Program-made: the position numbers and the translations under genes | In this document: piece by piece, positions 1-64,000 of the stretch | Layout of the letters: every line of letters begins with the position of its first letter | Position numbering within the stretch: position 1 is the first letter of the stretch | Origin: Escherichia phage UP19 | Length of the DNA: 64,000 nucleotides | Direction: 5' to 3' (one strand) | Sequence record: OX638288 | The notes under the pieces: generated by a model | Told to the model about the DNA's origin: nothing | The model's database searches: none | The model's input: the letters and a program-made list of their open reading frames with translations, nothing else

Positions 1-1429
1 GTCGAACGTTTGCCATATTATAATAGGTTTCATCGCCACCTATATTGACTTTATTATTACCACCAACATAAGTATTAGAATCGCCTTGGGTCATATAATA
101 CCCGTCGGCTACTGTCTTAGAAGTTTTACGTCCGTCAGGAGCGACTTCTTCGTAACTACCTGTAGGGTGGATTAATCGGTAACGTTCTTGCCCTGGGGTG
201 TTATCGAATTCTTGGATATGCCCACCTTCAGTTTGCATGGTTTGGACATATGGGTATTCGCCTTTATAACTAGAATCCGGCTCTTTAAAAAGAATCCTTG
301 TATCTTCCGGAGTCCATGGGTCGGCTGGGTCGGAATTTGCAGGAGCCGCAAAGGTTTGAATCATCCTATACGAACGTCCTTTAAATTCTCTTTCTTTAGG
401 GGCCATAATACCGTATGATTCCATATTACCTGTAAGGATAATCATTGATACCCTTGAGGCACGACCCTTAGTTTGGTTAAACCACACTGAATTACGAGCT
501 TCCTCAAATGCCTTTTTATAATCGCCTATTAGCATTGCACTGAGCATACCACGGAATTTAGCAAGCCCACCTAAACCCATTTGGAAAGCCATGTTTTCAA
601 GAGCCATTTGTCTTGAACGGTTTTCTTTATTGTAAACAGGACCTACAACACTATGCCTGCCTATATCGTTTTGAACTTTTTTAAGGTCTTCTTGGAATAA
701 TTTAGAAGCCTCGTCCATTGATATTGCACCAGGGTTTCCTTTAACTTCACGACCTATTTGATTAGATAATATTTTGTTTATCTGGGTCATATCTCTAATA
801 GGTTGTGGTGTAATAAGGTGACCTATACCAATAGTAGGATATCCTTCGGTGTCCCAATATACCTTCAGACGAAGACCCTCATCACGATGAAGCATGTTTT
901 CTATTGTGAAATTAGGATTATCATCAGGCTTAACTTGGCTTAAATCTAATCCATCCGGATTAATACCTACATCAGTGTTTGCATCTTGTATTACGTTAGA
1001 AGCGGCATCATATCCAACTTCGCCACCTCGGTTTAGTGCAGCGGCATCATTACCTAAATAAAGCGGATACTGTCCTGTTGGGTCACTAAAACCTTCGTTT
1101 GGATTTGCCTTTTGTTTTGAAGCCGAACCGTATGTACCGAGGACAAGCCCGTTTAATTTCCACTTATCAAGAAAGTGTCCGTAAACTTGTGTACCCGGGA
1201 CCATACCGGTCATAGCGGTTTGGATACCTGAAACCGAGGCAGAAGATGTAGGCATTAATACCGACATCCATGGTAAATCTTCTGTACGAAGGCCTTTTAC
1301 AGGACCTTGTACTTTTTCATATGGATGCATACCCCAGACGCGTACGCGTACTCGGCCCTGTTTGAGTGGGTCCATTCGGTCTTCAACTACACCGACGAAC
1401 CAACTTAAATTATCAGACATGTTAATCAT
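1..1429 (-). CDS. 5: baseplate hub subunit / tail lysozyme gp5, N-terminal part (gene runs off the window start)
   Basis: Minus-strand ATG at 1427-1429; translation starts MINMSDNLSWFVGVVED, like T4 gp5 N-terminus; open to position 1; absent from ORF track because no stop inside window. Confidence 0.85.
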   Translation of the reverse strand, partial: MINMSDNLSWFVGVVEDRMDPLKQGRVRVRVWGMHPYEKVQGPVKGLRTEDLPWMSVLMPTSSASVSGIQTAMTGMVPGTQVYGHFLDKWKLNGLVLGTYGSASKQKANPNEGFSDPTGQYPLYLGNDAAALNRGGEVGYDAASNVIQDANTDVGINPDGLDLSQVKPDDNPNFTIENMLHRDEGLRLKVYWDTEGYPTIGIGHLITPQPIRDMTQINKILSNQIGREVKGNPGAISMDEASKLFQEDLKKVQNDIGRHSVVGPVYNKENRSRQMALENMAFQMGLGGLAKFRGMLSAMLIGDYKKAFEEARNSVWFNQTKGRASRVSMIILTGNMESYGIMAPKEREFKGRSYRMIQTFAAPANSDPADPWTPEDTRILFKEPDSSYKGEYPYVQTMQTEGGHIQEFDNTPGQERYRLIHPTGSYEEVAPDGRKTSKTVADGYYMTQGDSNTYVGGNNKVNIGGDETYYNMANVR

Positions 1430-2031
1430 TAGAGGGCTTTCTCCATTTCACGAATAAGAGCAGAAATAAAAGACTCAATATCATTAGGGTCTATAATTTT
1501 TATTTCACGCTTATATTCATTTTTGCGAATAGCATCCTCGTAAATATCTACTGCGGCCAATGGGCCTTCGTATTGAGGATAACGTTTTTCTGTATCGCCT
1601 TTATCATACCAAGTATACGGATTTTCTGGTGTGTTGACAAGATTCCAGAATTTCTCGCCTTTTTCGTTTACATGGTAAAGGACCTGGTTTCCACCAGTGG
1701 TAGAATATCTTTGGATGGCTGCTTGGTAGGCGGCTTCTTGGCCGGTAATCCATCCATAATACGGGTCGTATATATTATTACACATCAGTAAAACCCAATA
1801 TAATTGGACATTGCCATAAAGAATATGGGCCAATTCTTCCGGGCGTGGGGCTCCATTGATATAATAAGTTTTTAGTGTATAATTTTTAGCCACTCTATCA
1901 AAATATTCTTTATAATTTCTAAATATATCAGTCATCGGCACGCTCAATACATCAGCATTTGTTAATGAGCCGGAATCTGGCTTGACTGTTTTTGATTCGT
2001 AATCGATAGGGTCGAAAAATGAGAAGAGCAT
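1429..2031 (-). CDS. 53: baseplate wedge subunit gp53
   Basis: 200 aa MLFSFFDPIDYESKTV...; size and sequence like T4 gp53; sits between 5 and 4 as in T4. Confidence 0.85.
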   Translation of the reverse strand: MLFSFFDPIDYESKTVKPDSGSLTNADVLSVPMTDIFRNYKEYFDRVAKNYTLKTYYINGAPRPEELAHILYGNVQLYWVLLMCNNIYDPYYGWITGQEAAYQAAIQRYSTTGGNQVLYHVNEKGEKFWNLVNTPENPYTWYDKGDTEKRYPQYEGPLAAVDIYEDAIRKNEYKREIKIIDPNDIESFISALIREMEKAL

Positions 2032-2043
2032 AGGGCCTCCGAG

Positions 2044-2051
2044 TATAAATA
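2044..2051 (+). promoter_or_regulatory. T4-type late promoter TATAAATA for gene 4
   Basis: Exact TATAAATA about 27 nt upstream of gene 4 ATG. Confidence 0.6.
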
Positions 2052-2058
2052 ATATTAA

Positions 2059-2066
2059 TATTTATA
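2059..2066 (-). promoter_or_regulatory. T4-type late promoter (minus strand) for genes 53/5
   Basis: Plus-strand tatttata = TATAAATA on minus strand, about 28 nt upstream of gene 53 ATG; divergent from the gene 4 promoter. Confidence 0.55.
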
Positions 2067-2077
2067 AGGAGGCAACT

Positions 2078-2527
2078 ATGGCTTACTCAGGGAAATTTAA
2101 ACCTACCAACTTACAAAAATATAAAGGTGACTGGAAGAAAATCCAATATCGTTCCTCATGGGAAGCATGGCTCATGCGTTGGCTTGACAATCATCCTAAC
2201 GTAGTCCAATGGAACTCTGAAGAGGTAGTTATTCCGTATTTTAGTAATGCTGATGGAAAGAAACGTCGATATTTTATGGACTTCTGGGTTAAGTTTGATA
2301 ATGGCCAACAATTCTTTTTTGAAGTCAAACCTTTTAAAGAAACCCATCCTCCAGCGGCTCCTGCTAAAATGACTACAGCCGCTAAAAAGAGATATATCAA
2401 CGAACATTATACATGGAGTGTAAATAAAGATAAATGGAAAGCTGCTAAAGCTACAGCAGATAAAATGGGAATCAATTTTAGATTGATAACTGAAAACTCA
2501 CTGAAAAAATTAGGATGGAAAGGATGA
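2078..2527 (+). CDS. 4: head completion protein gp4
   Basis: 149 aa [17 protein letters not shown]...; like T4 gp4; synteny. Confidence 0.85.
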
Positions 2528-3351
2528 GTATATTTTCCTACATCAATGAGGCCACTGAAACCACAAAAGGTTCTAAGCCCACTCGTTCAGAGCAACAATG
2601 GATAGCTTTAGGTGTTGAATATGCCAAAGCTAAGGCCAAAGGTGTCTCGGCTAAGAAATTCGCTGAAGATAAAGGCATTAAGTATTCTAGCTTTACATCT
2701 GCGATGTCTCGATACTCGAGTCGAATTAAAACTGCTGTACAGGTCGAAAAACTCCAGAAGAAACCTGGCAATAAATTAACCAAAGCTGAACGTCAATTAA
2801 TTTTGGTGAATAGTTTTAGAAAGAGTATTCGTGATAAGATTGCTAACGAAGGAGCCTCTGTAAACAATAAATCAGCTAAATGGTTTACAGAAACATTAAA
2901 GAAAGGAATTCGTGGACACCAGGTATCTAAACCATCTCCCGGTAAGCTTTATGCTTATATCTATGATGCTAAACACAAGGACACATTACCCTACTGGGAC
3001 AAATATCCTTTAATCATTTATCTTGGACTTGGTAAGCATAATCTGATGTACGGGTTGAACTTACACTATATTCCGCCTAAAGCACGCCAGCAATTTCTAG
3101 AAGAATTGCTGAAGCAATACGCGAGTACGCCTACCATTACAAACTCGACTAAATTAAAAATCGATTGGAGTAAGGTAAAAGGATTCGCTGGCGCTGACGT
3201 GATGATTAAAGCTTATATCCCTGGAAATATCAAAGGACCTTTAGTAGAGATAAAACCTTCTGATTGGGCTAATGTCGTAATGATGCCTCTCCAGCAGTTC
3301 ATGTCTAAAGGTAAGCGTTACTCAGCTCAGACAGTATGGAAGAACGCATAA
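2515..3351 (+). CDS. 2: DNA end protector protein gp2
   Basis: 278 aa; position between 4 and 3 and size match T4 gp2 (about 274 aa); start may be the second ATG at 2524. Confidence 0.75.
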
Positions 3352-3436
3352 TAATCTATTATCCCAGCCAGTTATTGAATGGAACAGACCTAGGACCATT
3401 ATACACTGGCTAGGACTTAAGCAATATAGGAATCCT

Positions 3437-4027
3437 ATGAACGGTTTATTTAACCAAACTAACACTACCAACTTTATCTTAGAGGTTAGTGACTCAGGAA
3501 TGACGCAGGCATTCAAATTGAACGTACAAGATGTAACACTACCGGGCATCCATATTCCGGTCTCAGACGTCCCAGGATCGACCCAAGGTATAAACCGTGC
3601 TAAACTGCCAGGTTCTACTGTAGAATTCGACCCTTTGATTGTGAACTTTCTTGTAGACCGCGAGTTGAAATCATGGCTGGACGTTTATAAATGGATGCTA
3701 TCATTAAACAACTATGTAACACATGAATCTGAAGCCTGGCATCCTAAAGGTCAGCCTGAGGCTATCACCCTCCACATTCTTGATAACAACAAACAGAAAA
3801 TCGTAATGAGCATTCATTACTACGGTGGTTGGCCATCCGACCTTTCCGAGATTCAGTACTCTTATAAAGAAGATTCCGACCCTGCGATAATCGCTACAGC
3901 AACATTCAACTTCAAATCGTTTGCTGTAGAAATAGATGGTACAATAGTTACAGGTCGTCCACAAATTGATTCGTATGCCGAACAACGTGTGGCTCGTATG
4001 TCTATGCATCCATCTATGAGAAAATAA
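3437..4027 (+). CDS. 3: tail completion / sheath stabilizer gp3
   Basis: 196 aa; synteny between 2 and 1; stop overlaps gene 1 start. Confidence 0.7.
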   Translation: MNGLFNQTNTTNFILEVSDSGMTQAFKLNVQDVTLPGIHIPVSDVPGSTQGINRAKLPGSTVEFDPLIVNFLVDRELKSWLDVYKWMLSLNNYVTHESEAWHPKGQPEAITLHILDNNKQKIVMSIHYYGGWPSDLSEIQYSYKEDSDPAIIATATFNFKSFAVEIDGTIVTGRPQIDSYAEQRVARMSMHPSMRK

Positions 4028-4780
4028 TGAAACTAATATCAATTGTAGGAATCAAACGTAGCGGTAAGGATACCGTTGCTAACTATGTAATTGAGAATAT
4101 GGATTCCGTAAAATTCCAACTCGCCGGTCCTATTAAAAAGTATCTGGCTGAAGCTTATGAATACATATCTGATGACCCTGTATTCGACCGTAGCTATATG
4201 CCTAAACTTGATTTTAACTGTTTTGAAGGTATCGGTTATGACCGTGAAGAAATCATTCCTTTAAAACCATATGATGTTATTGATATTTTTGAAAATGCTA
4301 TTGTTAAGCTGAATAATATCCTTCCTATTCCCGGAATTGATGTTCGTACCGCATATCATTATGGTCTTACCCCGGTCCAATATCTGTCTGAAGAAACAAA
4401 AGACCAGCTATTTGAAGTAATAAATAAAAATAACAATTGGTCAGTACGTCGTCTCATGCAGACCCTTGGGACTGATATTATTGTTAACCAATTTGATAAG
4501 ATGTATTGGGTTAAGTTGTTCGCTTTAGACTATTTTGATAAAATATACTCTGATGCGAAATACTATGTCGTACCTGATGTTCGTCAAACACATGAAATTG
4601 ATTCGCTCAGAGCGATGGGTGCTACGATTATTCATGTAGTTCGCGCTGAAACCGGTCAAGTACAAGACTCGCACATCACTGAAGCGGGTCTACCAATTTT
4701 ACCTGGTGACGTTGTTGTTGAAAATAACGGCACTCTTTCTGAACTATACACTACTATTGATAAATTATTAGGAAATAAAA

Positions 4781-4788
<8 letters not shown>
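4027..4788 (+). CDS. 1: deoxynucleoside monophosphate kinase gp1
   Basis: 253 aa; P-loop VGIKRSGKDT; ...WSVRRLMQTLGTDIIVNQFDKMYWVKLFALDY... like T4 gp1. Confidence 0.9.
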
Positions 4789-5687
<899 letters not shown>

Positions 5688-5698
5688 TTTAAAAAAGG

Positions 5699-5741
5699 TG
5701 TTTACAAGGTCTATAGACATGATACTATAGGCCTATCAAAA
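5699..5741 (+). promoter_or_regulatory. early promoter / stem-loop cassette (PeSL-like)
   Basis: GTTTACA, 16-17 nt spacer, TACTAT, then conserved core tataggcctatcaaaac; member of a repeat family. Confidence 0.6.
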
Positions 5742-5765
5742 CAAACCAACCACATGGAAATCAAA

Positions 5766-5990
5766 ATGAAAACTTATCAAGAATTTATTACAGAAGCTAA
5801 AAAACACGAAGACCAACTGCCGGTTGTTACAAAAACCTTTGACGGTACATTGGCCGATTTTAAAAAAGTCCCTAGTGATAAGCTCGCTAAATTGGCCGGG
5901 AGTATCGGTGAAAAAGATGGCAAGGTCACGTTTTCTGCTCAAGGTACAGCCAATCTTAAAAAACTTTTGAAAGCCGCTGGCGCAGAATAA
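5766..5990 (+). CDS. internal-protein-like protein (CTS MKTYQEFITE)
   Basis: ATG 5766 after SD ggaaa; N-terminus MKTYQEFITEA; position equals T4 ipI locus. Confidence 0.65.
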   Translation: MKTYQEFITEAKKHEDQLPVVTKTFDGTLADFKKVPSDKLAKLAGSIGEKDGKVTFSAQGTANLKKLLKAAGAE

Positions 5991-5991
5991 A

Positions 5992-6264
5992 ATGAAAACT
6001 TATCAAGAATTTATCGCTGAATCTATTCTTAATGAGGAAGTAAAAATTAACAAATCTGTTAAGACTATGATTGATAATATAAATCATCTCTATAACATCG
6101 ATTTGACTAATCATGTAACTTTAGGCAATAAGCTAAACTTTTTTGTATTCGATACTTCAGAACTCGACCAAAATCAAATCAATAATATTGAACGCTTTGC
6201 TAATGACAAAGGGCTTCGTCACGAAACAGCTGGCTATAAAAAATATGCAATTTATCTAAAATAA
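5992..6264 (+). CDS. internal-protein-like protein (CTS MKTYQEFIAE)
   Basis: 90 aa; N-terminus MKTYQEFIAES identical to the T4 IPIII-type CTS. Confidence 0.65.
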   Translation: MKTYQEFIAESILNEEVKINKSVKTMIDNINHLYNIDLTNHVTLGNKLNFFVFDTSELDQNQINNIERFANDKGLRHETAGYKKYAIYLK

Positions 6265-6267
6265 ATT

Positions 6268-6309
6268 GTTTACAACGGGCTTTAGTGATGATACTATAGC
6301 CCTATCAAA
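6268..6309 (+). promoter_or_regulatory. early promoter / stem-loop cassette (PeSL-like)
   Basis: gtttacaacgggctttagtgatgatactatagccctatcaaaa; same family. Confidence 0.6.
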
Positions 6310-6333
6310 ACAAATGAGTGATTGGAGAATAAA

Positions 6334-6519
6334 ATGAAACGTTGTGAATTAATTAGAAATGTTACTGCACTGGCCGCCGTTACTGCTTTTGGCTTTAGTA
6401 TGTTTGCAGGATTCATGTTGGATTTGCTTACAACTTCCGAGAATACAATCTCTTTAGTAGTGGCATTCTTAATTGGTTCAATCTCTTTCGTTATGGATAA
6501 AATCTCTAAAGGTGAATAA
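6334..6519 (+). CDS. small membrane protein
   Basis: ATG 6334 with SD ggaga; 61 aa, two hydrophobic helices. Confidence 0.55.
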   Translation: MKRCELIRNVTALAAVTAFGFSMFAGFMLDLLTTSENTISLVVAFLIGSISFVMDKISKGE

Positions 6520-6920
6520 TGAACGTTGAATATTATGTATATGCGGATTACGAAAATAATCCGTCTAAAGATGAAGATAACCGTTTAGGTGTAGATGCTT
6601 TTGAATCCCCTGCAGCGGCATGGCAATGGGTTGAAAGAACCGATATTCCTTACCGTTATATTGAAGTGGTCGACCACGCAGGAAACAAGTATCCTAAGGA
6701 AGCATATGTTCCTTCCGGAAAGGTAAATTTCCTTTTGTTTGCGGGTGATAATTATTATCCACGTGGCGGGTATACCGATTTAATCGCTAAGGCATTTTCT
6801 GAAGACGAACTACGTAATATCGTTAAAGATAATGAGAATAAGCCTCGTTACGGTTCTAATCGTTTTGACTGGTGGCAGATTGTTAATGCTAATACCCACA
6901 CTATTGTAGACGAGGGTTAA
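6519..6920 (+). CDS. hypothetical protein
   Basis: 133 aa ORF; ATGA overlap with upstream stop. Confidence 0.5.
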   Translation: MNVEYYVYADYENNPSKDEDNRLGVDAFESPAAAWQWVERTDIPYRYIEVVDHAGNKYPKEAYVPSGKVNFLLFAGDNYYPRGGYTDLIAKAFSEDELRNIVKDNENKPRYGSNRFDWWQIVNANTHTIVDEG

Positions 6921-7211
6921 ATGTTATACGTTAAGGTTACTAATCCAGGGAATGGCTATAAATCCGATCAGGTTGCAGCCGAGTTGTTGATTCGAAATTA
7001 CGGCAAAGATGCTGTGCTTGATGTTCAACAGGTTAATATTGGCCGTAGTTCAAGCGATGTTAAACTCAAAGTTAACAGCCAACGCTATAATTCTGTTAAC
7101 TTTACTTTTTATACGGCAAATGAAAATGGGTTGGTCGAATATGACATCTTTAAAAATCCTTTGAAAATTGCTTCTATTAAACTTGATTATATTAATATGT
7201 GGCCACAATGA
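6921..7211 (+). CDS. hypothetical protein
   Basis: 96 aa ORF tiling the + strand. Confidence 0.5.
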   Translation: MLYVKVTNPGNGYKSDQVAAELLIRNYGKDAVLDVQQVNIGRSSSDVKLKVNSQRYNSVNFTFYTANENGLVEYDIFKNPLKIASIKLDYINMWPQ

Positions 7212-7684
7212 ATATTAAATTCGGACAAATTATCCCTAAAGGTTATGCAATTGAAATTGAAACCTGGGAAAATGATGGCGATAACTATAAAACCCAGACT
7301 GTATTTGGCGTAGAAGAACATGAAATCCAACAGTACAAATATATCCTAGAACTTTTCCATGGTTCTCATTGCAACAACCCGGATAAATGTGGTAATTCGG
7401 AATGGGACGTAGTTAAGCATCTGGTTATTGCCCACATTGAATCGGGTGTAAAATCAGGCCAGTTGACCCCTGAATTTTTAGATAAGGCCCTCGGTATCCA
7501 AGACTTAGAAGCCTTGCTGAATGACGACGAGGAAGAATACTACTTGAATGAAGCCCTTACTGAGCTCCTTGGTATGGCTTGTGAATATGATGGTGATTTC
7601 ATCCGTGTAATTTCTTACGTTAAGCTGTATATTATTGAAGAAGAAATTAAAATCCCTGATGTGAAAGCACTTGATATGCTTTAA
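7208..7684 (+). CDS. hypothetical acidic protein
   Basis: ATG 7208 overlapping upstream stop (ATGA); 158 aa. Confidence 0.5.
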   Translation: MNIKFGQIIPKGYAIEIETWENDGDNYKTQTVFGVEEHEIQQYKYILELFHGSHCNNPDKCGNSEWDVVKHLVIAHIESGVKSGQLTPEFLDKALGIQDLEALLNDDEEEYYLNEALTELLGMACEYDGDFIRVISYVKLYIIEEEIKIPDVKALDML

Positions 7685-7813
7685 GAATTATGTGATATTA
7701 TTACTCTATCATTAATACCCTCTATTACCAAAGGTTCTTCCCTCAAAGAGCCTTTCATAATAGACAAGGTCTATTAATCAAACTTACTTTACTTAATTTT
7801 ATTTGAGGTGTTT

Positions 7814-8080
7814 ATGTTAGTATTAAAATTAGCTTTTTATGACCCAGAAACCAAGACAACAACTACTAAACGTTGTTCTATTTCATATGAATGCCAATTT
7901 GGCGAAGTTGAGACCGACGGCGAGCCCTTTATGGCAATTGCCGATAGCACATTCGCTAAACCAAAAATAATTCCACTAGTTAATGCTGCGGCTTATCTGG
8001 TTGCTCCTGAAGAAATGACTTATCATACAATTCAGCACATGGCTAAAGATGATAATGCTCCTGCTGGATTTGTAATTTAA
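7814..8080 (+). CDS. hypothetical protein
   Basis: ATG 7814 after SD gaggtg; 88 aa; ends 5 nt before first tRNA. Confidence 0.5.
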   Translation: MLVLKLAFYDPETKTTTTKRCSISYECQFGEVETDGEPFMAIADSTFAKPKIIPLVNAAAYLVAPEEMTYHTIQHMAKDDNAPAGFVI

Positions 8081-8085
8081 ATTAA

Positions 8086-8159
8086 GGCCCTGTAGCTGGA
8101 CGGTCAAGCGAGCGACTCATAATCGCTGGATGGTGGTTCGATTCCACCCAGGGCCACCA
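8086..8159 (+). tRNA. tRNA, anticodon CAU (Met or lysidine-Ile)
   Basis: Perfect 7-bp acceptor stem ggccctg/cagggcc; anticodon arm agcga-ctCATaa-tcgct; T-arm ggtgg-ttcgatt-ccacc; encoded CCA. Confidence 0.75.
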
Positions 8160-8163
8160 ATTT

Positions 8164-8238
8164 GGATGTGTAGCTCAGCGGTAGAGCAGTTGACTGTTAA
8201 TCAATTGGTCCATGGTTCGAATCCATGCATGTCCGCCA
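8164..8238 (+). tRNA. tRNA-Asn (GUU)
   Basis: D-arm gctc-agcggta-gagc; anticodon loop ctGTTaa; T-arm catgg-ttcgaat-ccatg; encoded CCA. Confidence 0.8.
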
Positions 8239-8242
8239 AATA

Positions 8243-8318
8243 CGAGGCATAGCTCAGAAGGAAGAGCAACGGTCTTCTAAACCGTAGGTCGTAGGTTCGA
8301 TCCCTACTGTCTCGACCA
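8243..8318 (+). tRNA. tRNA-Arg (UCU)
   Basis: Anticodon arm acggt-ctTCTaa-accgt; T-arm gtagg-ttcgatc-cctac; encoded CCA; T4 also carries tRNA-Arg(UCU). Confidence 0.8.
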
Positions 8319-8490
8319 AACAAGAAACCGGGTCGCTACCGGTAAGTCGTCGGACTGAAGCTCCCTGAATAAGACCCGACTTTAAGGCGTACATGAGTTG
8401 ACCTCTTAAAGTCCCTTATCTCACAGCTGAAACGGCGCACAGAACACTTGCCTAGCAGGTGGAACCCCGACAAGGTTACCCTAGGTTAAA
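8319..8490 (+). ncRNA. structured small RNA downstream of tRNA cluster (candidate analogue of T4 rnaC/rnaD stable RNAs)
   Basis: About 170 nt with no credible ORF, GC-rich paired segments, same transcript as tRNAs, followed by a terminator. Confidence 0.4.
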
Positions 8491-8518
8491 GGCCCTTCCG
8501 AAAGGTTGGGCCTTTTTT
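8491..8518 (+). terminator. rho-independent terminator
   Basis: ggcccttccgaaaggttgggcc hairpin followed by T6. Confidence 0.7.
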
Positions 8519-8519
8519 G

Positions 8520-8527
8520 TATAAATA
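8520..8527 (+). promoter_or_regulatory. late promoter TATAAATA
   Basis: Exact TATAAATA directly after terminator, 27 nt before ORF 8554. Confidence 0.6.
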
Positions 8528-8553
8528 TACAGTAAACTAACTTAGGAAATAAT

Positions 8554-9108
8554 ATGAAACTTTTAAAATATTTGAGTTGGATTCTGTTGGTCCCACTAGA
8601 TTTTATCTCTATGGTTCTAGCCGTTATCCTTGCGCCTTTTGTGGTTCCTTTTCATAATAAAAAGACTGGTAAATTGCCATACGGTTTTGATTGGATGATG
8701 ACATACGATAATCCAATTGACGGCGATAAAGGTCATATTAAACGTTGGGCTAAAATCAGGAAAATGCCTGGTGGTGTTTATCTCCAGAGAGTAGCTTGGC
8801 TATGGCGAAATAAAGCTTATAACTTTGCTTATCATAAACTAGGCCGTGATTGTAGCTCGGAATTCCATTATCGTGGTAATCCTGACGTAGAATCAGGTTC
8901 TCCTGATAAAGCTCACCATGGTTGGTTGTGGATGTGGAATGATGACGCCTGGGGTGTATTTGCTTCAGTTCCTTATCTTAAGGTCGGCGGAATCACATTT
9001 TACCTTCGCGTGTACTGTGGCTGGAAGCTTAAGAGTCTTTTGTCTCGTAAAATCCCTAAAGCTATGTTGGCCTTCCACGTGAACCCGTTCCGGTTCTACA
9101 AGAACTGA
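8554..9108 (+). CDS. late-expressed membrane-anchored protein, unknown function
   Basis: 184 aa; N-terminal TM helix; preceded by late promoter; flanked by duplicated terminator/late-promoter modules. Confidence 0.6.
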   Translation: MKLLKYLSWILLVPLDFISMVLAVILAPFVVPFHNKKTGKLPYGFDWMMTYDNPIDGDKGHIKRWAKIRKMPGGVYLQRVAWLWRNKAYNFAYHKLGRDCSSEFHYRGNPDVESGSPDKAHHGWLWMWNDDAWGVFASVPYLKVGGITFYLRVYCGWKLKSLLSRKIPKAMLAFHVNPFRFYKN

Positions 9109-9112
9109 TTTA

Positions 9113-9139
9113 CGGCCCTTCCGAAAGGTTGGGCCTTTT
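9113..9139 (+). terminator. rho-independent terminator (second copy)
   Basis: Near-identical ggcccttccgaaaggttgggcc hairpin plus T5. Confidence 0.7.
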
Positions 9140-9140
9140 T

Positions 9141-9148
9141 GTATAAAT
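9141..9148 (+). promoter_or_regulatory. late promoter TATAAATA
   Basis: Exact TATAAATA, about 30 nt before ORF 9178. Confidence 0.6.
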
Positions 9149-9177
9149 AGATAAGTTAATTAACACAGGAAACAATA

Positions 9178-9795
9178 ATGAAAACTTACAATGAATTTTT
9201 GAACGAAAGCGTTCTGAATGAAGCCGGCGTGCGCATGACTAAAGATATGTGGCAAGCTGCTTATGATAAAATTTCCGGGACTAAAACCACTACCGAGTTC
9301 TTTAAAAACGTTTATGATATGTATGGTTTTGATACTAGTAGCCAGAAAGAATATTACAAAGCTTCCAAAGCTTTTAAAGATATCGTAGCCGGTGGCTCTA
9401 CTAAGCCTGCTAAACCAGCTAAAGCTCCTGTTTCTAAACCCGCGGCTCAGACCAAAGTTGCAGCACCGAAACCTACACCTAAAGCAGAGCCTGTAAAAGA
9501 AGCTCCTAAACCTAAAATCAAGTTCGACACCAGCACTATTGTTAAAAAATATAACCAGCTGGCTTCTTTAGTGTCGGAAATCGAATCCGAAACTAAACAA
9601 CTTGTTCGAGAATTCAATGTTCTTCGTAATGGTCAACACATTAACAACCTAGATACCCCGGACCTCTATCGTCTTTACCTGACGGTTGAAGGCCTTAAGT
9701 ATACCCAGCCTATGCACGAAGAAATTGATAACAAACTTCGTCAAGCCCGCCGCCTTGCAGGTGACGCCGCTCAGTTCGAAAAGACCCGTAAATAA
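9178..9795 (+). CDS. internal-protein-like protein (CTS MKTYNEFLNE) with basic Ala/Pro/Lys-rich linker
   Basis: 205 aa; N-terminus MKTYNEFLNES; KPAKPAKAPVSKPAAQTKVAAPKPTPKAEPVKEAPKPK low-complexity segment; late promoter upstream. Confidence 0.65.
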   Translation: MKTYNEFLNESVLNEAGVRMTKDMWQAAYDKISGTKTTTEFFKNVYDMYGFDTSSQKEYYKASKAFKDIVAGGSTKPAKPAKAPVSKPAAQTKVAAPKPTPKAEPVKEAPKPKIKFDTSTIVKKYNQLASLVSEIESETKQLVREFNVLRNGQHINNLDTPDLYRLYLTVEGLKYTQPMHEEIDNKLRQARRLAGDAAQFEKTRK

Positions 9796-9800
9796 TGAAA

Positions 9801-9820
9801 GGAGACTTCGGTCTCCTTTT
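9801..9820 (+). terminator. rho-independent terminator (UUCG tetraloop)
   Basis: ggagac-ttcg-gtctcc followed by tttt. Confidence 0.7.
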
Positions 9821-9854
9821 AGGGGGTTTAATCTAAAAATAATTTCACAAAGTT

Positions 9855-9895
9855 GTTTACACCTCCTTTAAACGTGATACTATAGACCTATCAAA
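9855..9895 (+). promoter_or_regulatory. early promoter / stem-loop cassette (PeSL-like)
   Basis: gtttacacctcctttaaacgtgatactatagacctatcaa; upstream cctcctt complementary to downstream SD aaggagag. Confidence 0.6.
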
Positions 9896-9918
9896 ACAAC
9901 AGAGTGAAGGAGAGTAAA

Positions 9919-10182
9919 ATGGATAATTATGGTGAATTGTTTAATTTCTTTATGAAATGCGTTCCTGAAGAATTTGGTGCTACAGTAAACGATATTAAAG
10001 TTATAGGTGATGACCATCCTATATTTGAAACTTACGCAGTAATGGGTAATGACGATGGGCAGTGGTATACCGTAAAGGTTGTGGTTAATATGTTTGCTGC
10101 TGAAGGGTACGTTAAATTGTCGACCAAAGTTTATCACGATAATGATTTTGATGCGGAAGATTATTTCAATAATATGAAATAA
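9919..10182 (+). CDS. hypothetical protein
   Basis: ATG 9919 after SD aggaga; 87 aa. Confidence 0.55.
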   Translation: MDNYGELFNFFMKCVPEEFGATVNDIKVIGDDHPIFETYAVMGNDDGQWYTVKVVVNMFAAEGYVKLSTKVYHDNDFDAEDYFNNMK

Positions 10183-10184
10183 TT

Positions 10185-10221
10185 GTTTACAACCCTCAGA
10201 GGACAGGGTATAATGTCCTCA
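10185..10221 (+). promoter_or_regulatory. sigma70-type early promoter with -10 inside inverted repeat
   Basis: GTTTACA-17 nt-TATAAT; gaggacag/tgtcctc inverted repeat flanks the -10. Confidence 0.6.
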
Positions 10222-10257
10222 TGGATTACAAAATACCAACCAACTGAAGGAAATACT

Positions 10258-10851
10258 ATGAATACTTTAAAGAAAATTGTTGAGTTCATCCGTTCTAAAC
10301 TGGGTACCGCAATGACTCAGAACCTGTCAATTGAAGACCAGTATACTAAAGCTGCTTCTACCCTGATTGATAAAATTACCGAACTTCAGACTGCTCATGT
10401 TAAGTCGGTGAATGAAGAAAAACGCATTCGTGCATTGGCAAATGAAAAAGACCAGCTCGCTGCTTCTAAAGAACGTGAAATTCGTAAACTGATTAAAGAA
10501 GGCGCCGATGTTCAGGTGCATGCTAAACTAGGCCTCCTTTATCGTCGTACCGCTAATCAACTTCGTAAGAAAGCAGACGATTATATCGAAATGCGTAATG
10601 AAATTAAACTGAAGGTCAAGGAACTTGATGACTCTCGTCAAGAACTGGCTGTTAAGCTCGAGTACATCCGTGAAACTCGTAATATGGCTGCCCTTGGTAT
10701 TGCTACTGCCGATGATGTGGTTGAAATCGCTGCACTGACTAAGATTGATATTGAAGATACCCTGCTGCGTGTAGAAACGTTTAAAGGCCCACAAGTTGGA
10801 ATGGATACGACTTCAGCTGATATCGAAGACTACATTAATTCACTTAAGTAA
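10258..10851 (+). CDS. coiled-coil protein, PspA/IM30-like (tentative)
   Basis: 197 aa predicted all-helical; heptad-rich; layout and N-terminal amphipathic segment resemble PspA-family proteins. Confidence 0.5.
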
Positions 10852-10857
10852 TATTAC

Positions 10858-10880
10858 CGGGAGACTTCGGTCTCCCTATT
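10858..10880 (+). terminator. rho-independent terminator (UUCG tetraloop)
   Basis: gggagac-ttcg-gtctccc followed by tattt. Confidence 0.6.
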
Positions 10881-10899
10881 TGGAGGAGAGGAGAATATT

Positions 10900-11442
10900 A
10901 TGAGTTTATATGATAACCTTATATCAAATATTGATTGGTTTAAAAATAGTGGTCTTTCCCATGAAACCAATTCAGTTCTTTATAGAATTCGCCAAGACCT
11001 AGGCTATTCAAACGATTTCTTAAGCAGAACATCTAGCCGTGGCGATACTACCAAATTACCTTTTATTTTTGCTTTAGCTGAAGACCTTTCTTTTGAAGAT
11101 GCTTTGGAAATTATTGACGTAAATCTGACTATTCAACGAGTGGAATTCGCTGGACTACGTTATTCAGTATATTCTTTAAATGAGAGCGATGATTGTGTGC
11201 TTCTTAATATGGCAGATGATGATTACCATTTAGTATGCTATGTGGCTTTAGAAAATGGTGATGTATTTGGAATGGTCGACCGTCGACCATCTTACACTGA
11301 TATTAAAAATTATGATAAAGCCGAGCTTGGTATCTTAACTGCTGAGTACACATTAGAAAGTCGTAAACAACAACGGAAGCTTAATCGCTTTATTGCTGAA
11401 TGCCGTGAATACGCTAAAGAGGTTCAAAATGGAACGGCCTAG
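10900..11442 (+). CDS. hypothetical protein
   Basis: 180 aa; SD ggaggagagg upstream; C-terminal ...LNRFIAECREY motif shared with two other ORFs. Confidence 0.55.
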   Translation: MSLYDNLISNIDWFKNSGLSHETNSVLYRIRQDLGYSNDFLSRTSSRGDTTKLPFIFALAEDLSFEDALEIIDVNLTIQRVEFAGLRYSVYSLNESDDCVLLNMADDDYHLVCYVALENGDVFGMVDRRPSYTDIKNYDKAELGILTAEYTLESRKQQRKLNRFIAECREYAKEVQNGTA

Positions 11443-11782
11443 TCTTTCATCGCATGTTTATCAATTGGCTGAATATGATATTGCTATTTCCTTATTCACG
11501 GGAATTGTCACAGGTATGCTCGGCGGTCTGGTTGGTCTGGTAATGACCACAGTTATGGCTGCAATCGAAGGAGTCATGCCTATTGAGATGGGTTTCTATA
11601 TGATAATCGCTCCGGCTGTCGTGGCTTATTTTATCCCTCTTGTGTATGATATTTGCCATACAAATGCTTTGAATGCTCCCATCCGTAAGAGATATGCTTT
11701 AGAGATGGCTAATTATAATGAGTATGTAAAACAAACCAAACGTAATGACCTTGAAACCTTTATTAAGGAATGTAAATCATGA
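11429..11782 (+). CDS. small membrane protein
   Basis: ATG 11429; 117 aa; two TM helices; ends ...LETFIKECKS. Confidence 0.5.
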   Translation: MERPSLSSHVYQLAEYDIAISLFTGIVTGMLGGLVGLVMTTVMAAIEGVMPIEMGFYMIIAPAVVAYFIPLVYDICHTNALNAPIRKRYALEMANYNEYVKQTKRNDLETFIKECKS

Positions 11783-12069
11783 ATAAAATTGAAATTGAAA
11801 TCCCTGAATACAACGACGAGAAATCTGCAGAAAAAGCTATCTATGCTCTTCTGAATAAAGTAGATACCATCGAACATGAATGTGAAGCTATTGCTGATAA
11901 GTACGGTATTCAATTCGGAACAGGTGATTATGGCTCAGGACGTACATACTACCCTGTTGGTTATGAATGCTCCCAGTGGTTTAAAGATGAAATTGAAAAC
12001 AATGGTGGTGAAGTTGAAAATGGCGTCGTTACAGTTGGTGCCTGGATCTCCTCTTCAGCATTATGCTAA
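11779..12069 (+). CDS. tandem paralog family member A (C-terminal W-x-SSS-x-C)
   Basis: 96 aa ending ...GAWISSSALC; first of five consecutive paralogs. Confidence 0.6.
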   Translation: MNKIEIEIPEYNDEKSAEKAIYALLNKVDTIEHECEAIADKYGIQFGTGDYGSGRTYYPVGYECSQWFKDEIENNGGEVENGVVTVGAWISSSALC

Positions 12070-12078
12070 GGAAACGCT

Positions 12079-12360
12079 ATGATGAATGATAATCATAACC
12101 ACCCAGAGCTTCTGGCCGCAGTAAAAGAAATTCATGAAGCTATTCGTCGTGCCGAGGAAATTGCAGACAAATATGAGACTCATTTTAATATATACCCTGC
12201 TCGCGGTATGGGCGGTGACTATTATTCTCCTGGCGCCCTGAAAGCTGACCTAGCCCACTGGGAAGAAGATGGTCATCCTGAATGGGCTATTGTTAATACT
12301 CATGACTATACAACTGACCTGGAAAATGGTGGTTGGGTGTCCTCTTCTTCTGAATGTTAA
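12079..12360 (+). CDS. tandem paralog family member B
   Basis: 93 aa ending ...GGWVSSSSEC; shares IADKY and GDY motifs with member A. Confidence 0.6.
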   Translation: MMNDNHNHPELLAAVKEIHEAIRRAEEIADKYETHFNIYPARGMGGDYYSPGALKADLAHWEEDGHPEWAIVNTHDYTTDLENGGWVSSSSEC

Positions 12361-12369
12361 GGAAATATT

Positions 12370-12567
12370 ATGTCTCGTGAATTAGATTGTGCAATCCGTA
12401 CTGCCGCCGCGGCTATTGAAAACGTTATCCAGATTTGCAAAGAAGAACGTGAAGAAGCTGATATCTATATCGATGGTGTTCGTGACCTGGAACGACATAT
12501 CACGCTTTACAATGGTTGTATTACAATTAGTGGTACCTCTTGGGTGTCCTCCTCTTACGAATGCTAA
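12370..12567 (+). CDS. tandem paralog family member C
   Basis: 65 aa ending ...TSWVSSSYEC. Confidence 0.6.
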   Translation: MSRELDCAIRTAAAAIENVIQICKEEREEADIYIDGVRDLERHITLYNGCITISGTSWVSSSYEC

Positions 12568-12576
12568 GGTAATAAA

Positions 12577-12789
12577 ATGACTATTGATGAAATTGAAAAA
12601 CAAATCCGTGAATTAGTACGTAAAGGCCAGTCCGTGGCTGATGAAACAGGTGAAGAGTTCCATGTTTCCGGTCGTGGACAATACATTTCTCCAAAGAATC
12701 CGGAATATGATGATTACGAATGGGCCCGTGATGATTACGGTATCCCAGATGGTGAAGGTTTCTGGTTTACATCCTCTATGTCTTGCTAA
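12577..12789 (+). CDS. tandem paralog family member D
   Basis: 70 aa ending ...FWFTSSMSC. Confidence 0.6.
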   Translation: MTIDEIEKQIRELVRKGQSVADETGEEFHVSGRGQYISPKNPEYDDYEWARDDYGIPDGEGFWFTSSMSC

Positions 12790-12798
12790 GGTGATAAA

Positions 12799-13023
12799 AT
12801 GTCTGATATTAATGAATTAGAAAAAGCTGCTCTTGAACTGGCTGCATTGTATAAGAAAGTAAAAGATATGGCTTCTGCTCAAAGTTTTGGTGTTGAGTTA
12901 GACGATTACGATGGTGAAGTTCGTCTTGAAGATTGGTTGAATAGCTCTTGTTACGGCGAAGAAGCTGGTCGCACCTTCGTTGCTCGTTCCGATGGTAAAA
13001 TCTGGTACCCGAGCTCATGCTAA
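12799..13023 (+). CDS. tandem paralog family member E
   Basis: 74 aa ending ...KIWYPSSC. Confidence 0.6.
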   Translation: MSDINELEKAALELAALYKKVKDMASAQSFGVELDDYDGEVRLEDWLNSSCYGEEAGRTFVARSDGKIWYPSSC

Positions 13024-13244
13024 AATTAAAGAAAAGATACATTCGTAAAATAAACGGTCTTCGCGATTATGCCAAAGGTTGGCCATTAAGTATTATTATG
13101 GCTGATAGACACCCACGTTATAATACTGAGATGACCTATTATAAAAAGTATGATTCATATTGTCGGTCTAAAGCAGGTCGTTTAGATGGTTCTTATGAAG
13201 AATATTTTGGCAAAAAACCTACTCGTATTTCGTTAGGAAAATAA
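13017..13244 (+). CDS. hypothetical basic protein
   Basis: 75 aa ORF; start overlaps previous stop. Confidence 0.4.
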   Translation: MLKLKKRYIRKINGLRDYAKGWPLSIIMADRHPRYNTEMTYYKKYDSYCRSKAGRLDGSYEEYFGKKPTRISLGK

Positions 13245-13274
13245 TTTAGCCACATGGACGTGGTAGGAGGACTT

Positions 13275-13604
13275 ATGCACAAAGATTCAGTATTCAAATA
13301 TCTTTTGAAAACAGATAAAGAATTCTATATGAATGGGCAAGCTTTCTTGTTCGTTCGTGGTAAACGTGAGATGTTTTATAAATGCGACCTCTCAATGCAC
13401 CATCACATGTATCATACTCATGGTGAGCCTATACTAGGGTTCTCTGGTGACGAGACTAGACGCATAGCTATGTATTATGACCATTTTAAGCTCAATGACT
13501 GTGGTGACAACGCTTTGGTCTGGAATCCATCTTGGCGTCGTTGGGATACGGTAGACAACGATAAATTATTTTTAGAATATTGCAGAAGTGATGTACAACT
13601 CTAA
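13275..13604 (+). CDS. hypothetical protein
   Basis: ATG 13275 after SD aggagg; 109 aa, His/Cys-rich. Confidence 0.5.
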   Translation: MHKDSVFKYLLKTDKEFYMNGQAFLFVRGKREMFYKCDLSMHHHMYHTHGEPILGFSGDETRRIAMYYDHFKLNDCGDNALVWNPSWRRWDTVDNDKLFLEYCRSDVQL

Positions 13605-13647
13605 AAACTTGTGTTACTATTACCTTACACAAACATGAGGAGAACAT

Positions 13648-13887
13648 ATGTGGTATTACTCTCCATTGTCTGATAAGTCTGATGAGCCGGTACGAATTAC
13701 TCGTGCCAAGTTTAAAAAGATTTATGGTTTTGCCTATAAGAAGTCTGATTATGGTGTTCGTTTTGAAGATGCTCACTGTATCAATGACCCTTATACAGAA
13801 GAAATCTCTAATGAGATAATTCCTATCATTAAGAATAATTCTGATGATATGTGGGAATTGCATAACGATTACGTTGCTGAAATTTAA
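13648..13887 (+). CDS. hypothetical protein
   Basis: SD gaggag before ATG; 79 aa. Confidence 0.5.
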   Translation: MWYYSPLSDKSDEPVRITRAKFKKIYGFAYKKSDYGVRFEDAHCINDPYTEEISNEIIPIIKNNSDDMWELHNDYVAEI

Positions 13888-13908
13888 GTTTACTCTGAGG
13901 AAAATATT

Positions 13909-14868
13909 ATGATGCTAGTTATTGGTTCTCGTGCACTGCACCATGCAGGTCTGATTGAAAGTAAGTATATAGAAAATTCTGATTGGGATTTCATTGCCGA
14001 CCAAGGCTCGTGGAATCAATTTAAAGCCCGGATGTTCGGTGCTCACGTTCCTGTGGATAATCCAGATGTCCAGGCTTTTAAATGCATGTACAATGGTAAA
14101 GAAACCTATTTTGAAGCTTATATCGTTCGTGCTCTGACTAACGTACGAGAAATTACCGGTGAGCTTCAAGACGAAGATTTCACTTCAAGCTATCGTCTCC
14201 TGAAATATGCTGAAACCCATATTCAAAAGGACCGTCTTACTGGTTTCTATTGGGCAACCCCTGATATCTGTCTGGCTATCAAAATGAGCCATCGTTATTT
14301 GAAGAACAACCCGTTCTTTTTGAAGACGATGTCCCACATCAAATATCTTCGTAATAAAGGTGTAACCTTGAATGAAGAGCTCCAAGAAATCATGTTGCAA
14401 CGTCAGAAAGAAACGTTGAGCTATTCTCATCCTAAATTGGATGTAAACAAATCATCATTCTTTAATGATACCATTTATACGCTAGACCATGACTCTATCC
14501 ACGAAGCTGTGGCATTGGCTGGACGCCCTGCATATACCTTTTATATGAAGGAAGGTTCTGAAGTCATGACCTCACGTGAGAAGTTTGAAGCTTTGCCTGA
14601 AGCTATTAAACTGGCTGGCGTATATGAAGAAACTTGTGTGTTGGCCCTAGAACGTTCACAGGTTCCTAACAACTTTAATATTTCACCGTCATTAAGTTTC
14701 TATATGGCTCTTGAGAAAGTGTGTACCTCAATCACTTCAGGCTGGTTCCGTGAGTATGCCTGGGAAAACTACCAAGCTGTAGTGAATATGTATAAGACCC
14801 TAGGTGAAAATGACTACATCAAGCGGTTCCAAGATAACCATCATTTAATTCGTCCTTTCGAAAAATAA
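13909..14868 (+). CDS. hypothetical protein (319 aa), function unknown
   Basis: Long ORF with SD gaggaaaatatt ATG; no confident family assignment by eye. Confidence 0.6.
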   Translation: MMLVIGSRALHHAGLIESKYIENSDWDFIADQGSWNQFKARMFGAHVPVDNPDVQAFKCMYNGKETYFEAYIVRALTNVREITGELQDEDFTSSYRLLKYAETHIQKDRLTGFYWATPDICLAIKMSHRYLKNNPFFLKTMSHIKYLRNKGVTLNEELQEIMLQRQKETLSYSHPKLDVNKSSFFNDTIYTLDHDSIHEAVALAGRPAYTFYMKEGSEVMTSREKFEALPEAIKLAGVYEETCVLALERSQVPNNFNISPSLSFYMALEKVCTSITSGWFREYAWENYQAVVNMYKTLGENDYIKRFQDNHHLIRPFEK

Positions 14869-14880
14869 TTGCATAAAACA

Positions 14881-14920
14881 GTATACAAGGTCTATAGGTG
14901 TGATACTATAGACCTATCAA
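14881..14920 (+). promoter_or_regulatory. early promoter / stem-loop cassette (PeSL-like)
   Basis: gtatacaaggtctataggtgtgatactatagacctatcaa; ggtctatag/ctatagacc inverted repeat. Confidence 0.55.
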
Positions 14921-14946
14921 AACAACAGAGTGAAATGGAGAATAAA

Positions 14947-15159
14947 ATGAAACTTTCTAACCAAGCAATCAACATGTTAAACGAAGTTCGTGCAGCTGGT
15001 GCTAAATGTCTGATGGTTAACACTCGTGACGGTGACCTTCGTCAAGCATTTGGTGAATTGAAATCTGCTGACCTGGTTAAATGTTCAGTTGGTATCGGTA
15101 ACGCACTTCGTGTATCCTTATCCCCTAAAGGTAAAATGTACTTTTTCAACAAAAAGTAA
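14947..15159 (+). CDS. hypothetical small protein
   Basis: ATG 14947 after SD ggaga; 70 aa. Confidence 0.55.
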   Translation: MKLSNQAINMLNEVRAAGAKCLMVNTRDGDLRQAFGELKSADLVKCSVGIGNALRVSLSPKGKMYFFNKK

Positions 15160-15173
15160 TTGAGGAAAATATT

Positions 15174-15860
15174 ATGAACAGCCCGAAAACTTTTAATTCC
15201 AAAGCTCGTGCAGTGGGTAGTTTTGCCGGTAAAATTTCTAACGATAAAATCAAAAACGAAACTATGTTCTTCAACAGCTCATTGGCTTTCGCTTTTGATA
15301 ATGGTGGCCCTATTACTCGCAGCTTCATCATGAACCTGCCGGATGATTGGAACACTGACCAGGTTGTATTTGATTCTCGAGTTCATATGCTTATGCCTGG
15401 TTGGTATCCTGCTATCCCAGGTTATCACCATGATGATGTACCACGCCCGGATATTCCGGTTGGTCAACACTTTATTACCGCAGGGCAACCTGATTATGAT
15501 AATCCTCGATACCATTCTGAACATATTCTTGGTCTTGTTAACGCTGATGTGTGTCCTACTTATTTTGCAACCGGAACTGCACAATTTAGCCAGATTCCTG
15601 AAGGCGAACTTATCTATCGCCAGTGGCATAAAGAAGTTCTGGAAAAAATTGAGTCCAATGAATTAACCAAGTGGGATGCTCCTGACCGCACATTGCTCCA
15701 GTTTGATTGGCAGACGTGGCATACTGGTTCTCGTGCAGTAAGTAATGGCTGGCGCTGGTTTGGTCGTGTGTCCCGTAATACCGACCGTGTTAAAAAGATT
15801 ACAAATGAAATCCGCGTTAATGCTCAAGTATATCTGGAATTCCCTATGGAGGGCTGGTAA
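15174..15860 (+). CDS. hypothetical protein; possible 2OG-Fe(II)-oxygenase-like H-x-D...H...R-x-S arrangement (weak)
   Basis: 228 aa; YHHDD then later WHTGSRAVS; assignment by eye only. Confidence 0.5.
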   Translation: MNSPKTFNSKARAVGSFAGKISNDKIKNETMFFNSSLAFAFDNGGPITRSFIMNLPDDWNTDQVVFDSRVHMLMPGWYPAIPGYHHDDVPRPDIPVGQHFITAGQPDYDNPRYHSEHILGLVNADVCPTYFATGTAQFSQIPEGELIYRQWHKEVLEKIESNELTKWDAPDRTLLQFDWQTWHTGSRAVSNGWRWFGRVSRNTDRVKKITNEIRVNAQVYLEFPMEGW

Positions 15861-16447
15861 TGGCCCTTTATGAACCTGGTTGCATGGGTGTTGATGTAAA
15901 CTTCATCCGTCGGTCAGAAAATGCCGGAATCATTATCCCAAGTGGTGAACATATGATTATTAAAAAGTCCTGGCGAAATATTGATGATGGGGATGAAGGA
16001 ATTTCAGCCAGTACAATAGATTGGTCAGGTTGTACTGCTGAAATGAAACAACTTTTAATTGAGGAATATAAAATGGGCTATATCGTAAATGGTTGGCAAC
16101 CAGAACCCCATAAAGAACAGACACCAGACCCATTGATTTGTTATAGCAAAAAATACGGCTTTCGTACATGGAGTGATGAATACGACAAATTAGTGAGTTC
16201 TAGGTTCTATGTTTGGATGGGGATATTATTTTTCCCACTCCTAGGGTTTTTCCTGACAACGGATAATGACTTACCTATTAGTGTGTTTGCTTCAGCGATG
16301 TCGGCGGCAATCTTAGGGCTTATTGCATCATTTTTATGGACTGCAGTTATTGAAGTACCTTTTCGTATTTCTAAAGTTAAAAAGGTGTATGACGATATCA
16401 CTAAGAAAAATGCATTAAACTCTTTTATTGAGGAATGCCGTAAATGA
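15860..16447 (+). CDS. membrane protein
   Basis: 195 aa; C-terminal TM helices; ends ...LNSFIEECRK. Confidence 0.55.
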   Translation: MALYEPGCMGVDVNFIRRSENAGIIIPSGEHMIIKKSWRNIDDGDEGISASTIDWSGCTAEMKQLLIEEYKMGYIVNGWQPEPHKEQTPDPLICYSKKYGFRTWSDEYDKLVSSRFYVWMGILFFPLLGFFLTTDNDLPISVFASAMSAAILGLIASFLWTAVIEVPFRISKVKKVYDDITKKNALNSFIEECRK

Positions 16448-16680
16448 GTATTGCGATTTATATTAAATCCGAGTCATGCGATTCTTATCTGTATTCCTAT
16501 GACACCGGAACATCAGAAGAGAAAATCAAAGAAGATTTAGAAACCGACTTGGATATGTTCCGTCCTATTTCTGACTATATGGTCCAAGTGTCTGATAGTG
16601 AAAGCCCGTCATTAGAAAATAGACTTGAATTTTTAATGAGCGATATTTTTAACCAATCATGGAAACGTGATGATGAGTAA
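16444..16680 (+). CDS. hypothetical acidic protein
   Basis: 78 aa ORF overlapping neighbours by 4 and 14 nt. Confidence 0.5.
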   Translation: MSIAIYIKSESCDSYLYSYDTGTSEEKIKEDLETDLDMFRPISDYMVQVSDSESPSLENRLEFLMSDIFNQSWKRDDE

Positions 16681-17122
16681 GAAAGTTAAAGAACTATCAG
16701 CCGGTATTTTGTTCATGACTGTCGATAAAGAATTGGTTATGGGTCGTGTAACAGGTTCTCGTAATCCAGAGAATATGCGTCATAAATGGGACATTCCTAA
16801 AGGCCATGTCGAACCAGGTGAAGAGCCTATTCAAGCTGCTATGCGTGAAACCGAAGAAGAGATTGGATTCACTGCATATGACCCTGCGTTCCTGAAAGAC
16901 CTAGGTGAGTTCAAATATTCTAGCAATAAGAATCTACATCTGTTCTTATATACTGTGCCTGTCGAACACGAGCAGTTCAAGGATTGCAAATGTACCGCTT
17001 ATCATACGTTCCCTGACGGCCGTACGATTCCTGAATTCGATGCCTTTGCCTTGATTAAACGTCCGCAATGGGAATATGTCATGGGCCCGTCGATGTTTAA
17101 GGTTTTAGATTCGCTCTTTTGA
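16667..17122 (+). CDS. nudE: Nudix hydrolase (NudE-like, T4 e.1)
   Basis: Nudix box GHVEPGEEPIQAAMRETEEEIGF; immediately upstream of lysozyme as in T4. Confidence 0.85.
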   Translation: MMMSKKVKELSAGILFMTVDKELVMGRVTGSRNPENMRHKWDIPKGHVEPGEEPIQAAMRETEEEIGFTAYDPAFLKDLGEFKYSSNKNLHLFLYTVPVEHEQFKDCKCTAYHTFPDGRTIPEFDAFALIKRPQWEYVMGPSMFKVLDSLF

Positions 17123-17130
17123 TATAAATA
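17123..17130 (+). promoter_or_regulatory. late promoter TATAAATA for lysozyme, with SD-sequestering hairpin downstream
   Basis: TATAAATA followed by cctcct-ataatc-aggagg; 3' arm is the SD of gene e. Confidence 0.65.
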
Positions 17131-17152
17131 CCTCCTATAATCAGGAGGTATT

Positions 17153-17647
17153 ATGGATATTTTTGATATGTTACGTCAAGACGAAGGTCTTGATTTAAAT
17201 CTTTATAAAGACACTGAAGGTTATTGGACTATTGGTATTGGCCAGTTAGTTACCAAGAACCCATCTAAAGATGTTGCTCGTGCCGAACTTGACAAACTTA
17301 TGGGTCGGGTTTGCAATGGACGTATTACTATGGCTGAAGCTGAACAACTCTTTAACCGTTCAGTGGAAAATGCTCGTAGAGCTATAATGCGTAATCCTAA
17401 ATTGAAACCGGTTTATGATGTGCTGGACGAAGTTCGTCGTTGCGCGCTGATTAATATGGTCTTTCAAATGGGTGAAGCTGGTGTCGCTGGATTTACCAAC
17501 TCTCTGCGTATGCTCCAGCAGAAACGTTGGGATGATGCCGCAGTTAACCTGGTGCAGTCCCGTTGGTATAAGCAGACTCCGAATCGCGCTAAGCGAGTTA
17601 TCTCTACATTTAAAACAGGAACTTGGAAAGCATATGAAAACCTATAA
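17153..17647 (+). CDS. e: endolysin, T4 lysozyme family
   Basis: 164 aa [13 protein letters not shown]...[13 protein letters not shown]...; Glu11/Asp20 context conserved; clear T4 lysozyme homolog. Confidence 0.95.
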
Positions 17648-17903
17648 AGAATTTTTGGCCGAATCTCAACTGAACGAAAACACTGACCTAGACCGTATGA
17701 CATTCCTGGCTAAGAAAGGCGGCTTCGAATTTAAAGCCATTAAGAAAGTAAATGGGTATTCTTTTGAAGTCGGTGAATATACCTTTGGTAACAAGGGTGA
17801 TGGCCAGTGGCAAATTGTTAAAAACGGCAAAGAAGTAGACTACCTTTTCGGTAAGAAACTTAGTGACATTGCTAAAATAATGGGCGAATATTCTAAAAAA
17901 TAG
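17634..17903 (+). CDS. internal-protein-like protein ([13 protein letters not shown])
   Basis: ATG 17634 overlapping end of e; N-terminus [12 protein letters not shown]; position like T4 ipIII/ipII. Confidence 0.65.
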
Positions 17904-17943
17904 TTTACATCTCCTGTATGCATGATATTATAGACCTATCAAT
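17903..17943 (+). promoter_or_regulatory. early promoter / stem-loop cassette (PeSL-like)
   Basis: gtttacatctcctgtatgcatgatattatagacctatcaattacaggaga; arms tctcctgta / tacaggaga. Confidence 0.65.
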
Positions 17944-17959
17944 TACAGGAGATTACAAA

Positions 17960-18376
17960 ATGACTCGTATCAACCTTACCTTAGTATCTGAATTGGCTGA
18001 CCAACACTTAATGGCTGAATACCGTGAATTACCACGTGTTTTCGGTGCAGTTCGTAAGCATGTTGCTAACGGTAAACGTGTTCGTGATTTTAAAATCAGC
18101 CCTACTTTTATCCTTGGTACAGGCCATGTTACATTCTTTTATGATAAGCTTGAATTTTTACGTAAGCGACAAATTGAGCTTATAGCCGAATGTTTAAAAC
18201 GTGGATTCAATATCAAGGATACTACTGTCCAAGACATTTCCGATATTCCACAGGAATTCCGTGGTGATTATATTCCTCACGAAGCTTCTATCGCTATTTC
18301 ACAAGCCCGTTTGGATGAAAAAATTGCACAGCGTCCTACCTGGTACAAATATTATGGTAAGGCTATTTACGCTTAA
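17960..18376 (+). CDS. denV: endonuclease V, pyrimidine dimer glycosylase/AP lyase
   Basis: 138 aa [34 protein letters not shown]...; essentially identical to remembered T4 endonuclease V. Confidence 0.95.
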
Positions 18377-18418
18377 TTAAATCCGTGATAGAATACTTCT
18401 ATCAACTTAAGGAATAAT

Positions 18419-18718
18419 ATGAAAACTTATCAAGAATTTATTACAGAAGCCAAAGCTCCTAAAGCATTCCAAATAGGTGTCCAAGGCACCTTAGACCAAG
18501 AATATGTTGATGCTATTGTAGCAAGCCTCGGTAAACAGGGCGTACAAGTGGATTTGGTTGATTTTACTAAAGGTAATACTTTTAATATTGTTACATCTAA
18601 AGGCTCTTTAGCTAAAGTTAAAAAGGCCTTTGGTGTAGCCCAAGCATACGAAATCGACCACTCTGAATTAGAAAATAAAGGTCGCCAGAATACAATTAAA
18701 GGTTCTGGTTCTTTCTAA
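18419..18718 (+). CDS. internal-protein-like protein (CTS MKTYQEFITE)
   Basis: 99 aa; first 32 nt identical to ORF 5766. Confidence 0.65.
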   Translation: MKTYQEFITEAKAPKAFQIGVQGTLDQEYVDAIVASLGKQGVQVDLVDFTKGNTFNIVTSKGSLAKVKKAFGVAQAYEIDHSELENKGRQNTIKGSGSF

Positions 18719-18878
18719 TAAAGGCAAGCCGACCCTCTCCTCATGAACGTCGCATCCTCTGAGTGATGGACCTTTCCCTACCTGTAATAAGGTCGAGCCC
18801 AAGTGCGGTAAAGGGTTTACATACGGATACATGGATGAATTATGTGCCAAGGAACGGCCCCACAACTAAGAGACCACT

Positions 18879-19406
18879 ATGAAATTTTTAACTCCCATTT
18901 ATCTAACCTTAATGCACGCCTTCGCTGAACGCGCCATTGAACGTTTAGACTCAGACCAATATACCTGGTACGAACCCACTTCAAGAATGCAAGAGTTTGG
19001 TACTCTTCGACTTGACGGCGGGCGTCAAACAGGTAAAACAAGTGCCCTTGCCCAGTTCGCAGCTGATTGGGTTTCCAAGGGTAATGATGTGATTGTTATG
19101 TCAAGTTCTTCGCATCGCTCACGAGAAATCTGTAATATAATAAAAAGGGTTTCTAAGGCCCAACCACACCTTCAAGTAGAAGGTCCTGGGTTTGTTGTAT
19201 ATGATACCATGCGTTCATTTTTAGACGAAGATAACTTCCATAAGTATCGTGGTCTATCAGTTACTCGATTATTGATTATTATCGAAGAGCCAATGCGCCT
19301 TCCATCGATGGATAAGTTCTATGAAGCTTACCAGGTAATGATTAACAAATTTATGTGCCAGGGTTCTAAACCTCTGCCACTGTTCTTTGTGATAGGAATG
19401 CAATGA
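18879..19406 (+). CDS. P-loop NTPase-like protein
   Basis: 175 aa; Walker A-like GGRQTGKTSA. Confidence 0.55.
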   Translation: MKFLTPIYLTLMHAFAERAIERLDSDQYTWYEPTSRMQEFGTLRLDGGRQTGKTSALAQFAADWVSKGNDVIVMSSSSHRSREICNIIKRVSKAQPHLQVEGPGFVVYDTMRSFLDEDNFHKYRGLSVTRLLIIIEEPMRLPSMDKFYEAYQVMINKFMCQGSKPLPLFFVIGMQ

Positions 19407-19699
19407 TGACTGATGAAGAGCTTTTTGAGTTCTGCTATTTCTCACGTAAGGTTCGAAGAGAGGACCTTACTGCAAATTTCGAATATGCTTATTTCTATCC
19501 ATTAGAATATGTATTCATGACAGGGCCCTTTAAGGGCTCTCGTTTTAGATGTCATGCCCCAAGCATCCGATTAATGAAACAGGTTCCTTACTTCACTCTC
19601 GAGTTCATCTCAGGCCCGTGTAAGGGTATTATTACTCGCAGTCTCTTGACGTATGACCAAGAGATTCATATGATTTCTGACTGGAAAAAATATGTCTAA
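19403..19699 (+). CDS. hypothetical protein
   Basis: 98 aa; ATGA-coupled to upstream ORF. Confidence 0.5.
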   Translation: MMTDEELFEFCYFSRKVRREDLTANFEYAYFYPLEYVFMTGPFKGSRFRCHAPSIRLMKQVPYFTLEFISGPCKGIITRSLLTYDQEIHMISDWKKYV

Positions 19700-19910
19700 A
19701 TTGACAATTGAAGGCTCTGATGCAGTCCTGAAAAGATTTGTTGAATGGTTTAATGGGCCGGGTGAACAAGACTTTCTGGAAGTCTGGAACGGTGGCCAGT
19801 GGAATGGTAAAGAAATAGTTTACCCGACTACTTATATCTCTGTATGTGGTGGGATCGACGGCCTTCGTTTGGTAGAATATGATATTGCAACAGGTGAGGA
19901 AGTGAAATGA
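19692..19910 (+). CDS. hypothetical protein
   Basis: 72 aa; translationally coupled. Confidence 0.5.
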   Translation: MSKLTIEGSDAVLKRFVEWFNGPGEQDFLEVWNGGQWNGKEIVYPTTYISVCGGIDGLRLVEYDIATGEEVK

Positions 19911-20185
19911 TTGAAGATATCAAAGGTTACAAGCCACATACCGACGATAAAATCGGTAAAGTGAATGCCATTAAAGATGCTGAAGTCCGATTAGGCTTAA
20001 TCTTTAAAGCATTAGAAGAAGAATATGTTGAAGCCTTTACATGCTCAGGTGTTGATAAAATGAGTGATGAAGAATTCAACCTCACCCATGAACGCCTCGC
20101 CCAGATTCGTACGGCAATCGAACGCTTGAAAGAAGCTTCTATGTGGGCGTGTCGTTCCGTTTTCCAGCCCGAGGAAAAATACTAA
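19907..20185 (+). CDS. hypothetical protein
   Basis: 92 aa; translationally coupled. Confidence 0.5.
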   Translation: MIEDIKGYKPHTDDKIGKVNAIKDAEVRLGLIFKALEEEYVEAFTCSGVDKMSDEEFNLTHERLAQIRTAIERLKEASMWACRSVFQPEEKY

Positions 20186-20190
20186 AAGCA

Positions 20191-20240
20191 GTTTACATCT
20201 CCTGTAGACGTGGTACTATAGACCTATCAACTACAGGAGA
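20191..20240 (+). promoter_or_regulatory. early promoter / stem-loop cassette (PeSL-like)
   Basis: gtttacatctcctgtagacgtggtactatagacctatcaactacaggaga; perfect 10-bp arms tctcctgtag / ctacaggaga. Confidence 0.65.
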
Positions 20241-20247
20241 TTACAAA

Positions 20248-20706
20248 ATGTCAGAAATTAATTCAGAAGTATTCATCCGCCGCAACAAATTACGTCGACA
20301 GTTCGAAACCGAATTTCGTGAACTTAACGCGTCCATCAAAAAAGCCGCCATTAAGAGTGGTGTCCCAGCTTTCTTTATTAAGTACTCTAATCACTTGTTG
20401 GACCGTGCTATCCAACGTGAAATTGACGAAAAATATGTTTTCTCTTTGTTCAAGAAGCTCCACAATCATGTTAAAGAAATCCATGAATTTTTAATCCAGG
20501 AGCCTCTTCCTGACGTAGAATCTGAAATTGTCCCGGGTAAAGTGTATCGACCACTGCGTCTCGAGATTACCGATAAAACCTTATGGTTAGGTATGACCGT
20601 AGATCGTAAACATCCTGATAAAGGATATTCATTAAAATGCCGTATGGCATTTGTTAACTCTAAACGTTTAGAAGGTAAAACCAGCACTAAAGTAATCTAT
20701 CTTTAA
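20248..20706 (+). CDS. regB: RegB site-specific endoribonuclease
   Basis: 152 aa MSEINSEVFIRRNKLRRQFETEFR...HLLDRAIQREIDE...; like T4 RegB. Confidence 0.9.
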   Translation: MSEINSEVFIRRNKLRRQFETEFRELNASIKKAAIKSGVPAFFIKYSNHLLDRAIQREIDEKYVFSLFKKLHNHVKEIHEFLIQEPLPDVESEIVPGKVYRPLRLEITDKTLWLGMTVDRKHPDKGYSLKCRMAFVNSKRLEGKTSTKVIYL

Positions 20707-20718
20707 TAATGAGGTCTC

Positions 20719-21258
20719 ATGAAAAAAGTATTAGCCACTTTACTATTGACAGTTAGTATGTCTGCCTATAGCGTAGAGCCTACTTTCAGTAATGAACAAC
20801 TCGATAATTTACATTATGCGTATGCTTTCGGTGAACAATACCAAAAGTCGGGAAAGTTCAAAGAAAACCCTAATCAAAAAGGATTAGGATATATAATGGC
20901 CGGATTATTATGGCAGGAATCATCTGCTGGAATTAATCAAGGTTTAAATAAAGATAAGCACCATGCTTATGGCATGTTCCAAAATTACTTGCCTACGTTA
21001 AGAAGTCGTGTTCAACAGGTAGGTTGGAAGATGTCAGACAAAGAAATAATTCGTATGGTCCAAAAACGACAGAACAGTGCCTCTTGGGCCTACATTGAAC
21101 TGTCTTATTGGATTGATGTTCACAAAGGTGACCTGAGAAAAGCGATTGCTTCTTATAATGCGGGCTGGAATGTCAAAGCAGGCAGTAAATATGCTTCCGA
21201 AGTTCTAGAAAAGGCCAATTACCTAAAATCTAAAAAGATGTTTGAGGCGGTATATTAA
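20719..21258 (+). CDS. secreted lytic-transglycosylase-like protein
   Basis: Signal peptide MKKVLATLLLTVSMSAYS; LLWQESSAG resembles SLT catalytic E-S motif. Confidence 0.55.
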   Translation: MKKVLATLLLTVSMSAYSVEPTFSNEQLDNLHYAYAFGEQYQKSGKFKENPNQKGLGYIMAGLLWQESSAGINQGLNKDKHHAYGMFQNYLPTLRSRVQQVGWKMSDKEIIRMVQKRQNSASWAYIELSYWIDVHKGDLRKAIASYNAGWNVKAGSKYASEVLEKANYLKSKKMFEAVY

Positions 21259-21615
21259 ATGATTAAACAGATGACTATAGCGCTTATGTTTATTGCTCCG
21301 GGAGTATTAGCATCACAGGTTGATGATACAAATAATTCAATTGTCGAGTATGCCACCCGTACAGCAAAAGATTATTGTCATCCGAGTAATACTGAATGTG
21401 TTATTGAATTCAGTTCAAAAATAACAGCTGCTTTTAAAGATGGACAGAACGACGTCGAGCATCGCCGAATGAAAGAGAAAACTCTTTCTAAAAGATACGA
21501 GCAACGTCTAAACGTTACTGAATGTGTTCCATCTGATAAAAAGTACAAAGAAATGTGCGCGTCTATGGTAGACAGACTCGTTGACTCTTACAACCGAGGG
21601 CTAAACTCTAAATGA
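21259..21615 (+). CDS. secreted/periplasmic hypothetical protein
   Basis: 118 aa; N-terminal signal peptide. Confidence 0.5.
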   Translation: MIKQMTIALMFIAPGVLASQVDDTNNSIVEYATRTAKDYCHPSNTECVIEFSSKITAAFKDGQNDVEHRRMKEKTLSKRYEQRLNVTECVPSDKKYKEMCASMVDRLVDSYNRGLNSK

Positions 21616-22079
21616 TTATTGATTATATTAAGGGCGATATCGTCGCCCTGTTTCTTCAAGGCAATAATGTTGCACACGGGTGTAACTGCTTTCACACAAT
21701 GGGTTCAGGTGTAGCAGGTCAATTGGCTAAGGCGTATCCACCTATTCTTGCTATCGATAAAACCACTTATTTAGGTGATATAGCAAAACTTGGAACATAT
21801 ACCCAAGCCACAGGTAATAATGGACAAATTTGCTATAATTTATACACCCAATACGAACCAGGCCCTAATCTTGATTACGGTGCTTTAGTAAACTGTATGA
21901 TAGAATTAAACCATACTTCAAAAGGTCTTTTGTTTAAACCGAGAATTTATATTCCTCGCATTGGCTGTGGTATTGCTGGTGGTGATTGGGACAAGGTTTA
22001 TCAATTGATTAATTTGTTTACTCCTGATATTAATTTAGTGGTGGTAGATTATGAAAGCTCATTATCCGCATCCGTTTGA
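21612..22079 (+). CDS. macro-domain protein (ADP-ribose binding/processing), tentative
   Basis: 155 aa; KGDIV...VAHGCNCFHTMGSGVAGQLA...IPRIGCGIAGG parallels the GDIT...NAAN...GGGVA...SAGIYG macro-domain layout. Confidence 0.55.
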   Translation: MIIDYIKGDIVALFLQGNNVAHGCNCFHTMGSGVAGQLAKAYPPILAIDKTTYLGDIAKLGTYTQATGNNGQICYNLYTQYEPGPNLDYGALVNCMIELNHTSKGLLFKPRIYIPRIGCGIAGGDWDKVYQLINLFTPDINLVVVDYESSLSASV

Positions 22080-22263
22080 CCCTAAAAACAAAGCGGAAAT
22101 TATTCGCCGCTGGACCGAAACCCGAGTAACTAAATGCCCTATAAAAAGTCATCACAATACTGATAAATGGTATATAGGTGAATATGTTGAATATACTTTT
22201 ATAGATAAAAATAAACGTAAACAGTATGTAGAAGAATACTGCTTAAAGGTGCAATGGTTATGA
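22051..22263 (+). CDS. hypothetical protein
   Basis: 70 aa ORF. Confidence 0.45.
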   Translation: MKAHYPHPFDPKNKAEIIRRWTETRVTKCPIKSHHNTDKWYIGEYVEYTFIDKNKRKQYVEEYCLKVQWL

Positions 22264-22466
22264 GCCAAACCCGAATTCTTAAAACGGCTAAATGTGAAAA
22301 ATGTGAATGGCCGGTAATCGCAGCTTTATGCAACGATGAAATGGAATGTGAATTTGATTACTGGTGGTACTGTTCTAATAAAGGATGTTCTAATCATAAG
22401 GGTGAAGGTTTTCATTCCGGTTATTGCGAACATCCTAAATTTGTGCGATATGGTGAACCTAAATGA
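22254..22466 (+). CDS. Cys-rich small protein (putative zinc-binding)
   Basis: 70 aa with CEKCEW...CNDEMEC...CSNKGCSNH...C. Confidence 0.5.
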   Translation: MVMSQTRILKTAKCEKCEWPVIAALCNDEMECEFDYWWYCSNKGCSNHKGEGFHSGYCEHPKFVRYGEPK

Positions 22467-22648
22467 GTTTAAGTATTAGTCAGAAAAGTAGATTGTTTGA
22501 GCTTATCCATGAGCTTTTGGATGAGCATACAGAAGCAAACGCTTTTTACGATGAATATGGCCCGCTATCTCCCGAACAGCAAGAAGAATTTGCTGATCGG
22601 TTTGATGAGAAAGAAAACGAATTAATAGCTTATGTGAATACGCTTTAA
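22463..22648 (+). CDS. hypothetical acidic protein
   Basis: 61 aa ORF. Confidence 0.45.
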   Translation: MSLSISQKSRLFELIHELLDEHTEANAFYDEYGPLSPEQQEEFADRFDEKENELIAYVNTL

Positions 22649-22657
22649 GAAGGTAAT

Positions 22658-23230
22658 ATGGCTCAACTTTATTTTCATTATGCGGCAATGAACTCAGGTA
22701 AGACCGCTTCATTGCTAACGGCAGCTCATAACTACAAAGAACGCGGTATGAGCGTGCTCCTTTTAAAGCCTGCGATAGACAATAGAGAATCAAGCCATAC
22801 CATTTCGTCTCGTATAGGGATTAGTCAAGAGGCTAATGCGGTGACTCCGGATATGGACCTATACGAGTTCTATCGTTGGGCTGAATCTCAAAAAGATATC
22901 CACTGTGTGTTTGTGGATGAAGCACAATTCTTAGAACCTGCACAGATAAAACAACTGGCAAAGATAGTAGACAATTATAATGTTCCAGTTATGTGTTATG
23001 GGCTAAGAACTGATTTTCAGGGTAAACTGTTTCCTGGTTCTGCTGAATTACTCGCTACGGCAGATAAACTCGTTGAGTACAAAGGTGTGTGCCATTGCGG
23101 CCGTAAAGCTACTATGACTGCTAGGGTCCAAGATGGTGTCGCAATTAAGGACGGAGCCCAAGTTTCTATAGGTGGCAACGATTCTTACGTGTCATTGTGC
23201 AGGAAGCACTGGATAGAAATAACGAGTTGA
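22658..23230 (+). CDS. tk: thymidine kinase
   Basis: P-loop AAMNSGKTASLL; C-terminal zinc ribbon CHCGRKAT...C; like T4 tk. Confidence 0.9.
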   Translation: MAQLYFHYAAMNSGKTASLLTAAHNYKERGMSVLLLKPAIDNRESSHTISSRIGISQEANAVTPDMDLYEFYRWAESQKDIHCVFVDEAQFLEPAQIKQLAKIVDNYNVPVMCYGLRTDFQGKLFPGSAELLATADKLVEYKGVCHCGRKATMTARVQDGVAIKDGAQVSIGGNDSYVSLCRKHWIEITS

Positions 23231-23237
23231 GGGTACT

Positions 23238-23516
23238 ATGGACCTAAATTCAAAGATTTTAATTCTAGCGTTCGCTGTGGCCATCTCTTATATTGTTCTT
23301 TCGCCCATCATGGATGATGCGGCTTACAAAAGAGAGATAGAAGTTGTAGCAGCGACGTATAATGCTAATAATAAAGAATGCCCTAATAAAAATGGAATGG
23401 ATTTAATTAAAGCACATTATATGCTTTCCATTACCTCGCCTATACAGAGGAATTGGGTTGAATATAATTTTAACGACGTGTTCTATTCTTATTGTCGTAA
23501 GCTTAAAAAGCTATAA
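23238..23516 (+). CDS. small membrane protein
   Basis: 92 aa; N-terminal hydrophobic segment. Confidence 0.5.
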   Translation: MDLNSKILILAFAVAISYIVLSPIMDDAAYKREIEVVAATYNANNKECPNKNGMDLIKAHYMLSITSPIQRNWVEYNFNDVFYSYCRKLKKL

Positions 23517-23519
23517 ATA
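23512..23519 (+). promoter_or_regulatory. late promoter TATAAATA
   Basis: Exact TATAAATA about 90 nt upstream of rI. Confidence 0.45.
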
Positions 23520-23609
23520 GTAATACTAACCGTAGAGCTTTAGCTTTTGGTAATCGCTATCGGTTAAGGCCGAAAGGCAAATTCGTATAAAATAACAAAG
23601 GACTTTTGT

Positions 23610-23903
23610 ATGGGTATTTTCCGTACAGTGGCTTGTATCCTTATGATTGGATGTTTAAGCCCAACATCTTCACTAGCAAACAAATCCGACCCTAAATTGA
23701 TGGACGCCTTTGCTAGTAGTGCGATGCCAGTTTATGCGCAAATGAGTAAACCTAGTGTAAAGGCCTCCGAAGACTACTGGGCTTATGTAACTGCTTCTTG
23801 GAAAATTTCAAATTGCAATACAATAGAGTCTTGCTCGATTGAAGGTCAGGCTATCGGAGAACGATACGCTAAACTAATGAAGGTAGATGATGAAATTCAA
23901 TGA
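23610..23903 (+). CDS. rI: lysis inhibition regulator RI-like (periplasmic antiholin)
   Basis: 97 aa, same as T4 RI; N-terminal signal-anchor; C-terminal ...CSIEGQAIGERYAKLM resembles T4 RI; near tk as in T4. Confidence 0.65.
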   Translation: MGIFRTVACILMIGCLSPTSSLANKSDPKLMDAFASSAMPVYAQMSKPSVKASEDYWAYVTASWKISNCNTIESCSIEGQAIGERYAKLMKVDDEIQ

Positions 23904-24273
23904 TTTCGTACTTAGTCGAGGGACTGAAGTAGATTCTTATATTGGTTGGCTGTTGGTTTCTTTAGCCTATTTTAAGTCAGCCCATTTGGAAACCAAAAGC
24001 TATGCAAGACACAAAGCATATGACTTCTATTATACAGAAGTTCAAGGACCACTAGACCAGTTCAGTGAACAGTATTTAGGATTTAGTGGCAAAGAATATA
24101 AAGCATCACTACCATCTGCTTCAGAACTGCCTAAAGACCCCATAGATTTTCTTGATGAACTTATTAAAGCGTCTGATAAAATCTACAAAAATCTTCCTAA
24201 GGCCATCCAATCGACTTTGGACGACATCACTGGTGTCTTTTACCAGACTAAGTATTTGTTAACGTTAGAATAA
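23887..24273 (+). CDS. hypothetical protein
   Basis: 128 aa; followed by terminator. Confidence 0.5.
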   Translation: MMKFNDFVLSRGTEVDSYIGWLLVSLAYFKSAHLETKSYARHKAYDFYYTEVQGPLDQFSEQYLGFSGKEYKASLPSASELPKDPIDFLDELIKASDKIYKNLPKAIQSTLDDITGVFYQTKYLLTLE

Positions 24274-24278
24274 TCAAA

Positions 24279-24305
24279 GGTCTCACTTCGGTGGGACCTT
24301 TTTTC
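24279..24305 (+). terminator. rho-independent terminator (UUCG tetraloop)
   Basis: aggtctcac-ttcg-gtgggacct followed by T6. Confidence 0.7.
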
Positions 24306-24313
24306 GTTTTAGT

Positions 24314-24353
24314 GTTTACTTCCTCTAGGAACGTGATACTATAGACCTATCAA
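24314..24353 (+). promoter_or_regulatory. early promoter / stem-loop cassette (PeSL-like)
   Basis: gtttacttcctctaggaacgtgatactatagacctatcaa; cctc / gagg arms around SD. Confidence 0.6.
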
Positions 24354-24370
24354 CTAATGAGGAGAACAGT

Positions 24371-24607
24371 ATGAAACTTACAAGTACTACGGTTTCATTG
24401 GAATATGAAATCAATAACCGCCTCCTTGAGATTAAGATATTCGACGACCGAAGTATCTTTGCTGACTACCGAGGGTACAGAATTCGCCTAGAAAAGGACG
24501 AGCTCAAGGAACCACGGCTCCTTAAAGACACATTAAAGGGATGTGGGTGTAAGCTGAAGACCACTCAAGCCCAAGAATTAATTTCTACTATCAACAAATA
24601 CTGGTGA
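24371..24607 (+). CDS. hypothetical protein
   Basis: 78 aa; SD gaggag upstream. Confidence 0.5.
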   Translation: MKLTSTTVSLEYEINNRLLEIKIFDDRSIFADYRGYRIRLEKDELKEPRLLKDTLKGCGCKLKTTQAQELISTINKYW

Positions 24608-24611
24608 TATT

Positions 24612-24794
24612 ATGTTAACTACTGAACAGATTGAGAAAATTATTAAACTCGCCCAGCATATTGAAAACGCATCCAATGACCTAGCTGTTGAATATTGCGA
24701 AGGTTATTCATATTCTGGAATAGAGCAGTGTAAACGAGATTTGGCTAACTCCAAAGCGGCCTTGGCTGAGTATCTTAATGAGTTGAAAGCATAA
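24612..24794 (+). CDS. hypothetical protein
   Basis: 60 aa ORF. Confidence 0.45.
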   Translation: MLTTEQIEKIIKLAQHIENASNDLAVEYCEGYSYSGIEQCKRDLANSKAALAEYLNELKA

Positions 24795-25051
24795 TGGCTG
24801 TTGGATTTGCTAAGGACGGAGCCGAACAGCTCGAAATGGAAGCGGTCGTTCAGGCCGCTATAGTACACGCCCGTAAGCAAGTAGCAGTTGAACGTGAATC
24901 GGCTAAATATTGTTTTGATTGTGATGAAGAGATTCCTGAAGCACGACGTCAAGCTATCAAAGGTGTGATATATTGTATAGGTTGTCAGTCAATGCATGAT
25001 GAAATTTTTAAACGTGAGCCACGTAACTGTTGGCACAGGAGCATGAGATGA
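24794..25051 (+). CDS. DksA/TraR-type C4 zinc-finger protein
   Basis: CFDCDEEIPEARRQAIKGVIYCIGC: CxxC-17-CxxC spacing typical of DksA/TraR. Confidence 0.6.
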   Translation: MAVGFAKDGAEQLEMEAVVQAAIVHARKQVAVERESAKYCFDCDEEIPEARRQAIKGVIYCIGCQSMHDEIFKREPRNCWHRSMR

Positions 25052-25142
25052 TTTACTATCTTGAACCTTGGGCTTGGCTTACAATGCTTATTGGTCCAGT
25101 TTTAATAGGTTTATTCTTTTCATGGCTAGCGAGGAAACTGTA

Positions 25143-25340
25143 ATGTTATACGACCCAAGTGGTAATTCTGAAGACGGTATTATTGTCCTTTTGGCAGATG
25201 TTGAAGAGTCTGACGATGACATTTTTGTTAAAGATTGGGAAGAAAAAGGCGGAATCACGCTCCAACAAGAAAATGATATGATTTGTCTGAATGCGAGCCA
25301 AGTCGAAGAACTGTACAGTATTTTAAAACACAACCGTTGA
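25143..25340 (+). CDS. hypothetical acidic protein
   Basis: ATG 25143; 65 aa. Confidence 0.45.
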   Translation: MLYDPSGNSEDGIIVLLADVEESDDDIFVKDWEEKGGITLQQENDMICLNASQVEELYSILKHNR

Positions 25341-25350
25341 GGAACAGAAA

Positions 25351-25911
25351 ATGATTATTGAAACAACTGAATTGTTTGGCGAACTGACCGCTGAAGTAGT
25401 TAATAATGCAATTGAGCTTTGTCAAGAAGACGATAAAATCGTACTGACTATCCAAGATATTAAACCACTTTATGATTTAAAGGTTTTGGATAAAGATGGG
25501 TATCTTGATGGACGCCATAGAGCATCGTTTGATATTAACGACGATGTATGGGCCCAGATTTATAAAAATGAAGACGGATTTAATATCGAAACTGATACTG
25601 AATGTCTAAGCATTAGGAATTCTAGTAATTTCTTTAAATGTATTTTTAAACTGTTCCAGGAAGAATGCAAGCCAGAAGTTGAATGGAAAGTTCCAGGTCA
25701 AGATGCAGTGATTCGTTCTAGTGAAACATTTGAAGGTGATGAAGAAGAACTGGATTATGATACCGAATTAACCGTGTATCAACACCAGGGTCGTGATTTG
25801 CTATCCTTGACCCAAAGACACGACGGTGAAAATGAAGTGGTATTTACTAAAGACGAGCTAAAAGTTTTAGTCTCTTATCTGAACTCTGTTATCCCAACTA
25901 TGAACCCTTAA
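25351..25911 (+). CDS. hypothetical acidic protein
   Basis: 186 aa ORF. Confidence 0.5.
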   Translation: MIIETTELFGELTAEVVNNAIELCQEDDKIVLTIQDIKPLYDLKVLDKDGYLDGRHRASFDINDDVWAQIYKNEDGFNIETDTECLSIRNSSNFFKCIFKLFQEECKPEVEWKVPGQDAVIRSSETFEGDEEELDYDTELTVYQHQGRDLLSLTQRHDGENEVVFTKDELKVLVSYLNSVIPTMNP

Positions 25912-25921
25912 GGAAAATATT

Positions 25922-26374
25922 ATGATTATCAATTCAAACTCTTGGCACGTTAAATTACACGACCGTTTTTATGACCGTCATTCTCGACCACACTCTTTGT
26001 GTGCTTATTTCTGGAAAATGGTTTGGGCTTGTTTTGCTTGTGCTGTTGTTGCAGGTAGTACGCTTTTTGGATTAACTGTTGCAGGAGCTGGTGTATTAGA
26101 GCATTTCTTTGTATTAAGTACTCCTGTTCTGTTGAGTCTAGGGTTTGTTTTAGGGTTGATTGCAATAGCTCTTATTATTGCTCTATCCATTGGTTTGGCA
26201 TTAGGTGCGATGAATTTACACGCGTGGTATGATGCACGTAGAGAAGAAAAGGAATGGCAACGTATTCAAGCTGAGCGTGAAGGCCGAGAAACTAAAGAAA
26301 ATATCGTCGTCCAATACATTAAAGCTCGTAAATCTAAGATGTGTCCTGTAATTCACTTCGAGAACAAAGAATGA
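25922..26374 (+). CDS. membrane protein
   Basis: 150 aa; two to three TM helices. Confidence 0.5.
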   Translation: MIINSNSWHVKLHDRFYDRHSRPHSLCAYFWKMVWACFACAVVAGSTLFGLTVAGAGVLEHFFVLSTPVLLSLGFVLGLIAIALIIALSIGLALGAMNLHAWYDARREEKEWQRIQAEREGRETKENIVVQYIKARKSKMCPVIHFENKE

Positions 26375-27381
26375 GAACAGTTATGAAAGGCTACTTCGGT
26401 AGCCATCTTTATGGAACAAGTACTCCGGAATCTGATGTCGATTTTAAAGAAATCTTTGTTCCACATCCGCGTGATATTCTGTTAGGTACGGCAATGAATC
26501 ATACCAACCTGAACACGAATAACACTGCTTCCAAAAACACTAAAGATGATGTTGACCATGAGCTTTACAGCCTGAAATATTTCTTTAAACTGGCTGCTGA
26601 AGGCGAAACCGTTGCTCTGGATATGCTCCACACTCCGCCTGAAATGGTGGTTAAATCCGATTTACCTGATGTATGGAAATTTATCCAAGATAACCGTTCG
26701 CGTTTCTATACAACTAACATGAAAGCCTATTTAGGGTACGTTCGTAAGCAAGCTTCTAAATATGGTGTTAAGGGTTCTCGTCTGGCTGCTCTGCGTGGTG
26801 TACTGGCTATCGTTAACCAGATTCCTGAACAGTGGGTTGATTATCAAGAAGATGGTTCTACTAAGCAACGACGTACTAAGGTAGAAGATATTAAGCACCG
26901 GCTCCCTGAAAACGAGTTCTGTGAATGGGTATTTCATAACCACGAGAAAACAGGTCCTCAAACGTTCTATACTGTCCTCGGACGTAAGTACCAAACTACT
27001 CTGTCATTGGTCGAGCTTAAGCAATCTCTGAATAAACTTGATGCAGAATATGGCGAACGTGCTCGTAAGGCTGAAGCTAATGAAGGTATTGACTGGAAAG
27101 CTCTGAGCCATGCTTATCGTGCTGGATATCAGTTGAAGGAAATCTATATGACCGGTGACCTTCAATATCCTTTACGAACAGCACCATTTATCCTTGAAAT
27201 CAAACAGGGGCTACATGCTTTTAAAGATGTACAGGCTGAGCTCGAAGCTATAGTTGATGAAGTCGAAACCAATGCCATCTGGGCAGCTAAGAACGGTATG
27301 CCTGATAAGGTAGATATGAAGTTCTGGGACAAGTTCGTTGAGCAGGTTTACCTAGAAAACCATAACTCGTATTATAAATGA
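26371..27381 (+). CDS. Pol-beta-superfamily nucleotidyltransferase-like protein
   Basis: ATG 26371 (ATGA coupling); YFGSHLYGTSTPESDVDF fits hG[GS]-x10-DxD minimal NTase motif. Confidence 0.55.
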   Translation: MRTVMKGYFGSHLYGTSTPESDVDFKEIFVPHPRDILLGTAMNHTNLNTNNTASKNTKDDVDHELYSLKYFFKLAAEGETVALDMLHTPPEMVVKSDLPDVWKFIQDNRSRFYTTNMKAYLGYVRKQASKYGVKGSRLAALRGVLAIVNQIPEQWVDYQEDGSTKQRRTKVEDIKHRLPENEFCEWVFHNHEKTGPQTFYTVLGRKYQTTLSLVELKQSLNKLDAEYGERARKAEANEGIDWKALSHAYRAGYQLKEIYMTGDLQYPLRTAPFILEIKQGLHAFKDVQAELEAIVDEVETNAIWAAKNGMPDKVDMKFWDKFVEQVYLENHNSYYK

Positions 27382-27385
27382 TAAA

Positions 27386-27405
27386 AGGCCTTCGGGCCTT
27401 TTTTG
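27386..27405 (+). terminator. rho-independent terminator (UUCG tetraloop)
   Basis: aggcc-ttcg-ggcct followed by T6. Confidence 0.7.
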
Positions 27406-27423
27406 GGTTTAGTGCAAAAAAGT

Positions 27424-27465
27424 AGTGTACATCTGCTTTAAACATGTTATTATAGACCTATCAGC
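27424..27465 (+). promoter_or_regulatory. early promoter cassette variant
   Basis: gtgtacatctgctttaaacatgttattatagacctatcag; also contains TGCTTTA. Confidence 0.5.
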
Positions 27466-27503
27466 TAAAGAGCTGAAAACTTAAACCAAACGGAGATATA
27501 AAA

Positions 27504-27734
27504 ATGTACGCTATCAAAAATTACAAATACGGTTCTTACACTACTAACTTGATCGCTCTGGAAGATACCTTTAAAGCTGATCGTGCTGAAGAATATGAAA
27601 TTATTGAAGCTGTAACTAAAAACAAAGGTAAACAAGTTGTTATGCCTAATGGCCGTAAAGCTGCTCTTTATACAGTAAATGGTGAAACATGGGCCCGCTA
27701 TAAAGATGGCTTCTGTGAAATTATTGCAAAATAA
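27504..27734 (+). CDS. hypothetical small protein
   Basis: 76 aa; SD ggaga upstream. Confidence 0.5.
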   Translation: MYAIKNYKYGSYTTNLIALEDTFKADRAEEYEIIEAVTKNKGKQVVMPNGRKAALYTVNGETWARYKDGFCEIIAK

Positions 27735-27735
27735 G

Positions 27736-27777
27736 TGTGTACATCCATTTCAAACATGTTATTATAGACCTATCAAA
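27736..27777 (+). promoter_or_regulatory. early promoter cassette variant
   Basis: gtgtgtacatccatttcaaacatgttattatagacctatcaa. Confidence 0.5.
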
Positions 27778-27800
27778 TCTACTGAGTGAAGGAGAATAAA

Positions 27801-28781
27801 ATGTTAACTATCAAAATCAACAAAGGTATCTATCGCGGTAATGAAATCTCTGGTACGTTCATGAGTTCAGGTAAAACCTGGTTCCCAAATAAAATTCATG
27901 AATCTGAAGCTCACCTCGGTGATGGCAAGGTATTCGTGCAGATTGATGGTGTTGAACGTGGTGTATGGGTGTTCAAATGTGACGTTGAAATGGAAGGCGC
28001 TGAAGCTCCTGCAATGGTTACTGAATCCGCTGAAGAAATGAAACATCGTATCAACAAACGTTTTAAAGTAATGAACATGATGACTAACGGAATCATCGAT
28101 GGTAAAATTCGTTCCCTTATCATCTCTGGTGCCGCAGGTATTGGTAAAACTTATTCTTTGGATAAAGCATTACAGAATGCCCACGAAAATGAAACTATCG
28201 AATATAAATCAATCAACGGAAAGATTAGTGGAATCGGTCTTTACGAGCAGCTTTGGAATAACCGCGGCCCTAATAGTGTTCTTCTTATTGATGATGTTGA
28301 TGTATTCTCTGACATGGATATTCTGAACCTTCTGAAAGCCGCATTGGATACCGGTGAGAAACGTAAGGTGTGCTGGAGCACTTCAAGTTCTTATCTCGAT
28401 GATAAAAATATCGATAAAGAATTCGAATACGAAGGCACCATCGTGTTCATCACCAACGTTGATATTGACCGTGAATTAGAGCGTGGAACTAAACTTGCTC
28501 CGCACCTCCAGGCTTTAGTATCTCGTTCAGTTTACTTAGACCTCGGAGTTCACTCTAACGAAGAGATTATGGTTCGTGTTGAAGACGTTATCCTGTCCAC
28601 TGATATGATGCAAAATCGAGGTCTGACCGATGCTGAGACTTATCAAGCACTGGCATGGATGAAGGCTAATGTATCTCGTCTTCGTAACGTATCATTACGT
28701 ACAGCTCTTTATCTGGCGGACTTCATTGCCACCGATAAAAATGACTGGAGCGAAATCGCTGAAGTTACACTTCTGAAATAA
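27801..28781 (+). CDS. AAA-type P-loop ATPase
   Basis: ATG 27801; Walker A ISGAAGIGKTYS; Walker B VLLIDDVD. Confidence 0.65.
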   Translation: MLTIKINKGIYRGNEISGTFMSSGKTWFPNKIHESEAHLGDGKVFVQIDGVERGVWVFKCDVEMEGAEAPAMVTESAEEMKHRINKRFKVMNMMTNGIIDGKIRSLIISGAAGIGKTYSLDKALQNAHENETIEYKSINGKISGIGLYEQLWNNRGPNSVLLIDDVDVFSDMDILNLLKAALDTGEKRKVCWSTSSSYLDDKNIDKEFEYEGTIVFITNVDIDRELERGTKLAPHLQALVSRSVYLDLGVHSNEEIMVRVEDVILSTDMMQNRGLTDAETYQALAWMKANVSRLRNVSLRTALYLADFIATDKNDWSEIAEVTLLK

Positions 28782-28791
28782 AGGTGAAATT

Positions 28792-29133
28792 ATGTTTGAA
28801 CAATTTATTTACAATCTTTATAAAGCAGGTTTGGCCCATCGTAATGCCATGAAACAGTCCGTCGAGGACTATGATAAAGAAGTTATCGACGGATATACTA
28901 ATAGAGTTTATAAAACAGATTGTGAAGAAGGAGACTACAAGAGACTGCTCTTGGCTGCGAAGACTCAGGCCTTAATAAATCTAGACCGTAAGCAGGTAAA
29001 GTTGGCAGGCGACTTCCGAGGTGAACTCTGCGCCATCAGGAATGAATATCGCATTCGTATTGAACATCAACGGAAACCTAATACCCAATCAGCGTGGTTT
29101 AGTGGACATGCCGGTGAAAAAAGTTTCTATTAG
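28792..29133 (+). CDS. hypothetical protein
   Basis: 113 aa ORF. Confidence 0.5.
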   Translation: MFEQFIYNLYKAGLAHRNAMKQSVEDYDKEVIDGYTNRVYKTDCEEGDYKRLLLAAKTQALINLDRKQVKLAGDFRGELCAIRNEYRIRIEHQRKPNTQSAWFSGHAGEKSFY

Positions 29134-29135
29134 TT

Positions 29136-29180
29136 GTTTACATCTCCAGTAGAAATGATACTATAGACCTATCAACTACT
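29136..29180 (+). promoter_or_regulatory. early promoter / stem-loop cassette (PeSL-like)
   Basis: gtttacatctccagtagaaatgatactatagacctatcaactactggagg; arms ctccagtag / ctactggag. Confidence 0.65.
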
Positions 29181-29190
29181 GGAGGTTATC

Positions 29191-29715
29191 ATGAACGCTA
29201 AAGATATTTTTTCACTGATTAATTTTAACAATGGTAATTTCAAATCTGAAAAACAAAGCAAGTTCTTTAACGACGTTGCTTGTGGTAATGAGATTACCGT
29301 ATCTGGAGGAGAGATTTACAAAAGCCGTTGGAACTGGATTGCTGTCATTGATTCAGTTGGTATTGTAGAGCTCTATAAAAACACTAACAAAAAACGTACT
29401 CTTCACTGGAGTCGTGAAACCAATCAAGCTTATCAAGCTGAACGTAACAAACGTTTAATGCCTACTGAATCTGACCTGGCAAACGTTAAATCAGATATCG
29501 CTTATTTTGATAACTTGATTGCTGAACAACAAGCGGTTATTGATAAGTTTGATGAAATCAAAGCTTGTAAAGAGATTCCTGAATTCATGCGGGAATCAGT
29601 AAACGAACAATACGCCCTCACTTCAGGTCGTATCGAACAGTACAAATCGCAACGAGCTGAACGCCAAGCTCTGCTTCAGAAATTTGAAGAGCGTTTAAAG
29701 ACGGTTCTCGCATAA
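29191..29715 (+). CDS. hypothetical protein with C-terminal coiled coil
   Basis: 174 aa ORF. Confidence 0.5.
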   Translation: MNAKDIFSLINFNNGNFKSEKQSKFFNDVACGNEITVSGGEIYKSRWNWIAVIDSVGIVELYKNTNKKRTLHWSRETNQAYQAERNKRLMPTESDLANVKSDIAYFDNLIAEQQAVIDKFDEIKACKEIPEFMRESVNEQYALTSGRIEQYKSQRAERQALLQKFEERLKTVLA

Positions 29716-29778
29716 ACGCTTTATACCAAGGATGGTATAATGGTTCTAGGTTCTTAATTACTTACTGAGGAAATTATT

Positions 29779-30624
29779 ATGTCACAGGCAATTAATCAAA
29801 TTCGTTCTGAAGTTAAAAAAGTTATTAAATTTGGTCATATTCCGAGTTCCAAAGAAGTGGTTGAAAAGGTCCTATATATGATGTGGGACAAGTTCAATGT
29901 TTGTACTGTTAAAGATGACTTCACTAAAATCTTTGACAAGACTAAAGGTTCGTTTACCTTAGAAGACCGAGTCATGAAAACTCTTCGTAAAACAGGTATG
30001 TTGTCTCGTGCTAATGCCAAAATTATTCTTAAAAATTATAACAAAGGCTACGACCTCTATGGTCGTTTAATCCCGGCGATGTCATTTGACGAAGTGGTTA
30101 AAGACCTTAATACTAATCAACGTCGTCTACTGGCTCTTGGCGCTCGCCTTGCAAAAGGCCAAGATAAACAAATGACATTTAAGACTAATGGTTCAGGTGA
30201 TTGGATTATCTTTAATATTGTTAACCACCCTAGAAATGAAAATGAGTATACCATTTCCCATTACAGTGGTTGCCAATACGACAACTGGAAGTTCCATCTC
30301 CGATTAGCCTTGTCTGAATTAGAACAGCACGGTGTTCTTAGTTTTGGTGATGCCGAAACTGGAGTGGGTCAGCGTATTAAACTTTATAAAATTAAAGACC
30401 TGGCTGAAGAGCATCCAGAACAAGCTCCTAAAATGGAACCTGTACCAGTGCGCAGCAATGAGAAACATCAAGCCCAGATTGAGTATTTTAGCAATTTGAT
30501 TACTTGCTTGAATGTTACAATCCAACAACAAGATGATGAGATTTTCCGACTCTCTGGTCTGAATGCCAAAGCTAAGGCTGAACGCCAGAAATATATCGAT
30601 ATCCTAAATCTTCTTAAGGGTTAA
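29779..30624 (+). CDS. hypothetical protein
   Basis: 281 aa; SD gaggaaattatt ATG. Confidence 0.55.
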   Translation: MSQAINQIRSEVKKVIKFGHIPSSKEVVEKVLYMMWDKFNVCTVKDDFTKIFDKTKGSFTLEDRVMKTLRKTGMLSRANAKIILKNYNKGYDLYGRLIPAMSFDEVVKDLNTNQRRLLALGARLAKGQDKQMTFKTNGSGDWIIFNIVNHPRNENEYTISHYSGCQYDNWKFHLRLALSELEQHGVLSFGDAETGVGQRIKLYKIKDLAEEHPEQAPKMEPVPVRSNEKHQAQIEYFSNLITCLNVTIQQQDDEIFRLSGLNAKAKAERQKYIDILNLLKG

Positions 30625-30708
30625 TTATGGAATGGCTCGCTGTTCTTGGATATGTAATCGTAGCCACGGGTGTTCTGTGGCTAATTTTCTCAAACATTGT
30701 AGGTTAAT

Positions 30709-30924
30709 ATGGAAATCTTAGGTTTTATTCTCCTTTACTTTGTGCTAGGATTTATGACGACCTTTATCATTCATAAATCAGGTGATTGGAATCCAATCGA
30801 AATTGAATCAAGCTATGATGCAGTATTCATTACACTAGTATGGCCCCTACTTTGGGTTGTTTTGGTCATTATGATGGTGTTTTGGCCTATTGCTAAATTC
30901 TATGAAAAATTATTTGGACTTTAA
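30709..30924 (+). CDS. small membrane protein
   Basis: 71 aa; two TM helices. Confidence 0.5.
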   Translation: MEILGFILLYFVLGFMTTFIIHKSGDWNPIEIESSYDAVFITLVWPLLWVVLVIMMVFWPIAKFYEKLFGL

Positions 30925-30925
30925 T

Positions 30926-31807
30926 ATGAACATTAAAACACGTAAAGAATACTCTATATACGACCATGACACGACTCGTCGTATCGCTATCGATCGGCTA
31001 GCCGACTTTGGCTATATTCGTAATGGTAATTATACTTATGGTGTAGGACGTAAAGGAACTTATATCGGTTCTTTGAACGATTATTGCCGTTGCCCAGCCC
31101 ACCTGTTTGGTGCAACATTGCGGGCTAATATCAAAGACCTCTTGGCTACCGCAGGACGTATTTCTACGGTTCCTGTTAATATCAAAAGTATTAATTTTAC
31201 GGCTCGTAACCTAGTCATTAATATTCTGGCTGACGGTATTCAAGTTCGTTTCCGTCCTACCTCAAAAGGTAATAAGGCCCTTCGTGAAGCATTCGAAACC
31301 TTATTCAGAGAAGCAATGACTCGTATTAAGGCCGTAGAATCATATAAAGTTACAACCGATGAATATGCTGATTGTTCTGGACGGGCTGATGCGGTGTATT
31401 TTAATGTTAAACTAACTCGTGAATATCTTTTGTCTTATGCCCCTTATCAATCCCAACAAAAGGACCCACAAATGGAACGTCGTATATCTATCGCTACCTC
31501 TACAGTATCATGTGACAGTGTAGGCCAGTATGCAGCCTATGACAAATTCAAAACCACTGCTGTGCCTAGTCCATTCAATTCCGAACCATATCATTGGAAA
31601 ATTAAACCTGATAATTCTTTGGTTGTTACTAACCCTACGATGAAACCTATTGAGACCTATTATGCAGATAGCATTCAGGAATCAATCCACCGTTTAAATG
31701 GTCAGATTGAAGATGAGAAAAAGAGCATTCAAGACGTATTGACCCGCATCAAGAATATGGAAAACCAGCGTGACAAGCTCAGCGCGGCACTATTAGCTCT
31801 AAAATAG
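30926..31807 (+). CDS. hypothetical protein
   Basis: ATG 30926; 293 aa; C-terminal coiled coil. Confidence 0.55.
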   Translation: MNIKTRKEYSIYDHDTTRRIAIDRLADFGYIRNGNYTYGVGRKGTYIGSLNDYCRCPAHLFGATLRANIKDLLATAGRISTVPVNIKSINFTARNLVINILADGIQVRFRPTSKGNKALREAFETLFREAMTRIKAVESYKVTTDEYADCSGRADAVYFNVKLTREYLLSYAPYQSQQKDPQMERRISIATSTVSCDSVGQYAAYDKFKTTAVPSPFNSEPYHWKIKPDNSLVVTNPTMKPIETYYADSIQESIHRLNGQIEDEKKSIQDVLTRIKNMENQRDKLSAALLALK

Positions 31808-31850
31808 TGTTTACATCCAAGGACGGATGGAGTATAATCCTTTTATCAAC
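31808..31850 (+). promoter_or_regulatory. early promoter / stem-loop cassette (variant with TATAAT)
   Basis: gtttacatccaaggacggatggagtataatccttttatcaa. Confidence 0.55.
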
Positions 31851-31866
31851 TACTGAGGAGAATATC

Positions 31867-32877
31867 ATGACCCGTACTGAATACATCAATGCCTTTACTA
31901 AGTATATCACTGACAATACCCCTCCATTAACACCGTATGAGGTGATAGTTTCTAATATCAATAAATGGGTAGACCAAATTGATAAAGCATTATCCAATTG
32001 TTTCAAAGATGAAATCGAAAAGATTGCAGGCCGTTTGTTTATTTCTGATATCGTAGATACATTTAAAGGTTCTCGACTGCTTTCACGGTTGGTCAATAAG
32101 GATATCCTTTCAGAGTTTGGCAAAGAGAAACACCCAGGTTCCAGCCACGTTGTTAGCTACCAATGGTTTGGTGATGTTTTAAAAAGCTATATCAAAATGA
32201 AAGGTACCGACCCTAAGGGCTTATTTCCTTTACGTTGGGCCGGTGAATTTAAGGCTAACTCCGCATTAATTCTAAAAGCAGCAACCAAAACCTTTGTAAA
32301 GGGTGATTGTCGTACTATCCACCCTATGGCTGATGGCATGATTAAAACAAACAACTATAAAGGGAAGGTGCTTATTTCTATTATTTGGTCGCCTAGTTGG
32401 AAACCTAAAGAAGTTGAAGTTTCGAAATACCAAGATATTTCCTACAATACCCTGAATATTGTAGAACAAGCTTTAGCTTTGATGGATACAGTAGAGAAAT
32501 ATGAGATTCAAGAAATCAACCACCACTTAGGCTGGAAAGGATATGAAGTTTTAGTAACAGTTCGCGAAATCAAATGCCCTGTTCCAAAAACCGACGCTGA
32601 AATTTACCAAGAAAAATGTGAGGAAATTGTGAACACTGATAAAGAGCCTGCAACCTTAGAAGACTTGATTGATGAGCTGAATGGCCCAAGGCTACTGGCC
32701 TGTGCACCAATTACTAAATCCAAGCCGCCAGAAGTAGTTGTTCTGGAAAAAGCATATAAAGATGCCCTTGCTATCAACAAAAAACTGACCGGACAATATA
32801 CTGCTGCCAAGAAACTTTGGGAAGAGTCTACCAATCGTCTGGATAAACTGGAACAAGCCCTGGAGCTGTTGAAATGA
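31867..32877 (+). CDS. hypothetical protein
   Basis: ATG 31867 after SD gaggag; 336 aa. Confidence 0.55.
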   Translation: MTRTEYINAFTKYITDNTPPLTPYEVIVSNINKWVDQIDKALSNCFKDEIEKIAGRLFISDIVDTFKGSRLLSRLVNKDILSEFGKEKHPGSSHVVSYQWFGDVLKSYIKMKGTDPKGLFPLRWAGEFKANSALILKAATKTFVKGDCRTIHPMADGMIKTNNYKGKVLISIIWSPSWKPKEVEVSKYQDISYNTLNIVEQALALMDTVEKYEIQEINHHLGWKGYEVLVTVREIKCPVPKTDAEIYQEKCEEIVNTDKEPATLEDLIDELNGPRLLACAPITKSKPPEVVVLEKAYKDALAINKKLTGQYTAAKKLWEESTNRLDKLEQALELLK

Positions 32878-33095
32878 AATACCAATTAGCTGACGATATT
32901 GACCAAACTATTCCTGATTGGAATGCTGTTATTAAAATTGTCGAACGTCGTGAAAAAGCTTCTAAGAATGTTCCAAACTGTCCTATGTGTGGAACTGAAC
33001 AGGTCCAGTTGGTTCAATGGCGCCATAATCCGCTTCAGTATAAATGCCGCCATTGTAAACACCGATTTGAGCGAGACGAAAATGGCAAAGCGTAA
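32874..33095 (+). CDS. zinc-ribbon small protein
   Basis: CPMC...CRHC four-Cys ribbon. Confidence 0.5.
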
Positions 33096-33318
33096 AGAAT
33101 ATGTAGAGGCCGCCGATAAGGCGGTTCGTGAACTTACTCTGGCTTATTATAAAGAGCATGGTAAATTCCCGGACAGTTATTCAGTATTGAAATCTGCTTT
33201 AACTCGTTCATATAATAATATGCGTTCAGAAGTTTATGATATTATGGACAAACATAAAGAACAAACCGGTCAATACCCGGATTATACTGAGACCTTCAAA
33301 CAAGTATTAGGAATTTAA
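33082..33318 (+). CDS. hypothetical protein
   Basis: ATG 33082; 78 aa. Confidence 0.45.
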
Positions 33319-33319
33319 A

Positions 33320-33583
33320 ATGTTTAAAATTTATGGTTATGATTCAAATATTCATCGTTGTGTTTTCTGTGATAATGCTAAACGTTTTTTGGATGTTAAG
33401 AAACAACCTTACGAATTCATCAACGTTATGCCAGAAAAAGGTATGTTTGATGATGAGAAGATTGCTCAACTCCTGGCTGCACTTGGTCGCGAATCTCAAA
33501 TCGGTTTGACCATGCCGCAAGTATTTGCCCCTGACGGAACTTCTATTGGTGGCTTTGACCAACTGCGAGCATATTTCAAATGA
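33320..33583 (+). CDS. nrdC: glutaredoxin NrdC
   Basis: 87 aa MFKIYGYDSNIHRCVFCDNAKR...; CxxC active site; like T4 NrdC. Confidence 0.9.
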   Translation: MFKIYGYDSNIHRCVFCDNAKRFLDVKKQPYEFINVMPEKGMFDDEKIAQLLAALGRESQIGLTMPQVFAPDGTSIGGFDQLRAYFK

Positions 33584-33741
33584 TTGAATTATCATTAGTT
33601 ATTTTGTATCTTATCATCGGTATTGGTTATGCTAAGACCCTAGCTAAATTGGATGATTCGGGTGATTTTTGTTGGTGGTTGACGTCTATGATTTGTTGGC
33701 CTTTATTTCTGGTTGGTGCTTCATTCTGGAACTTCAAATGA
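33580..33741 (+). CDS. small membrane peptide (53 aa)
   Basis: ATG overlaps nrdC stop; hydrophobic; below ORF-track length cut-off. Confidence 0.4.
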   Translation: MIELSLVILYLIIGIGYAKTLAKLDDSGDFCWWLTSMICWPLFLVGASFWNFK

Positions 33742-33914
33742 CCGAATTTGATACAGCTTATGAAACCTGCGCAGGAGAGTTTGATACTCCTGCCCCTAGT
33801 AAAGAAACCGTATTGGCAAATCTCCCGGTTTGGTTAAAAGAAGAAGCCAACGAATGGGGCTGGACTGATACCTGTGTACGTGACCAACTATTTGAATTTA
33901 TGGCGGAGTTATGA
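33738..33914 (+). CDS. hypothetical acidic protein
   Basis: ATG 33738 (ATGA coupling); 58 aa. Confidence 0.45.
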   Translation: MTEFDTAYETCAGEFDTPAPSKETVLANLPVWLKEEANEWGWTDTCVRDQLFEFMAEL

Positions 33915-34219
33915 TTGAATTAAATGAACAGACTATTTTTCTAGGTGATGGTACTGAAGATGACCTGGAATATAAACTATACGAGTATATGGTTTGGTTG
34001 GCTAAAGCAGAAGGTATTGACTTTGTTGTGGCTAATCCATATGGCGAGAACACCGTTGTAATCGGTGGCACTGCTTATGAAGTCCAATGGCAATACGTTG
34101 GGCTTGAATCTGAAGAATTTGAAGAAGATGAACATGGTGATTGGCATCCGGTTGGTCCCTGGTTCTGGGAAGACGGTGAACCCGATTTTGAAGTATCAAG
34201 TTGGTGGCGTGACCATTAA
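33911..34219 (+). CDS. hypothetical acidic Trp-rich protein
   Basis: 102 aa ORF. Confidence 0.5.
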   Translation: MIELNEQTIFLGDGTEDDLEYKLYEYMVWLAKAEGIDFVVANPYGENTVVIGGTAYEVQWQYVGLESEEFEEDEHGDWHPVGPWFWEDGEPDFEVSSWWRDH

Positions 34220-34335
34220 GCCCTGGTATACCGCTCGATGGGAAACCGTCGAGCCAGAGGAACCGGTTTACAACGATTCCGAAATAGATTATAATGAACC
34301 TTCAAACAATGATTTAATCGATATGGAGTTTGGAT

Positions 34336-34509
34336 ATGAGTACCAAAATTGAAGTTGGCCGTCATAAAGGCCGTCTGATTGAACATTCACTTTACGAATT
34401 GTCGGATTCCCGTAAGTTACCTGATGAAGAATCTGCTTTAATTTTTGCTGCAGCCGATTATATTCATTGGCTTGAAGCTCAACTTCGCTTTTCCGATGAG
34501 GCCTTCTGA
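34336..34509 (+). CDS. hypothetical small protein (57 aa)
   Basis: ATG 34336; ATGA-coupled to next ORF. Confidence 0.4.
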   Translation: MSTKIEVGRHKGRLIEHSLYELSDSRKLPDEESALIFAAADYIHWLEAQLRFSDEAF

Positions 34510-34811
34510 TGAATTTATTTGAATTTGAAGGTAAAACTGTTCGTATTACTGAAGAAGATGTCGACCATTATGTTGACTGGCCTGAATTAAACGGCAATCG
34601 CGGTTTTGAGTCAGGCGAGCTCTGTGAAGGTGCTGAAGTTAAAATCTTGAAGGTGGAGATTTCTCCATGGGGCAATCCTGAAATCATTGGCGTAACTGCT
34701 ATCGAATTCAATGGTAAGGTATACGAATACACTAAAGAAATGTTTGAAGATACTAAAGCTTCATTCTGGTGTTTTTGGACTAACGATGATAATGAATTTG
34801 AGGTCGCATGA
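34509..34811 (+). CDS. hypothetical protein
   Basis: 100 aa ORF. Confidence 0.5.
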   Translation: MNLFEFEGKTVRITEEDVDHYVDWPELNGNRGFESGELCEGAEVKILKVEISPWGNPEIIGVTAIEFNGKVYEYTKEMFEDTKASFWCFWTNDDNEFEVA

Positions 34812-34984
34812 AAACTGCATTAGTCTATACCGAAAAGTTAAATGGTGACAAAGTCTGGAAACTTCTTATTAAAGGAAGTCCTACCGACCAGTTTATGGCC
34901 ACCTGTATTGGATTGTATACTCGTCCTACTAAAAAGATGATTCGTCAATTTAAACGGTTGCATCGCTCATTTTATAATGTTTAA
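34808..34984 (+). CDS. hypothetical small protein (58 aa)
   Basis: ATGA-coupled; followed by hairpin acccttatctaatacaggtaagggt. Confidence 0.4.
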   Translation: MKTALVYTEKLNGDKVWKLLIKGSPTDQFMATCIGLYTRPTKKMIRQFKRLHRSFYNV

Positions 34985-35019
34985 TAAATACCCTTATCTA
35001 ATACAGGTAAGGGTTTATT

Positions 35020-35493
35020 ATGTTGTTGACTGGTAAATTATACAAAGAAGAAAAACAAAAACTTTATGATGCACAGGATGGTAAGTGTTTAATCTGTACC
35101 CGTGAATTAAACCCTGATGTTCAAAGCAACCACCTTGACCATGACCACGAATTAAACGGGCCAAAAGCTGGTAAGGTTCGTGGGTTACTATGCAACCTGT
35201 GTAATGCCGCAGAAGGACAAATGAAGCATAAGTTTAACCGCTCTGGTCTTAAAGGTCAAAACGTTGACTACCTCGAATGGTTAGAGAATTTGCTTGTCTA
35301 TCTGAAATCTGATTATACTGAAAACAATATCCATCCTAATTTCGTTCCTGATAAAACCAAAGAGTTCAGTAGATTAGGTAAGGAAGAAATGATTGCTGAA
35401 ATGCTTTCACACGGAATGACTTATAATGAATCTGACACAAAGAAACAAATGGTCGATTCATTTAAAAAACAACTGAGGAAATCGCTTAAATGA
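35020..35493 (+). CDS. 49: endonuclease VII (Holliday junction resolvase) gp49
   Basis: 157 aa MLLTGKLYKEEKQKLYDAQDGKCLICTRELNP...; like T4 endo VII; zinc-binding Cys. Confidence 0.95.
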   Translation: MLLTGKLYKEEKQKLYDAQDGKCLICTRELNPDVQSNHLDHDHELNGPKAGKVRGLLCNLCNAAEGQMKHKFNRSGLKGQNVDYLEWLENLLVYLKSDYTENNIHPNFVPDKTKEFSRLGKEEMIAEMLSHGMTYNESDTKKQMVDSFKKQLRKSLK

Positions 35494-35587
35494 TTAATTT
35501 TTATGCCTTAACCGAATCTATGAACGATATTATCCGGCGCATGGGTGTTGAGTATCCTGCTCAATGGTTATTTGTTGTAACTAATAC

Positions 35588-35815
35588 ATGGACTATCGTA
35601 TGAATAAATTTCGTAATGCTGCTTCTGATATCCTGGCCAATATTACATTTGTCCTGTTTATTGTGTGCCTTTTAATCCTGGTTATCCCATTTGGATTGCT
35701 GTTCGTTATTATTGGTGCATTGAGTACTGAAAAGGGTCTTGAAGGGACTGAGTTCGACAAACGAATCCAGGCTGTTCATAGTGTTATTTCTAAAATGATG
35801 AAGGTGAAAGAATGA
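35588..35815 (+). CDS. small membrane protein
   Basis: 75 aa; central TM helix. Confidence 0.5.
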   Translation: MDYRMNKFRNAASDILANITFVLFIVCLLILVIPFGLLFVIIGALSTEKGLEGTEFDKRIQAVHSVISKMMKVKE

Positions 35816-36108
35816 AACGTTTTGAAGAGTATGTAGCTTTGAATTGGACCGCATGGGACAAGTTCGGTAATGACTGGTACTTCCATGACTGTGACCTGAA
35901 CCCTGAATTCTTTAAAGGTAAGGAAGACGACCTTAAGGACATCTATGCTCTGTCAGAGATTCATGGTATTAAACCAACGGTTTATTTCTCTTTTGATGAC
36001 ACTGGTTTCCTTATCCAGATTTACGTCCCATACGGAACTAATGAAGACGAAGTTATCAAAACTTGGGACTACCAAGGAGTTATTTCCTGTGGACCAAAAG
36101 TTAACTAA
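35812..36108 (+). CDS. hypothetical protein
   Basis: 98 aa ORF. Confidence 0.5.
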   Translation: MKRFEEYVALNWTAWDKFGNDWYFHDCDLNPEFFKGKEDDLKDIYALSEIHGIKPTVYFSFDDTGFLIQIYVPYGTNEDEVIKTWDYQGVISCGPKVN

Positions 36109-36406
36109 AATTGAGATTTACGGTATCCCTGAGACAGTCATGCGCTGTCCAGGGTGCATTGCAGTTCTATCGCTCCTAAATTCCCTTTCTATCCCACATA
36201 CTTTCTATCCTGTGATTAACCAGACGCCGTCAGGCGCAGTATATGACAAGCCTCTTATAGTATCATTGGCCAAACGTGCCGGCTTCAAGAGCTTAGCTAT
36301 ACGCTATCCTGTAATCTTTGTTGATAATAAGAAAATAGAAAATATTCCTGCCTTCAAATCCCTTTTGATTGAGCTTGGCTATGACCGAGATTTAATTGAA
36401 GATTAG
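36041..36406 (+). CDS. glutaredoxin-like protein (NrdH-like), start uncertain
   Basis: IEIYGIPETVMRCPGCIAV: CPGC redox motif; first in-frame ATG 36041 overlaps upstream ORF by 68 nt. Confidence 0.5.
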   Translation: MKTKLSKLGTTKELFPVDQKLTKIEIYGIPETVMRCPGCIAVLSLLNSLSIPHTFYPVINQTPSGAVYDKPLIVSLAKRAGFKSLAIRYPVIFVDNKKIENIPAFKSLLIELGYDRDLIED

Positions 36407-36462
36407 TATTTACTTCCTCTCCTCACGTGTTATAGTCTATCCTATCAACACATGAGGAGAAC
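36407..36462 (+). promoter_or_regulatory. early promoter / stem-loop cassette (variant)
   Basis: tatttacttcctctcctcacgtgttatagtctatcctatcaacacatgaggagaa; arms cctcacgtgtt / aacacatgagg include SD. Confidence 0.55.
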
Positions 36463-36465
36463 ATT

Positions 36466-36642
36466 ATGACTATCCAAGATAAAGAAATTAAAGTCAACCA
36501 GTATTATTCAATCAACGGCAAAGCTGTTCTAGTAACTGAAATATCTAGCCTAGACGTGTGGTATACCATAATTGACCTTAATATTAAAACGATTTGTGAC
36601 CGTGGTGTATTTTGTTCGATAGCTAAGGAAATTAAATTATGA
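36466..36642 (+). CDS. hypothetical small protein (58 aa)
   Basis: SD gaggag 7 nt before ATG. Confidence 0.45.
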   Translation: MTIQDKEIKVNQYYSINGKAVLVTEISSLDVWYTIIDLNIKTICDRGVFCSIAKEIKL

Positions 36643-36893
36643 GCCTGAAATTGCATTCAATGAAAAATGTCATCACCCTTAATCTGGATGATGAGCGCCT
36701 AATTTTTCTCACCGTCACTGATAAGAATATTGAAATTGCAAATGGTCCTAAGACTTATTGCTGTCCTGTTAAGAATTGGAAGCATGTAACCTTTTTGACC
36801 CTGGCCGACCGTCTGAAAGACCTTAAGTTGGATTTGGATATCAAAGACATCCAGTACATTAAAAACCTTATTGGATACAAACTGTTGAGGTAA
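36639..36893 (+). CDS. hypothetical protein
   Basis: 84 aa ORF. Confidence 0.5.
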   Translation: MSLKLHSMKNVITLNLDDERLIFLTVTDKNIEIANGPKTYCCPVKNWKHVTFLTLADRLKDLKLDLDIKDIQYIKNLIGYKLLR

Positions 36894-36895
36894 CT

Positions 36896-37189
36896 ATGGG
36901 TAAAACTATCCGTCGTAAAGAATTGCCATCTAGAGATTTTAATTGCATTGCTAGACGTAAAGCACCTGATGGCGTATCGGAAGAAACTTTGAATGAAAAT
37001 ATCTTCCGGTCAGATAAATGGAAACGCTTTAGCGGCGTTGATTCTGAAGTTAAGAATGAAATGAACCGCCAACTTCGTAAAGAAGTGAGAAAACTGAAAA
37101 AAGATGTTTACAGCGACGATGAACCTGATTACAATACTTCTCATCGAGTTGCAAAACGTAAATCAAACGAATGCTATCGTTACAGCTGA
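36896..37189 (+). CDS. hypothetical basic protein
   Basis: 97 aa ORF. Confidence 0.5.
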   Translation: MGKTIRRKELPSRDFNCIARRKAPDGVSEETLNENIFRSDKWKRFSGVDSEVKNEMNRQLRKEVRKLKKDVYSDDEPDYNTSHRVAKRKSNECYRYS

Positions 37190-37196
37190 GGAAAAT

Positions 37197-37328
37197 ATGA
37201 ATATCAAACGTATGCTTTTTAAACAAGGATTATACACTTTAAATGTTACTCCAAAAGGCGATACGACTAAGTGGTCAGTAAATGACTGGATTAAATTTAT
37301 TGATGAAAACGGCAACTGGAAAATTTAA
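37197..37328 (+). CDS. hypothetical small protein (43 aa)
   Basis: SD gaggaaaat before ATG 37197. Confidence 0.35.
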   Translation: MNIKRMLFKQGLYTLNVTPKGDTTKWSVNDWIKFIDENGNWKI

Positions 37329-37529
37329 ATGAATCCTGAATCTAAATTATCACAACGAATTGCTGAAGCCCGTCGTCAGTTCTTTGAAAATATGATAGCT
37401 CAAGGTATTGATGACGAAGTTTTTCTAAACTGGTTTTGGAATAACAAATATTCAAAATGCGCAGGAGCAATATTAATATCAGCCGCAATGATGTATGAAG
37501 GTTGGAAAGGTGCATTAGCACAAAAATAG
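37329..37529 (+). CDS. hypothetical protein
   Basis: 66 aa ORF. Confidence 0.45.
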   Translation: MNPESKLSQRIAEARRQFFENMIAQGIDDEVFLNWFWNNKYSKCAGAILISAAMMYEGWKGALAQK

Positions 37530-37565
37530 TTTACAAACTCTTGGGACCAGAGTATAATGGTCCTA
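37529..37565 (+). promoter_or_regulatory. sigma70-type early promoter with -10 in inverted repeat
   Basis: GTTTACA-17-TATAAT; ggacc / ggtcc arms flank the -10. Confidence 0.6.
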
Positions 37566-37598
37566 CGGATTATAAATTTTTAAACTGAGGAAATTATT

Positions 37599-37928
37599 AT
37601 GTCACAAGCTATTAAAAACGTACTGAACTCTTTCGCTTTCGATAAAGTTAATGAACTGATGAAAACTGGCTTTGTAACTCCTCAGGTTCTTGACCAATGG
37701 GTTGCTGAACTGTTACCAATCATGCACTCTAAAGACCAAAAAATTGGTAAGAACGGTATTCGTGAAATCCTGGTTCAATATATTCTCGACGAGTTTGATG
37801 TGGCCGCCTTTGGTGTCGAATCTAAAGCTTGGCAGCCAGGTGAAATCACAGACAAAACCATCCGTCGTATGAAGAATCAACGTAAGAAAAAATTCGTTGA
37901 CCTGAAAATTGTTAAGGCAGCTAAATGA
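37599..37928 (+). CDS. hypothetical protein
   Basis: 109 aa; SD gaggaaattatt. Confidence 0.5.
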   Translation: MSQAIKNVLNSFAFDKVNELMKTGFVTPQVLDQWVAELLPIMHSKDQKIGKNGIREILVQYILDEFDVAAFGVESKAWQPGEITDKTIRRMKNQRKKKFVDLKIVKAAK

Positions 37929-38173
37929 GTAATTTGCCTGAAGATGTATCGGTTATAATAGTCCTTAAAGCTTTAGCCGGTTTCCAACGTACCCCTATGA
38001 TGAATAATAGTGAAACCATTATAAAAGCGGCTAATATGCTAAGTGGAAGTCATCGCGATTTCAGGATATTTCCTATAAGCTCTAAGACCACTTATATGAA
38101 AATGCCCGATCCTAAAATAGCTTGGGACGAAGGCATGACATTAAATGAATTTGAGGATTATTTAAATGATTAA
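37925..38173 (+). CDS. hypothetical protein
   Basis: 82 aa; coupled. Confidence 0.5.
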   Translation: MSNLPEDVSVIIVLKALAGFQRTPMMNNSETIIKAANMLSGSHRDFRIFPISSKTTYMKMPDPKIAWDEGMTLNEFEDYLND

Positions 38174-38432
38174 AATAAAACTCTCTAATTACGATAAAAA
38201 CTTGGAAATGATTGCTATGAAAGAAGAACTCCTGAATGATGTCCGCTTTACAGGTTATGCAGTCCAATTTAATGGTGATGGGGCTCTCCAGATTGAAGGT
38301 GACCACTTTATTATCGAATATGAATTTAAACGGTACTGGCTATACGCTAAAGATGAAGTTGGCGGTATTGATTACGTCGATGAGTTTGATAATCTTGATG
38401 ATGCATTAGAAGGAGCTCGATTCCTACAATGA
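38166..38432 (+). CDS. hypothetical protein
   Basis: 88 aa; coupled. Confidence 0.5.
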   Translation: MIKIKLSNYDKNLEMIAMKEELLNDVRFTGYAVQFNGDGALQIEGDHFIIEYEFKRYWLYAKDEVGGIDYVDEFDNLDDALEGARFLQ

Positions 38433-38692
38433 AACCCATATCCACCACCCTCGCTTATGAAGGTCTCGGATTTTTCTTAATAGATAACTGTATGGATGTT
38501 GAGTTTGTTTGTGGTGAGACTTCTTTAGTATGGAAGTCTCATATTTCCAAATACAACCATCGGGATTATCCGGAACTTTTTAAAGAATTTTGCGGATATA
38601 TGTCCGAACATGGATGTACTGATACAATTTCTTATCCCGAGTTCATACAAATCCTTGAAACAGTATTTCAGGCTTATTGCTTACTCCGTTGA
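38429..38692 (+). CDS. hypothetical protein
   Basis: 87 aa; coupled. Confidence 0.5.
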   Translation: MKPISTTLAYEGLGFFLIDNCMDVEFVCGETSLVWKSHISKYNHRDYPELFKEFCGYMSEHGCTDTISYPEFIQILETVFQAYCLLR

Positions 38693-38745
38693 TGCTTTAA
38701 ACGGGTCTCCAAATACTATGATATAATAGACCTATGATTTGAGTT
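38692..38745 (+). promoter_or_regulatory. promoter upstream of gene 55 (TGCTTTA box plus TACTAT/TATAAT; middle/early type)
   Basis: tgctttaaacgggtctccaaatactatgatataatagacctatga. Confidence 0.45.
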
Positions 38746-38758
38746 ATCTGAGGTAACA

Positions 38759-39316
38759 ATGACCGAAATTAAACTGACTAAAAATAACTATGTAAATAAT
38801 AAGGAGCTTCTGAAAGCCATTACCCAGTGGAAAACAGAACTCCGAGAAAATACCGACCCTAATAAAATAGTTCGTCAGAACGACGTTATCGGCTTGGCTA
38901 TTATGCTCATTGCTGAAGGCCTTTCTAAGCGTTTCAACTTCTCCGGATATACCCAATCTTGGAAGCAAGAAATGATTGCTGATGGAATCGAAGCCTCTAT
39001 TAAAGGTCTTCATAACTTCGACGAAACAAAATACGACAACCCACATGCATATATCACTATGGCTTGTTTTAATGCCTTTGTTCAGCGTATCAAGAAAGAA
39101 CGTAAAGAAATGGCAAAGAAATACAGCTACTTCGTCCATAACGTTTATGACGCCAATGACGACGACATGGTAGGTATCGCAGATGAAACTTTTATCCAGG
39201 ATATTTACGACAAAATGACTCAGTATGAAACCTCTTTAGTTAAAGCGCCAGGGTCTGATAAGAGCGCCGAATCTAAAGTTGGTGAGCTGGATTTTTTATA
39301 TGGAACTCAAGATTAA
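38759..39316 (+). CDS. 55: late sigma factor gp55
   Basis: 185 aa ...[20 protein letters not shown]...[55 protein letters not shown]...; like T4 gp55. Confidence 0.95.
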
Positions 39317-39527
39317 CCTGGTAGGCCTTTTAGAAGAAGTAGATGGAGAGTATTCGGCAATTCCTTATGTTCTTAAAATGTACCTTAAGGATATTGCCAA
39401 GCTTCCTATTGTAATAGACCCAAAACACCCTGATTCAGTAGAAATTAAAGCTGAAAAAGGAACATTAACTTATAACTATCACGTTACCGACGAAGATTTT
39501 TATATAAAACTGAATTACAAGGATTAA
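39300..39527 (+). CDS. hypothetical protein
   Basis: ATG 39300; 75 aa. Confidence 0.45.
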
Positions 39528-39528
39528 T

Positions 39529-39840
39529 ATGCAAAGCACCGACATTTCTCAATTGACCGAAGAGCAAATTGAAGAAGCCCAGAAGCGTTTAGAAGAGAAT
39601 AATGCTAAAGAAGCCGCTTCTCAAGCTGCCAAAATTCTTAAAAAGAATGCCCGTGAAATTAAGCGTCTTAATACACATGCTCAGGGCGCTGTTCTCGAAA
39701 ACAATTTCGAAGCTTACAAATATGCTATAATTAAATTACGTGGTATTTACCGTCAACCGACTACTGACGAAATCGTTAGAGTTATGTGGGAAACTACGCG
39801 TAAACAGATTTGGGAAATTATCAATGGCGCTAGTAAATAA
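39529..39840 (+). CDS. hypothetical helical protein
   Basis: 103 aa ORF. Confidence 0.5.
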   Translation: MQSTDISQLTEEQIEEAQKRLEENNAKEAASQAAKILKKNAREIKRLNTHAQGAVLENNFEAYKYAIIKLRGIYRQPTTDEIVRVMWETTRKQIWEIINGASK

Positions 39841-40277
39841 ACCCTTTAAACGGCTTCTTATTGGAGCCGCCTTCAGACTTCGCTCATACGGTAATATTTG
39901 TATTAAGCAGACTGAAACCGAATATAAAATGATTGGGCAGTATTCCGATGAAATTTTTCGGATTGAGCCTGTAGCCAAGGTTTGGGTGGATTCACATCAA
40001 CTTAAGAAGTGGTGGCAACGATGATAACATGGACAGGTGGCTAATGAAAGACGAACATCCGGATTTTTAAGCTATGAATGACGAATACGAAAAAGTTTAA
40101 GAGGTTTTATGAATGACGAATTCGATGGATTTTGATAAGATTAAATCTGACAAAAATGAGATGATACTTAAATTTGAAGCTGCTCGTATTAAAGCGGAAA
40201 ATGAAGGTACTATTACCTATAAGCCTATCAAGTTCAGGTCTTCTCATGAACCTCTGTATGGCGTATTAATTGGTAAA

Positions 40278-40297
40278 GGAGCTTAGGCTCCTTTTTT
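40278..40297 (+). terminator. rho-independent terminator
   Basis: ggagc-ttag-gctcc followed by T6. Confidence 0.65.
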
Positions 40298-40301
40298 GCT
40301 T

Positions 40302-40328
40302 TATATTCGGATGATAAAATGAACCAAC
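40302..40328 (+). promoter_or_regulatory. candidate MotA-type middle promoter
   Basis: TGCTTTA, 11 nt, TAAAAT; matches T4 middle-promoter layout. Confidence 0.45.
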
Positions 40329-40340
40329 TGAGGAGAACAT

Positions 40341-40484
40341 ATGGAATTACTTTTAGGATATGTCGTGTTATTCATGGCATTCTACACATTCACACGAGCC
40401 TGTTGGATAGGATTCTTTTCTACTCCTGATGGGTTCATCTCAATAATTTTATTTTGCATTGCGATAACGGTGCTCGGCTTATGA
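40341..40484 (+). CDS. small membrane peptide (47 aa)
   Basis: SD gaggag before ATG; hydrophobic; stop overlaps gene 47 ATG. Confidence 0.4.
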   Translation: MELLLGYVVLFMAFYTFTRACWIGFFSTPDGFISIILFCIAITVLGL

Positions 40485-41503
40485 AAATATTAAACACAGG
40501 TGACTGGCACCTTGGAGTGAAGGCCGATGATGTGTGGGTACAAAATATCCAACGTCAAGGTATCCAAGACGCTATCAATTATTCTAAAGCAAATGGTATT
40601 ACCGTGTGGATTCAATACGGTGATATCTTTGACGTTCGTAAAGCAATTACCCATAAGTGTATGGAATTCGCTCGCGAAATCTCTGATTTGCTTAAAGCTA
40701 ATGGCATTACCATGTATACCATTGTTGGTAATCATGATATGCACTACAAAAATACCTTGACTCCTAACGCAGCTTCTGAAGTTCTGGGTAAATATGACCA
40801 TATCAAGGTTATTGAGAAACCTACTACGGTTAACTTTGATGGCACCGAAATTGATTTGATTCCATGGATGTGTGAAGAAAACACGACTGATATCATGGAC
40901 CATATCAAAAATACCACAGCAGATTTCTGTATTGGACATTGGGAATTAAATGGTTTCTATTTCTATAAAGGAATGAAATCTCATGGTTTAGAACCTGATT
41001 TCCTTAAAAAGTATAAGCAAGTTTGGTCAGGCCACTTCCACACTATTTCTGATGCAGCAAACGTCAAGTACATTGGTACTCCATGGACCCTTACTGCAGG
41101 CGATGAGAACGACCCTCGTGGTTTCTGGATTTTCGATACCGAAACTCATAAAATGGATTTCATCATTAATGAAACCTGTTGGCATCGTAAGATTCATTAT
41201 CCTAACGAGACTATCGATTACAAAGATTTTACAAATATCGCAGTTCGTGTTATAGTCGATAAAATCGATGACGGTCTTACTAAGTTCGAATCAGAGCTTG
41301 AAAAGGTTGTTCACTCTTTACGTATTGTGTCTAAGGTAGATAATAGTGTTGATATCGATGATTCTGAAGAGGAAGACGAAGTTAAATCCCTCTTGGATAT
41401 GATGTATGATTATATCGATGCCCTTCCTGATGGCCACACTGAAGCCGATGTTAAAGCCCTTAAGACTATGGCTGCACAACTTTATAATGAGGTTACACGA
41501 TGA
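40481..41503 (+). CDS. 47: recombination endonuclease subunit gp47 (Mre11-like)
   Basis: MKILNTGDWHLGVKADD...GNHDMH...; phosphoesterase motifs; like T4 gp47. Confidence 0.95.
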   Translation: MKILNTGDWHLGVKADDVWVQNIQRQGIQDAINYSKANGITVWIQYGDIFDVRKAITHKCMEFAREISDLLKANGITMYTIVGNHDMHYKNTLTPNAASEVLGKYDHIKVIEKPTTVNFDGTEIDLIPWMCEENTTDIMDHIKNTTADFCIGHWELNGFYFYKGMKSHGLEPDFLKKYKQVWSGHFHTISDAANVKYIGTPWTLTAGDENDPRGFWIFDTETHKMDFIINETCWHRKIHYPNETIDYKDFTNIAVRVIVDKIDDGLTKFESELEKVVHSLRIVSKVDNSVDIDDSEEEDEVKSLLDMMYDYIDALPDGHTEADVKALKTMAAQLYNEVTR

Positions 41504-41763
41504 CTTTAGATGAATTCAAAAAATCGGGACTTGAACTGGAACACGACTGTATAGTTATTGATGATGATGGTCAACCTAGTACAATTAAGTTCTGGTTTGA
41601 AGCCGTGAGCACTCGTGATACCGGCGAGCTTATTAAAGTTTATGTTGCTACCGATTGGGCTGTAGAATTTAGCTTTAATGTAATGGTAGATGATACTCCA
41701 GAAACATTAATTCATATGGCTGAATCATGCATCAAGGATGCTTATAACGATGAAGACTTTTAA
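41500..41763 (+). CDS. hypothetical protein
   Basis: 87 aa between 47 and 46. Confidence 0.5.
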   Translation: MTLDEFKKSGLELEHDCIVIDDDGQPSTIKFWFEAVSTRDTGELIKVYVATDWAVEFSFNVMVDDTPETLIHMAESCIKDAYNDEDF

Positions 41764-43432
41764 GTTAAAGAAAGTAACGTATAAAAATATTATGTCGGTC
41801 GGGCAGCAGCCCATTACAATCCAACTTGATAAGGTCCAAAAGACCTTAGTCACTGGTAAAAATGGTGCAGGGAAATCAACATTCCTTGAAGCTGTAACAT
41901 TTGCTCTGTTCGGTAAGCCTTTTCGTGATGTTAAGAAAGGGCAGTTGATTAACTCAAGTAACAAGAAAGACCTTTTGGTCGAACTGTGGATGGAATATGA
42001 TGGCAAAGAATACTATATCAAACGCGGGCAAAAACCCAACGTTTTTGAAATCTCTTGTGACGGTGAACGTCTTGATGAATCTGCCAGCAGTAAAGACTTC
42101 CAAGCGGAATTTGAACAGCTTATCGGAATGTCCTATGCAAGCTTCAAACAAATTGTCGTACTCGGCACAGCTGGATATACCCCTTTTATGGGCCTATCCA
42201 CTCCTGCAAGAAGAAAACTCGTCGAAGACCTCTTAGAGGTTTCTGTATTGGCGGATATGGATAAGTTAAACAAATCTTTGATTCGTGAGACCAATAGCCA
42301 AATCCAAGTAATAGACGTTAAGCAAGATTCTATTACCCAACAAATTAAAATTTATAATGACAACGAAGAACGTCAACGTAAATTATCTGGCGAAAACGCT
42401 GCCCGTCTACAATTAATGTATGATGAGCTCGTTAAAGAAGCCAGGACTGCGAAGGCGAGCATAGAATCCCTGACTGATGAATTACTCAATGTTATCGTAG
42501 ATGATGACCCTAGCGATTCCATGAGTGACCTGAGTAATAAAGGATTTGCAATCAAAAATGATATGGCAACCTTTACAAAGGTGGTTAAGTTATACGAAAC
42601 CGGTGGTCACTGCCCTACGTGTATGCAAGGGTTAGAAGAGAATGGTAATATCCTTACTAAAATTAAGGATAAAAACTTTGAGCTTCAAAAATCTTTGGAT
42701 AAGATTAATGAGCAATACCAAGAGCTCAAGCTCATTAAAGACCAAGTAACCGAACAACGCAATAAAGCGTTGGCTATTAAATCTCAGATAGCTACTCATA
42801 AGCAGCAAGCCATTACTGCTGTAGAGAAAGCCAAAAAGGTTAAGGTATTAATTGACCAAGCGGCAGCTGAGTTCGTAAGTAATGCCGAAGAGATTGCTGC
42901 GCTTCAAGCAGAGCTTGATAAAATCGTCTCTACCAAATCGTCCTTGGTAATGGAAAAATATCATCGTGGAATTCTGACAGAAATGTTGAAGGATACAGGT
43001 ATTAAAGGTTCCATTATTAAGAAATACATTCCTATCTTTAATAAGCAGATTAATTCTTATTTGAAGATGTTAGAGGCGGATTATAGTTTTTCTCTTGACG
43101 AAGAGTTCAATGAGACGATTAAGTCGCGTGGACGCGAAGACTTTAGTTATGCTTCATTTAGTGAAGGTGAAAAGTCTAGAATAGATGTGGCTCTGTTATT
43201 TACCTGGCGAGATATTGCTTCAAAGGTTTCAGGCATTAATATATCTACTCTTATTCTTGATGAGGTCTTTGATGGAAGTTTTGATGCAGAAGGTATTAAA
43301 GGTGTATCAAATATTATAAATTCTTTGGAAGATTCTAATGTCTTTATAATTTCACACAAAGACCATGACCCACAATCGTATGGACAACATTTACAAATGA
43401 AGAAGGTTGGCCGCTTTACAGTATTAGAATAA
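41750..43432 (+). CDS. 46: recombination endonuclease subunit gp46 (Rad50-like)
   Basis: ATG 41750; Walker A TGKNGAGKST; coiled-coil centre with CPTC zinc hook; signature and Walker B at C-terminus. Confidence 0.95.
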   Translation: MKTFKLKKVTYKNIMSVGQQPITIQLDKVQKTLVTGKNGAGKSTFLEAVTFALFGKPFRDVKKGQLINSSNKKDLLVELWMEYDGKEYYIKRGQKPNVFEISCDGERLDESASSKDFQAEFEQLIGMSYASFKQIVVLGTAGYTPFMGLSTPARRKLVEDLLEVSVLADMDKLNKSLIRETNSQIQVIDVKQDSITQQIKIYNDNEERQRKLSGENAARLQLMYDELVKEARTAKASIESLTDELLNVIVDDDPSDSMSDLSNKGFAIKNDMATFTKVVKLYETGGHCPTCMQGLEENGNILTKIKDKNFELQKSLDKINEQYQELKLIKDQVTEQRNKALAIKSQIATHKQQAITAVEKAKKVKVLIDQAAAEFVSNAEEIAALQAELDKIVSTKSSLVMEKYHRGILTEMLKDTGIKGSIIKKYIPIFNKQINSYLKMLEADYSFSLDEEFNETIKSRGREDFSYASFSEGEKSRIDVALLFTWRDIASKVSGINISTLILDEVFDGSFDAEGIKGVSNIINSLEDSNVFIISHKDHDPQSYGQHLQMKKVGRFTVLE

Positions 43433-44115
43433 TGAGACATCTTGTTTACAAAATAATAAATTTAGTTAATAATAAGTACTATGTAGGGATACATAGTACT
43501 GAAAATATTAAAGATTCGTATATGGGCTCTGGTTTATATATTAAAGCTTCTATTAAAAAATATGGTTTGGAAAATCATAGAAAGGAAATACTTTATAATT
43601 TTGATACCAGAGAAGAGGCTATCCAAATGGAAAGAATTATAGTCAATGAGGAATTTATAAAGAACCCTCTTACATATAATATTTCTTTAGGAGGTAATGC
43701 CGCACCTTTTATAAAAGAGGAAACCAGACTTAAACAGAGTATAGCTGCTAAAAATAGACCGTATTCATTTTATGAAAACCTTTTTAAAACTAGAAAGAAA
43801 TCTAAATGCCTAGAGCTAAGAAATAAATCTAAAGAACATATAGAAAAAATTCGTCAGAGTAATATAAGAAATGGTACATATTTGCCTGAGAACAACCCTA
43901 TGTTCGGAAAAACTCATAGCCAAGAAACAAGGGATAAAATTTCTATAGCCCTTAATTCTAGGTCTGACGAAGCAAAACAGGCTATGAAAAGCAAACAATC
44001 TGCAAAAGCTAAAAGCAGACCAACTGTAAAGTGCCCATATTGTGATAAAATTGGCTCTAACAACATTATGAAACGATGGCACTTTGATAATTGTAAATTA
44101 AAGGATGCTTCATAA
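43432..44115 (+). mobile_element. GIY-YIG homing endonuclease gene (Seg-like) inserted between 46 and rpbA
   Basis: 227 aa; GIY-YIG motifs KYYVGIH...YMGSG; C-terminal repeated K/R-rich NUMOD-like DNA-binding modules; atypical codon/AT content. Confidence 0.75.
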
Positions 44116-44306
44116 TGAGTGATTTTATAACAGGCCAGCATTTGTTGGCCGTTCCAGAAATAAAGAGATATGTTTTAGTTAACAACTTCTCTGGAGACGA
44201 ACATCTTGTTACTGAAGATTATCTCCAAAATGCTTTTAAGTCAGAATATGTTACAATCATGTCAAATAGAAATCCAGCATGGTTTGTCTATGAGTACTTT
44301 GATTAA
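44115..44306 (+). CDS. hypothetical small protein
   Basis: 63 aa; ATGA-coupled to endonuclease gene. Confidence 0.45.
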   Translation: MSDFITGQHLLAVPEIKRYVLVNNFSGDEHLVTEDYLQNAFKSEYVTIMSNRNPAWFVYEYFD

Positions 44307-44308
44307 AT

Positions 44309-44334
44309 TGCTTTAAAATATTGATTTATAATAC
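44309..44334 (+). promoter_or_regulatory. candidate MotA-type middle promoter for rpbA/45
   Basis: TGCTTTA, 12 nt, TATAAT; textbook T4 middle-promoter spacing. Confidence 0.5.
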
Positions 44335-44362
44335 ATTTACCAACTAAATGAGAGAAAATATT

Positions 44363-44782
44363 ATGTTTGCTACTTCTAATGGCGTTACCGTTAAAGATAT
44401 CCAAGTTAAAACCATCCGTACTGATTCCAACCCACATAATCAGAACCGTATCCGTAAATCATGGGTACTGAATATTGATACCGACTCTGCACGCCGACTG
44501 CAGTCTCTTCCACAAGAAACCAAGTTTATGCTGTACAGTATCATCGATAATGATGTATCTGATAAGTGGATTGAAATCATGCGTAAACACTTTAAAGATT
44601 CTTTGGCTGCAGGTGCTAAACTTGTTATCGACCGCGACGGTTCTGAACGTTTAGAAGACGATTATTGCGTCGACCCTGATGAGCAGTTGCTTGAAGCCGG
44701 TTCTATTATTGCTTCCAAGATTCCAGAGTATATTGAATCTCTGCCTGAATCAATCCGTAAACAAATGATCGTAATTGCTTAA
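44363..44782 (+). CDS. rpbA: RNA polymerase binding protein RpbA-like
   Basis: ATG 44363; 139 aa; position directly upstream of gene 45 as in T4. Confidence 0.55.
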   Translation: MFATSNGVTVKDIQVKTIRTDSNPHNQNRIRKSWVLNIDTDSARRLQSLPQETKFMLYSIIDNDVSDKWIEIMRKHFKDSLAAGAKLVIDRDGSERLEDDYCVDPDEQLLEAGSIIASKIPEYIESLPESIRKQMIVIA

Positions 44783-44807
44783 TAATTTGACTTGATAAGG
44801 AAACATT

Positions 44808-45506
44808 ATGAAATTCTCTAAAGAAACCCTGAACATTCTTAAAAACTTCTCTGGTATTAACCCAGGCATTATGCTTAAACCAGGTAACACCATTCTGACC
44901 CGATCTGTTACCGGTGCAAGTTATGGTGAAGCTACTGTAAGTGATACCTTCGATATCGAAGCAGCAATCTATGATTTGAATGGCTTCTTAAGTATTCTGT
45001 CTTTGGTATCGGAAAGTGCTGAAGTTTCGGTAAGTGAAGACCAAACAACATTAATTATTAAAGACCAACGTTCAACAATTAAGTGGCCTATTGCCGACCC
45101 AAGCACAATCGCATTCCCAAGTAAAGCTATTCCGTTCCCTGTGGCCGAAGTTATTTTCGACCTGAAAGCCGAAGATTATCAACAGTTGATGCGTGTGTCC
45201 TCTGGTCTGAGTATTGATACATTTGCAATCACTGTAGACGATGGTAAAATTGTTATCAACGGTTATAAACAAGTCGACGATAAAGAATTAACTCGCCCAT
45301 TGTATTCTCTGGTCGTGGCCGACCATGATGGTCCTGACTTTAAGTTCATCATTAACAAAACCAATATGAAAATGATGCCTGCTGATTATCATGTGTTGTT
45401 ATGGGCGCGCGGTGAAGGTCAGGATGCTCGATTTGCAGCTAAGTTTGAAGGTACACAAGCTTCTTATGTATTAGCTATGGAAGCAGGCTCAAGCCACTCG
45501 TTCTAA
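44808..45506 (+). CDS. 45: sliding clamp gp45
   Basis: 232 aa MKFSKETLNILKNFSGINPGIMLKPG...; like T4 gp45. Confidence 0.95.
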   Translation: MKFSKETLNILKNFSGINPGIMLKPGNTILTRSVTGASYGEATVSDTFDIEAAIYDLNGFLSILSLVSESAEVSVSEDQTTLIIKDQRSTIKWPIADPSTIAFPSKAIPFPVAEVIFDLKAEDYQQLMRVSSGLSIDTFAITVDDGKIVINGYKQVDDKELTRPLYSLVVADHDGPDFKFIINKTNMKMMPADYHVLLWARGEGQDARFAAKFEGTQASYVLAMEAGSSHSF

Positions 45507-45567
45507 AGCATAGGGAGGAATTTCCTCCCTTGGAGTATAATGTAAAAACAAACCTGAGGAAATTAAT

Positions 45568-46527
45568 ATGCTTACAGTAAATAATAATGAATTCATGTGG
45601 GAACAGAAATATCGTCCAGGTACTTTATCTGAATGTATTCTGCCTGCTCATGATAAAGAAACTCTCCAAGCCATTGTTAATAAGGGCCTAATCCCTAACA
45701 TTATCCTAGTCTCTGCTTCACCAGGCACAGGTAAAACTACCGTGGCTAAAGCATTGTGTGCTGATACAAATTCAGACATGTTGTTTGTTAACGGTTCCGA
45801 CTGTCGTATTGATTTCGTTCGTAACGAACTTACTCGTTTTGCATCTTCTAAATCTATCGAAGGTAAACGTAAGGTAATTGTTATTGACGAATTCGACCGT
45901 GCTGGTGTTGCTGAAGCTCAACGCCACCTTCGTTCATTCTTAGAGGCCTATTCCTCAAACTGTTCTGTAATTATTACAGCAAACAATATTGATGGTATCA
46001 TCGGTCCACTTCAATCCCGTTGTCGTGTAATTAAATTTGGTGAAGCCACTCCAGCTGACCAAACAGCCATGATGAAAGAAATGATTCATCGTGCCGTAGC
46101 AATTTGTAAAAACGAAAATATCGAAGTCGAAGACCTTAAAGTTATTGCGGCTTTAGTTAAACAAAACTTCCCTGACTTCCGTAAAACAGTTAACCAACTG
46201 GACCGTTATTCCTCAAGTGGTAAAATCGATACAGGCATTTTGAGTATTGTAATGAATACCAATTCGCCTATTGATGAAGTAGTGGCTGCACTGAAAGATA
46301 AAAACTTTAAAGAACTCCGTGCATTAGCTCCTCGCCATGTCAATGATTATGCCAACTTTATTATGGCATTGGCTAACGAACTCTATGGTAAATTGCCTGG
46401 ACCAAGCATTGTTAGAATGTATGAAATCGTCGGTGAAAATAACCAATACCACGGTATTGCTGCTAACCCAGAAATTCACCTGACTTATCTGTTTATCCAA
46501 CTTGCTCTGGAGCTCCAATGGCTATAA
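45568..46527 (+). CDS. 44: clamp loader large subunit gp44
   Basis: 319 aa; Walker A SASPGTGKTT; AAA+ clamp-loader motifs. Confidence 0.95.
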   Translation: MLTVNNNEFMWEQKYRPGTLSECILPAHDKETLQAIVNKGLIPNIILVSASPGTGKTTVAKALCADTNSDMLFVNGSDCRIDFVRNELTRFASSKSIEGKRKVIVIDEFDRAGVAEAQRHLRSFLEAYSSNCSVIITANNIDGIIGPLQSRCRVIKFGEATPADQTAMMKEMIHRAVAICKNENIEVEDLKVIAALVKQNFPDFRKTVNQLDRYSSSGKIDTGILSIVMNTNSPIDEVVAALKDKNFKELRALAPRHVNDYANFIMALANELYGKLPGPSIVRMYEIVGENNQYHGIAANPEIHLTYLFIQLALELQWL

Positions 46528-47090
46528 GTCTTTTTGATGATGACGTTGAACTGAATGAACATGAAGTTGCTTGGAAACAACGTAACGACGCTGCTATTCA
46601 AGCCTTGGCCGATTCATTTAAAGAAAAGGCTGAAAATGAATTGTTCGCCATTATGAACGATATCACGTACGGTAAAAAACAACGTAACCTGGCTCAATCA
46701 GAAAACTATAATCAATTCTGGCTCGATAATAGTTTGAGCCAGCACGTAGATTGCATTATGCAAGCTGCAATGGTTAACTGTCTTAAACTTGACGACCAAA
46801 GTCACTTCAATTATCTTTTACATGCTGTTCCTAAGGGTAAGAGATTTGGTAAATGGGCTAAGGCCCATGATGATGAAGTTAGTGTAGTTTTTATTACTCG
46901 TTTATTGATGAAATACCATTCAATTAATAATGATGACGCTTATCGTTATCTCGAGACTTATAAAATTAAAGGCCATCTTCCAGCAATGCTTAAGAAGATG
47001 AAAGGGTTGGTTACGGACGAGTTCCTGAAATCCGTAACCAAAAATGTGAAAGAACAAAAAGACTTGAAAAAGAAAGCATTGGAATGGTAA
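46518..47090 (+). CDS. 62: clamp loader small subunit gp62
   Basis: 190 aa; synteny between 44 and regA. Confidence 0.85.
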   Translation: MAISLFDDDVELNEHEVAWKQRNDAAIQALADSFKEKAENELFAIMNDITYGKKQRNLAQSENYNQFWLDNSLSQHVDCIMQAAMVNCLKLDDQSHFNYLLHAVPKGKRFGKWAKAHDDEVSVVFITRLLMKYHSINNDDAYRYLETYKIKGHLPAMLKKMKGLVTDEFLKSVTKNVKEQKDLKKKALEW

Positions 47091-47096
47091 ATTAAA

Positions 47097-47459
47097 ATGA
47101 TTGAAATTACTCTGAAGCAACCTGAAGACTTCCTAAAAGTGAAAGAGACCCTGACTCGTATGGGTATCGCCAATAATAAAGAAAAGAAACTATATCAGTC
47201 CTGTCACATTTTGCAAAAGCAAGGACGATATTATATTGTCCACTTTAAAGAGATGTTGCGTATGGACGGGCGCCAGGTAGATATCGATGGTGAAGACTAC
47301 CAACGTCGTGATTCTATCGCCCAGCTTCTTAAGGATTGGGGACTTATTGATATAGTAGACGATTCTGAATTGTTCGAAATTACTAATAATTTCCGTGTCA
47401 TTTCCTTTAAACAGAAAAATGACTGGGAACTATTGTCTAAGTATACGATTGGTAATTAA
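47097..47459 (+). CDS. regA: translational repressor RegA
   Basis: 120 aa MIEITLKQPEDFLKVKETLTRMGIANNKEK...; like T4 RegA. Confidence 0.95.
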   Translation: MIEITLKQPEDFLKVKETLTRMGIANNKEKKLYQSCHILQKQGRYYIVHFKEMLRMDGRQVDIDGEDYQRRDSIAQLLKDWGLIDIVDDSELFEITNNFRVISFKQKNDWELLSKYTIGN

Positions 47460-47460
47460 T

Positions 47461-47676
47461 ATGATTCTTGAAATTGAAACGTGTGAACGTCTTAAAGAGG
47501 TGTATGGGCTTTCACCAACTCAAACTGTTTTTGACCTTTCCGAAGAGCTCCAAATAGAATTTCAAAAGGACCTCCATAAGTTACTACATCCAGGTCAGCA
47601 AGTCTTCCAGGCTATGATTAAAACTAAAGACGAAGATGGCAATCCGACTATTAAACGCTTGACAATAGAAATTTAA
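47461..47676 (+). CDS. hypothetical small protein
   Basis: ATG 47461; 71 aa. Confidence 0.5.
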   Translation: MILEIETCERLKEVYGLSPTQTVFDLSEELQIEFQKDLHKLLHPGQQVFQAMIKTKDEDGNPTIKRLTIEI

Positions 47677-47682
47677 GCAAAG

Positions 47683-47700
47683 GGACTTCGGTCCCTTTTT
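47683..47700 (+). terminator. rho-independent terminator (UUCG) followed by ggagTATAAT
   Basis: gggac-ttcg-gtccc, T5, then ggagtataat; same module shape after gene 45. Confidence 0.65.
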
Positions 47701-47758
47701 GGAGTATAATGATTCATCAACAAACAAAAGACAATCACTCGTCTATAAAGGAAATGAA

Positions 47759-50470
47759 ATGCAAGAATTCTATTTGACAGTCGAACAAATCGGTGATAAT
47801 ATTCTCGAACGTTACATCGATAAAAATGGTAACGAACGTAGTCGTGAAGTTCCTTACAAGCCTACAATGTTTATGCACGCTAACCCAGAGCAAGCCGTAA
47901 AATATATTGACATCTACGGTAAGGGTTGTGTTAAGAAAGAATTCGATTCAATGCGCGATGCTTCTCAGTGGATGAAGCGCATGGACGATATGGGTCTCGA
48001 AGCCCTTGGTATGGACGACTATAAATTAGCCTATTTGTCTGATACCTATCGTAAAGAAATCAAGTATGATTCTTCCAAGATTCGTATTGCAAACTTCGAC
48101 ATCGAGGTAACATCCCCTGATGGATTCCCTGAACCTGCCCAGGCTAAACATCCTATCGATGCCATTACTCACTACGACTCGATTGATGATAAATTCTATG
48201 TATTTGACCTTTTAGTTTCACCTTATGGTACGGTCGAAGAGTGGTCGATTAAAATCGCTGAGAAACTCCAAGACGAAGGTGGCGACGAAGTTCCACAAGA
48301 AATCATTGACAAAATCGTTTATCTTCCGTTTAATTCTGAAGAAGAAATGATGCTTGAGTATCTGAATTTCTGGCAACAGAAAACTCCTGTGATTTTGACT
48401 GGATGGAACGTTGAATCATTTGACGTGCCATACGTTTATAACCGTCTGAAAAATCTGTTTGGTGAGAACACTGCTAAGCGATTAAGCCCACATCGTAAGA
48501 CTCGTGTTAAAGTTATCGAGAATATGTACGGTGTTCGCGAAATTATTACACTGTTCGGTATCTCTGTTCTGGATTATATCGACCTTTATAAAAAATTCAG
48601 CTTTACTAACCAGCCTTCTTATTCTCTGGATTATGTTTCTGAATATGAATTGAAAGTAGGTAAGTTGAAATATGATGGTCCTATCTCCAAGTTACGTGAG
48701 ACGAACCACCAACGATATATTTCCTATAACATTATCGACGTATATCGTGTTGTGCAGATTGATATGAAACGCCAGTTCATTCTTCTTAGTCTGGACATGG
48801 GTTACTATGCCAAGATGCAGATTCAGTCGGTGTTCAGTCCAATTAAGACTTGGGACGCTATTATCTTTAATAGCCTTAAAGAACAGGGTAAAGTTATTCC
48901 TCAGGCCAAATCGCATGCGGTTCAACCTTATCCAGGTGCTTTCGTTAAGGAACCTATTCCTAACGCGTACAAATATGTAATGAGTTTCGACCTTACATCT
49001 CTGTACCCGAGTATCATTCGACAAGTGAATATAAGCCCAGAGACCATCGCAGGGACATTCGCCAACGCACCGATACATGAATATATTGCCGGAACTGCTC
49101 CGCGTCCTAGCGACACCTACAGTTGCTCTCCTAACGGCATGATGTACTATAAAGACCGTGATGGTGTGATTCCTACAGAAATCACGAAGGTGTTCTTACA
49201 GCGTAAAGAACATAAAGGTTATATGCTTGCAGCTCAACGTAATGGTGAGTTAATTAAAGAAGCATTAGAAAATCCTAATCTGTCTGTTGATAGTCCACTG
49301 GATATCGATTATCGTTTCGACTTCTCTGACGAAATCAAAGCTCAGATTAAAAAATTGTCAGCATCTTCTTTAAAAGAAATGTTGTTCAAAGCCGAACGTA
49401 CTGAAGTCGCAGGTATGACTGCTCAGATTAACCGTAAGTTGCTTATCAACTCCCTTTATGGTGCACTTGGTAACGTATGGTTCCGTTACTATGACCTCAG
49501 GAACGCAACTGCAATCACATTGTTTGGTCAAATGGCCCTCCAATGGATTGAACGTAAGGTTAACGAATATCTGAATGGCGTGTGCAAGACTGAAAACCAG
49601 AAGTTCGTGCTCTATGGTGATACTGACTCCATTTATGTTAAGGCTGACGCAATCATCAATAAAGTAGGCGAAGACAAATTCCGTGATACTAACCACTGGG
49701 TTGACTTCTTAGATAAATTTGCACGTGAACGTATGGAACCGGCTATTGATGCAGGCTTCCGTGAGATGTGCGAATACATGAACAACAAACAGCACTTGAT
49801 GTTCATGGACCGAGAAGCTATCGCTGGTCCTCCGCTTGGTTCTAAAGGTCTTGGTGGATTCTGGACAGGCAAGAAACGTTATGCACTGAACGTTTGGGAC
49901 ATGGAAGGTACTCGTTATGCCGAACCACACTTGAAAATCATGGGTCTCGAAACTCAGAAATCAAGTACGCCTAAAGCGGTTCAGAAAGCACTGAAAGAAT
50001 GTATCCGTCGTATGCTTCAAGAAGGCGAGGCTTCTTTGCAAGAATATTTCAAACAGTTTAATAAGGAATTTAACGAATTAGACTATGTAAGCATTGCTGC
50101 AGTATCCAGTGCTAACAACATCGAGAAATATAATGAAGGCGGATTCCCTGGTTCTAAATGCCCGTACCACATCAAAGGTTGCTTAGCTTACATGCGTGCT
50201 TCTGCTGGTGATTTGACTATGCCTCGTATCGTTGATGGTGAAAAGGTATATGTACTGCCACTTAAAGAAGGCAACCCGTTCGGTGAAGCTTGTATGGCGT
50301 GGCCGTCAGGTATTGAACTTCCGATTCAGATTCGTGACCAAGTCCTCCGTTGGATGGACTACAACGTACTGTTCCAAAAGACCTTTATCAAACCTCTAAC
50401 CGGTTTTACTGAGTCTGCTAAAATCGACTACGAGAAAAAAGCAACATTATTTGACATGTTTGACTTTTAA
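47759..50470 (+). CDS. 43: DNA polymerase gp43 (family B)
   Basis: 903 aa MQEFYLTVEQIGDNILERYIDKNG...; exo motifs FDIE, YNIIDV; polymerase motifs SLYPSI, YGDTDS. Confidence 0.97.
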   Translation: MQEFYLTVEQIGDNILERYIDKNGNERSREVPYKPTMFMHANPEQAVKYIDIYGKGCVKKEFDSMRDASQWMKRMDDMGLEALGMDDYKLAYLSDTYRKEIKYDSSKIRIANFDIEVTSPDGFPEPAQAKHPIDAITHYDSIDDKFYVFDLLVSPYGTVEEWSIKIAEKLQDEGGDEVPQEIIDKIVYLPFNSEEEMMLEYLNFWQQKTPVILTGWNVESFDVPYVYNRLKNLFGENTAKRLSPHRKTRVKVIENMYGVREIITLFGISVLDYIDLYKKFSFTNQPSYSLDYVSEYELKVGKLKYDGPISKLRETNHQRYISYNIIDVYRVVQIDMKRQFILLSLDMGYYAKMQIQSVFSPIKTWDAIIFNSLKEQGKVIPQAKSHAVQPYPGAFVKEPIPNAYKYVMSFDLTSLYPSIIRQVNISPETIAGTFANAPIHEYIAGTAPRPSDTYSCSPNGMMYYKDRDGVIPTEITKVFLQRKEHKGYMLAAQRNGELIKEALENPNLSVDSPLDIDYRFDFSDEIKAQIKKLSASSLKEMLFKAERTEVAGMTAQINRKLLINSLYGALGNVWFRYYDLRNATAITLFGQMALQWIERKVNEYLNGVCKTENQKFVLYGDTDSIYVKADAIINKVGEDKFRDTNHWVDFLDKFARERMEPAIDAGFREMCEYMNNKQHLMFMDREAIAGPPLGSKGLGGFWTGKKRYALNVWDMEGTRYAEPHLKIMGLETQKSSTPKAVQKALKECIRRMLQEGEASLQEYFKQFNKEFNELDYVSIAAVSSANNIEKYNEGGFPGSKCPYHIKGCLAYMRASAGDLTMPRIVDGEKVYVLPLKEGNPFGEACMAWPSGIELPIQIRDQVLRWMDYNVLFQKTFIKPLTGFTESAKIDYEKKATLFDMFDF

Positions 50471-50472
50471 GT

Positions 50473-50515
50473 GTTTACATACCACATGGAACGTGGTAGT
50501 ATCCTTCCTATCAAC
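50473..50515 (+). promoter_or_regulatory. early promoter / stem-loop cassette (variant core)
   Basis: gtttacataccacatggaacgtggtagtatccttcctatcaactacatgagg. Confidence 0.55.
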
Positions 50516-50532
50516 TACATGAGGAAATTATA

Positions 50533-50769
50533 ATGGAAGCTTTAATCGTTAGTGCTGGTGTTTTAGGATTCGGTTCTCTGGTTATTATGTTCATTGGTTA
50601 CTTTTTACCATGGATTCTGGCCCTTCTGCGAGGCACTCGTAGCAATGTTGGAATCTTCTTCCTTAATCTCCTGTTAGGGTGGACGATGATTGGTTGGGTA
50701 GTGGCTTTAATCTGGGCTATCGTCGCTGAACGTAAATCAAACGCACAAATCATTATCGTTAAACAATGA
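50533..50769 (+). CDS. imm: superinfection immunity protein Imm-like
   Basis: 78 aa, two TM helices, FFLNLLLGWTMIGWVVALIWAIV motif; after gene 43 as in T4. Confidence 0.7.
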   Translation: MEALIVSAGVLGFGSLVIMFIGYFLPWILALLRGTRSNVGIFFLNLLLGWTMIGWVVALIWAIVAERKSNAQIIIVKQ

Positions 50770-50903
50770 AGATAATTATTTTATTTCTTATAATGGCTGC
50801 CTTTACCGTTTATTGGGCAGTGGCAATTCCTCCAATGATTCCAACATTAATCATGGGATGGATTATTCTTATAGCACAAATTAAGTATAACTGTTTTAAT
50901 TGA
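50766..50903 (+). CDS. small membrane peptide (45 aa; imm.1-like position)
   Basis: ATGA-coupled to imm; hydrophobic. Confidence 0.4.
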   Translation: MKIIILFLIMAAFTVYWAVAIPPMIPTLIMGWIILIAQIKYNCFN

Positions 50904-50910
50904 GGATATT

Positions 50911-51411
50911 ATGAAAAAGTTAATTATCGCAATGAGTATGCTCCTATCAGGTTGCGCAGTCCAATACGGTGATGCAGTTTCTGCTGATGAAGTTGGTAAA
51001 GCTCGTATCGCAGCTGAACAGAAACAATTCGACGGCGAAATGAAATTCCGTGCCGGTTCTGGACTTGTGTACACCCGAGCTAATAATCAATGTGGTAATA
51101 ACTGTGCAAAATATGCTCAAGGGGAAATCGAATTCCAACGTGAACAAGAGTCTAAGCGTGAAGCGGTACTAGCCAAACACCAGGCAGAAATGAAGCGCCA
51201 AGATGATTTGTACAAAAAGCAGAAACTGTATGCCATGTGTGTAAACCATATCAATCTACAGATTTCTGTCCACGAGGCTCGTTATTACGAAATGCTCGAA
51301 ACCGAGAGCTTCGATAAGGCTCGTGATTATAAGAAACAAATCAACAAGCTTAAGACCAAAGTGCCTGCTGCAGTAGAACAGTGCATGGAATACGGTAAAG
51401 ATAAGATTTAA
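50911..51411 (+). CDS. lipoprotein
   Basis: Signal peptide with lipobox LLSGC; 166 aa. Confidence 0.6.
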   Translation: MKKLIIAMSMLLSGCAVQYGDAVSADEVGKARIAAEQKQFDGEMKFRAGSGLVYTRANNQCGNNCAKYAQGEIEFQREQESKREAVLAKHQAEMKRQDDLYKKQKLYAMCVNHINLQISVHEARYYEMLETESFDKARDYKKQINKLKTKVPAAVEQCMEYGKDKI

Positions 51412-51471
51412 GCAATAGAAATTTATTAAAAATAGTGTATAATGTACCTACATTCACTTGAGGAACAGATA

Positions 51472-53145
51472 ATGAAAAAGGTTGTTATTTTAGGCGCAGG
51501 TCTTGGCTCACGGTTGTATCCAATTACTAACGAAATCCCAAAGGTATTGGTTAACTACAAACAACATACGGTATTAAAACATTTGTATGATTTGTATAGT
51601 AACCAATCAGATGAAATTATTCTGGTTATTCACAGCAAATTTAACGACCTCGTTAAAGGCTATATTAAATCCATTAACATGATTACTGGTGATAAGCCTA
51701 AATTCACTATTCGTAACGTTGATGTTGCTAATGGTTCAGCTCATGCTATCGATTGCATTGCCGAAGATATCATTGGCCATAATGTCCTGTTTAACTGGTG
51801 TGACATCATTCCTATCGGTCATAAAGTTGAATGGGGTAACGACTATTGTTATACCTATGGAACTGACTGTCGCTTTACATTTGAAGAACCGTACTTACGT
51901 GAAATTGGTACCGGTGGCGGTGTAGTTGGTTTGTATCAGGTAGCCAATTGGACAGGTTTCGACCGTTCTAATTATGGCGAAGACCTTGCTGATAACCTGG
52001 ATTCAATGGTCTATTTGACTGAACGTAAACTGGATTTTGTAGTTGATGTCGGTGACAAATTGAAACTTGCCAAGGCCCATGAAGATTCTGAAATTAACCG
52101 TGAATTTAATAAATTAGAGTTCACCGAGAATCTGGCTATTAAAGTACCAACTAACGAATTAGGTAAAGAAATTCAATCTAAAGAAATCAATTGGTATAAT
52201 TCTATTGATTCTGAATTCGTTCCTAGCATTGTAGACTTTTCTCCAGGCGAATTCATTAAAATGGAACGTATCTTTGGTCGTACCATGGCAGATGCCTACC
52301 GGTTTATGTCCAAAGAAACTAAAGTCCTCATGGTTTATAAGGTCATTAGTGCATTACGTTCATTCGGTGGAACTATCGATAATCCGTCCGATGAGCAATG
52401 GTATTCCGATGTTAAGAAAGAAGTGTTGGACAAGGTCCTTATTCGTAATGCTTCTATTGCCGGATTGATTGAAGGCTTTGCTCCACAGGGCATTACCCAT
52501 GTTAACGATTTCAAAGTAGGCGACCCCGAAAAACTTCTCCGCCATGCACTAGAAATTCTGTCTGAACATAAAGAACCGTACCAACTTATTCATGGCGACC
52601 CGCACTACAGTAATATTATGCTGTCGGACGAAGGTGATATTAAAATCATCGACCCACGTGGTTATTTCGGTAATAGTTCTAAAGGCCCTGCGATTTATGA
52701 TGAAGCTAAGGTGCTTTATTCTATCGATGGCTATGACAAATTTAACTCAGACCCTCTATGGGGTGGATTAACTCGTAACGGAACTCGTGTATTCGTTGAT
52801 ATCGAAAAGGTTATGCCTTTAGACGATATTCCTATGTGCACATTTAAGCACAAGCTCTGGATTGCTGTTATTTGGATGGCGCTGGCAGGTTACTTTAAGA
52901 ATAACCCTCTGAAAGCTCTGGGTGCTTATTATAACGGTTTGTATCAACTGAGTGTGCTGCTGAAGCGGCATCCTCGTAAGCGTAAGCTTATTACTGGTGA
53001 ATTTGTCGATGAAGTTCGTGACCCTATCACGGCTCAAATTATTACTCGTTGTCCTGATAAGTGGGTTTTGCTTGACCAGGAAACTGGTGTAAAATATAAA
53101 CCTACAGGTTCTACTGAGCTCCACAAACAATGGAAGAAAATTTAA
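51472..53145 (+). CDS. bifunctional sugar-1-phosphate nucleotidyltransferase / APH-like anomeric sugar kinase
   Basis: N-terminus ILGAGLGSRLYPIT (G-x-G-x-R NDP-sugar pyrophosphorylase motif); C-terminus HGDPHYSNIML...IIDPRG (Brenner-type kinase motif). Confidence 0.7.
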   Translation: MKKVVILGAGLGSRLYPITNEIPKVLVNYKQHTVLKHLYDLYSNQSDEIILVIHSKFNDLVKGYIKSINMITGDKPKFTIRNVDVANGSAHAIDCIAEDIIGHNVLFNWCDIIPIGHKVEWGNDYCYTYGTDCRFTFEEPYLREIGTGGGVVGLYQVANWTGFDRSNYGEDLADNLDSMVYLTERKLDFVVDVGDKLKLAKAHEDSEINREFNKLEFTENLAIKVPTNELGKEIQSKEINWYNSIDSEFVPSIVDFSPGEFIKMERIFGRTMADAYRFMSKETKVLMVYKVISALRSFGGTIDNPSDEQWYSDVKKEVLDKVLIRNASIAGLIEGFAPQGITHVNDFKVGDPEKLLRHALEILSEHKEPYQLIHGDPHYSNIMLSDEGDIKIIDPRGYFGNSSKGPAIYDEAKVLYSIDGYDKFNSDPLWGGLTRNGTRVFVDIEKVMPLDDIPMCTFKHKLWIAVIWMALAGYFKNNPLKALGAYYNGLYQLSVLLKRHPRKRKLITGEFVDEVRDPITAQIITRCPDKWVLLDQETGVKYKPTGSTELHKQWKKI

Positions 53146-53528
53146 TGTCGCATCGAGTAGAAAATAAGCCACATTTATGTTTTGATATCGATAACACAAT
53201 CACGATTTGGAACCATGACCGTGATTATGAGAACTTTAAACCGGACACCGAAATGGTGTCCATGATTAATAAGCTTTATGATGAAGGGTACGAGATTACA
53301 TTATTCACTGCCCGTGGCATGACTTCATGTGGCCCAGGTCGAATCTTGGTTGAAGTAGTTCCTGCATTGGTTAAGAACCTTGAAAAGATTGGATTGAAAT
53401 ATCATAATCTGCTTACGCATAAGCCGAGTTATACTTTTATCATCGATGACCGAGCAATCCGTCCTGACCACTTTAAAGAAATGGTTCGTGAAGGAACTCT
53501 TGATAGTTATAAGGCCTATCATCCATGA
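53145..53528 (+). CDS. HAD-superfamily phosphatase
   Basis: CFDIDNTIT (DxDxT motif I); 127 aa; ATG overlaps upstream stop. Confidence 0.65.
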   Translation: MSHRVENKPHLCFDIDNTITIWNHDRDYENFKPDTEMVSMINKLYDEGYEITLFTARGMTSCGPGRILVEVVPALVKNLEKIGLKYHNLLTHKPSYTFIIDDRAIRPDHFKEMVREGTLDSYKAYHP

Positions 53529-54061
53529 ATCCAAAAATCATTGTTATAGACGGCCCGGATAATTCCGGGAAGTCCACTTTAATTAAAAATCTGTTATCCA
53601 ATAAGAAATACCGCCTTATTGATTTTCCTAAAAAGATTAATGGCAAGTGTATTTCATTAGGAACTGATAACGATAAGGCTTTAGTTGAAACTCTGTATAA
53701 GTTTTTAGACCCTAATTTCGTTTATATCCTTGACCGTGGTTATCCAAGTAATATTGTTTACTCAGGATTCCTTCGTGGTGAAATGGACCCTTATGTAGAA
53801 CTGGAAGATTGGAAAGGGTTTAAATCCGAATTTAACGTTATCGAGGTTATTTTAACTCGCAATCCATTAGACGAAGACTTCGAAGACGACCTTATTAAAT
53901 TAACCAAAGATGAGTTCAACCTAACTATCCGGCAATACGAAACATGTTTTGAAAACGTGTTTAAAATCTTAAATCATGACGGCCATAATAATTTGCTTAA
54001 TGTTGATATGGTAGAATTAAAACGTCTGAACGAATATATTGAAAATAAGGTGAATAAATGA
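53525..54061 (+). CDS. P-loop nucleotide kinase (thymidylate/dNMP-kinase-like)
   Basis: VIDGPDNSGKST Walker A typical of dNMP/thymidylate kinases; 178 aa. Confidence 0.6.
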   Translation: MNPKIIVIDGPDNSGKSTLIKNLLSNKKYRLIDFPKKINGKCISLGTDNDKALVETLYKFLDPNFVYILDRGYPSNIVYSGFLRGEMDPYVELEDWKGFKSEFNVIEVILTRNPLDEDFEDDLIKLTKDEFNLTIRQYETCFENVFKILNHDGHNNLLNVDMVELKRLNEYIENKVNK

Positions 54062-54756
54062 AACACATTACCGCTGTTAGTTTTGAAAATGCATTTAAAC
54101 AAATGAACGAAGAAATCCTGGAAGCTCCACAGTTTGCAGTTGATTCTCGTATCGGACGTTGTTATGAAATTGGTTCTGCTTCGGTAGAAGTACTGGATGC
54201 AAGCACCTATAAATTCACCGACCCACGTATCAATCGTATTAGTTATGAATATGCCGAATCCTTTTGGAAATTTATGATTTCTGGTGGTACTGACGCTGCC
54301 GAAGCATTTAAGGAATACCCTAATGTTGCTAAGTTCATTGATAAGCCGAAAAGTGATGTATTGCCTGCAAACTTCAACACTTTCTATGGACCTCGAATTG
54401 TGGCCCAACTCCCAGCCCTACTTAAAGAGCTTAAAGAAAAGGCTAACTCGCGAAGAGTTGTGTTCCAGATTCTCCAAGAACAAGACCAAGCCCTCCTTGA
54501 TTCTGACGAATCCTTAGAATATCCTTGCACCGATTCGGTAACGTATTATATTCGTGACGGACGTTTGTATGCACACACCCATATGCGTTCACAAAACTGC
54601 GCCGTTGTTATGCAGCTGGATTTCTATCTGCAGGGTAAACTGATGGCATTTATTGCTGAACAGTGTGGTGTCGGTTTAGGTACATATTCCCACACCATGG
54701 TAAGTGCACACGTGTTTGAACGTGATTTTGACTACGTCCGAGGTTTCCTGAAATGA
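54058..54756 (+). CDS. 42: pyrimidine hydroxymethylase, thymidylate-synthase fold (gp42-like dCMP hydroxymethylase)
   Basis: 232 aa; ...SRRVVFQI...YPCTDSVTYYIRDGRLYAHTHMRSQN... with catalytic Cys in PCT context like T4 gp42; downstream of imm as in T4. Confidence 0.75.
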   Translation: MKHITAVSFENAFKQMNEEILEAPQFAVDSRIGRCYEIGSASVEVLDASTYKFTDPRINRISYEYAESFWKFMISGGTDAAEAFKEYPNVAKFIDKPKSDVLPANFNTFYGPRIVAQLPALLKELKEKANSRRVVFQILQEQDQALLDSDESLEYPCTDSVTYYIRDGRLYAHTHMRSQNCAVVMQLDFYLQGKLMAFIAEQCGVGLGTYSHTMVSAHVFERDFDYVRGFLK

Positions 54757-55646
54757 GTTTGTTTATCGTTCCTATTTTCAGTATGCGTAGTTACGAAACA
54801 GGTGAATATGCCGTCCTTAAGGACGGCAATTTTCAACTCCATTTAAATCGTGCTCGTCCAGGTGATTATCTGGCTTATCCTAGAAATTCGAGCGATATCA
54901 AAGAATGCATTGAATTATTCCCAGAACTGAATTTCGTACCACTTTGGTATAAAGAAAATGCTTATGAAACCCGTAAACATTTCTGGTCTGAAAATGAGTT
55001 TGTAGTCGATTCACTAATCGAATACTATGATTGCTCAGGACTGGTGACCGATATCACCGGTTATGATGGTGCTCATACTGTACAATTCAACTTTAATATC
55101 ACAATGGACCCTGAAGTTCCTCGTTATTATATCGACGAGTTCATTGATATTGATGTGGCTTCAGTTGAACGTTCACTTTATACTACAGTCTTGAATCAAT
55201 GCCAGAAAGACGTCCTGGTGTCACGAGGTGCATCCTCTGATAAGATTTTTGTAGACCAAAAGGTAATTAATCCTGCAGTAATTGAGCGTTACTCTGAAGG
55301 TCTAGCGCCTATTAAAATTGATGGTATTTTCCATCCATTCCGTATTTCGGATAAGTGTTATCAATTCGAAAGAGTTGTAGACCAAGCTGCCGCTGAAGGT
55401 GCTCGTCTTTATATCACCGACCCTAATGATTCATTTAAGCGCGAAGACTATCGTCCTGATGTAGAGATTATTAAATTCAAACCGAGTAAGGTTGAATATT
55501 ATCAAATTCTGAAATCAAGACCACATATCATTTATCATGAGAACCCAGGTTTAGTATTCCATCCTGGTCTGGCTGAATTCATTTATTTTGGTGCCAATAT
55601 TCATTCTGAATACGAAATGCCACGTTATGAGGACGTAGTATGCTAG
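54753..55646 (+). CDS. hypothetical protein, candidate DNA sugar-transferase (positional equivalent of T4 beta-gt)
   Basis: 297 aa; directly downstream of hydroxymethylase; no family recognised by eye. Confidence 0.55.
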   Translation: MSLFIVPIFSMRSYETGEYAVLKDGNFQLHLNRARPGDYLAYPRNSSDIKECIELFPELNFVPLWYKENAYETRKHFWSENEFVVDSLIEYYDCSGLVTDITGYDGAHTVQFNFNITMDPEVPRYYIDEFIDIDVASVERSLYTTVLNQCQKDVLVSRGASSDKIFVDQKVINPAVIERYSEGLAPIKIDGIFHPFRISDKCYQFERVVDQAAAEGARLYITDPNDSFKREDYRPDVEIIKFKPSKVEYYQILKSRPHIIYHENPGLVFHPGLAEFIYFGANIHSEYEMPRYEDVVC

Positions 55647-55771
55647 GTCCTCTATTGCTTTTTATAGGTTTGTTATTATTCTCTTTCGGAGGCTTGCTAT
55701 TATTAGTGTGGCTCGAGAAACGAGAAGTTCGGAAGATAGTCGATAAGGCTATCAACCGAGGAATTAAGTAA
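55640..55771 (+). CDS. small membrane peptide (43 aa)
   Basis: ATG overlapping upstream stop; Leu-rich hydrophobic. Confidence 0.35.
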   Translation: MLGPLLLFIGLLLFSFGGLLLLVWLEKREVRKIVDKAINRGIK

Positions 55772-55848
55772 TGCTGTAGCTGTGAAGTGATATAATTACC
55801 CTATCTTAAAACGTGAGAAAAATATAATGATGCCTATGGAAAAATATA

Positions 55849-57021
55849 ATGTCTGATTTAAAATCCCGTTTGATTAAAGCTTCTACTTCTAAAATGACTG
55901 CCGACCTGACCAAATCTAAATTGTTTAATGGTCGTGACGAAGTTCCTACTCGTATTCCTATGCTTAATATTGCATTGGGTGGTGCGTTGAATGCAGGCTT
56001 ACAATCAGGTTTGACAATCTTTGCTGCACCGTCTAAACACTTTAAAACGTTGTTTGGATTAACTATGGTTGCGGCATATATGAAGAAATATCCAGACGCA
56101 ATTTGCTTGTTCTATGACTCTGAGTTCGGTGCTTCAGAATCTTATTTCCGTTCAATGGGTGTTGACCTGGAACGTGTGGTTCATACGCCAATCCAGTCAG
56201 TCGAACAACTGAAGGTTGACATGACCAACCAATTAGAAGAAATTACTCGTGGTGAAAAGGTTATTATCTTTATCGACTCCATCGGTAACACTGCTTCTAA
56301 GAAAGAAACCGAAGATGCTTTGAACGAGAAAGTTGTAGGTGATATGACTCGTGCTAAGTCTCTGAAATCTCTGTTCCGTATCGTAACACCTTATCTGACT
56401 ATCAAGGATATTCCTTGCGTAGCAATTAACCATACGGCTATGGAAATTGGTGGAATGTATCCTAAAGAGATTATGGGTGGTGGTACTGGTATTCTGTACT
56501 CTGCTTCTACCGTATTCTTTATCTCTAAACGTCAGGTTAAAGATGGTACCGAGCTCACTGGTTATGACTTCACCCTGAAGGCCGAAAAATCTCGTACTGT
56601 TAAAGAGAAATCAACGTTCCCAATTACTGTGAACTTTGAAGGTGGTATCGACCCGTTTAGTGGTCTGCTCGAAATGGCTACTGATATTGGCTTTGTCGTG
56701 AAACCTAAAGCTGGTTGGTATAATCGTGCATTCCTTGACGAAACCACGGGTGAAATGGTTCAAGAAGAAAAATCATGGCGTGCTAAAGCTACCGATTGTG
56801 TCGAGTTCTGGGGACCACTGTTTAAACATGCTCCATTCCGTGAAGCAATCGAGAATAAGTATAAGCTCGGTGCAATTAATTCTATTAAAGAAGTCGATGA
56901 TGCAGTGAACGACCTTATTAACTCTCGTGTCTCTAAGAACGTTGCAGTTAAATTGAGCGGTGACACTCAAAGCGCTGCTGATATCGAAAACGATTTAGAA
57001 GAGATGGATTTAGATGACTGA
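55849..57021 (+). CDS. uvsX: UvsX recombinase (RecA-like)
   Basis: 390 aa; RecA fold, Walker A SKHFKT; like T4 UvsX. Confidence 0.95.
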   Translation: MSDLKSRLIKASTSKMTADLTKSKLFNGRDEVPTRIPMLNIALGGALNAGLQSGLTIFAAPSKHFKTLFGLTMVAAYMKKYPDAICLFYDSEFGASESYFRSMGVDLERVVHTPIQSVEQLKVDMTNQLEEITRGEKVIIFIDSIGNTASKKETEDALNEKVVGDMTRAKSLKSLFRIVTPYLTIKDIPCVAINHTAMEIGGMYPKEIMGGGTGILYSASTVFFISKRQVKDGTELTGYDFTLKAEKSRTVKEKSTFPITVNFEGGIDPFSGLLEMATDIGFVVKPKAGWYNRAFLDETTGEMVQEEKSWRAKATDCVEFWGPLFKHAPFREAIENKYKLGAINSIKEVDDAVNDLINSRVSKNVAVKLSGDTQSAADIENDLEEMDLDD

Positions 57022-57343
57022 TTTATCTGATTTAGATAATTTTGTTAAAGATACTGAAGAGGGTCCTAGTGACCCTCGGTATTATGAGAAATCGTTAGAT
57101 ATAATCCGTAAGTCAATGGGTTCTGTTAAGCAGGAAATTATGCTTACATTACCTGATGGCACTGCTCACATCGTTTATGTGATGAATATTGTTATTGAGA
57201 AAGATGGAAAAGTGTCGGTTGATTTCGGAACGCCTTCCGAAGACCGAAAAGAAGAGCTAGCGCTTCATGTAGAAAAATGTGTTACAATGCAAATACAAGA
57301 AGAACTGGATAAAATTAAATCTAAGAGGTGGTGGAAGTGGTAG
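57014..57343 (+). CDS. 40: gp40-like head vertex assembly chaperone
   Basis: 109 aa between uvsX and 41 as in T4. Confidence 0.6.
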   Translation: MTDLSDLDNFVKDTEEGPSDPRYYEKSLDIIRKSMGSVKQEIMLTLPDGTAHIVYVMNIVIEKDGKVSVDFGTPSEDRKEELALHVEKCVTMQIQEELDKIKSKRWWKW

Positions 57344-58767
57344 AAACTATTTTGGCTCAACTGCTAGGCAATAGTGATTATTTCACTAAGGTCTGGCCTT
57401 ATATGAATGATTCTTATTTTGACCAGGGTCCGGCAAAGACCCTTTTCAAAGAAATCAAAAAACATGTCAATGAATATAATGCGGTGCCTTCTAAAAATGC
57501 TTTGAGTATTGCATTAGATAACAGCACCCTTTCAGAAGTTGAACATCAAGGAGCTAAAGAGCTTTTAAATTCTCTGAATGCAGGCCCTGAAGACCAAGAA
57601 TGGTTGGTTAAAGAGACAGAGAAATATGTTCAGAAGGCAGCGATGTATAATGCCACTTCAAAAATTATTGAAATTCAAACTAATGCAGACCTTCCGGTTG
57701 AGCAACAAAATAGAAAACTCCCAGGTATTGGTGCTATTCCAGATATCATGCGTGATGCATTATCGATTTGTTTCGATTCTGAATTAGGCCATGACTGGAT
57801 GGATGACTATGAAGAACGTTTTAAAAGTTATTCTGATAAAGCCCGTAAGGTTCCATTCCGACTTAATATTCTGAATAAGATTACTAAGGGTGGAGCAGAG
57901 TTTGGTACTGAAAACGTATTGTTGGCAGGGACAAACGTAGGTAAGTCTCTTGGACTATGTTCATTGGCTGCTGATTACCTTCAATCCGGTTATGATGTTC
58001 TTTATATCTCCATGGAGATGGCAGAGGAAGTATGTGCTAAGCGTATCGATGCTAACCTTCTGGATGTATCACTGGATGATATCGATGATGGTCACGTCTC
58101 ATGGCCTGAATATAAAGCTAAGATGGATAAATGGCGTTCAACTGCTACTTTAGGTCGTTTAAAGATTAAACAGTATCCTACTGGTGGCGCGAATGCCGAT
58201 ACATTCCGTGCATTGTTAAACGAATACAAGCTCAAACAAAACTTTGTCCCACAGGTCGTTATCGTCGACTACTTGGCTATCTGTGCTTCATCCCGTACGA
58301 AAGTTTTCTCTGAAAACAGTTATGGATTGATTAAGATGGTTGCCGAAGAACTACGTGGACTTGCAGTAGAGAAGAAATTATTGTTGTGGACTGCAGCCCA
58401 GACTACTCGTGGTGCGAACGTTGCCGCCGAAATCGATATGGCTGATATCGCTGAATCCTTTGGTATTGCACATACTGCAGACTTCATGTTAGGTGTGGTC
58501 GAGACAGAAGAGTTTGCTCAGATGGGTATGCAGATGGTTAAGCAGCTTAAATCTCGTTATGGTGATAAGAGCTACTACAACAAATTTAAGATTGGTGTTA
58601 AGAAAGGAAACCAGCGTTGGTATGAAGTTGAAGACGATTCTAACCCAGGTCCAGTGAACACTGTTCGTGAGGCTACAGGTGAAATGAACCGCCAAGCAGA
58701 GGTCAATCGCCAGTCGCGTGTTAATAGAAGTGATTTAGACGATTTAGCAGCATCTATCAAATTTTAA
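57328..58767 (+). CDS. 41: replicative DNA helicase gp41 (DnaB-like)
   Basis: GTG start; Walker A GTNVGKSLG; ...VLYISMEMAEEVCAKRIDANLLDVSLDDIDDGH... like T4 gp41. Confidence 0.95.
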   Translation: MVEVVETILAQLLGNSDYFTKVWPYMNDSYFDQGPAKTLFKEIKKHVNEYNAVPSKNALSIALDNSTLSEVEHQGAKELLNSLNAGPEDQEWLVKETEKYVQKAAMYNATSKIIEIQTNADLPVEQQNRKLPGIGAIPDIMRDALSICFDSELGHDWMDDYEERFKSYSDKARKVPFRLNILNKITKGGAEFGTENVLLAGTNVGKSLGLCSLAADYLQSGYDVLYISMEMAEEVCAKRIDANLLDVSLDDIDDGHVSWPEYKAKMDKWRSTATLGRLKIKQYPTGGANADTFRALLNEYKLKQNFVPQVVIVDYLAICASSRTKVFSENSYGLIKMVAEELRGLAVEKKLLLWTAAQTTRGANVAAEIDMADIAESFGIAHTADFMLGVVETEEFAQMGMQMVKQLKSRYGDKSYYNKFKIGVKKGNQRWYEVEDDSNPGPVNTVREATGEMNRQAEVNRQSRVNRSDLDDLAASIKF

Positions 58768-58787
58768 GGAGCTTCGGCTCCTTTTTT
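58768..58787 (+). terminator. rho-independent terminator (UUCG tetraloop)
   Basis: ggagc-ttcg-gctcc followed by T6. Confidence 0.7.
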
Positions 58788-58796
58788 GTTTTAAGG

Positions 58797-58838
58797 GTTT
58801 ACATCTCCTATAGGCATGATACTATAGACCTATCAACT
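58797..58838 (+). promoter_or_regulatory. early promoter / stem-loop cassette (PeSL-like)
   Basis: gtttacatctcctataggcatgatactatagacctatcaa. Confidence 0.6.
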
Positions 58839-58849
58839 TGGAGAACAAA

Positions 58850-59167
58850 ATGAAAACCATCGACTGTAAAGCAGAATATAAAGTGTATTATCACGGAAGT
58901 TGTAGTGTTGCTAATATTGGTAATATGCTTTGTCCTCCTGAGGAAACAGGAGTTCTGTCTGAAACTGGTCGTAAGAAAAACCTAAATCGTGTGTTCTTTA
59001 CTGAAGATATCGGTTTGGCTAAGATTTATGCTGGACGAGCTGCTCGTTCAGTGGGAGGAGAACCTCGTCTTTATCGTGTAATTGCTCCGGTAGATGTGGT
59101 TTGTTTAAATGATACTAAAGGCGCCACGGTTTATCATGCTGAATGGGCCTTCTGTGAGGAAATCTAA
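58850..59167 (+). CDS. hypothetical protein
   Basis: ATG 58850 after SD ggaga; 105 aa. Confidence 0.5.
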   Translation: MKTIDCKAEYKVYYHGSCSVANIGNMLCPPEETGVLSETGRKKNLNRVFFTEDIGLAKIYAGRAARSVGGEPRLYRVIAPVDVVCLNDTKGATVYHAEWAFCEEI

Positions 59168-59168
59168 A

Positions 59169-59375
59169 ATGCGTAAATTAGAAGAGATCGTAGTGTTTAT
59201 TGGTTGGTTTGAAAATGGTAATATGTTTACCAAAGAAACTGCGCTGGATGTTAGTGACCAAAAAATGATTGAATGGGTTACAGTGCAGTATGCAGAAGTG
59301 AATAATGCACTGGTGAAAGCCTTTGTTAATGACAATAAAGTTTTTGAATATGATGCCCGCATTGAGGAAATCTAA
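59169..59375 (+). CDS. hypothetical protein
   Basis: ATG 59169; 68 aa. Confidence 0.45.
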   Translation: MRKLEEIVVFIGWFENGNMFTKETALDVSDQKMIEWVTVQYAEVNNALVKAFVNDNKVFEYDARIEEI

Positions 59376-59516
59376 ATGGAAGAGGTTGAATGTGTAGTAT
59401 GTGGTTGTTCGGTATGTGAAGACCAGGCGGTATTTGATGCTTGGGACAACGCAACTTGTTTAGACTGCGATAGCGAATACGAAGAAATTGCTCATAAACA
59501 TGAAGACGAGGAATAA
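59376..59516 (+). CDS. Cys-rich small protein (46 aa)
   Basis: CVVCGCSVC...CLDC; ATG overlaps upstream stop. Confidence 0.4.
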   Translation: MEEVECVVCGCSVCEDQAVFDAWDNATCLDCDSEYEEIAHKHEDEE

Positions 59517-59780
59517 ATGAATATTCAAATTATGAAGCCTGTTAAAAGTGGCTTTTGGGACCGGTCTTTCGGTAAGCATAAGATTTATGCAGATCGTATT
59601 AACAGTCGCTGGGAACTTGTCCTTTCTCAGGAAACTAAAGGTGAAATGGATTTTGTAGAGTTCTACGAATTTACTGTTCGTCCTACTAAGCGCCAGATTC
59701 GTCAGTGCAAAAAAGCTTTTCGTGCTTATGTCGGCGGTGAGGTTCTCCGTCGTCAACGTCGTCTGATAATGGAATCATAG
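59517..59780 (+). CDS. hypothetical basic protein, paralog of ORF 60602
   Basis: Shares VRPTKRQIRQ-KKA-R motif with 60602..60823. Confidence 0.5.
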   Translation: MNIQIMKPVKSGFWDRSFGKHKIYADRINSRWELVLSQETKGEMDFVEFYEFTVRPTKRQIRQCKKAFRAYVGGEVLRRQRRLIMES

Positions 59781-59805
59781 TTAGTAACTTTAGATTACGC
59801 TAAAG

Positions 59806-59848
59806 TAAAATAAGTGTTTACAACGGTCTATGGTAATGATACTATGGA
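59806..59848 (+). promoter_or_regulatory. early promoter / stem-loop cassette (PeSL-like)
   Basis: gtttacaacggtctatggtaatgatactatggacctatcaa. Confidence 0.6.
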
Positions 59849-59873
59849 CCTATCAACTAACTAGGAGTTAAAA

Positions 59874-60167
59874 ATGAAAAAGTTATTAATCGCAGCAATC
59901 CTTACAGTAGCATCATGTGGCACGGCTCCGGTAACGGCCGGTTATGACGCAGACCTTTGTGAGTGGTCTATGACTGCCGATCAAGAAGCAGTTGAGCATC
60001 AGATTTATGCCGATATCATGAACATCACTAAACGTGACCGTCCTGATATGGTTAAAGAAGTATCTGACCAATTGGCTTCTAGCGGTGTTATGCAGTATAA
60101 CTATGTTCTGTACTGTGATGCTAATTTCGATAACAAAAATATCGTTAAAGAGGTGACAGGTGAATAA
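59874..60167 (+). CDS. sp: periplasmic lipoprotein, spackle-like by size and position
   Basis: 97 aa; signal peptide with lipobox ASCG; about 1 kb upstream of gene 61, where T4 sp (61.3, 97 aa) lies. Confidence 0.45.
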   Translation: MKKLLIAAILTVASCGTAPVTAGYDADLCEWSMTADQEAVEHQIYADIMNITKRDRPDMVKEVSDQLASSGVMQYNYVLYCDANFDNKNIVKEVTGE

Positions 60168-60600
60168 GATTAACAGAAATTTGGTTATCAAAAAACTTCG
60201 TTGTAAAAATCCAAATGCCCAGGCATACAGAATGTATTGGAGCGACGACCACCAGTACCTGGGCTATTTTCTTGTTGATAGTGATGATAGGATTGTATTT
60301 GCCCATAAACTTCTTAATAGAGAATTAAATCACTGGCAAGAACTTATTGCTGTTAAGTCTAAATTATTTTCGCGCAATACAATACACCAATTGGTTTATT
60401 TTTTCGCTGATGGTTTTCCTGACAAGGTTGAATTTGAAGGATTCGAATTTAAAGATATCCTCCCGGACAACGAATTGAACGACTGCGTTAATATGGATAT
60501 CCCTAGCAAGTATATCAAAAATAGCCTGTTGAAAATTCTGGAAGCCCCAGTTTATTCAATTGACGACCAGATTTTTAATGCCTTTATGAATCGAGGTTGA
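60160..60600 (+). CDS. hypothetical protein
   Basis: 146 aa ORF. Confidence 0.5.
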   Translation: MNKINRNLVIKKLRCKNPNAQAYRMYWSDDHQYLGYFLVDSDDRIVFAHKLLNRELNHWQELIAVKSKLFSRNTIHQLVYFFADGFPDKVEFEGFEFKDILPDNELNDCVNMDIPSKYIKNSLLKILEAPVYSIDDQIFNAFMNRG

Positions 60601-60601
60601 T

Positions 60602-60823
60602 ATGTTTGTTTTAACTCAATTCTCTAAAGCGGTATATGGTTACTCCTGCCAGTGGGAAGTCTTTATTGATTCTCCTTCACCTAAGTATGGTGTTTTTGGA
60701 CGAGTAACTACTCAAGCTTATGTTGTACGGCCAACTAAGCGCCAGCTTCGTAAACTTAAAAAGGCCCATCGTAAACTGATTAAAAGAAGGGAACAATATG
60801 AGTGCAATGTGTACGGGCTCTAA
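60602..60823 (+). CDS. hypothetical basic protein, paralog of ORF 59517
   Basis: VVRPTKRQLRKLKKAHRK motif. Confidence 0.5.
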   Translation: MFVLTQFSKAVYGYSCQWEVFIDSPSPKYGVFGRVTTQAYVVRPTKRQLRKLKKAHRKLIKRREQYECNVYGL

Positions 60824-60989
60824 GATTTCTGTATTCGAGTTGTTCGAAGAATATGAAATCGTATCAAAAGACCAAGAAGCTATCCATGTTATTGCTGATG
60901 ATGGTGTGACCTGGATTATCCCACTTTACCACGAAGATACGTACGAAGTCACTGACGCCAACGGTGACAAAGCTATTTTCGTAATATAA
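60798..60989 (+). CDS. hypothetical protein
   Basis: 63 aa ORF. Confidence 0.45.
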   Translation: MSAMCTGSKISVFELFEEYEIVSKDQEAIHVIADDGVTWIIPLYHEDTYEVTDANGDKAIFVI

Positions 60990-60992
60990 ATA
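60985..60992 (+). promoter_or_regulatory. late promoter TATAAATA
   Basis: Exact TATAAATA 14 nt before ORF 61006. Confidence 0.5.
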
Positions 60993-61005
60993 AGGCCAGG
61001 AGCCT

Positions 61006-61188
61006 ATGAAATCTTTTAAAGAAGTTATGAACGAAGATATGGTCGCAGGCGATGCAGGTGGAAACCCATCTAATATTGCCTCCGGAACTACCTCAGGTGC
61101 AGTTGTCAACAAAGGGCCTGAACAAATCCCATCTAAAAAGCGTAAAGAAAATCCGAAAACGAATGATATAATGGCTCTATTAATTTAG
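61006..61188 (+). CDS. small protein with CTS-like N-terminus (MKSFKEVMNE), candidate packaged peptide
   Basis: 60 aa; N-terminus follows the M-K-S/T-F/Y-K/Q-E-x-h-x-E pattern; late promoter upstream. Confidence 0.5.
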   Translation: MKSFKEVMNEDMVAGDAGGNPSNIASGTTSGAVVNKGPEQIPSKKRKENPKTNDIMALLI

Positions 61189-61204
61189 AGCCCAAGGAAA
61201 AATA

Positions 61205-62233
61205 ATGTCATATGTCGATAGAGAATTTGCTGTACGTGCCTTGAATTACCAACCTAAATTCAGACAAGTAACCGGTAGTGATTTTAAATTAAATTGTCGT
61301 TGTCGTGTGTGTGGTGACTCACAAAAAGATGAGAACAAAGCTCGTTTTTGGGCCTATCCGGCCAATGACGGCTCTGTAATGCTACACTGTTTTAACTGTG
61401 ATTATTCGGCAGGAATTAAGAAGTACCTATACGAATATGAGCCTGATTTATATCGCGAATATATTCTTGAGAAACATAAAGAGCAATCGTTTGGGAGACA
61501 AGCTGCACCTAAGGTGGAGATATCTGAAAAAATTAAAGCTAAGATGCCTGTCATTGAAAAGCTTAATTTCTGTGAACGATTAGATAGAATGCCGAAAGAC
61601 CATCCTATTATTAAGTATGTAACTCTGCGGTGCATTCCTGAAAATAAATGGAATCGGTTATGGTTTACTAAAGAATGGCCTGCATTGGTGAATTCTGTTA
61701 ATCCGGGGACCTATTCCAAAGAAATGCCTGAACCACGTTTGGTTATTCCAATTTTCAATAAGAATAAACAAATTGAAAGTTTTCAGGGCCGAGCCTTGCG
61801 TAAAGATGCTCCACAAAAATATATTACAATAAAAGCTCATGACCAAGCTACAAAAATATATGGAATGGATACAGTTGACGAACGTCAATTGGTGTGGGTA
61901 ATGGAAGGTCCTATTGATTCATTATTCGTACCTAATGCAATAGCAATTACTGGTGGGTCGTTGGACTTGGCTATGGTTCCATGTAAAGAAACTCGTGCTT
62001 GGGTAATGGACAATGAACCCCGTCATCCTGACACAATTAAGCGTATGCAACGATTAGTTGATGCCGGCGAAAGGGTTCTATTCTGGGACAAGGCTCCATG
62101 GCCTTCTAAAGATATAAATGATATGGTTATGAAAGATAAAGCTGATATAAATGATGTATTGGCATATATGAAAGCTAATATAGCCCAAGGGTTAATGGCA
62201 AAAATGAGGCTTTCAAAATATTCTAAAATTTAG
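61205..62233 (+). CDS. 61: DNA primase gp61
   Basis: 342 aa; N-terminal zinc ribbon CRCRVCGDS...CFNCDYS; TOPRIM-like C-terminal part; like T4 gp61. Confidence 0.95.
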   Translation: MSYVDREFAVRALNYQPKFRQVTGSDFKLNCRCRVCGDSQKDENKARFWAYPANDGSVMLHCFNCDYSAGIKKYLYEYEPDLYREYILEKHKEQSFGRQAAPKVEISEKIKAKMPVIEKLNFCERLDRMPKDHPIIKYVTLRCIPENKWNRLWFTKEWPALVNSVNPGTYSKEMPEPRLVIPIFNKNKQIESFQGRALRKDAPQKYITIKAHDQATKIYGMDTVDERQLVWVMEGPIDSLFVPNAIAITGGSLDLAMVPCKETRAWVMDNEPRHPDTIKRMQRLVDAGERVLFWDKAPWPSKDINDMVMKDKADINDVLAYMKANIAQGLMAKMRLSKYSKI

Positions 62234-62430
62234 ACAGGAACTCCGCTAAAGAATCCAATTATGCTTAATACGTGTTCCATTGTAACCGCTGGTAAAATTA
62301 CCCCTTGGCTAGCGGCTACAGGAACTACTAAAAGATTCCAAAGGAATACGTCTAGCGCAAGAAAACCTAACATCATTTTCTTGTCTTTCTTTTCAGCCAA
62401 TTTCCAGATTTGGTAAAAAATACTACCCAT
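62230..62430 (-). CDS. small membrane protein on the opposite strand
   Basis: 66 aa; strong SD aggagg 6 nt upstream of minus-strand ATG; convergent with gene 61. Confidence 0.5.
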   Translation of the reverse strand: MGSIFYQIWKLAEKKDKKMMLGFLALDVFLWNLLVVPVAASQGVILPAVTMEHVLSIIGFFSGVPV

Positions 62431-62524
62431 GTTATCCTCCTGTTAAATTAATATTTATTCGCTTTAATCTAGCAGTTTATAATTATCTAACTTACTAACA
62501 AATGAATTGATAAGGAAAAATATA

Positions 62525-63046
62525 ATGGCTCATTTTAATGAATGTTCTCAACTTATTGCCGGTGCCGATAAAGCTGAAGAAGCTTATTTTAATGCTCTGA
62601 TTCACGAAGATAAAGACCCTCTACAGGTTATGCTTGATATGCAGAAATCTTTGCAGGTTCGTTTAGCTAAAGATAAGCCTGAATATAATCGTCATCCTGA
62701 TGATTTGGCCACTGCGGGTGAAGTTGTCGATTGGCTTCGCAACCAGAAAGATTATATTGATGACGAATTCCGTGAACTTCTGACTTCTCTTGGTGGTATG
62801 AGCAATGGTGAAAAAGATGCATCTGCAGTATGGAAGCCTTGGAAAGCTCAACATGCTGAACGTCGTGAAACCCTGATTAACGATTTGTCTCCTGAAGACC
62901 AGCTCGAAATTAAATTCGAAATGATTGATATTCTGCACTTTGTTCTGAATATGTTCCAGGGTCTTGGACTGACCGCTGAAGAAATCTTTAAACTGTATTA
63001 CCTGAAAAATGCCGAGAACTTTGCTCGTCAAGACCGAGGTTATTAA
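62525..63046 (+). CDS. 56: dCTPase/dUTPase gp56 (MazG-like NTP pyrophosphatase)
   Basis: ATG 62525; MAHFNECSQLIAG...DPLQVMLDMQKSLQVRLA...EIFKLYYLKNAENFARQDRGY; like T4 gp56. Confidence 0.95.
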   Translation: MAHFNECSQLIAGADKAEEAYFNALIHEDKDPLQVMLDMQKSLQVRLAKDKPEYNRHPDDLATAGEVVDWLRNQKDYIDDEFRELLTSLGGMSNGEKDASAVWKPWKAQHAERRETLINDLSPEDQLEIKFEMIDILHFVLNMFQGLGLTAEEIFKLYYLKNAENFARQDRGY

Positions 63047-63048
63047 GT

Positions 63049-63056
63049 TATAAATA
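63049..63056 (+). promoter_or_regulatory. late promoter TATAAATA for soc
   Basis: Exact TATAAATA about 32 nt before soc ATG. Confidence 0.6.
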
Positions 63057-63087
63057 CACCTGTAATTAAACAACAAAGGAGTTAATT

Positions 63088-63321
63088 ATGGGTGGTTTCG
63101 TTAATATCAAAACCTTTACGCATCCAGCTGGTGAAGGTAAAGAAGTTAAAGGTACTGAGGTTTCAGTTCCGTTTGAAATCTATTCAAATGAGCATCGTAT
63201 TGCCAATGCTCATTATCAGACTTTCCCTTCGGCCGTTGCAGCCTATACTACTGTAGTGACTGATGCAGCCGATTGGCGAACTAAGAACGCGGCGATGTTT
63301 ACGCCAACTGATATTGTTTAA
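63088..63321 (+). CDS. soc: small outer capsid protein Soc
   Basis: 77 aa ...FVNIKTF...EVSVPFEIYSNEHRIANAHYQTFPS... like T4 Soc; late promoter upstream. Confidence 0.85.
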   Translation: MGGFVNIKTFTHPAGEGKEVKGTEVSVPFEIYSNEHRIANAHYQTFPSAVAAYTTVVTDAADWRTKNAAMFTPTDIV

Positions 63322-63327
63322 TTATAA

Positions 63328-63348
63328 GGAACCTTCGGGTTCCTTTTT
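63328..63348 (+). terminator. rho-independent terminator (UUCG tetraloop)
   Basis: ggaacc-ttcg-ggttcc followed by T5. Confidence 0.7.
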
Positions 63349-63358
63349 CGTTTTAAGG

Positions 63359-63410
63359 GTTTACTTTATAGGAGGGTTATGATAAGATGGTCTTATCTTA
63401 TAGAGGAGAA
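63359..63410 (+). promoter_or_regulatory. early promoter with palindromic -10 region
   Basis: gtttactttataggagggttatgataagatggtcttatcttatagaggag; gataaga / tcttatc palindrome. Confidence 0.5.
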
Positions 63411-63414
63411 CACT

Positions 63415-63624
63415 ATGTTAAATCGTTGGATTAAACCAAATAAAACTTTGGATGAAATTATCGCTAATCACGTATTGAAAAAGTACTTCTATACTCCTTG
63501 GTATACCGAAGTTATTGTCCATTCATTTATGATGCATGAAGACGGTTCTATCGAATTTAATGCCGAAATCCGTCACGAGACTGATGATATTGATAAGGTC
63601 GAATTTAAACGAGGTTTCCTATGA
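63415..63624 (+). CDS. hypothetical protein
   Basis: ATG 63415 after SD gaggag; 69 aa. Confidence 0.5.
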   Translation: MLNRWIKPNKTLDEIIANHVLKKYFYTPWYTEVIVHSFMMHEDGSIEFNAEIRHETDDIDKVEFKRGFL

Positions 63625-63956
63625 TTCGTTGGCTTAAGAATTTTTTCAAGACCACTCCTGGTGAAGGTGTAGTTCCTATCTCAGGCCCGAAGGAATATGT
63701 TTATGTAGGCGACGGTATGATGGAAGAAGTTATCCGTCAGCCTGAAAAAGCAGGCAATGTTGGGTCTCACGCTTCGAGCTTAAATGCCGACGAATTAAAA
63801 GCCCGTTTAGAAAAATTAAAAGACGAGCGAGCGCAAAGGCAAAATTATATTGATACCACTCCTATTGTAGTAGCGGCTGCCGTTAGTTCTTGGACCGGCG
63901 ATTCGTCTTATTCTGACTCAGGAAGCTGTGACTCATCGTCCGGCTCGTGTGATTAA
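63621..63956 (+). CDS. hypothetical protein with Ser/Cys-rich C-terminal tail
   Basis: 111 aa; ends ...SSYSDSGSCDSSSGSCD. Confidence 0.5.
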   Translation: MIRWLKNFFKTTPGEGVVPISGPKEYVYVGDGMMEEVIRQPEKAGNVGSHASSLNADELKARLEKLKDERAQRQNYIDTTPIVVAAAVSSWTGDSSYSDSGSCDSSSGSCD

Positions 63957-64000
63957 TGAAACCTTTATCATGGCTTAAAGATTGGCTAGACCGTCCCGGT

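Follow-up and report, generated by a model that had tools for sequence, protein, structure and literature searches.

Gene clusters of the kind analyzed here have been described between 2018 and 2026 in phage RB69 and its relatives, and the orthologous clusters are RB69 gp45-gp53, the Afh cluster of HY126 and DLP3 gp76-gp82. NMR and MS of RB69 and DLP3 DNA show a sugar that is ether-linked directly to C5 via 5-hydroxycytosine (PMC13326640). RB69 gp48 forms 5-hydroxy-dCMP (5hodCMP) with incorporation of 18O2 (Lee 2026, PMC13326640), and the RB69 gene 1 enzyme converts 5hodCMP to 5hodCDP (PMC13326640). The same study gives D169N as the signature of flavin-dependent 5-hydroxy-dCMP synthases, a residue that correctly forecast activity in nine further homologues (Lee 2026, PMC13326640). 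Regarding the sugar donor, the HY126 work (He 2026), as far as it is summarized in PMC13326640, has a kinase domain convert Araf5P to Araf-1,5-bisphosphate, a HAD phosphatase release Araf1P and a nucleotidyltransferase domain form UDP-Araf. UDP-Araf is also the in vitro donor for the DLP3 DNA arabinosyltransferases (PMC13326640).

Dhakaviruses are among the carriers of the cluster named by Lee 2026 (PMC13326640), and a homologue in IME08, a relative of JS98, was cited by Thomas 2018 (PMC6024577). The 2008 annotation of JS98 had already labelled each gene 'RB69 orf0xx-like'. Mahler 2025 is reportedly among the earlier descriptions of orthologous clusters as well. The candidate system proposed in an earlier note on this DNA is thus not new. 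We found no Dhakavirus nucleoside chemistry in the accessible literature.

Organization of the locus

We analyzed a window of 64,000 nucleotides from Escherichia phage UP19 (OX638288). The 99.5% identity of this window to EcWhh-1 marks the phage as a Dhakavirus, a T4-like coliphage. Five overlapping plus-strand genes at 51472-55646 lie between DNA polymerase/imm and uvsX (Table 1), and their products are 100% identical to JS98 gp042-gp038. Successive overlaps are 16, 4, 4 and 4 nt, confirming the five coupled genes that the earlier note had reported; all of the motifs that it quoted are also present in the translations. A 43-aa ORF follows with a 7 nt overlap, and its end coincides with the end coordinate given by the earlier note (55771). 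This ORF (55640-55771) has no match in Pfam or PHROG, and its membership in the pathway is uncertain.

Table 1. Features of the window discussed in the text.
Feature	Coordinates	Strand	Remarks
Gene 1 dNMP kinase	4027..4788	+	99.6% identity to EcWhh-1 '1 gene product'
gp43	47699-50470		flank of cluster
imm	50533-50769		flank of cluster
Bifunctional AfhE-like enzyme, 557 aa	51472..53145	+	N-terminal sugar-1-phosphate nucleotidyltransferase, C-terminal APH-fold sugar kinase
AfhF-like HAD phosphatase, 132 aa	53130..53528	+	DxD motif CFDIDNT
TMK/YorR-like P-loop nucleotide kinase, 178 aa	53525..54061	+	orthologue of RB69 gp45
Predicted 5-hydroxy-dCMP synthase (ThyA-superfamily hydroxylase), 232 aa	54058..54756	+	Thymidylat_synt, HY126 structures, D169N
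Putative arabinosyltransferase 1 (first-sugar transferase), 297 aa	54753..55646	+	GT-B fold
43-aa hydrophobic ORF	55640..55771	+	start overlaps transferase stop; EcWhh-1 annotation EcWhh1_137
uvsX	55849-57021		flank of cluster
gp56 dCTPase/dUTPase	62525..63046	+	68% identity to T4 gp56; supplies dCMP, removes dCTP

The ThyA homologue has the signature of a hydroxylase

The 232-aa product, which contains the YPCTD motif and a Pfam Thymidylat_synt domain (E=3.6e-13), had been read as a gp42-like hydroxymethylase. Its identity to T4 gp42 is 24.5% over 159 aa (1b49, E=1.5e-4) as against 80% to both RB69 gp48 and the HY126 structures 9iqu/9iqc/9ir2 (E=2e-125). In the alignment the Cys146 equivalent is kept and the changes L143E, D169N, N177D and W80A follow the pattern of RB69 gp48. 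Four residues (D169N, W80A, G173V and Y209F) are common to this protein and gp48, and T4 gp42 differs at all four. By these sequence criteria the ThyA homologue is a predicted 5-hydroxy-dCMP synthase, not a hydroxymethylase. Given D169N and the orthology to gp48 and 9iqu, we predict that the base is 5-hydroxycytosine instead of hydroxymethylcytosine and that the sugar is attached through an ether bond.

A gp42-type hydroxymethylase leading to arabinosyl-hmC, with the NDP-sugar made from a HAD-released free sugar by an anomeric kinase and a pyrophosphorylase, is very unlikely. That scheme was published for RB69 in 2018 (PMC6024577), and the ThyA homologue does keep, like hydroxymethylases, the catalytic Cys and an acidic residue at L143. 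Against it stand the four gp48-like residues, the 5hodCMP product of gp48 and the ether linkage measured in RB69 and DLP3 DNA (PMC13326640); a later paper called the 2018 hmC assignment erroneous. What survives of the sugar-decorated hydroxymethyl-pyrimidine initially proposed is therefore the phage-made sugar, while the hydroxymethyl base gives way to a predicted 5-hydroxycytosine.

The adjoining 178-aa kinase carries the motif VIDGPDNSGKST and is 38% identical to RB69 gp45. It matches phrog_761 'thymidylate kinase' (1.5e-39), and its family profile matches YorR (2axp/3kb2, E=6e-6) and, weakly, thymidylate kinases.

Enzymes for an activated sugar

The first gene of the cluster has two possible starts. 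The mechanical ORF start, an ATG at 51442, falls within a TATAAT at 51438-51443. The better choice is 51472, the start used in the earlier note, which is preceded by a GAGG at a distance of 8 nt and agrees with the JS98 annotation. The fusion of an NDP-sugar pyrophosphorylase with an APH kinase, as originally suggested for this gene, is borne out by the motifs ILGAGLGSRLYPIT and HGDPHYSNIM...IIDPRG, by Pfam scores over cutoff for NTP_transferase (33.8 bits against 21.2) and APH (25.6 bits against 23.2), and by Foldseek searches with an AF2 model (pLDDT 91.2). In these searches RmlA, MurU (4y7t) and LicC (1jyl) match the N-terminal domain, and APH(2'') (3tdv/3ham) matches the C-terminal one; the same entries have been published as PDB matches for RB69 gp52:53 (PMC13326640). 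Identity is 41-44% to RB69 gp53+gp52, 47% to the Serratia phage 92A1 protein and 43% to Thanatos TH1_060, and the kinase-domain motifs are invariant throughout the family alignment. By analogy with HY126 AfhE, whose activities are taken from the summary in PMC13326640, the fusion is predicted to act both as an arabinose-5-P 1-kinase and as a UDP-arabinofuranose pyrophosphorylase. Since its identity to the enzymes of the characterized phages is only 41-47%, the sugar specificity assigned to it is tentative.

The 132-aa HAD protein (motif CFDIDNTIT) is 62% identical to PDB 9iqw_A (E=5e-54) and 61% identical to RB69 gp51, with a further match to 1xpj (E=4.5e-12), and is predicted to strip the 5-phosphate off arabinofuranose 1,5-bisphosphate. 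An independent tie among these activities comes from bacterial or metagenomic proteins of 920-946 aa, in which a single chain combines the domains HAD, SIS (A5P-isomerase type), NTP_transferase and APH. The alternative, an AmgK/MurU-like salvage in which the HAD enzyme supplies free sugar, is probably wrong in view of the HY126 bisphosphate route as summarized in PMC13326640. Its order of steps does agree with Table 1 of Lee 2026 ('dephosphorylates Araf5p to Ara', 'phosphorylates Ara to Araf1p'), but the text of that paper gives the bisphosphate route (PMC13326640).

Some of the best matches carry names that point away from DNA, namely TIGR01689 capsule biosynthesis phosphatase (NCBIfam) for the HAD protein and LicC CTP:phosphocholine cytidylyltransferase for the fusion. 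They would fit sugar-nucleotide genes serving a non-DNA target (host capsule/LPS, or a choline/ethanolamine-type substrate), with the ThyA homologue alone acting on nucleotides. We give this reading almost no credence. Neither match is strong: that to TIGR01689 (1.3e-14) stays under the family cutoff, and the alignment with LicC (E=1.7e-4) is confined to N-terminal residues of the fusion. The five genes overlap, and across 352 phage records they are always linked with the synthase in the gp43-uvsX interval. In addition, a Thanatos TH1_060 knockout is non-viable (PMC12838424), and the DLP3 DNA arabinosyltransferases use UDP-Araf in vitro (PMC13326640).

A single detectable transferase

The 297-aa ORF, noted earlier only as occupying the glucosyltransferase slot, has no Pfam match but is confidently modelled as a GT-B transferase and is 66-70% identical to RB69 arabinosyltransferase 1. 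No homologue of alpha-gt or beta-gt occurs in the window (the earlier note had seen none at either syntenic position) or in the complete 170.5-kb genome of EcWhh-1, the closest relative, and the same is true for RB69 gp3, gp55 and gp50. A second arabinosyltransferase is likewise not detectable by sequence similarity in the window or EcWhh-1. With a single detectable transferase, the product is most likely mono-arabinosylated. Thanatos, which has a single ara-GT and mono-arabinosylated DNA according to Lee 2026 (PMC13326640), provides the best precedent for a one-transferase cluster. Since the first transferase itself lacks a Pfam match, a cryptic glycosyltransferase could escape a sequence search. 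First arabinosylation on 5hoC DNA was not reconstituted with single transferases and may happen at the mononucleotide level (Lee 2026, PMC13326640).

Proposed pathway

It is highly probable that this cluster is the Dhakavirus version of the known Straboviridae pathway that substitutes 5-O-arabinofuranosyl-5-hydroxycytosine for cytosine. What comes directly from this analysis is orthology, folds and active-site signatures, and the enzyme activities are carried over from published experiments with RB69, DLP3 and HY126. In this pathway gp56 would convert dCTP to dCMP, which the ThyA homologue would hydroxylate at C5 using flavin and O2, not folate. The dNMP kinase encoded by gene 1 and the NDP kinase of the host would take 5-hydroxy-dCMP to the triphosphate, which gp43 would build into DNA. 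For the sugar, the C-terminal kinase domain of the fusion would phosphorylate C1 of D-arabinose 5-phosphate (A5P), the HAD enzyme would then remove the 5-phosphate, and the N-terminal domain would make UDP-arabinofuranose, from which the GT-B enzyme would place arabinose on the 5-hydroxyl. On this reading the earlier note was right to propose a locus for DNA hypermodification with a nucleotide sugar of the phage's own making, independent of UDP-glucose, and its guess of arabinose agrees with the sugar measured in relatives.

From the lack of a phage isomerase in the genome we infer that A5P is supplied by host KdsD/GutQ. E. coli makes A5P constitutively through these enzymes for Kdo synthesis, which renders a phage isomerase dispensable. 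Nevertheless, RB69 and DLP3 do have an isomerase, and the absence of a gp55 homologue from the window and EcWhh-1 could mean another sugar source. The same architecture working with a sugar other than D-arabinofuranose, or from another precursor, is unlikely but would accord with the modest identity of the fusion (41-47%), with the use of galactose and glucose by RL38J1, a related 5hodCMP-synthase phage (PMC13326640), and with the 'deoxypentose' reported by the Thanatos authors (PMC12838424). Besides host A5P, the invariant kinase-domain motifs and the closeness of the HAD enzyme (61-62%) and transferase (66-70%) to those of arabinosylating Mosigviruses argue for arabinofuranose. Arabinosyl-5-hydroxycytosine in place of cytosine most likely serves escape from bacterial nucleases.

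Comparison with known systems

The RB69 (Mosigvirus) system, gp45-gp55 plus gp3, occupies the same gp43-uvsX slot (PMC6024577, PMC13326640), and both phages have gp56 and gene 1 and lack alpha-gt/beta-gt. Identity between orthologues declines from synthase (80%) through transferase 1 (66-70%), HAD (61%) and fusion (41-44%) to the TMK-like kinase (38%). The Dhakavirus order is fusion-HAD-kinase-synthase-transferase, whereas RB69 has, in the same direction, isomerase-gp54-fusion-HAD-gp50-gp49-synthase-transferase-kinase. Relative to RB69, the Dhakavirus lacks gp55 (A5P isomerase), gp50 (U32-peptidase-like), gp49 and gp3 (second arabinosyltransferase), and a single sugar is expected where RB69 DNA has mono- and di-arabinosyl forms. 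The E. coli phage HY126 (He 2026, Nat Chem Biol) has a related synthase (9iqu, 80%) and HAD (9iqw, 62%), and its logic of bifunctional AfhE plus phosphatase AfhF, as summarized in PMC13326640, applies to the Dhakavirus. Unlike the Dhakavirus, HY126 also encodes a GT4-type transferase of 366 aa (9iqz, 'phage HY126 glycosyltransferase'), which is of the same kind as RB69 gp3. Shewanella phage Thanatos shares a single ara-GT beside a ThyA homologue and a 43% identical fusion, but differs in its distant host and lineage, and its authors read a deoxypentose and assigned other protein activities (PMC12838424).

T4 (gp42, alpha-gt, beta-gt, gp56, gp1) hydroxymethylates cytosine and draws on host UDP-glucose, in contrast to the hydroxylation (D169N) and phage-made UDP-Araf predicted for the Dhakavirus. 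Among bacterial enzymes, MurU and HddC share the nucleotidyltransferase fold of the fusion N-terminal domain, and AmgK belongs, like its kinase domain, to the APH family. The heptose enzymes HldA/GmhB/HddC follow a parallel logic of bisphosphate, specific dephosphorylation and nucleotidylation. Unlike the AmgK/MurU and GmhB/HddC types, the Dhakavirus joins kinase and nucleotidyltransferase in one chain, and its substrate would be a pentose 5-phosphate instead of a free amino sugar or heptose.

Organization of the cluster and its close relatives

UP19 is a T4-like Dhakavirus. Five overlapping genes lie between gp43/imm and uvsX in its window (see the table of features), and the region from 51400 to 55800 is 99.5% identical in EcWhh-1 and IME281 and ~98% identical in JS10, JS98 and CLB_P2. 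All of the motifs quoted in the earlier note are present in the translations, and the coupling that it described is also observed, with overlaps of 16, 4, 4 and 4 nt within the cluster and a further overlap of 7 nt between the transferase stop and the 43-aa ORF. Each of the five proteins matches its JS98 counterpart (gp042-gp038) with 100% identity, and these counterparts are tagged in the JS98 annotation as 'RB69 orf052c-, 051c-, 045c-, 048c- and 047c-like'. Relative to RB69, the fusion protein is 41-44% identical to gp53+gp52, the HAD protein 61% to gp51, the kinase 38% to gp45, the ThyA homologue 80% to gp48 and the 297-aa ORF 66-70% to gp47+gp46. Note that gp53+gp52 and gp47+gp46 are each one gene that was split by sequencing errors (PMC13326640, PMC6024577). 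Arabinose, already proposed as a candidate sugar, is what would be expected from an orthologous cluster of the RB69/HY126/DLP3 type.

Features of the modification locus and associated nucleotide genes in UP19
Feature	Position	Strand	Remarks
gene 1 dNMP kinase	4027-4788	+	
gp43 DNA polymerase	47699-50470	+	
imm	50533-50769	+	Pfam Imm_superinfect
45-aa ORF	between imm and five-gene cluster, before 166-aa ORF	+	
166-aa ORF	50911-51411	+	lipoprotein signal MKKLIIAMSMLLSGC; phrog_1754 (unknown function)
fusion	51472-53145	+	
HAD	53130-53528	+	
TMK-like kinase	53525-54061	+	
ThyA homologue / predicted 5hodCMP synthase	54058-54756	+	
arabinosyltransferase 1 candidate	54753-55646	+	297 aa
43-aa ORF	55640-55771	+	
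uvsX	55849-57021	+	
gp56 dCTPase	62525-63046	+	T4 gp56 68% identical

The mechanical start of the fusion ORF, ATG 51442, falls inside a TATAAT at 51438-51443, while a GAGG is located 8 nt upstream of ATG 51472, the start that the JS98 annotation also uses. The correct start is 51472. A promoter and terminator scan of 50400-56000 returned 16 elements versus 17.8 expected from shuffling, which is not above expectation, and the TATAAT just upstream of 51472 is the sole promoter-like element worth noting.

The 166-aa ORF fills the slot of the arabinose 5-phosphate (A5P) isomerase of RB69 and has no match in Pfam or NCBIfam. Because it adjoins imm, its product could conceivably take part in superinfection exclusion or act at the cell surface. 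The 43-aa ORF is a strongly hydrophobic putative gene with no family match that is annotated in EcWhh-1 and not in JS98. Elsewhere in the window, an RlaP-like nucleotidyltransferase gene (26341-27381, +; Pfam PF10127, 2.4e-11) occupies the T4 nrdC.11 position and forms a conserved pair with a gene at the nrdC.10 position (27786-28781, +) that has weak AAA/STAND NTPase matches. Two large conserved phage proteins (13909-14868 and 30890-31807, +) consist wholly of DUF7277+DUF7275 and DUF7235, respectively.

The ThyA homologue is a predicted hydroxylase

The earlier note had called for a hydroxymethylated base, which is contradicted by the active site of the 54058 protein. A PDB sequence search with this protein returned 9iqu/9iqc/9ir2 (E=2e-125, 80% identity), with the CMP hydroxymethylase MilA at ~5e-13 and T4 gp42 at only 1.5e-4. 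We assign the 9iq* entries to phage HY126 because 9iqz, a neighbour of 9iqu/9iqc, is titled 'phage HY126 glycosyltransferase'. A MAFFT alignment with E. coli ThyA, the phage's own td, T4 gp42 and RB69 gp48 shows that the 54058 protein keeps the catalytic Cys146 (ThyA numbering) and has Glu at L143, Asp at N177 (dCMP specificity) and the substitution D169N, in addition to W80A, G173V and Y209F. The whole pattern is identical to that of RB69 gp48, and T4 gp42 keeps D169, W80, G173 and Y209. The Cys, the Asp at N177 and the Asn at D169 together make up the signature of a 5-hydroxy-dCMP (5hodCMP) synthase. RB69 gp48 and DLP3 gp80 convert dCMP to 5-hydroxy-dCMP with oxygen derived from O2, 5hodCMP synthases bind flavin, and D169N correctly anticipated 5-hydroxy-2'-deoxycytidine (5hodC) production in nine further homologues (PMC13326640). 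Judged by these residues, 54058 is predicted to be a 5hodCMP synthase and not a hydroxymethylase. Since it shares its signature with RB69 gp48, the published activity of that class makes 5-hydroxycytosine the expected base.

Proposed sugar activation by the fusion and HAD proteins

The earlier note was right to propose a phage-made activated sugar. The fusion combines a nucleotidyltransferase and an APH-fold kinase in one protein, as in AfhE of HY126, with Pfam NTP_transferase and APH both above gathering thresholds. Its profile (42 sequences) matched sugar-1-phosphate nucleotidyltransferases in the PDB (HddC 1.7e-12, LicC 5e-11), and Foldseek searches with its AlphaFold2 model (pLDDT 91.2) returned RmlA, MurU 4y7t, LicC 1jyl and HddC for the N-terminal half and APH(2'') 3tdv/3ham for the C-terminal half. 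These same PDB entries were published for RB69 gp52:53 (PMC13326640). Of an AmgK/MurU-type salvage, the MurU fold is matched (4y7t, Foldseek E=2e-7), with the NCBIfam MurU match (2.8e-5) falling far below cutoff. Identity of the fusion to its counterparts in RB69, 92A1 and Thanatos is 41-47%. The 53130 ORF, which found nothing in Pfam, was placed as a small HAD phosphatase of the AfhF type via PDB 9iqw (E=5e-54, 62% identity) and TIGR01689; 1xpj also matched (4.5e-12), and the DxD motif is present.

The order of sugar steps in the earlier note, a salvage of free sugar, agrees with Table 1 of Lee et al. (PMC13326640) and is probably wrong given the HY126 route of He et al. 2026, as that work is described in PMC13326640. 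By that description, AfhE acts on A5P and not on free sugar, converting arabinofuranose 5-phosphate to the 1,5-bisphosphate, after which AfhF takes off the 5-phosphate and the AfhE nucleotidyltransferase domain forms UDP-arabinofuranose (UDP-Araf).

In three metagenomic/bacterial homologues of the fusion (P0184, P0198 and P0214; 920-946 aa), the NTP_transferase and APH domains are joined in one chain to a HAD and a SIS domain, the SIS domain being of the A5P-isomerase type. The four activities of the sugar branch are thereby linked by an independent line of evidence. The domain content of these proteins suggests a UDP-arabinofuranose-type pathway in cellular organisms, specifically bacteria, from which the phage sugar genes may have been derived.

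The transferase and the additional kinase

The 297-aa ORF found no match in Pfam, NCBIfam or PDB sequences, and its sole PHROG match is one of unknown function. As sequence searches gave nothing, its fold was taken from structure prediction. The model is of the GT-B type, which together with the similarity to RB69 gp47+gp46 agrees with the transferase that had been proposed at 54753 and identifies the ORF as the predicted arabinosyltransferase 1 beside the synthase. Homologues are ~68% identical in Mosigviruses, 64% in Serratia phage CHI14, 45% in 92A1 and ~50% in Acinetobacter phages.

The 53525 kinase belongs to phrog_761, named 'thymidylate kinase'. Its family profile, a small one as the homologue search gave only 9 proteins, matched YorR (2axp/3kb2) at E=6e-6 and thymidylate kinases weakly through the P-loop, in agreement with the label 'nucleotide kinase' used by Lee et al. 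(PMC13326640). Even Rhizobium phage RL38J1 has this TMK-like kinase conserved beside its synthase and transferase 1. Lee et al. were unable to reconstitute the first arabinosylation with 5hoC DNA as the substrate and suggested a mononucleotide as a possible site (PMC13326640). The conservation of the kinase and the failed reconstitution on DNA allow for a step that acts on the nucleotide.

Absent functions

In tblastn searches of the window and of the whole EcWhh-1 genome (170.5 kb), neither RB69 gp3, gp55, gp50 and gp49 nor T4 alpha-gt and beta-gt gave a significant match. The absence of alpha-gt and beta-gt claimed in the earlier note thus extends to the rest of a close relative's genome, and its claim of independence from UDP-glucose also stands. 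In both JS98 and EcWhh-1 the alpha-gt slot is closed, with 47.1 directly followed by a-gt.2. UP19 also has a gp56 dCTPase and a gp1-type dNMP kinase.

The gp55 result means that no SIS-domain isomerase of the RB69 gp55/DLP3 gp83 type was found in the window or EcWhh-1. A5P is supplied by E. coli, and for this reason we treat a phage isomerase as an accessory feature. As for a second transferase, no GT domain came up when ten further large ORFs of the window were scanned with Pfam, a search that a cryptic GT-B could escape. RB69 encodes gp3, its arabinosyltransferase 2, in the rIIA.1-gp39 interval; at this site EcWhh-1 has just two small ORFs (13611-14170) and JS98 a 588-bp unannotated gap (2437-3024). 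In the phage collection, 352 records have transferase 1, compared with 276 that have the isomerase and 212 that have transferase 2, indicating that clusters in which a lone transferase occurs without the isomerase form a sizeable subclass.

Proposed pathway

Orthology, folds, the active-site signature, gene coupling and absences were obtained here, and all enzyme activities are taken from the literature. In the proposed pathway, gp56 would provide dCMP, which the 54058 enzyme would hydroxylate; gp1 and host NDK would then form the triphosphate for incorporation by gp43. The 51472 and 53130 proteins would convert A5P, presumably drawn from host KdsD/GutQ, to UDP-Araf, and the 54753 transferase would place arabinose onto the 5-hydroxyl. 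Thanatos, with one ara-GT, bears a single sugar (PMC13326640), and by this analogy we infer a mono-arabinosylated product, so that arabinosylated 5hodC would be predicted to take the place of dC in virion DNA. The kinase may act on 5-hydroxy-dCMP or a glycosylated mononucleotide because it always accompanies the synthase and transferase 1. The first sugar would in that event be added before replication and not on DNA. The joint reading, a pared-down five-gene Dhakavirus pathway that takes A5P from the host Kdo route (KdsD/GutQ), stops at one arabinose and possibly uses the kinase in this manner, is a tentative one that we consider unlikely to hold as a whole. The accessible literature yielded no nucleoside analysis of any Dhakavirus.

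Relationship to known systems

The earlier note had offered the cluster as a candidate hypermodification system, and in point of novelty this does not hold: the module is already known, and nothing in the window represents a further type of system. It was noted in RB69 in 2018, with a homologue cited in the JS98 relative IME08 (PMC6024577), a Tevenvirinae-wide survey followed in 2021, and its chemistry and enzymology were worked out in 2025-2026. That it might be new to Dhakaviruses was also considered and rejected, since JS98's own annotation already links it to RB69 and Lee et al. (NAR 2026) extend the 5hodC pathway to Dhakaviruses by synteny (PMC13326640).

The value of this window is correct annotation, as public records still propagate misleading names for the cluster genes. 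The HAD phosphatase is 'phosphoheptose isomerase' in both RefSeq and PHROGs (JS98 NC_010105, RB69 NC_004928, PHROG 1238), the synthase is variously 'thymidylate synthase' or 'dCMP hydroxymethylase', the fusion and transferase are 'hypothetical', and 'thymidylate kinase' is in use as well. Arabinosylated 5-hydroxycytosine shields the phage genome against CRISPR nucleases as well as restriction enzymes, and type IV systems target it, so it is useful to know which therapeutic coliphages carry the modification.

Finally, the UP19 cluster differs from the T4-type glucosyl-hmC system, in which a folate-dependent gp42 that retains D169 acts with alpha-gt and/or beta-gt. In contrast, the 54058 protein carries D169N and W80A, and gp42 is only 24.5% identical to it over 159 aa.
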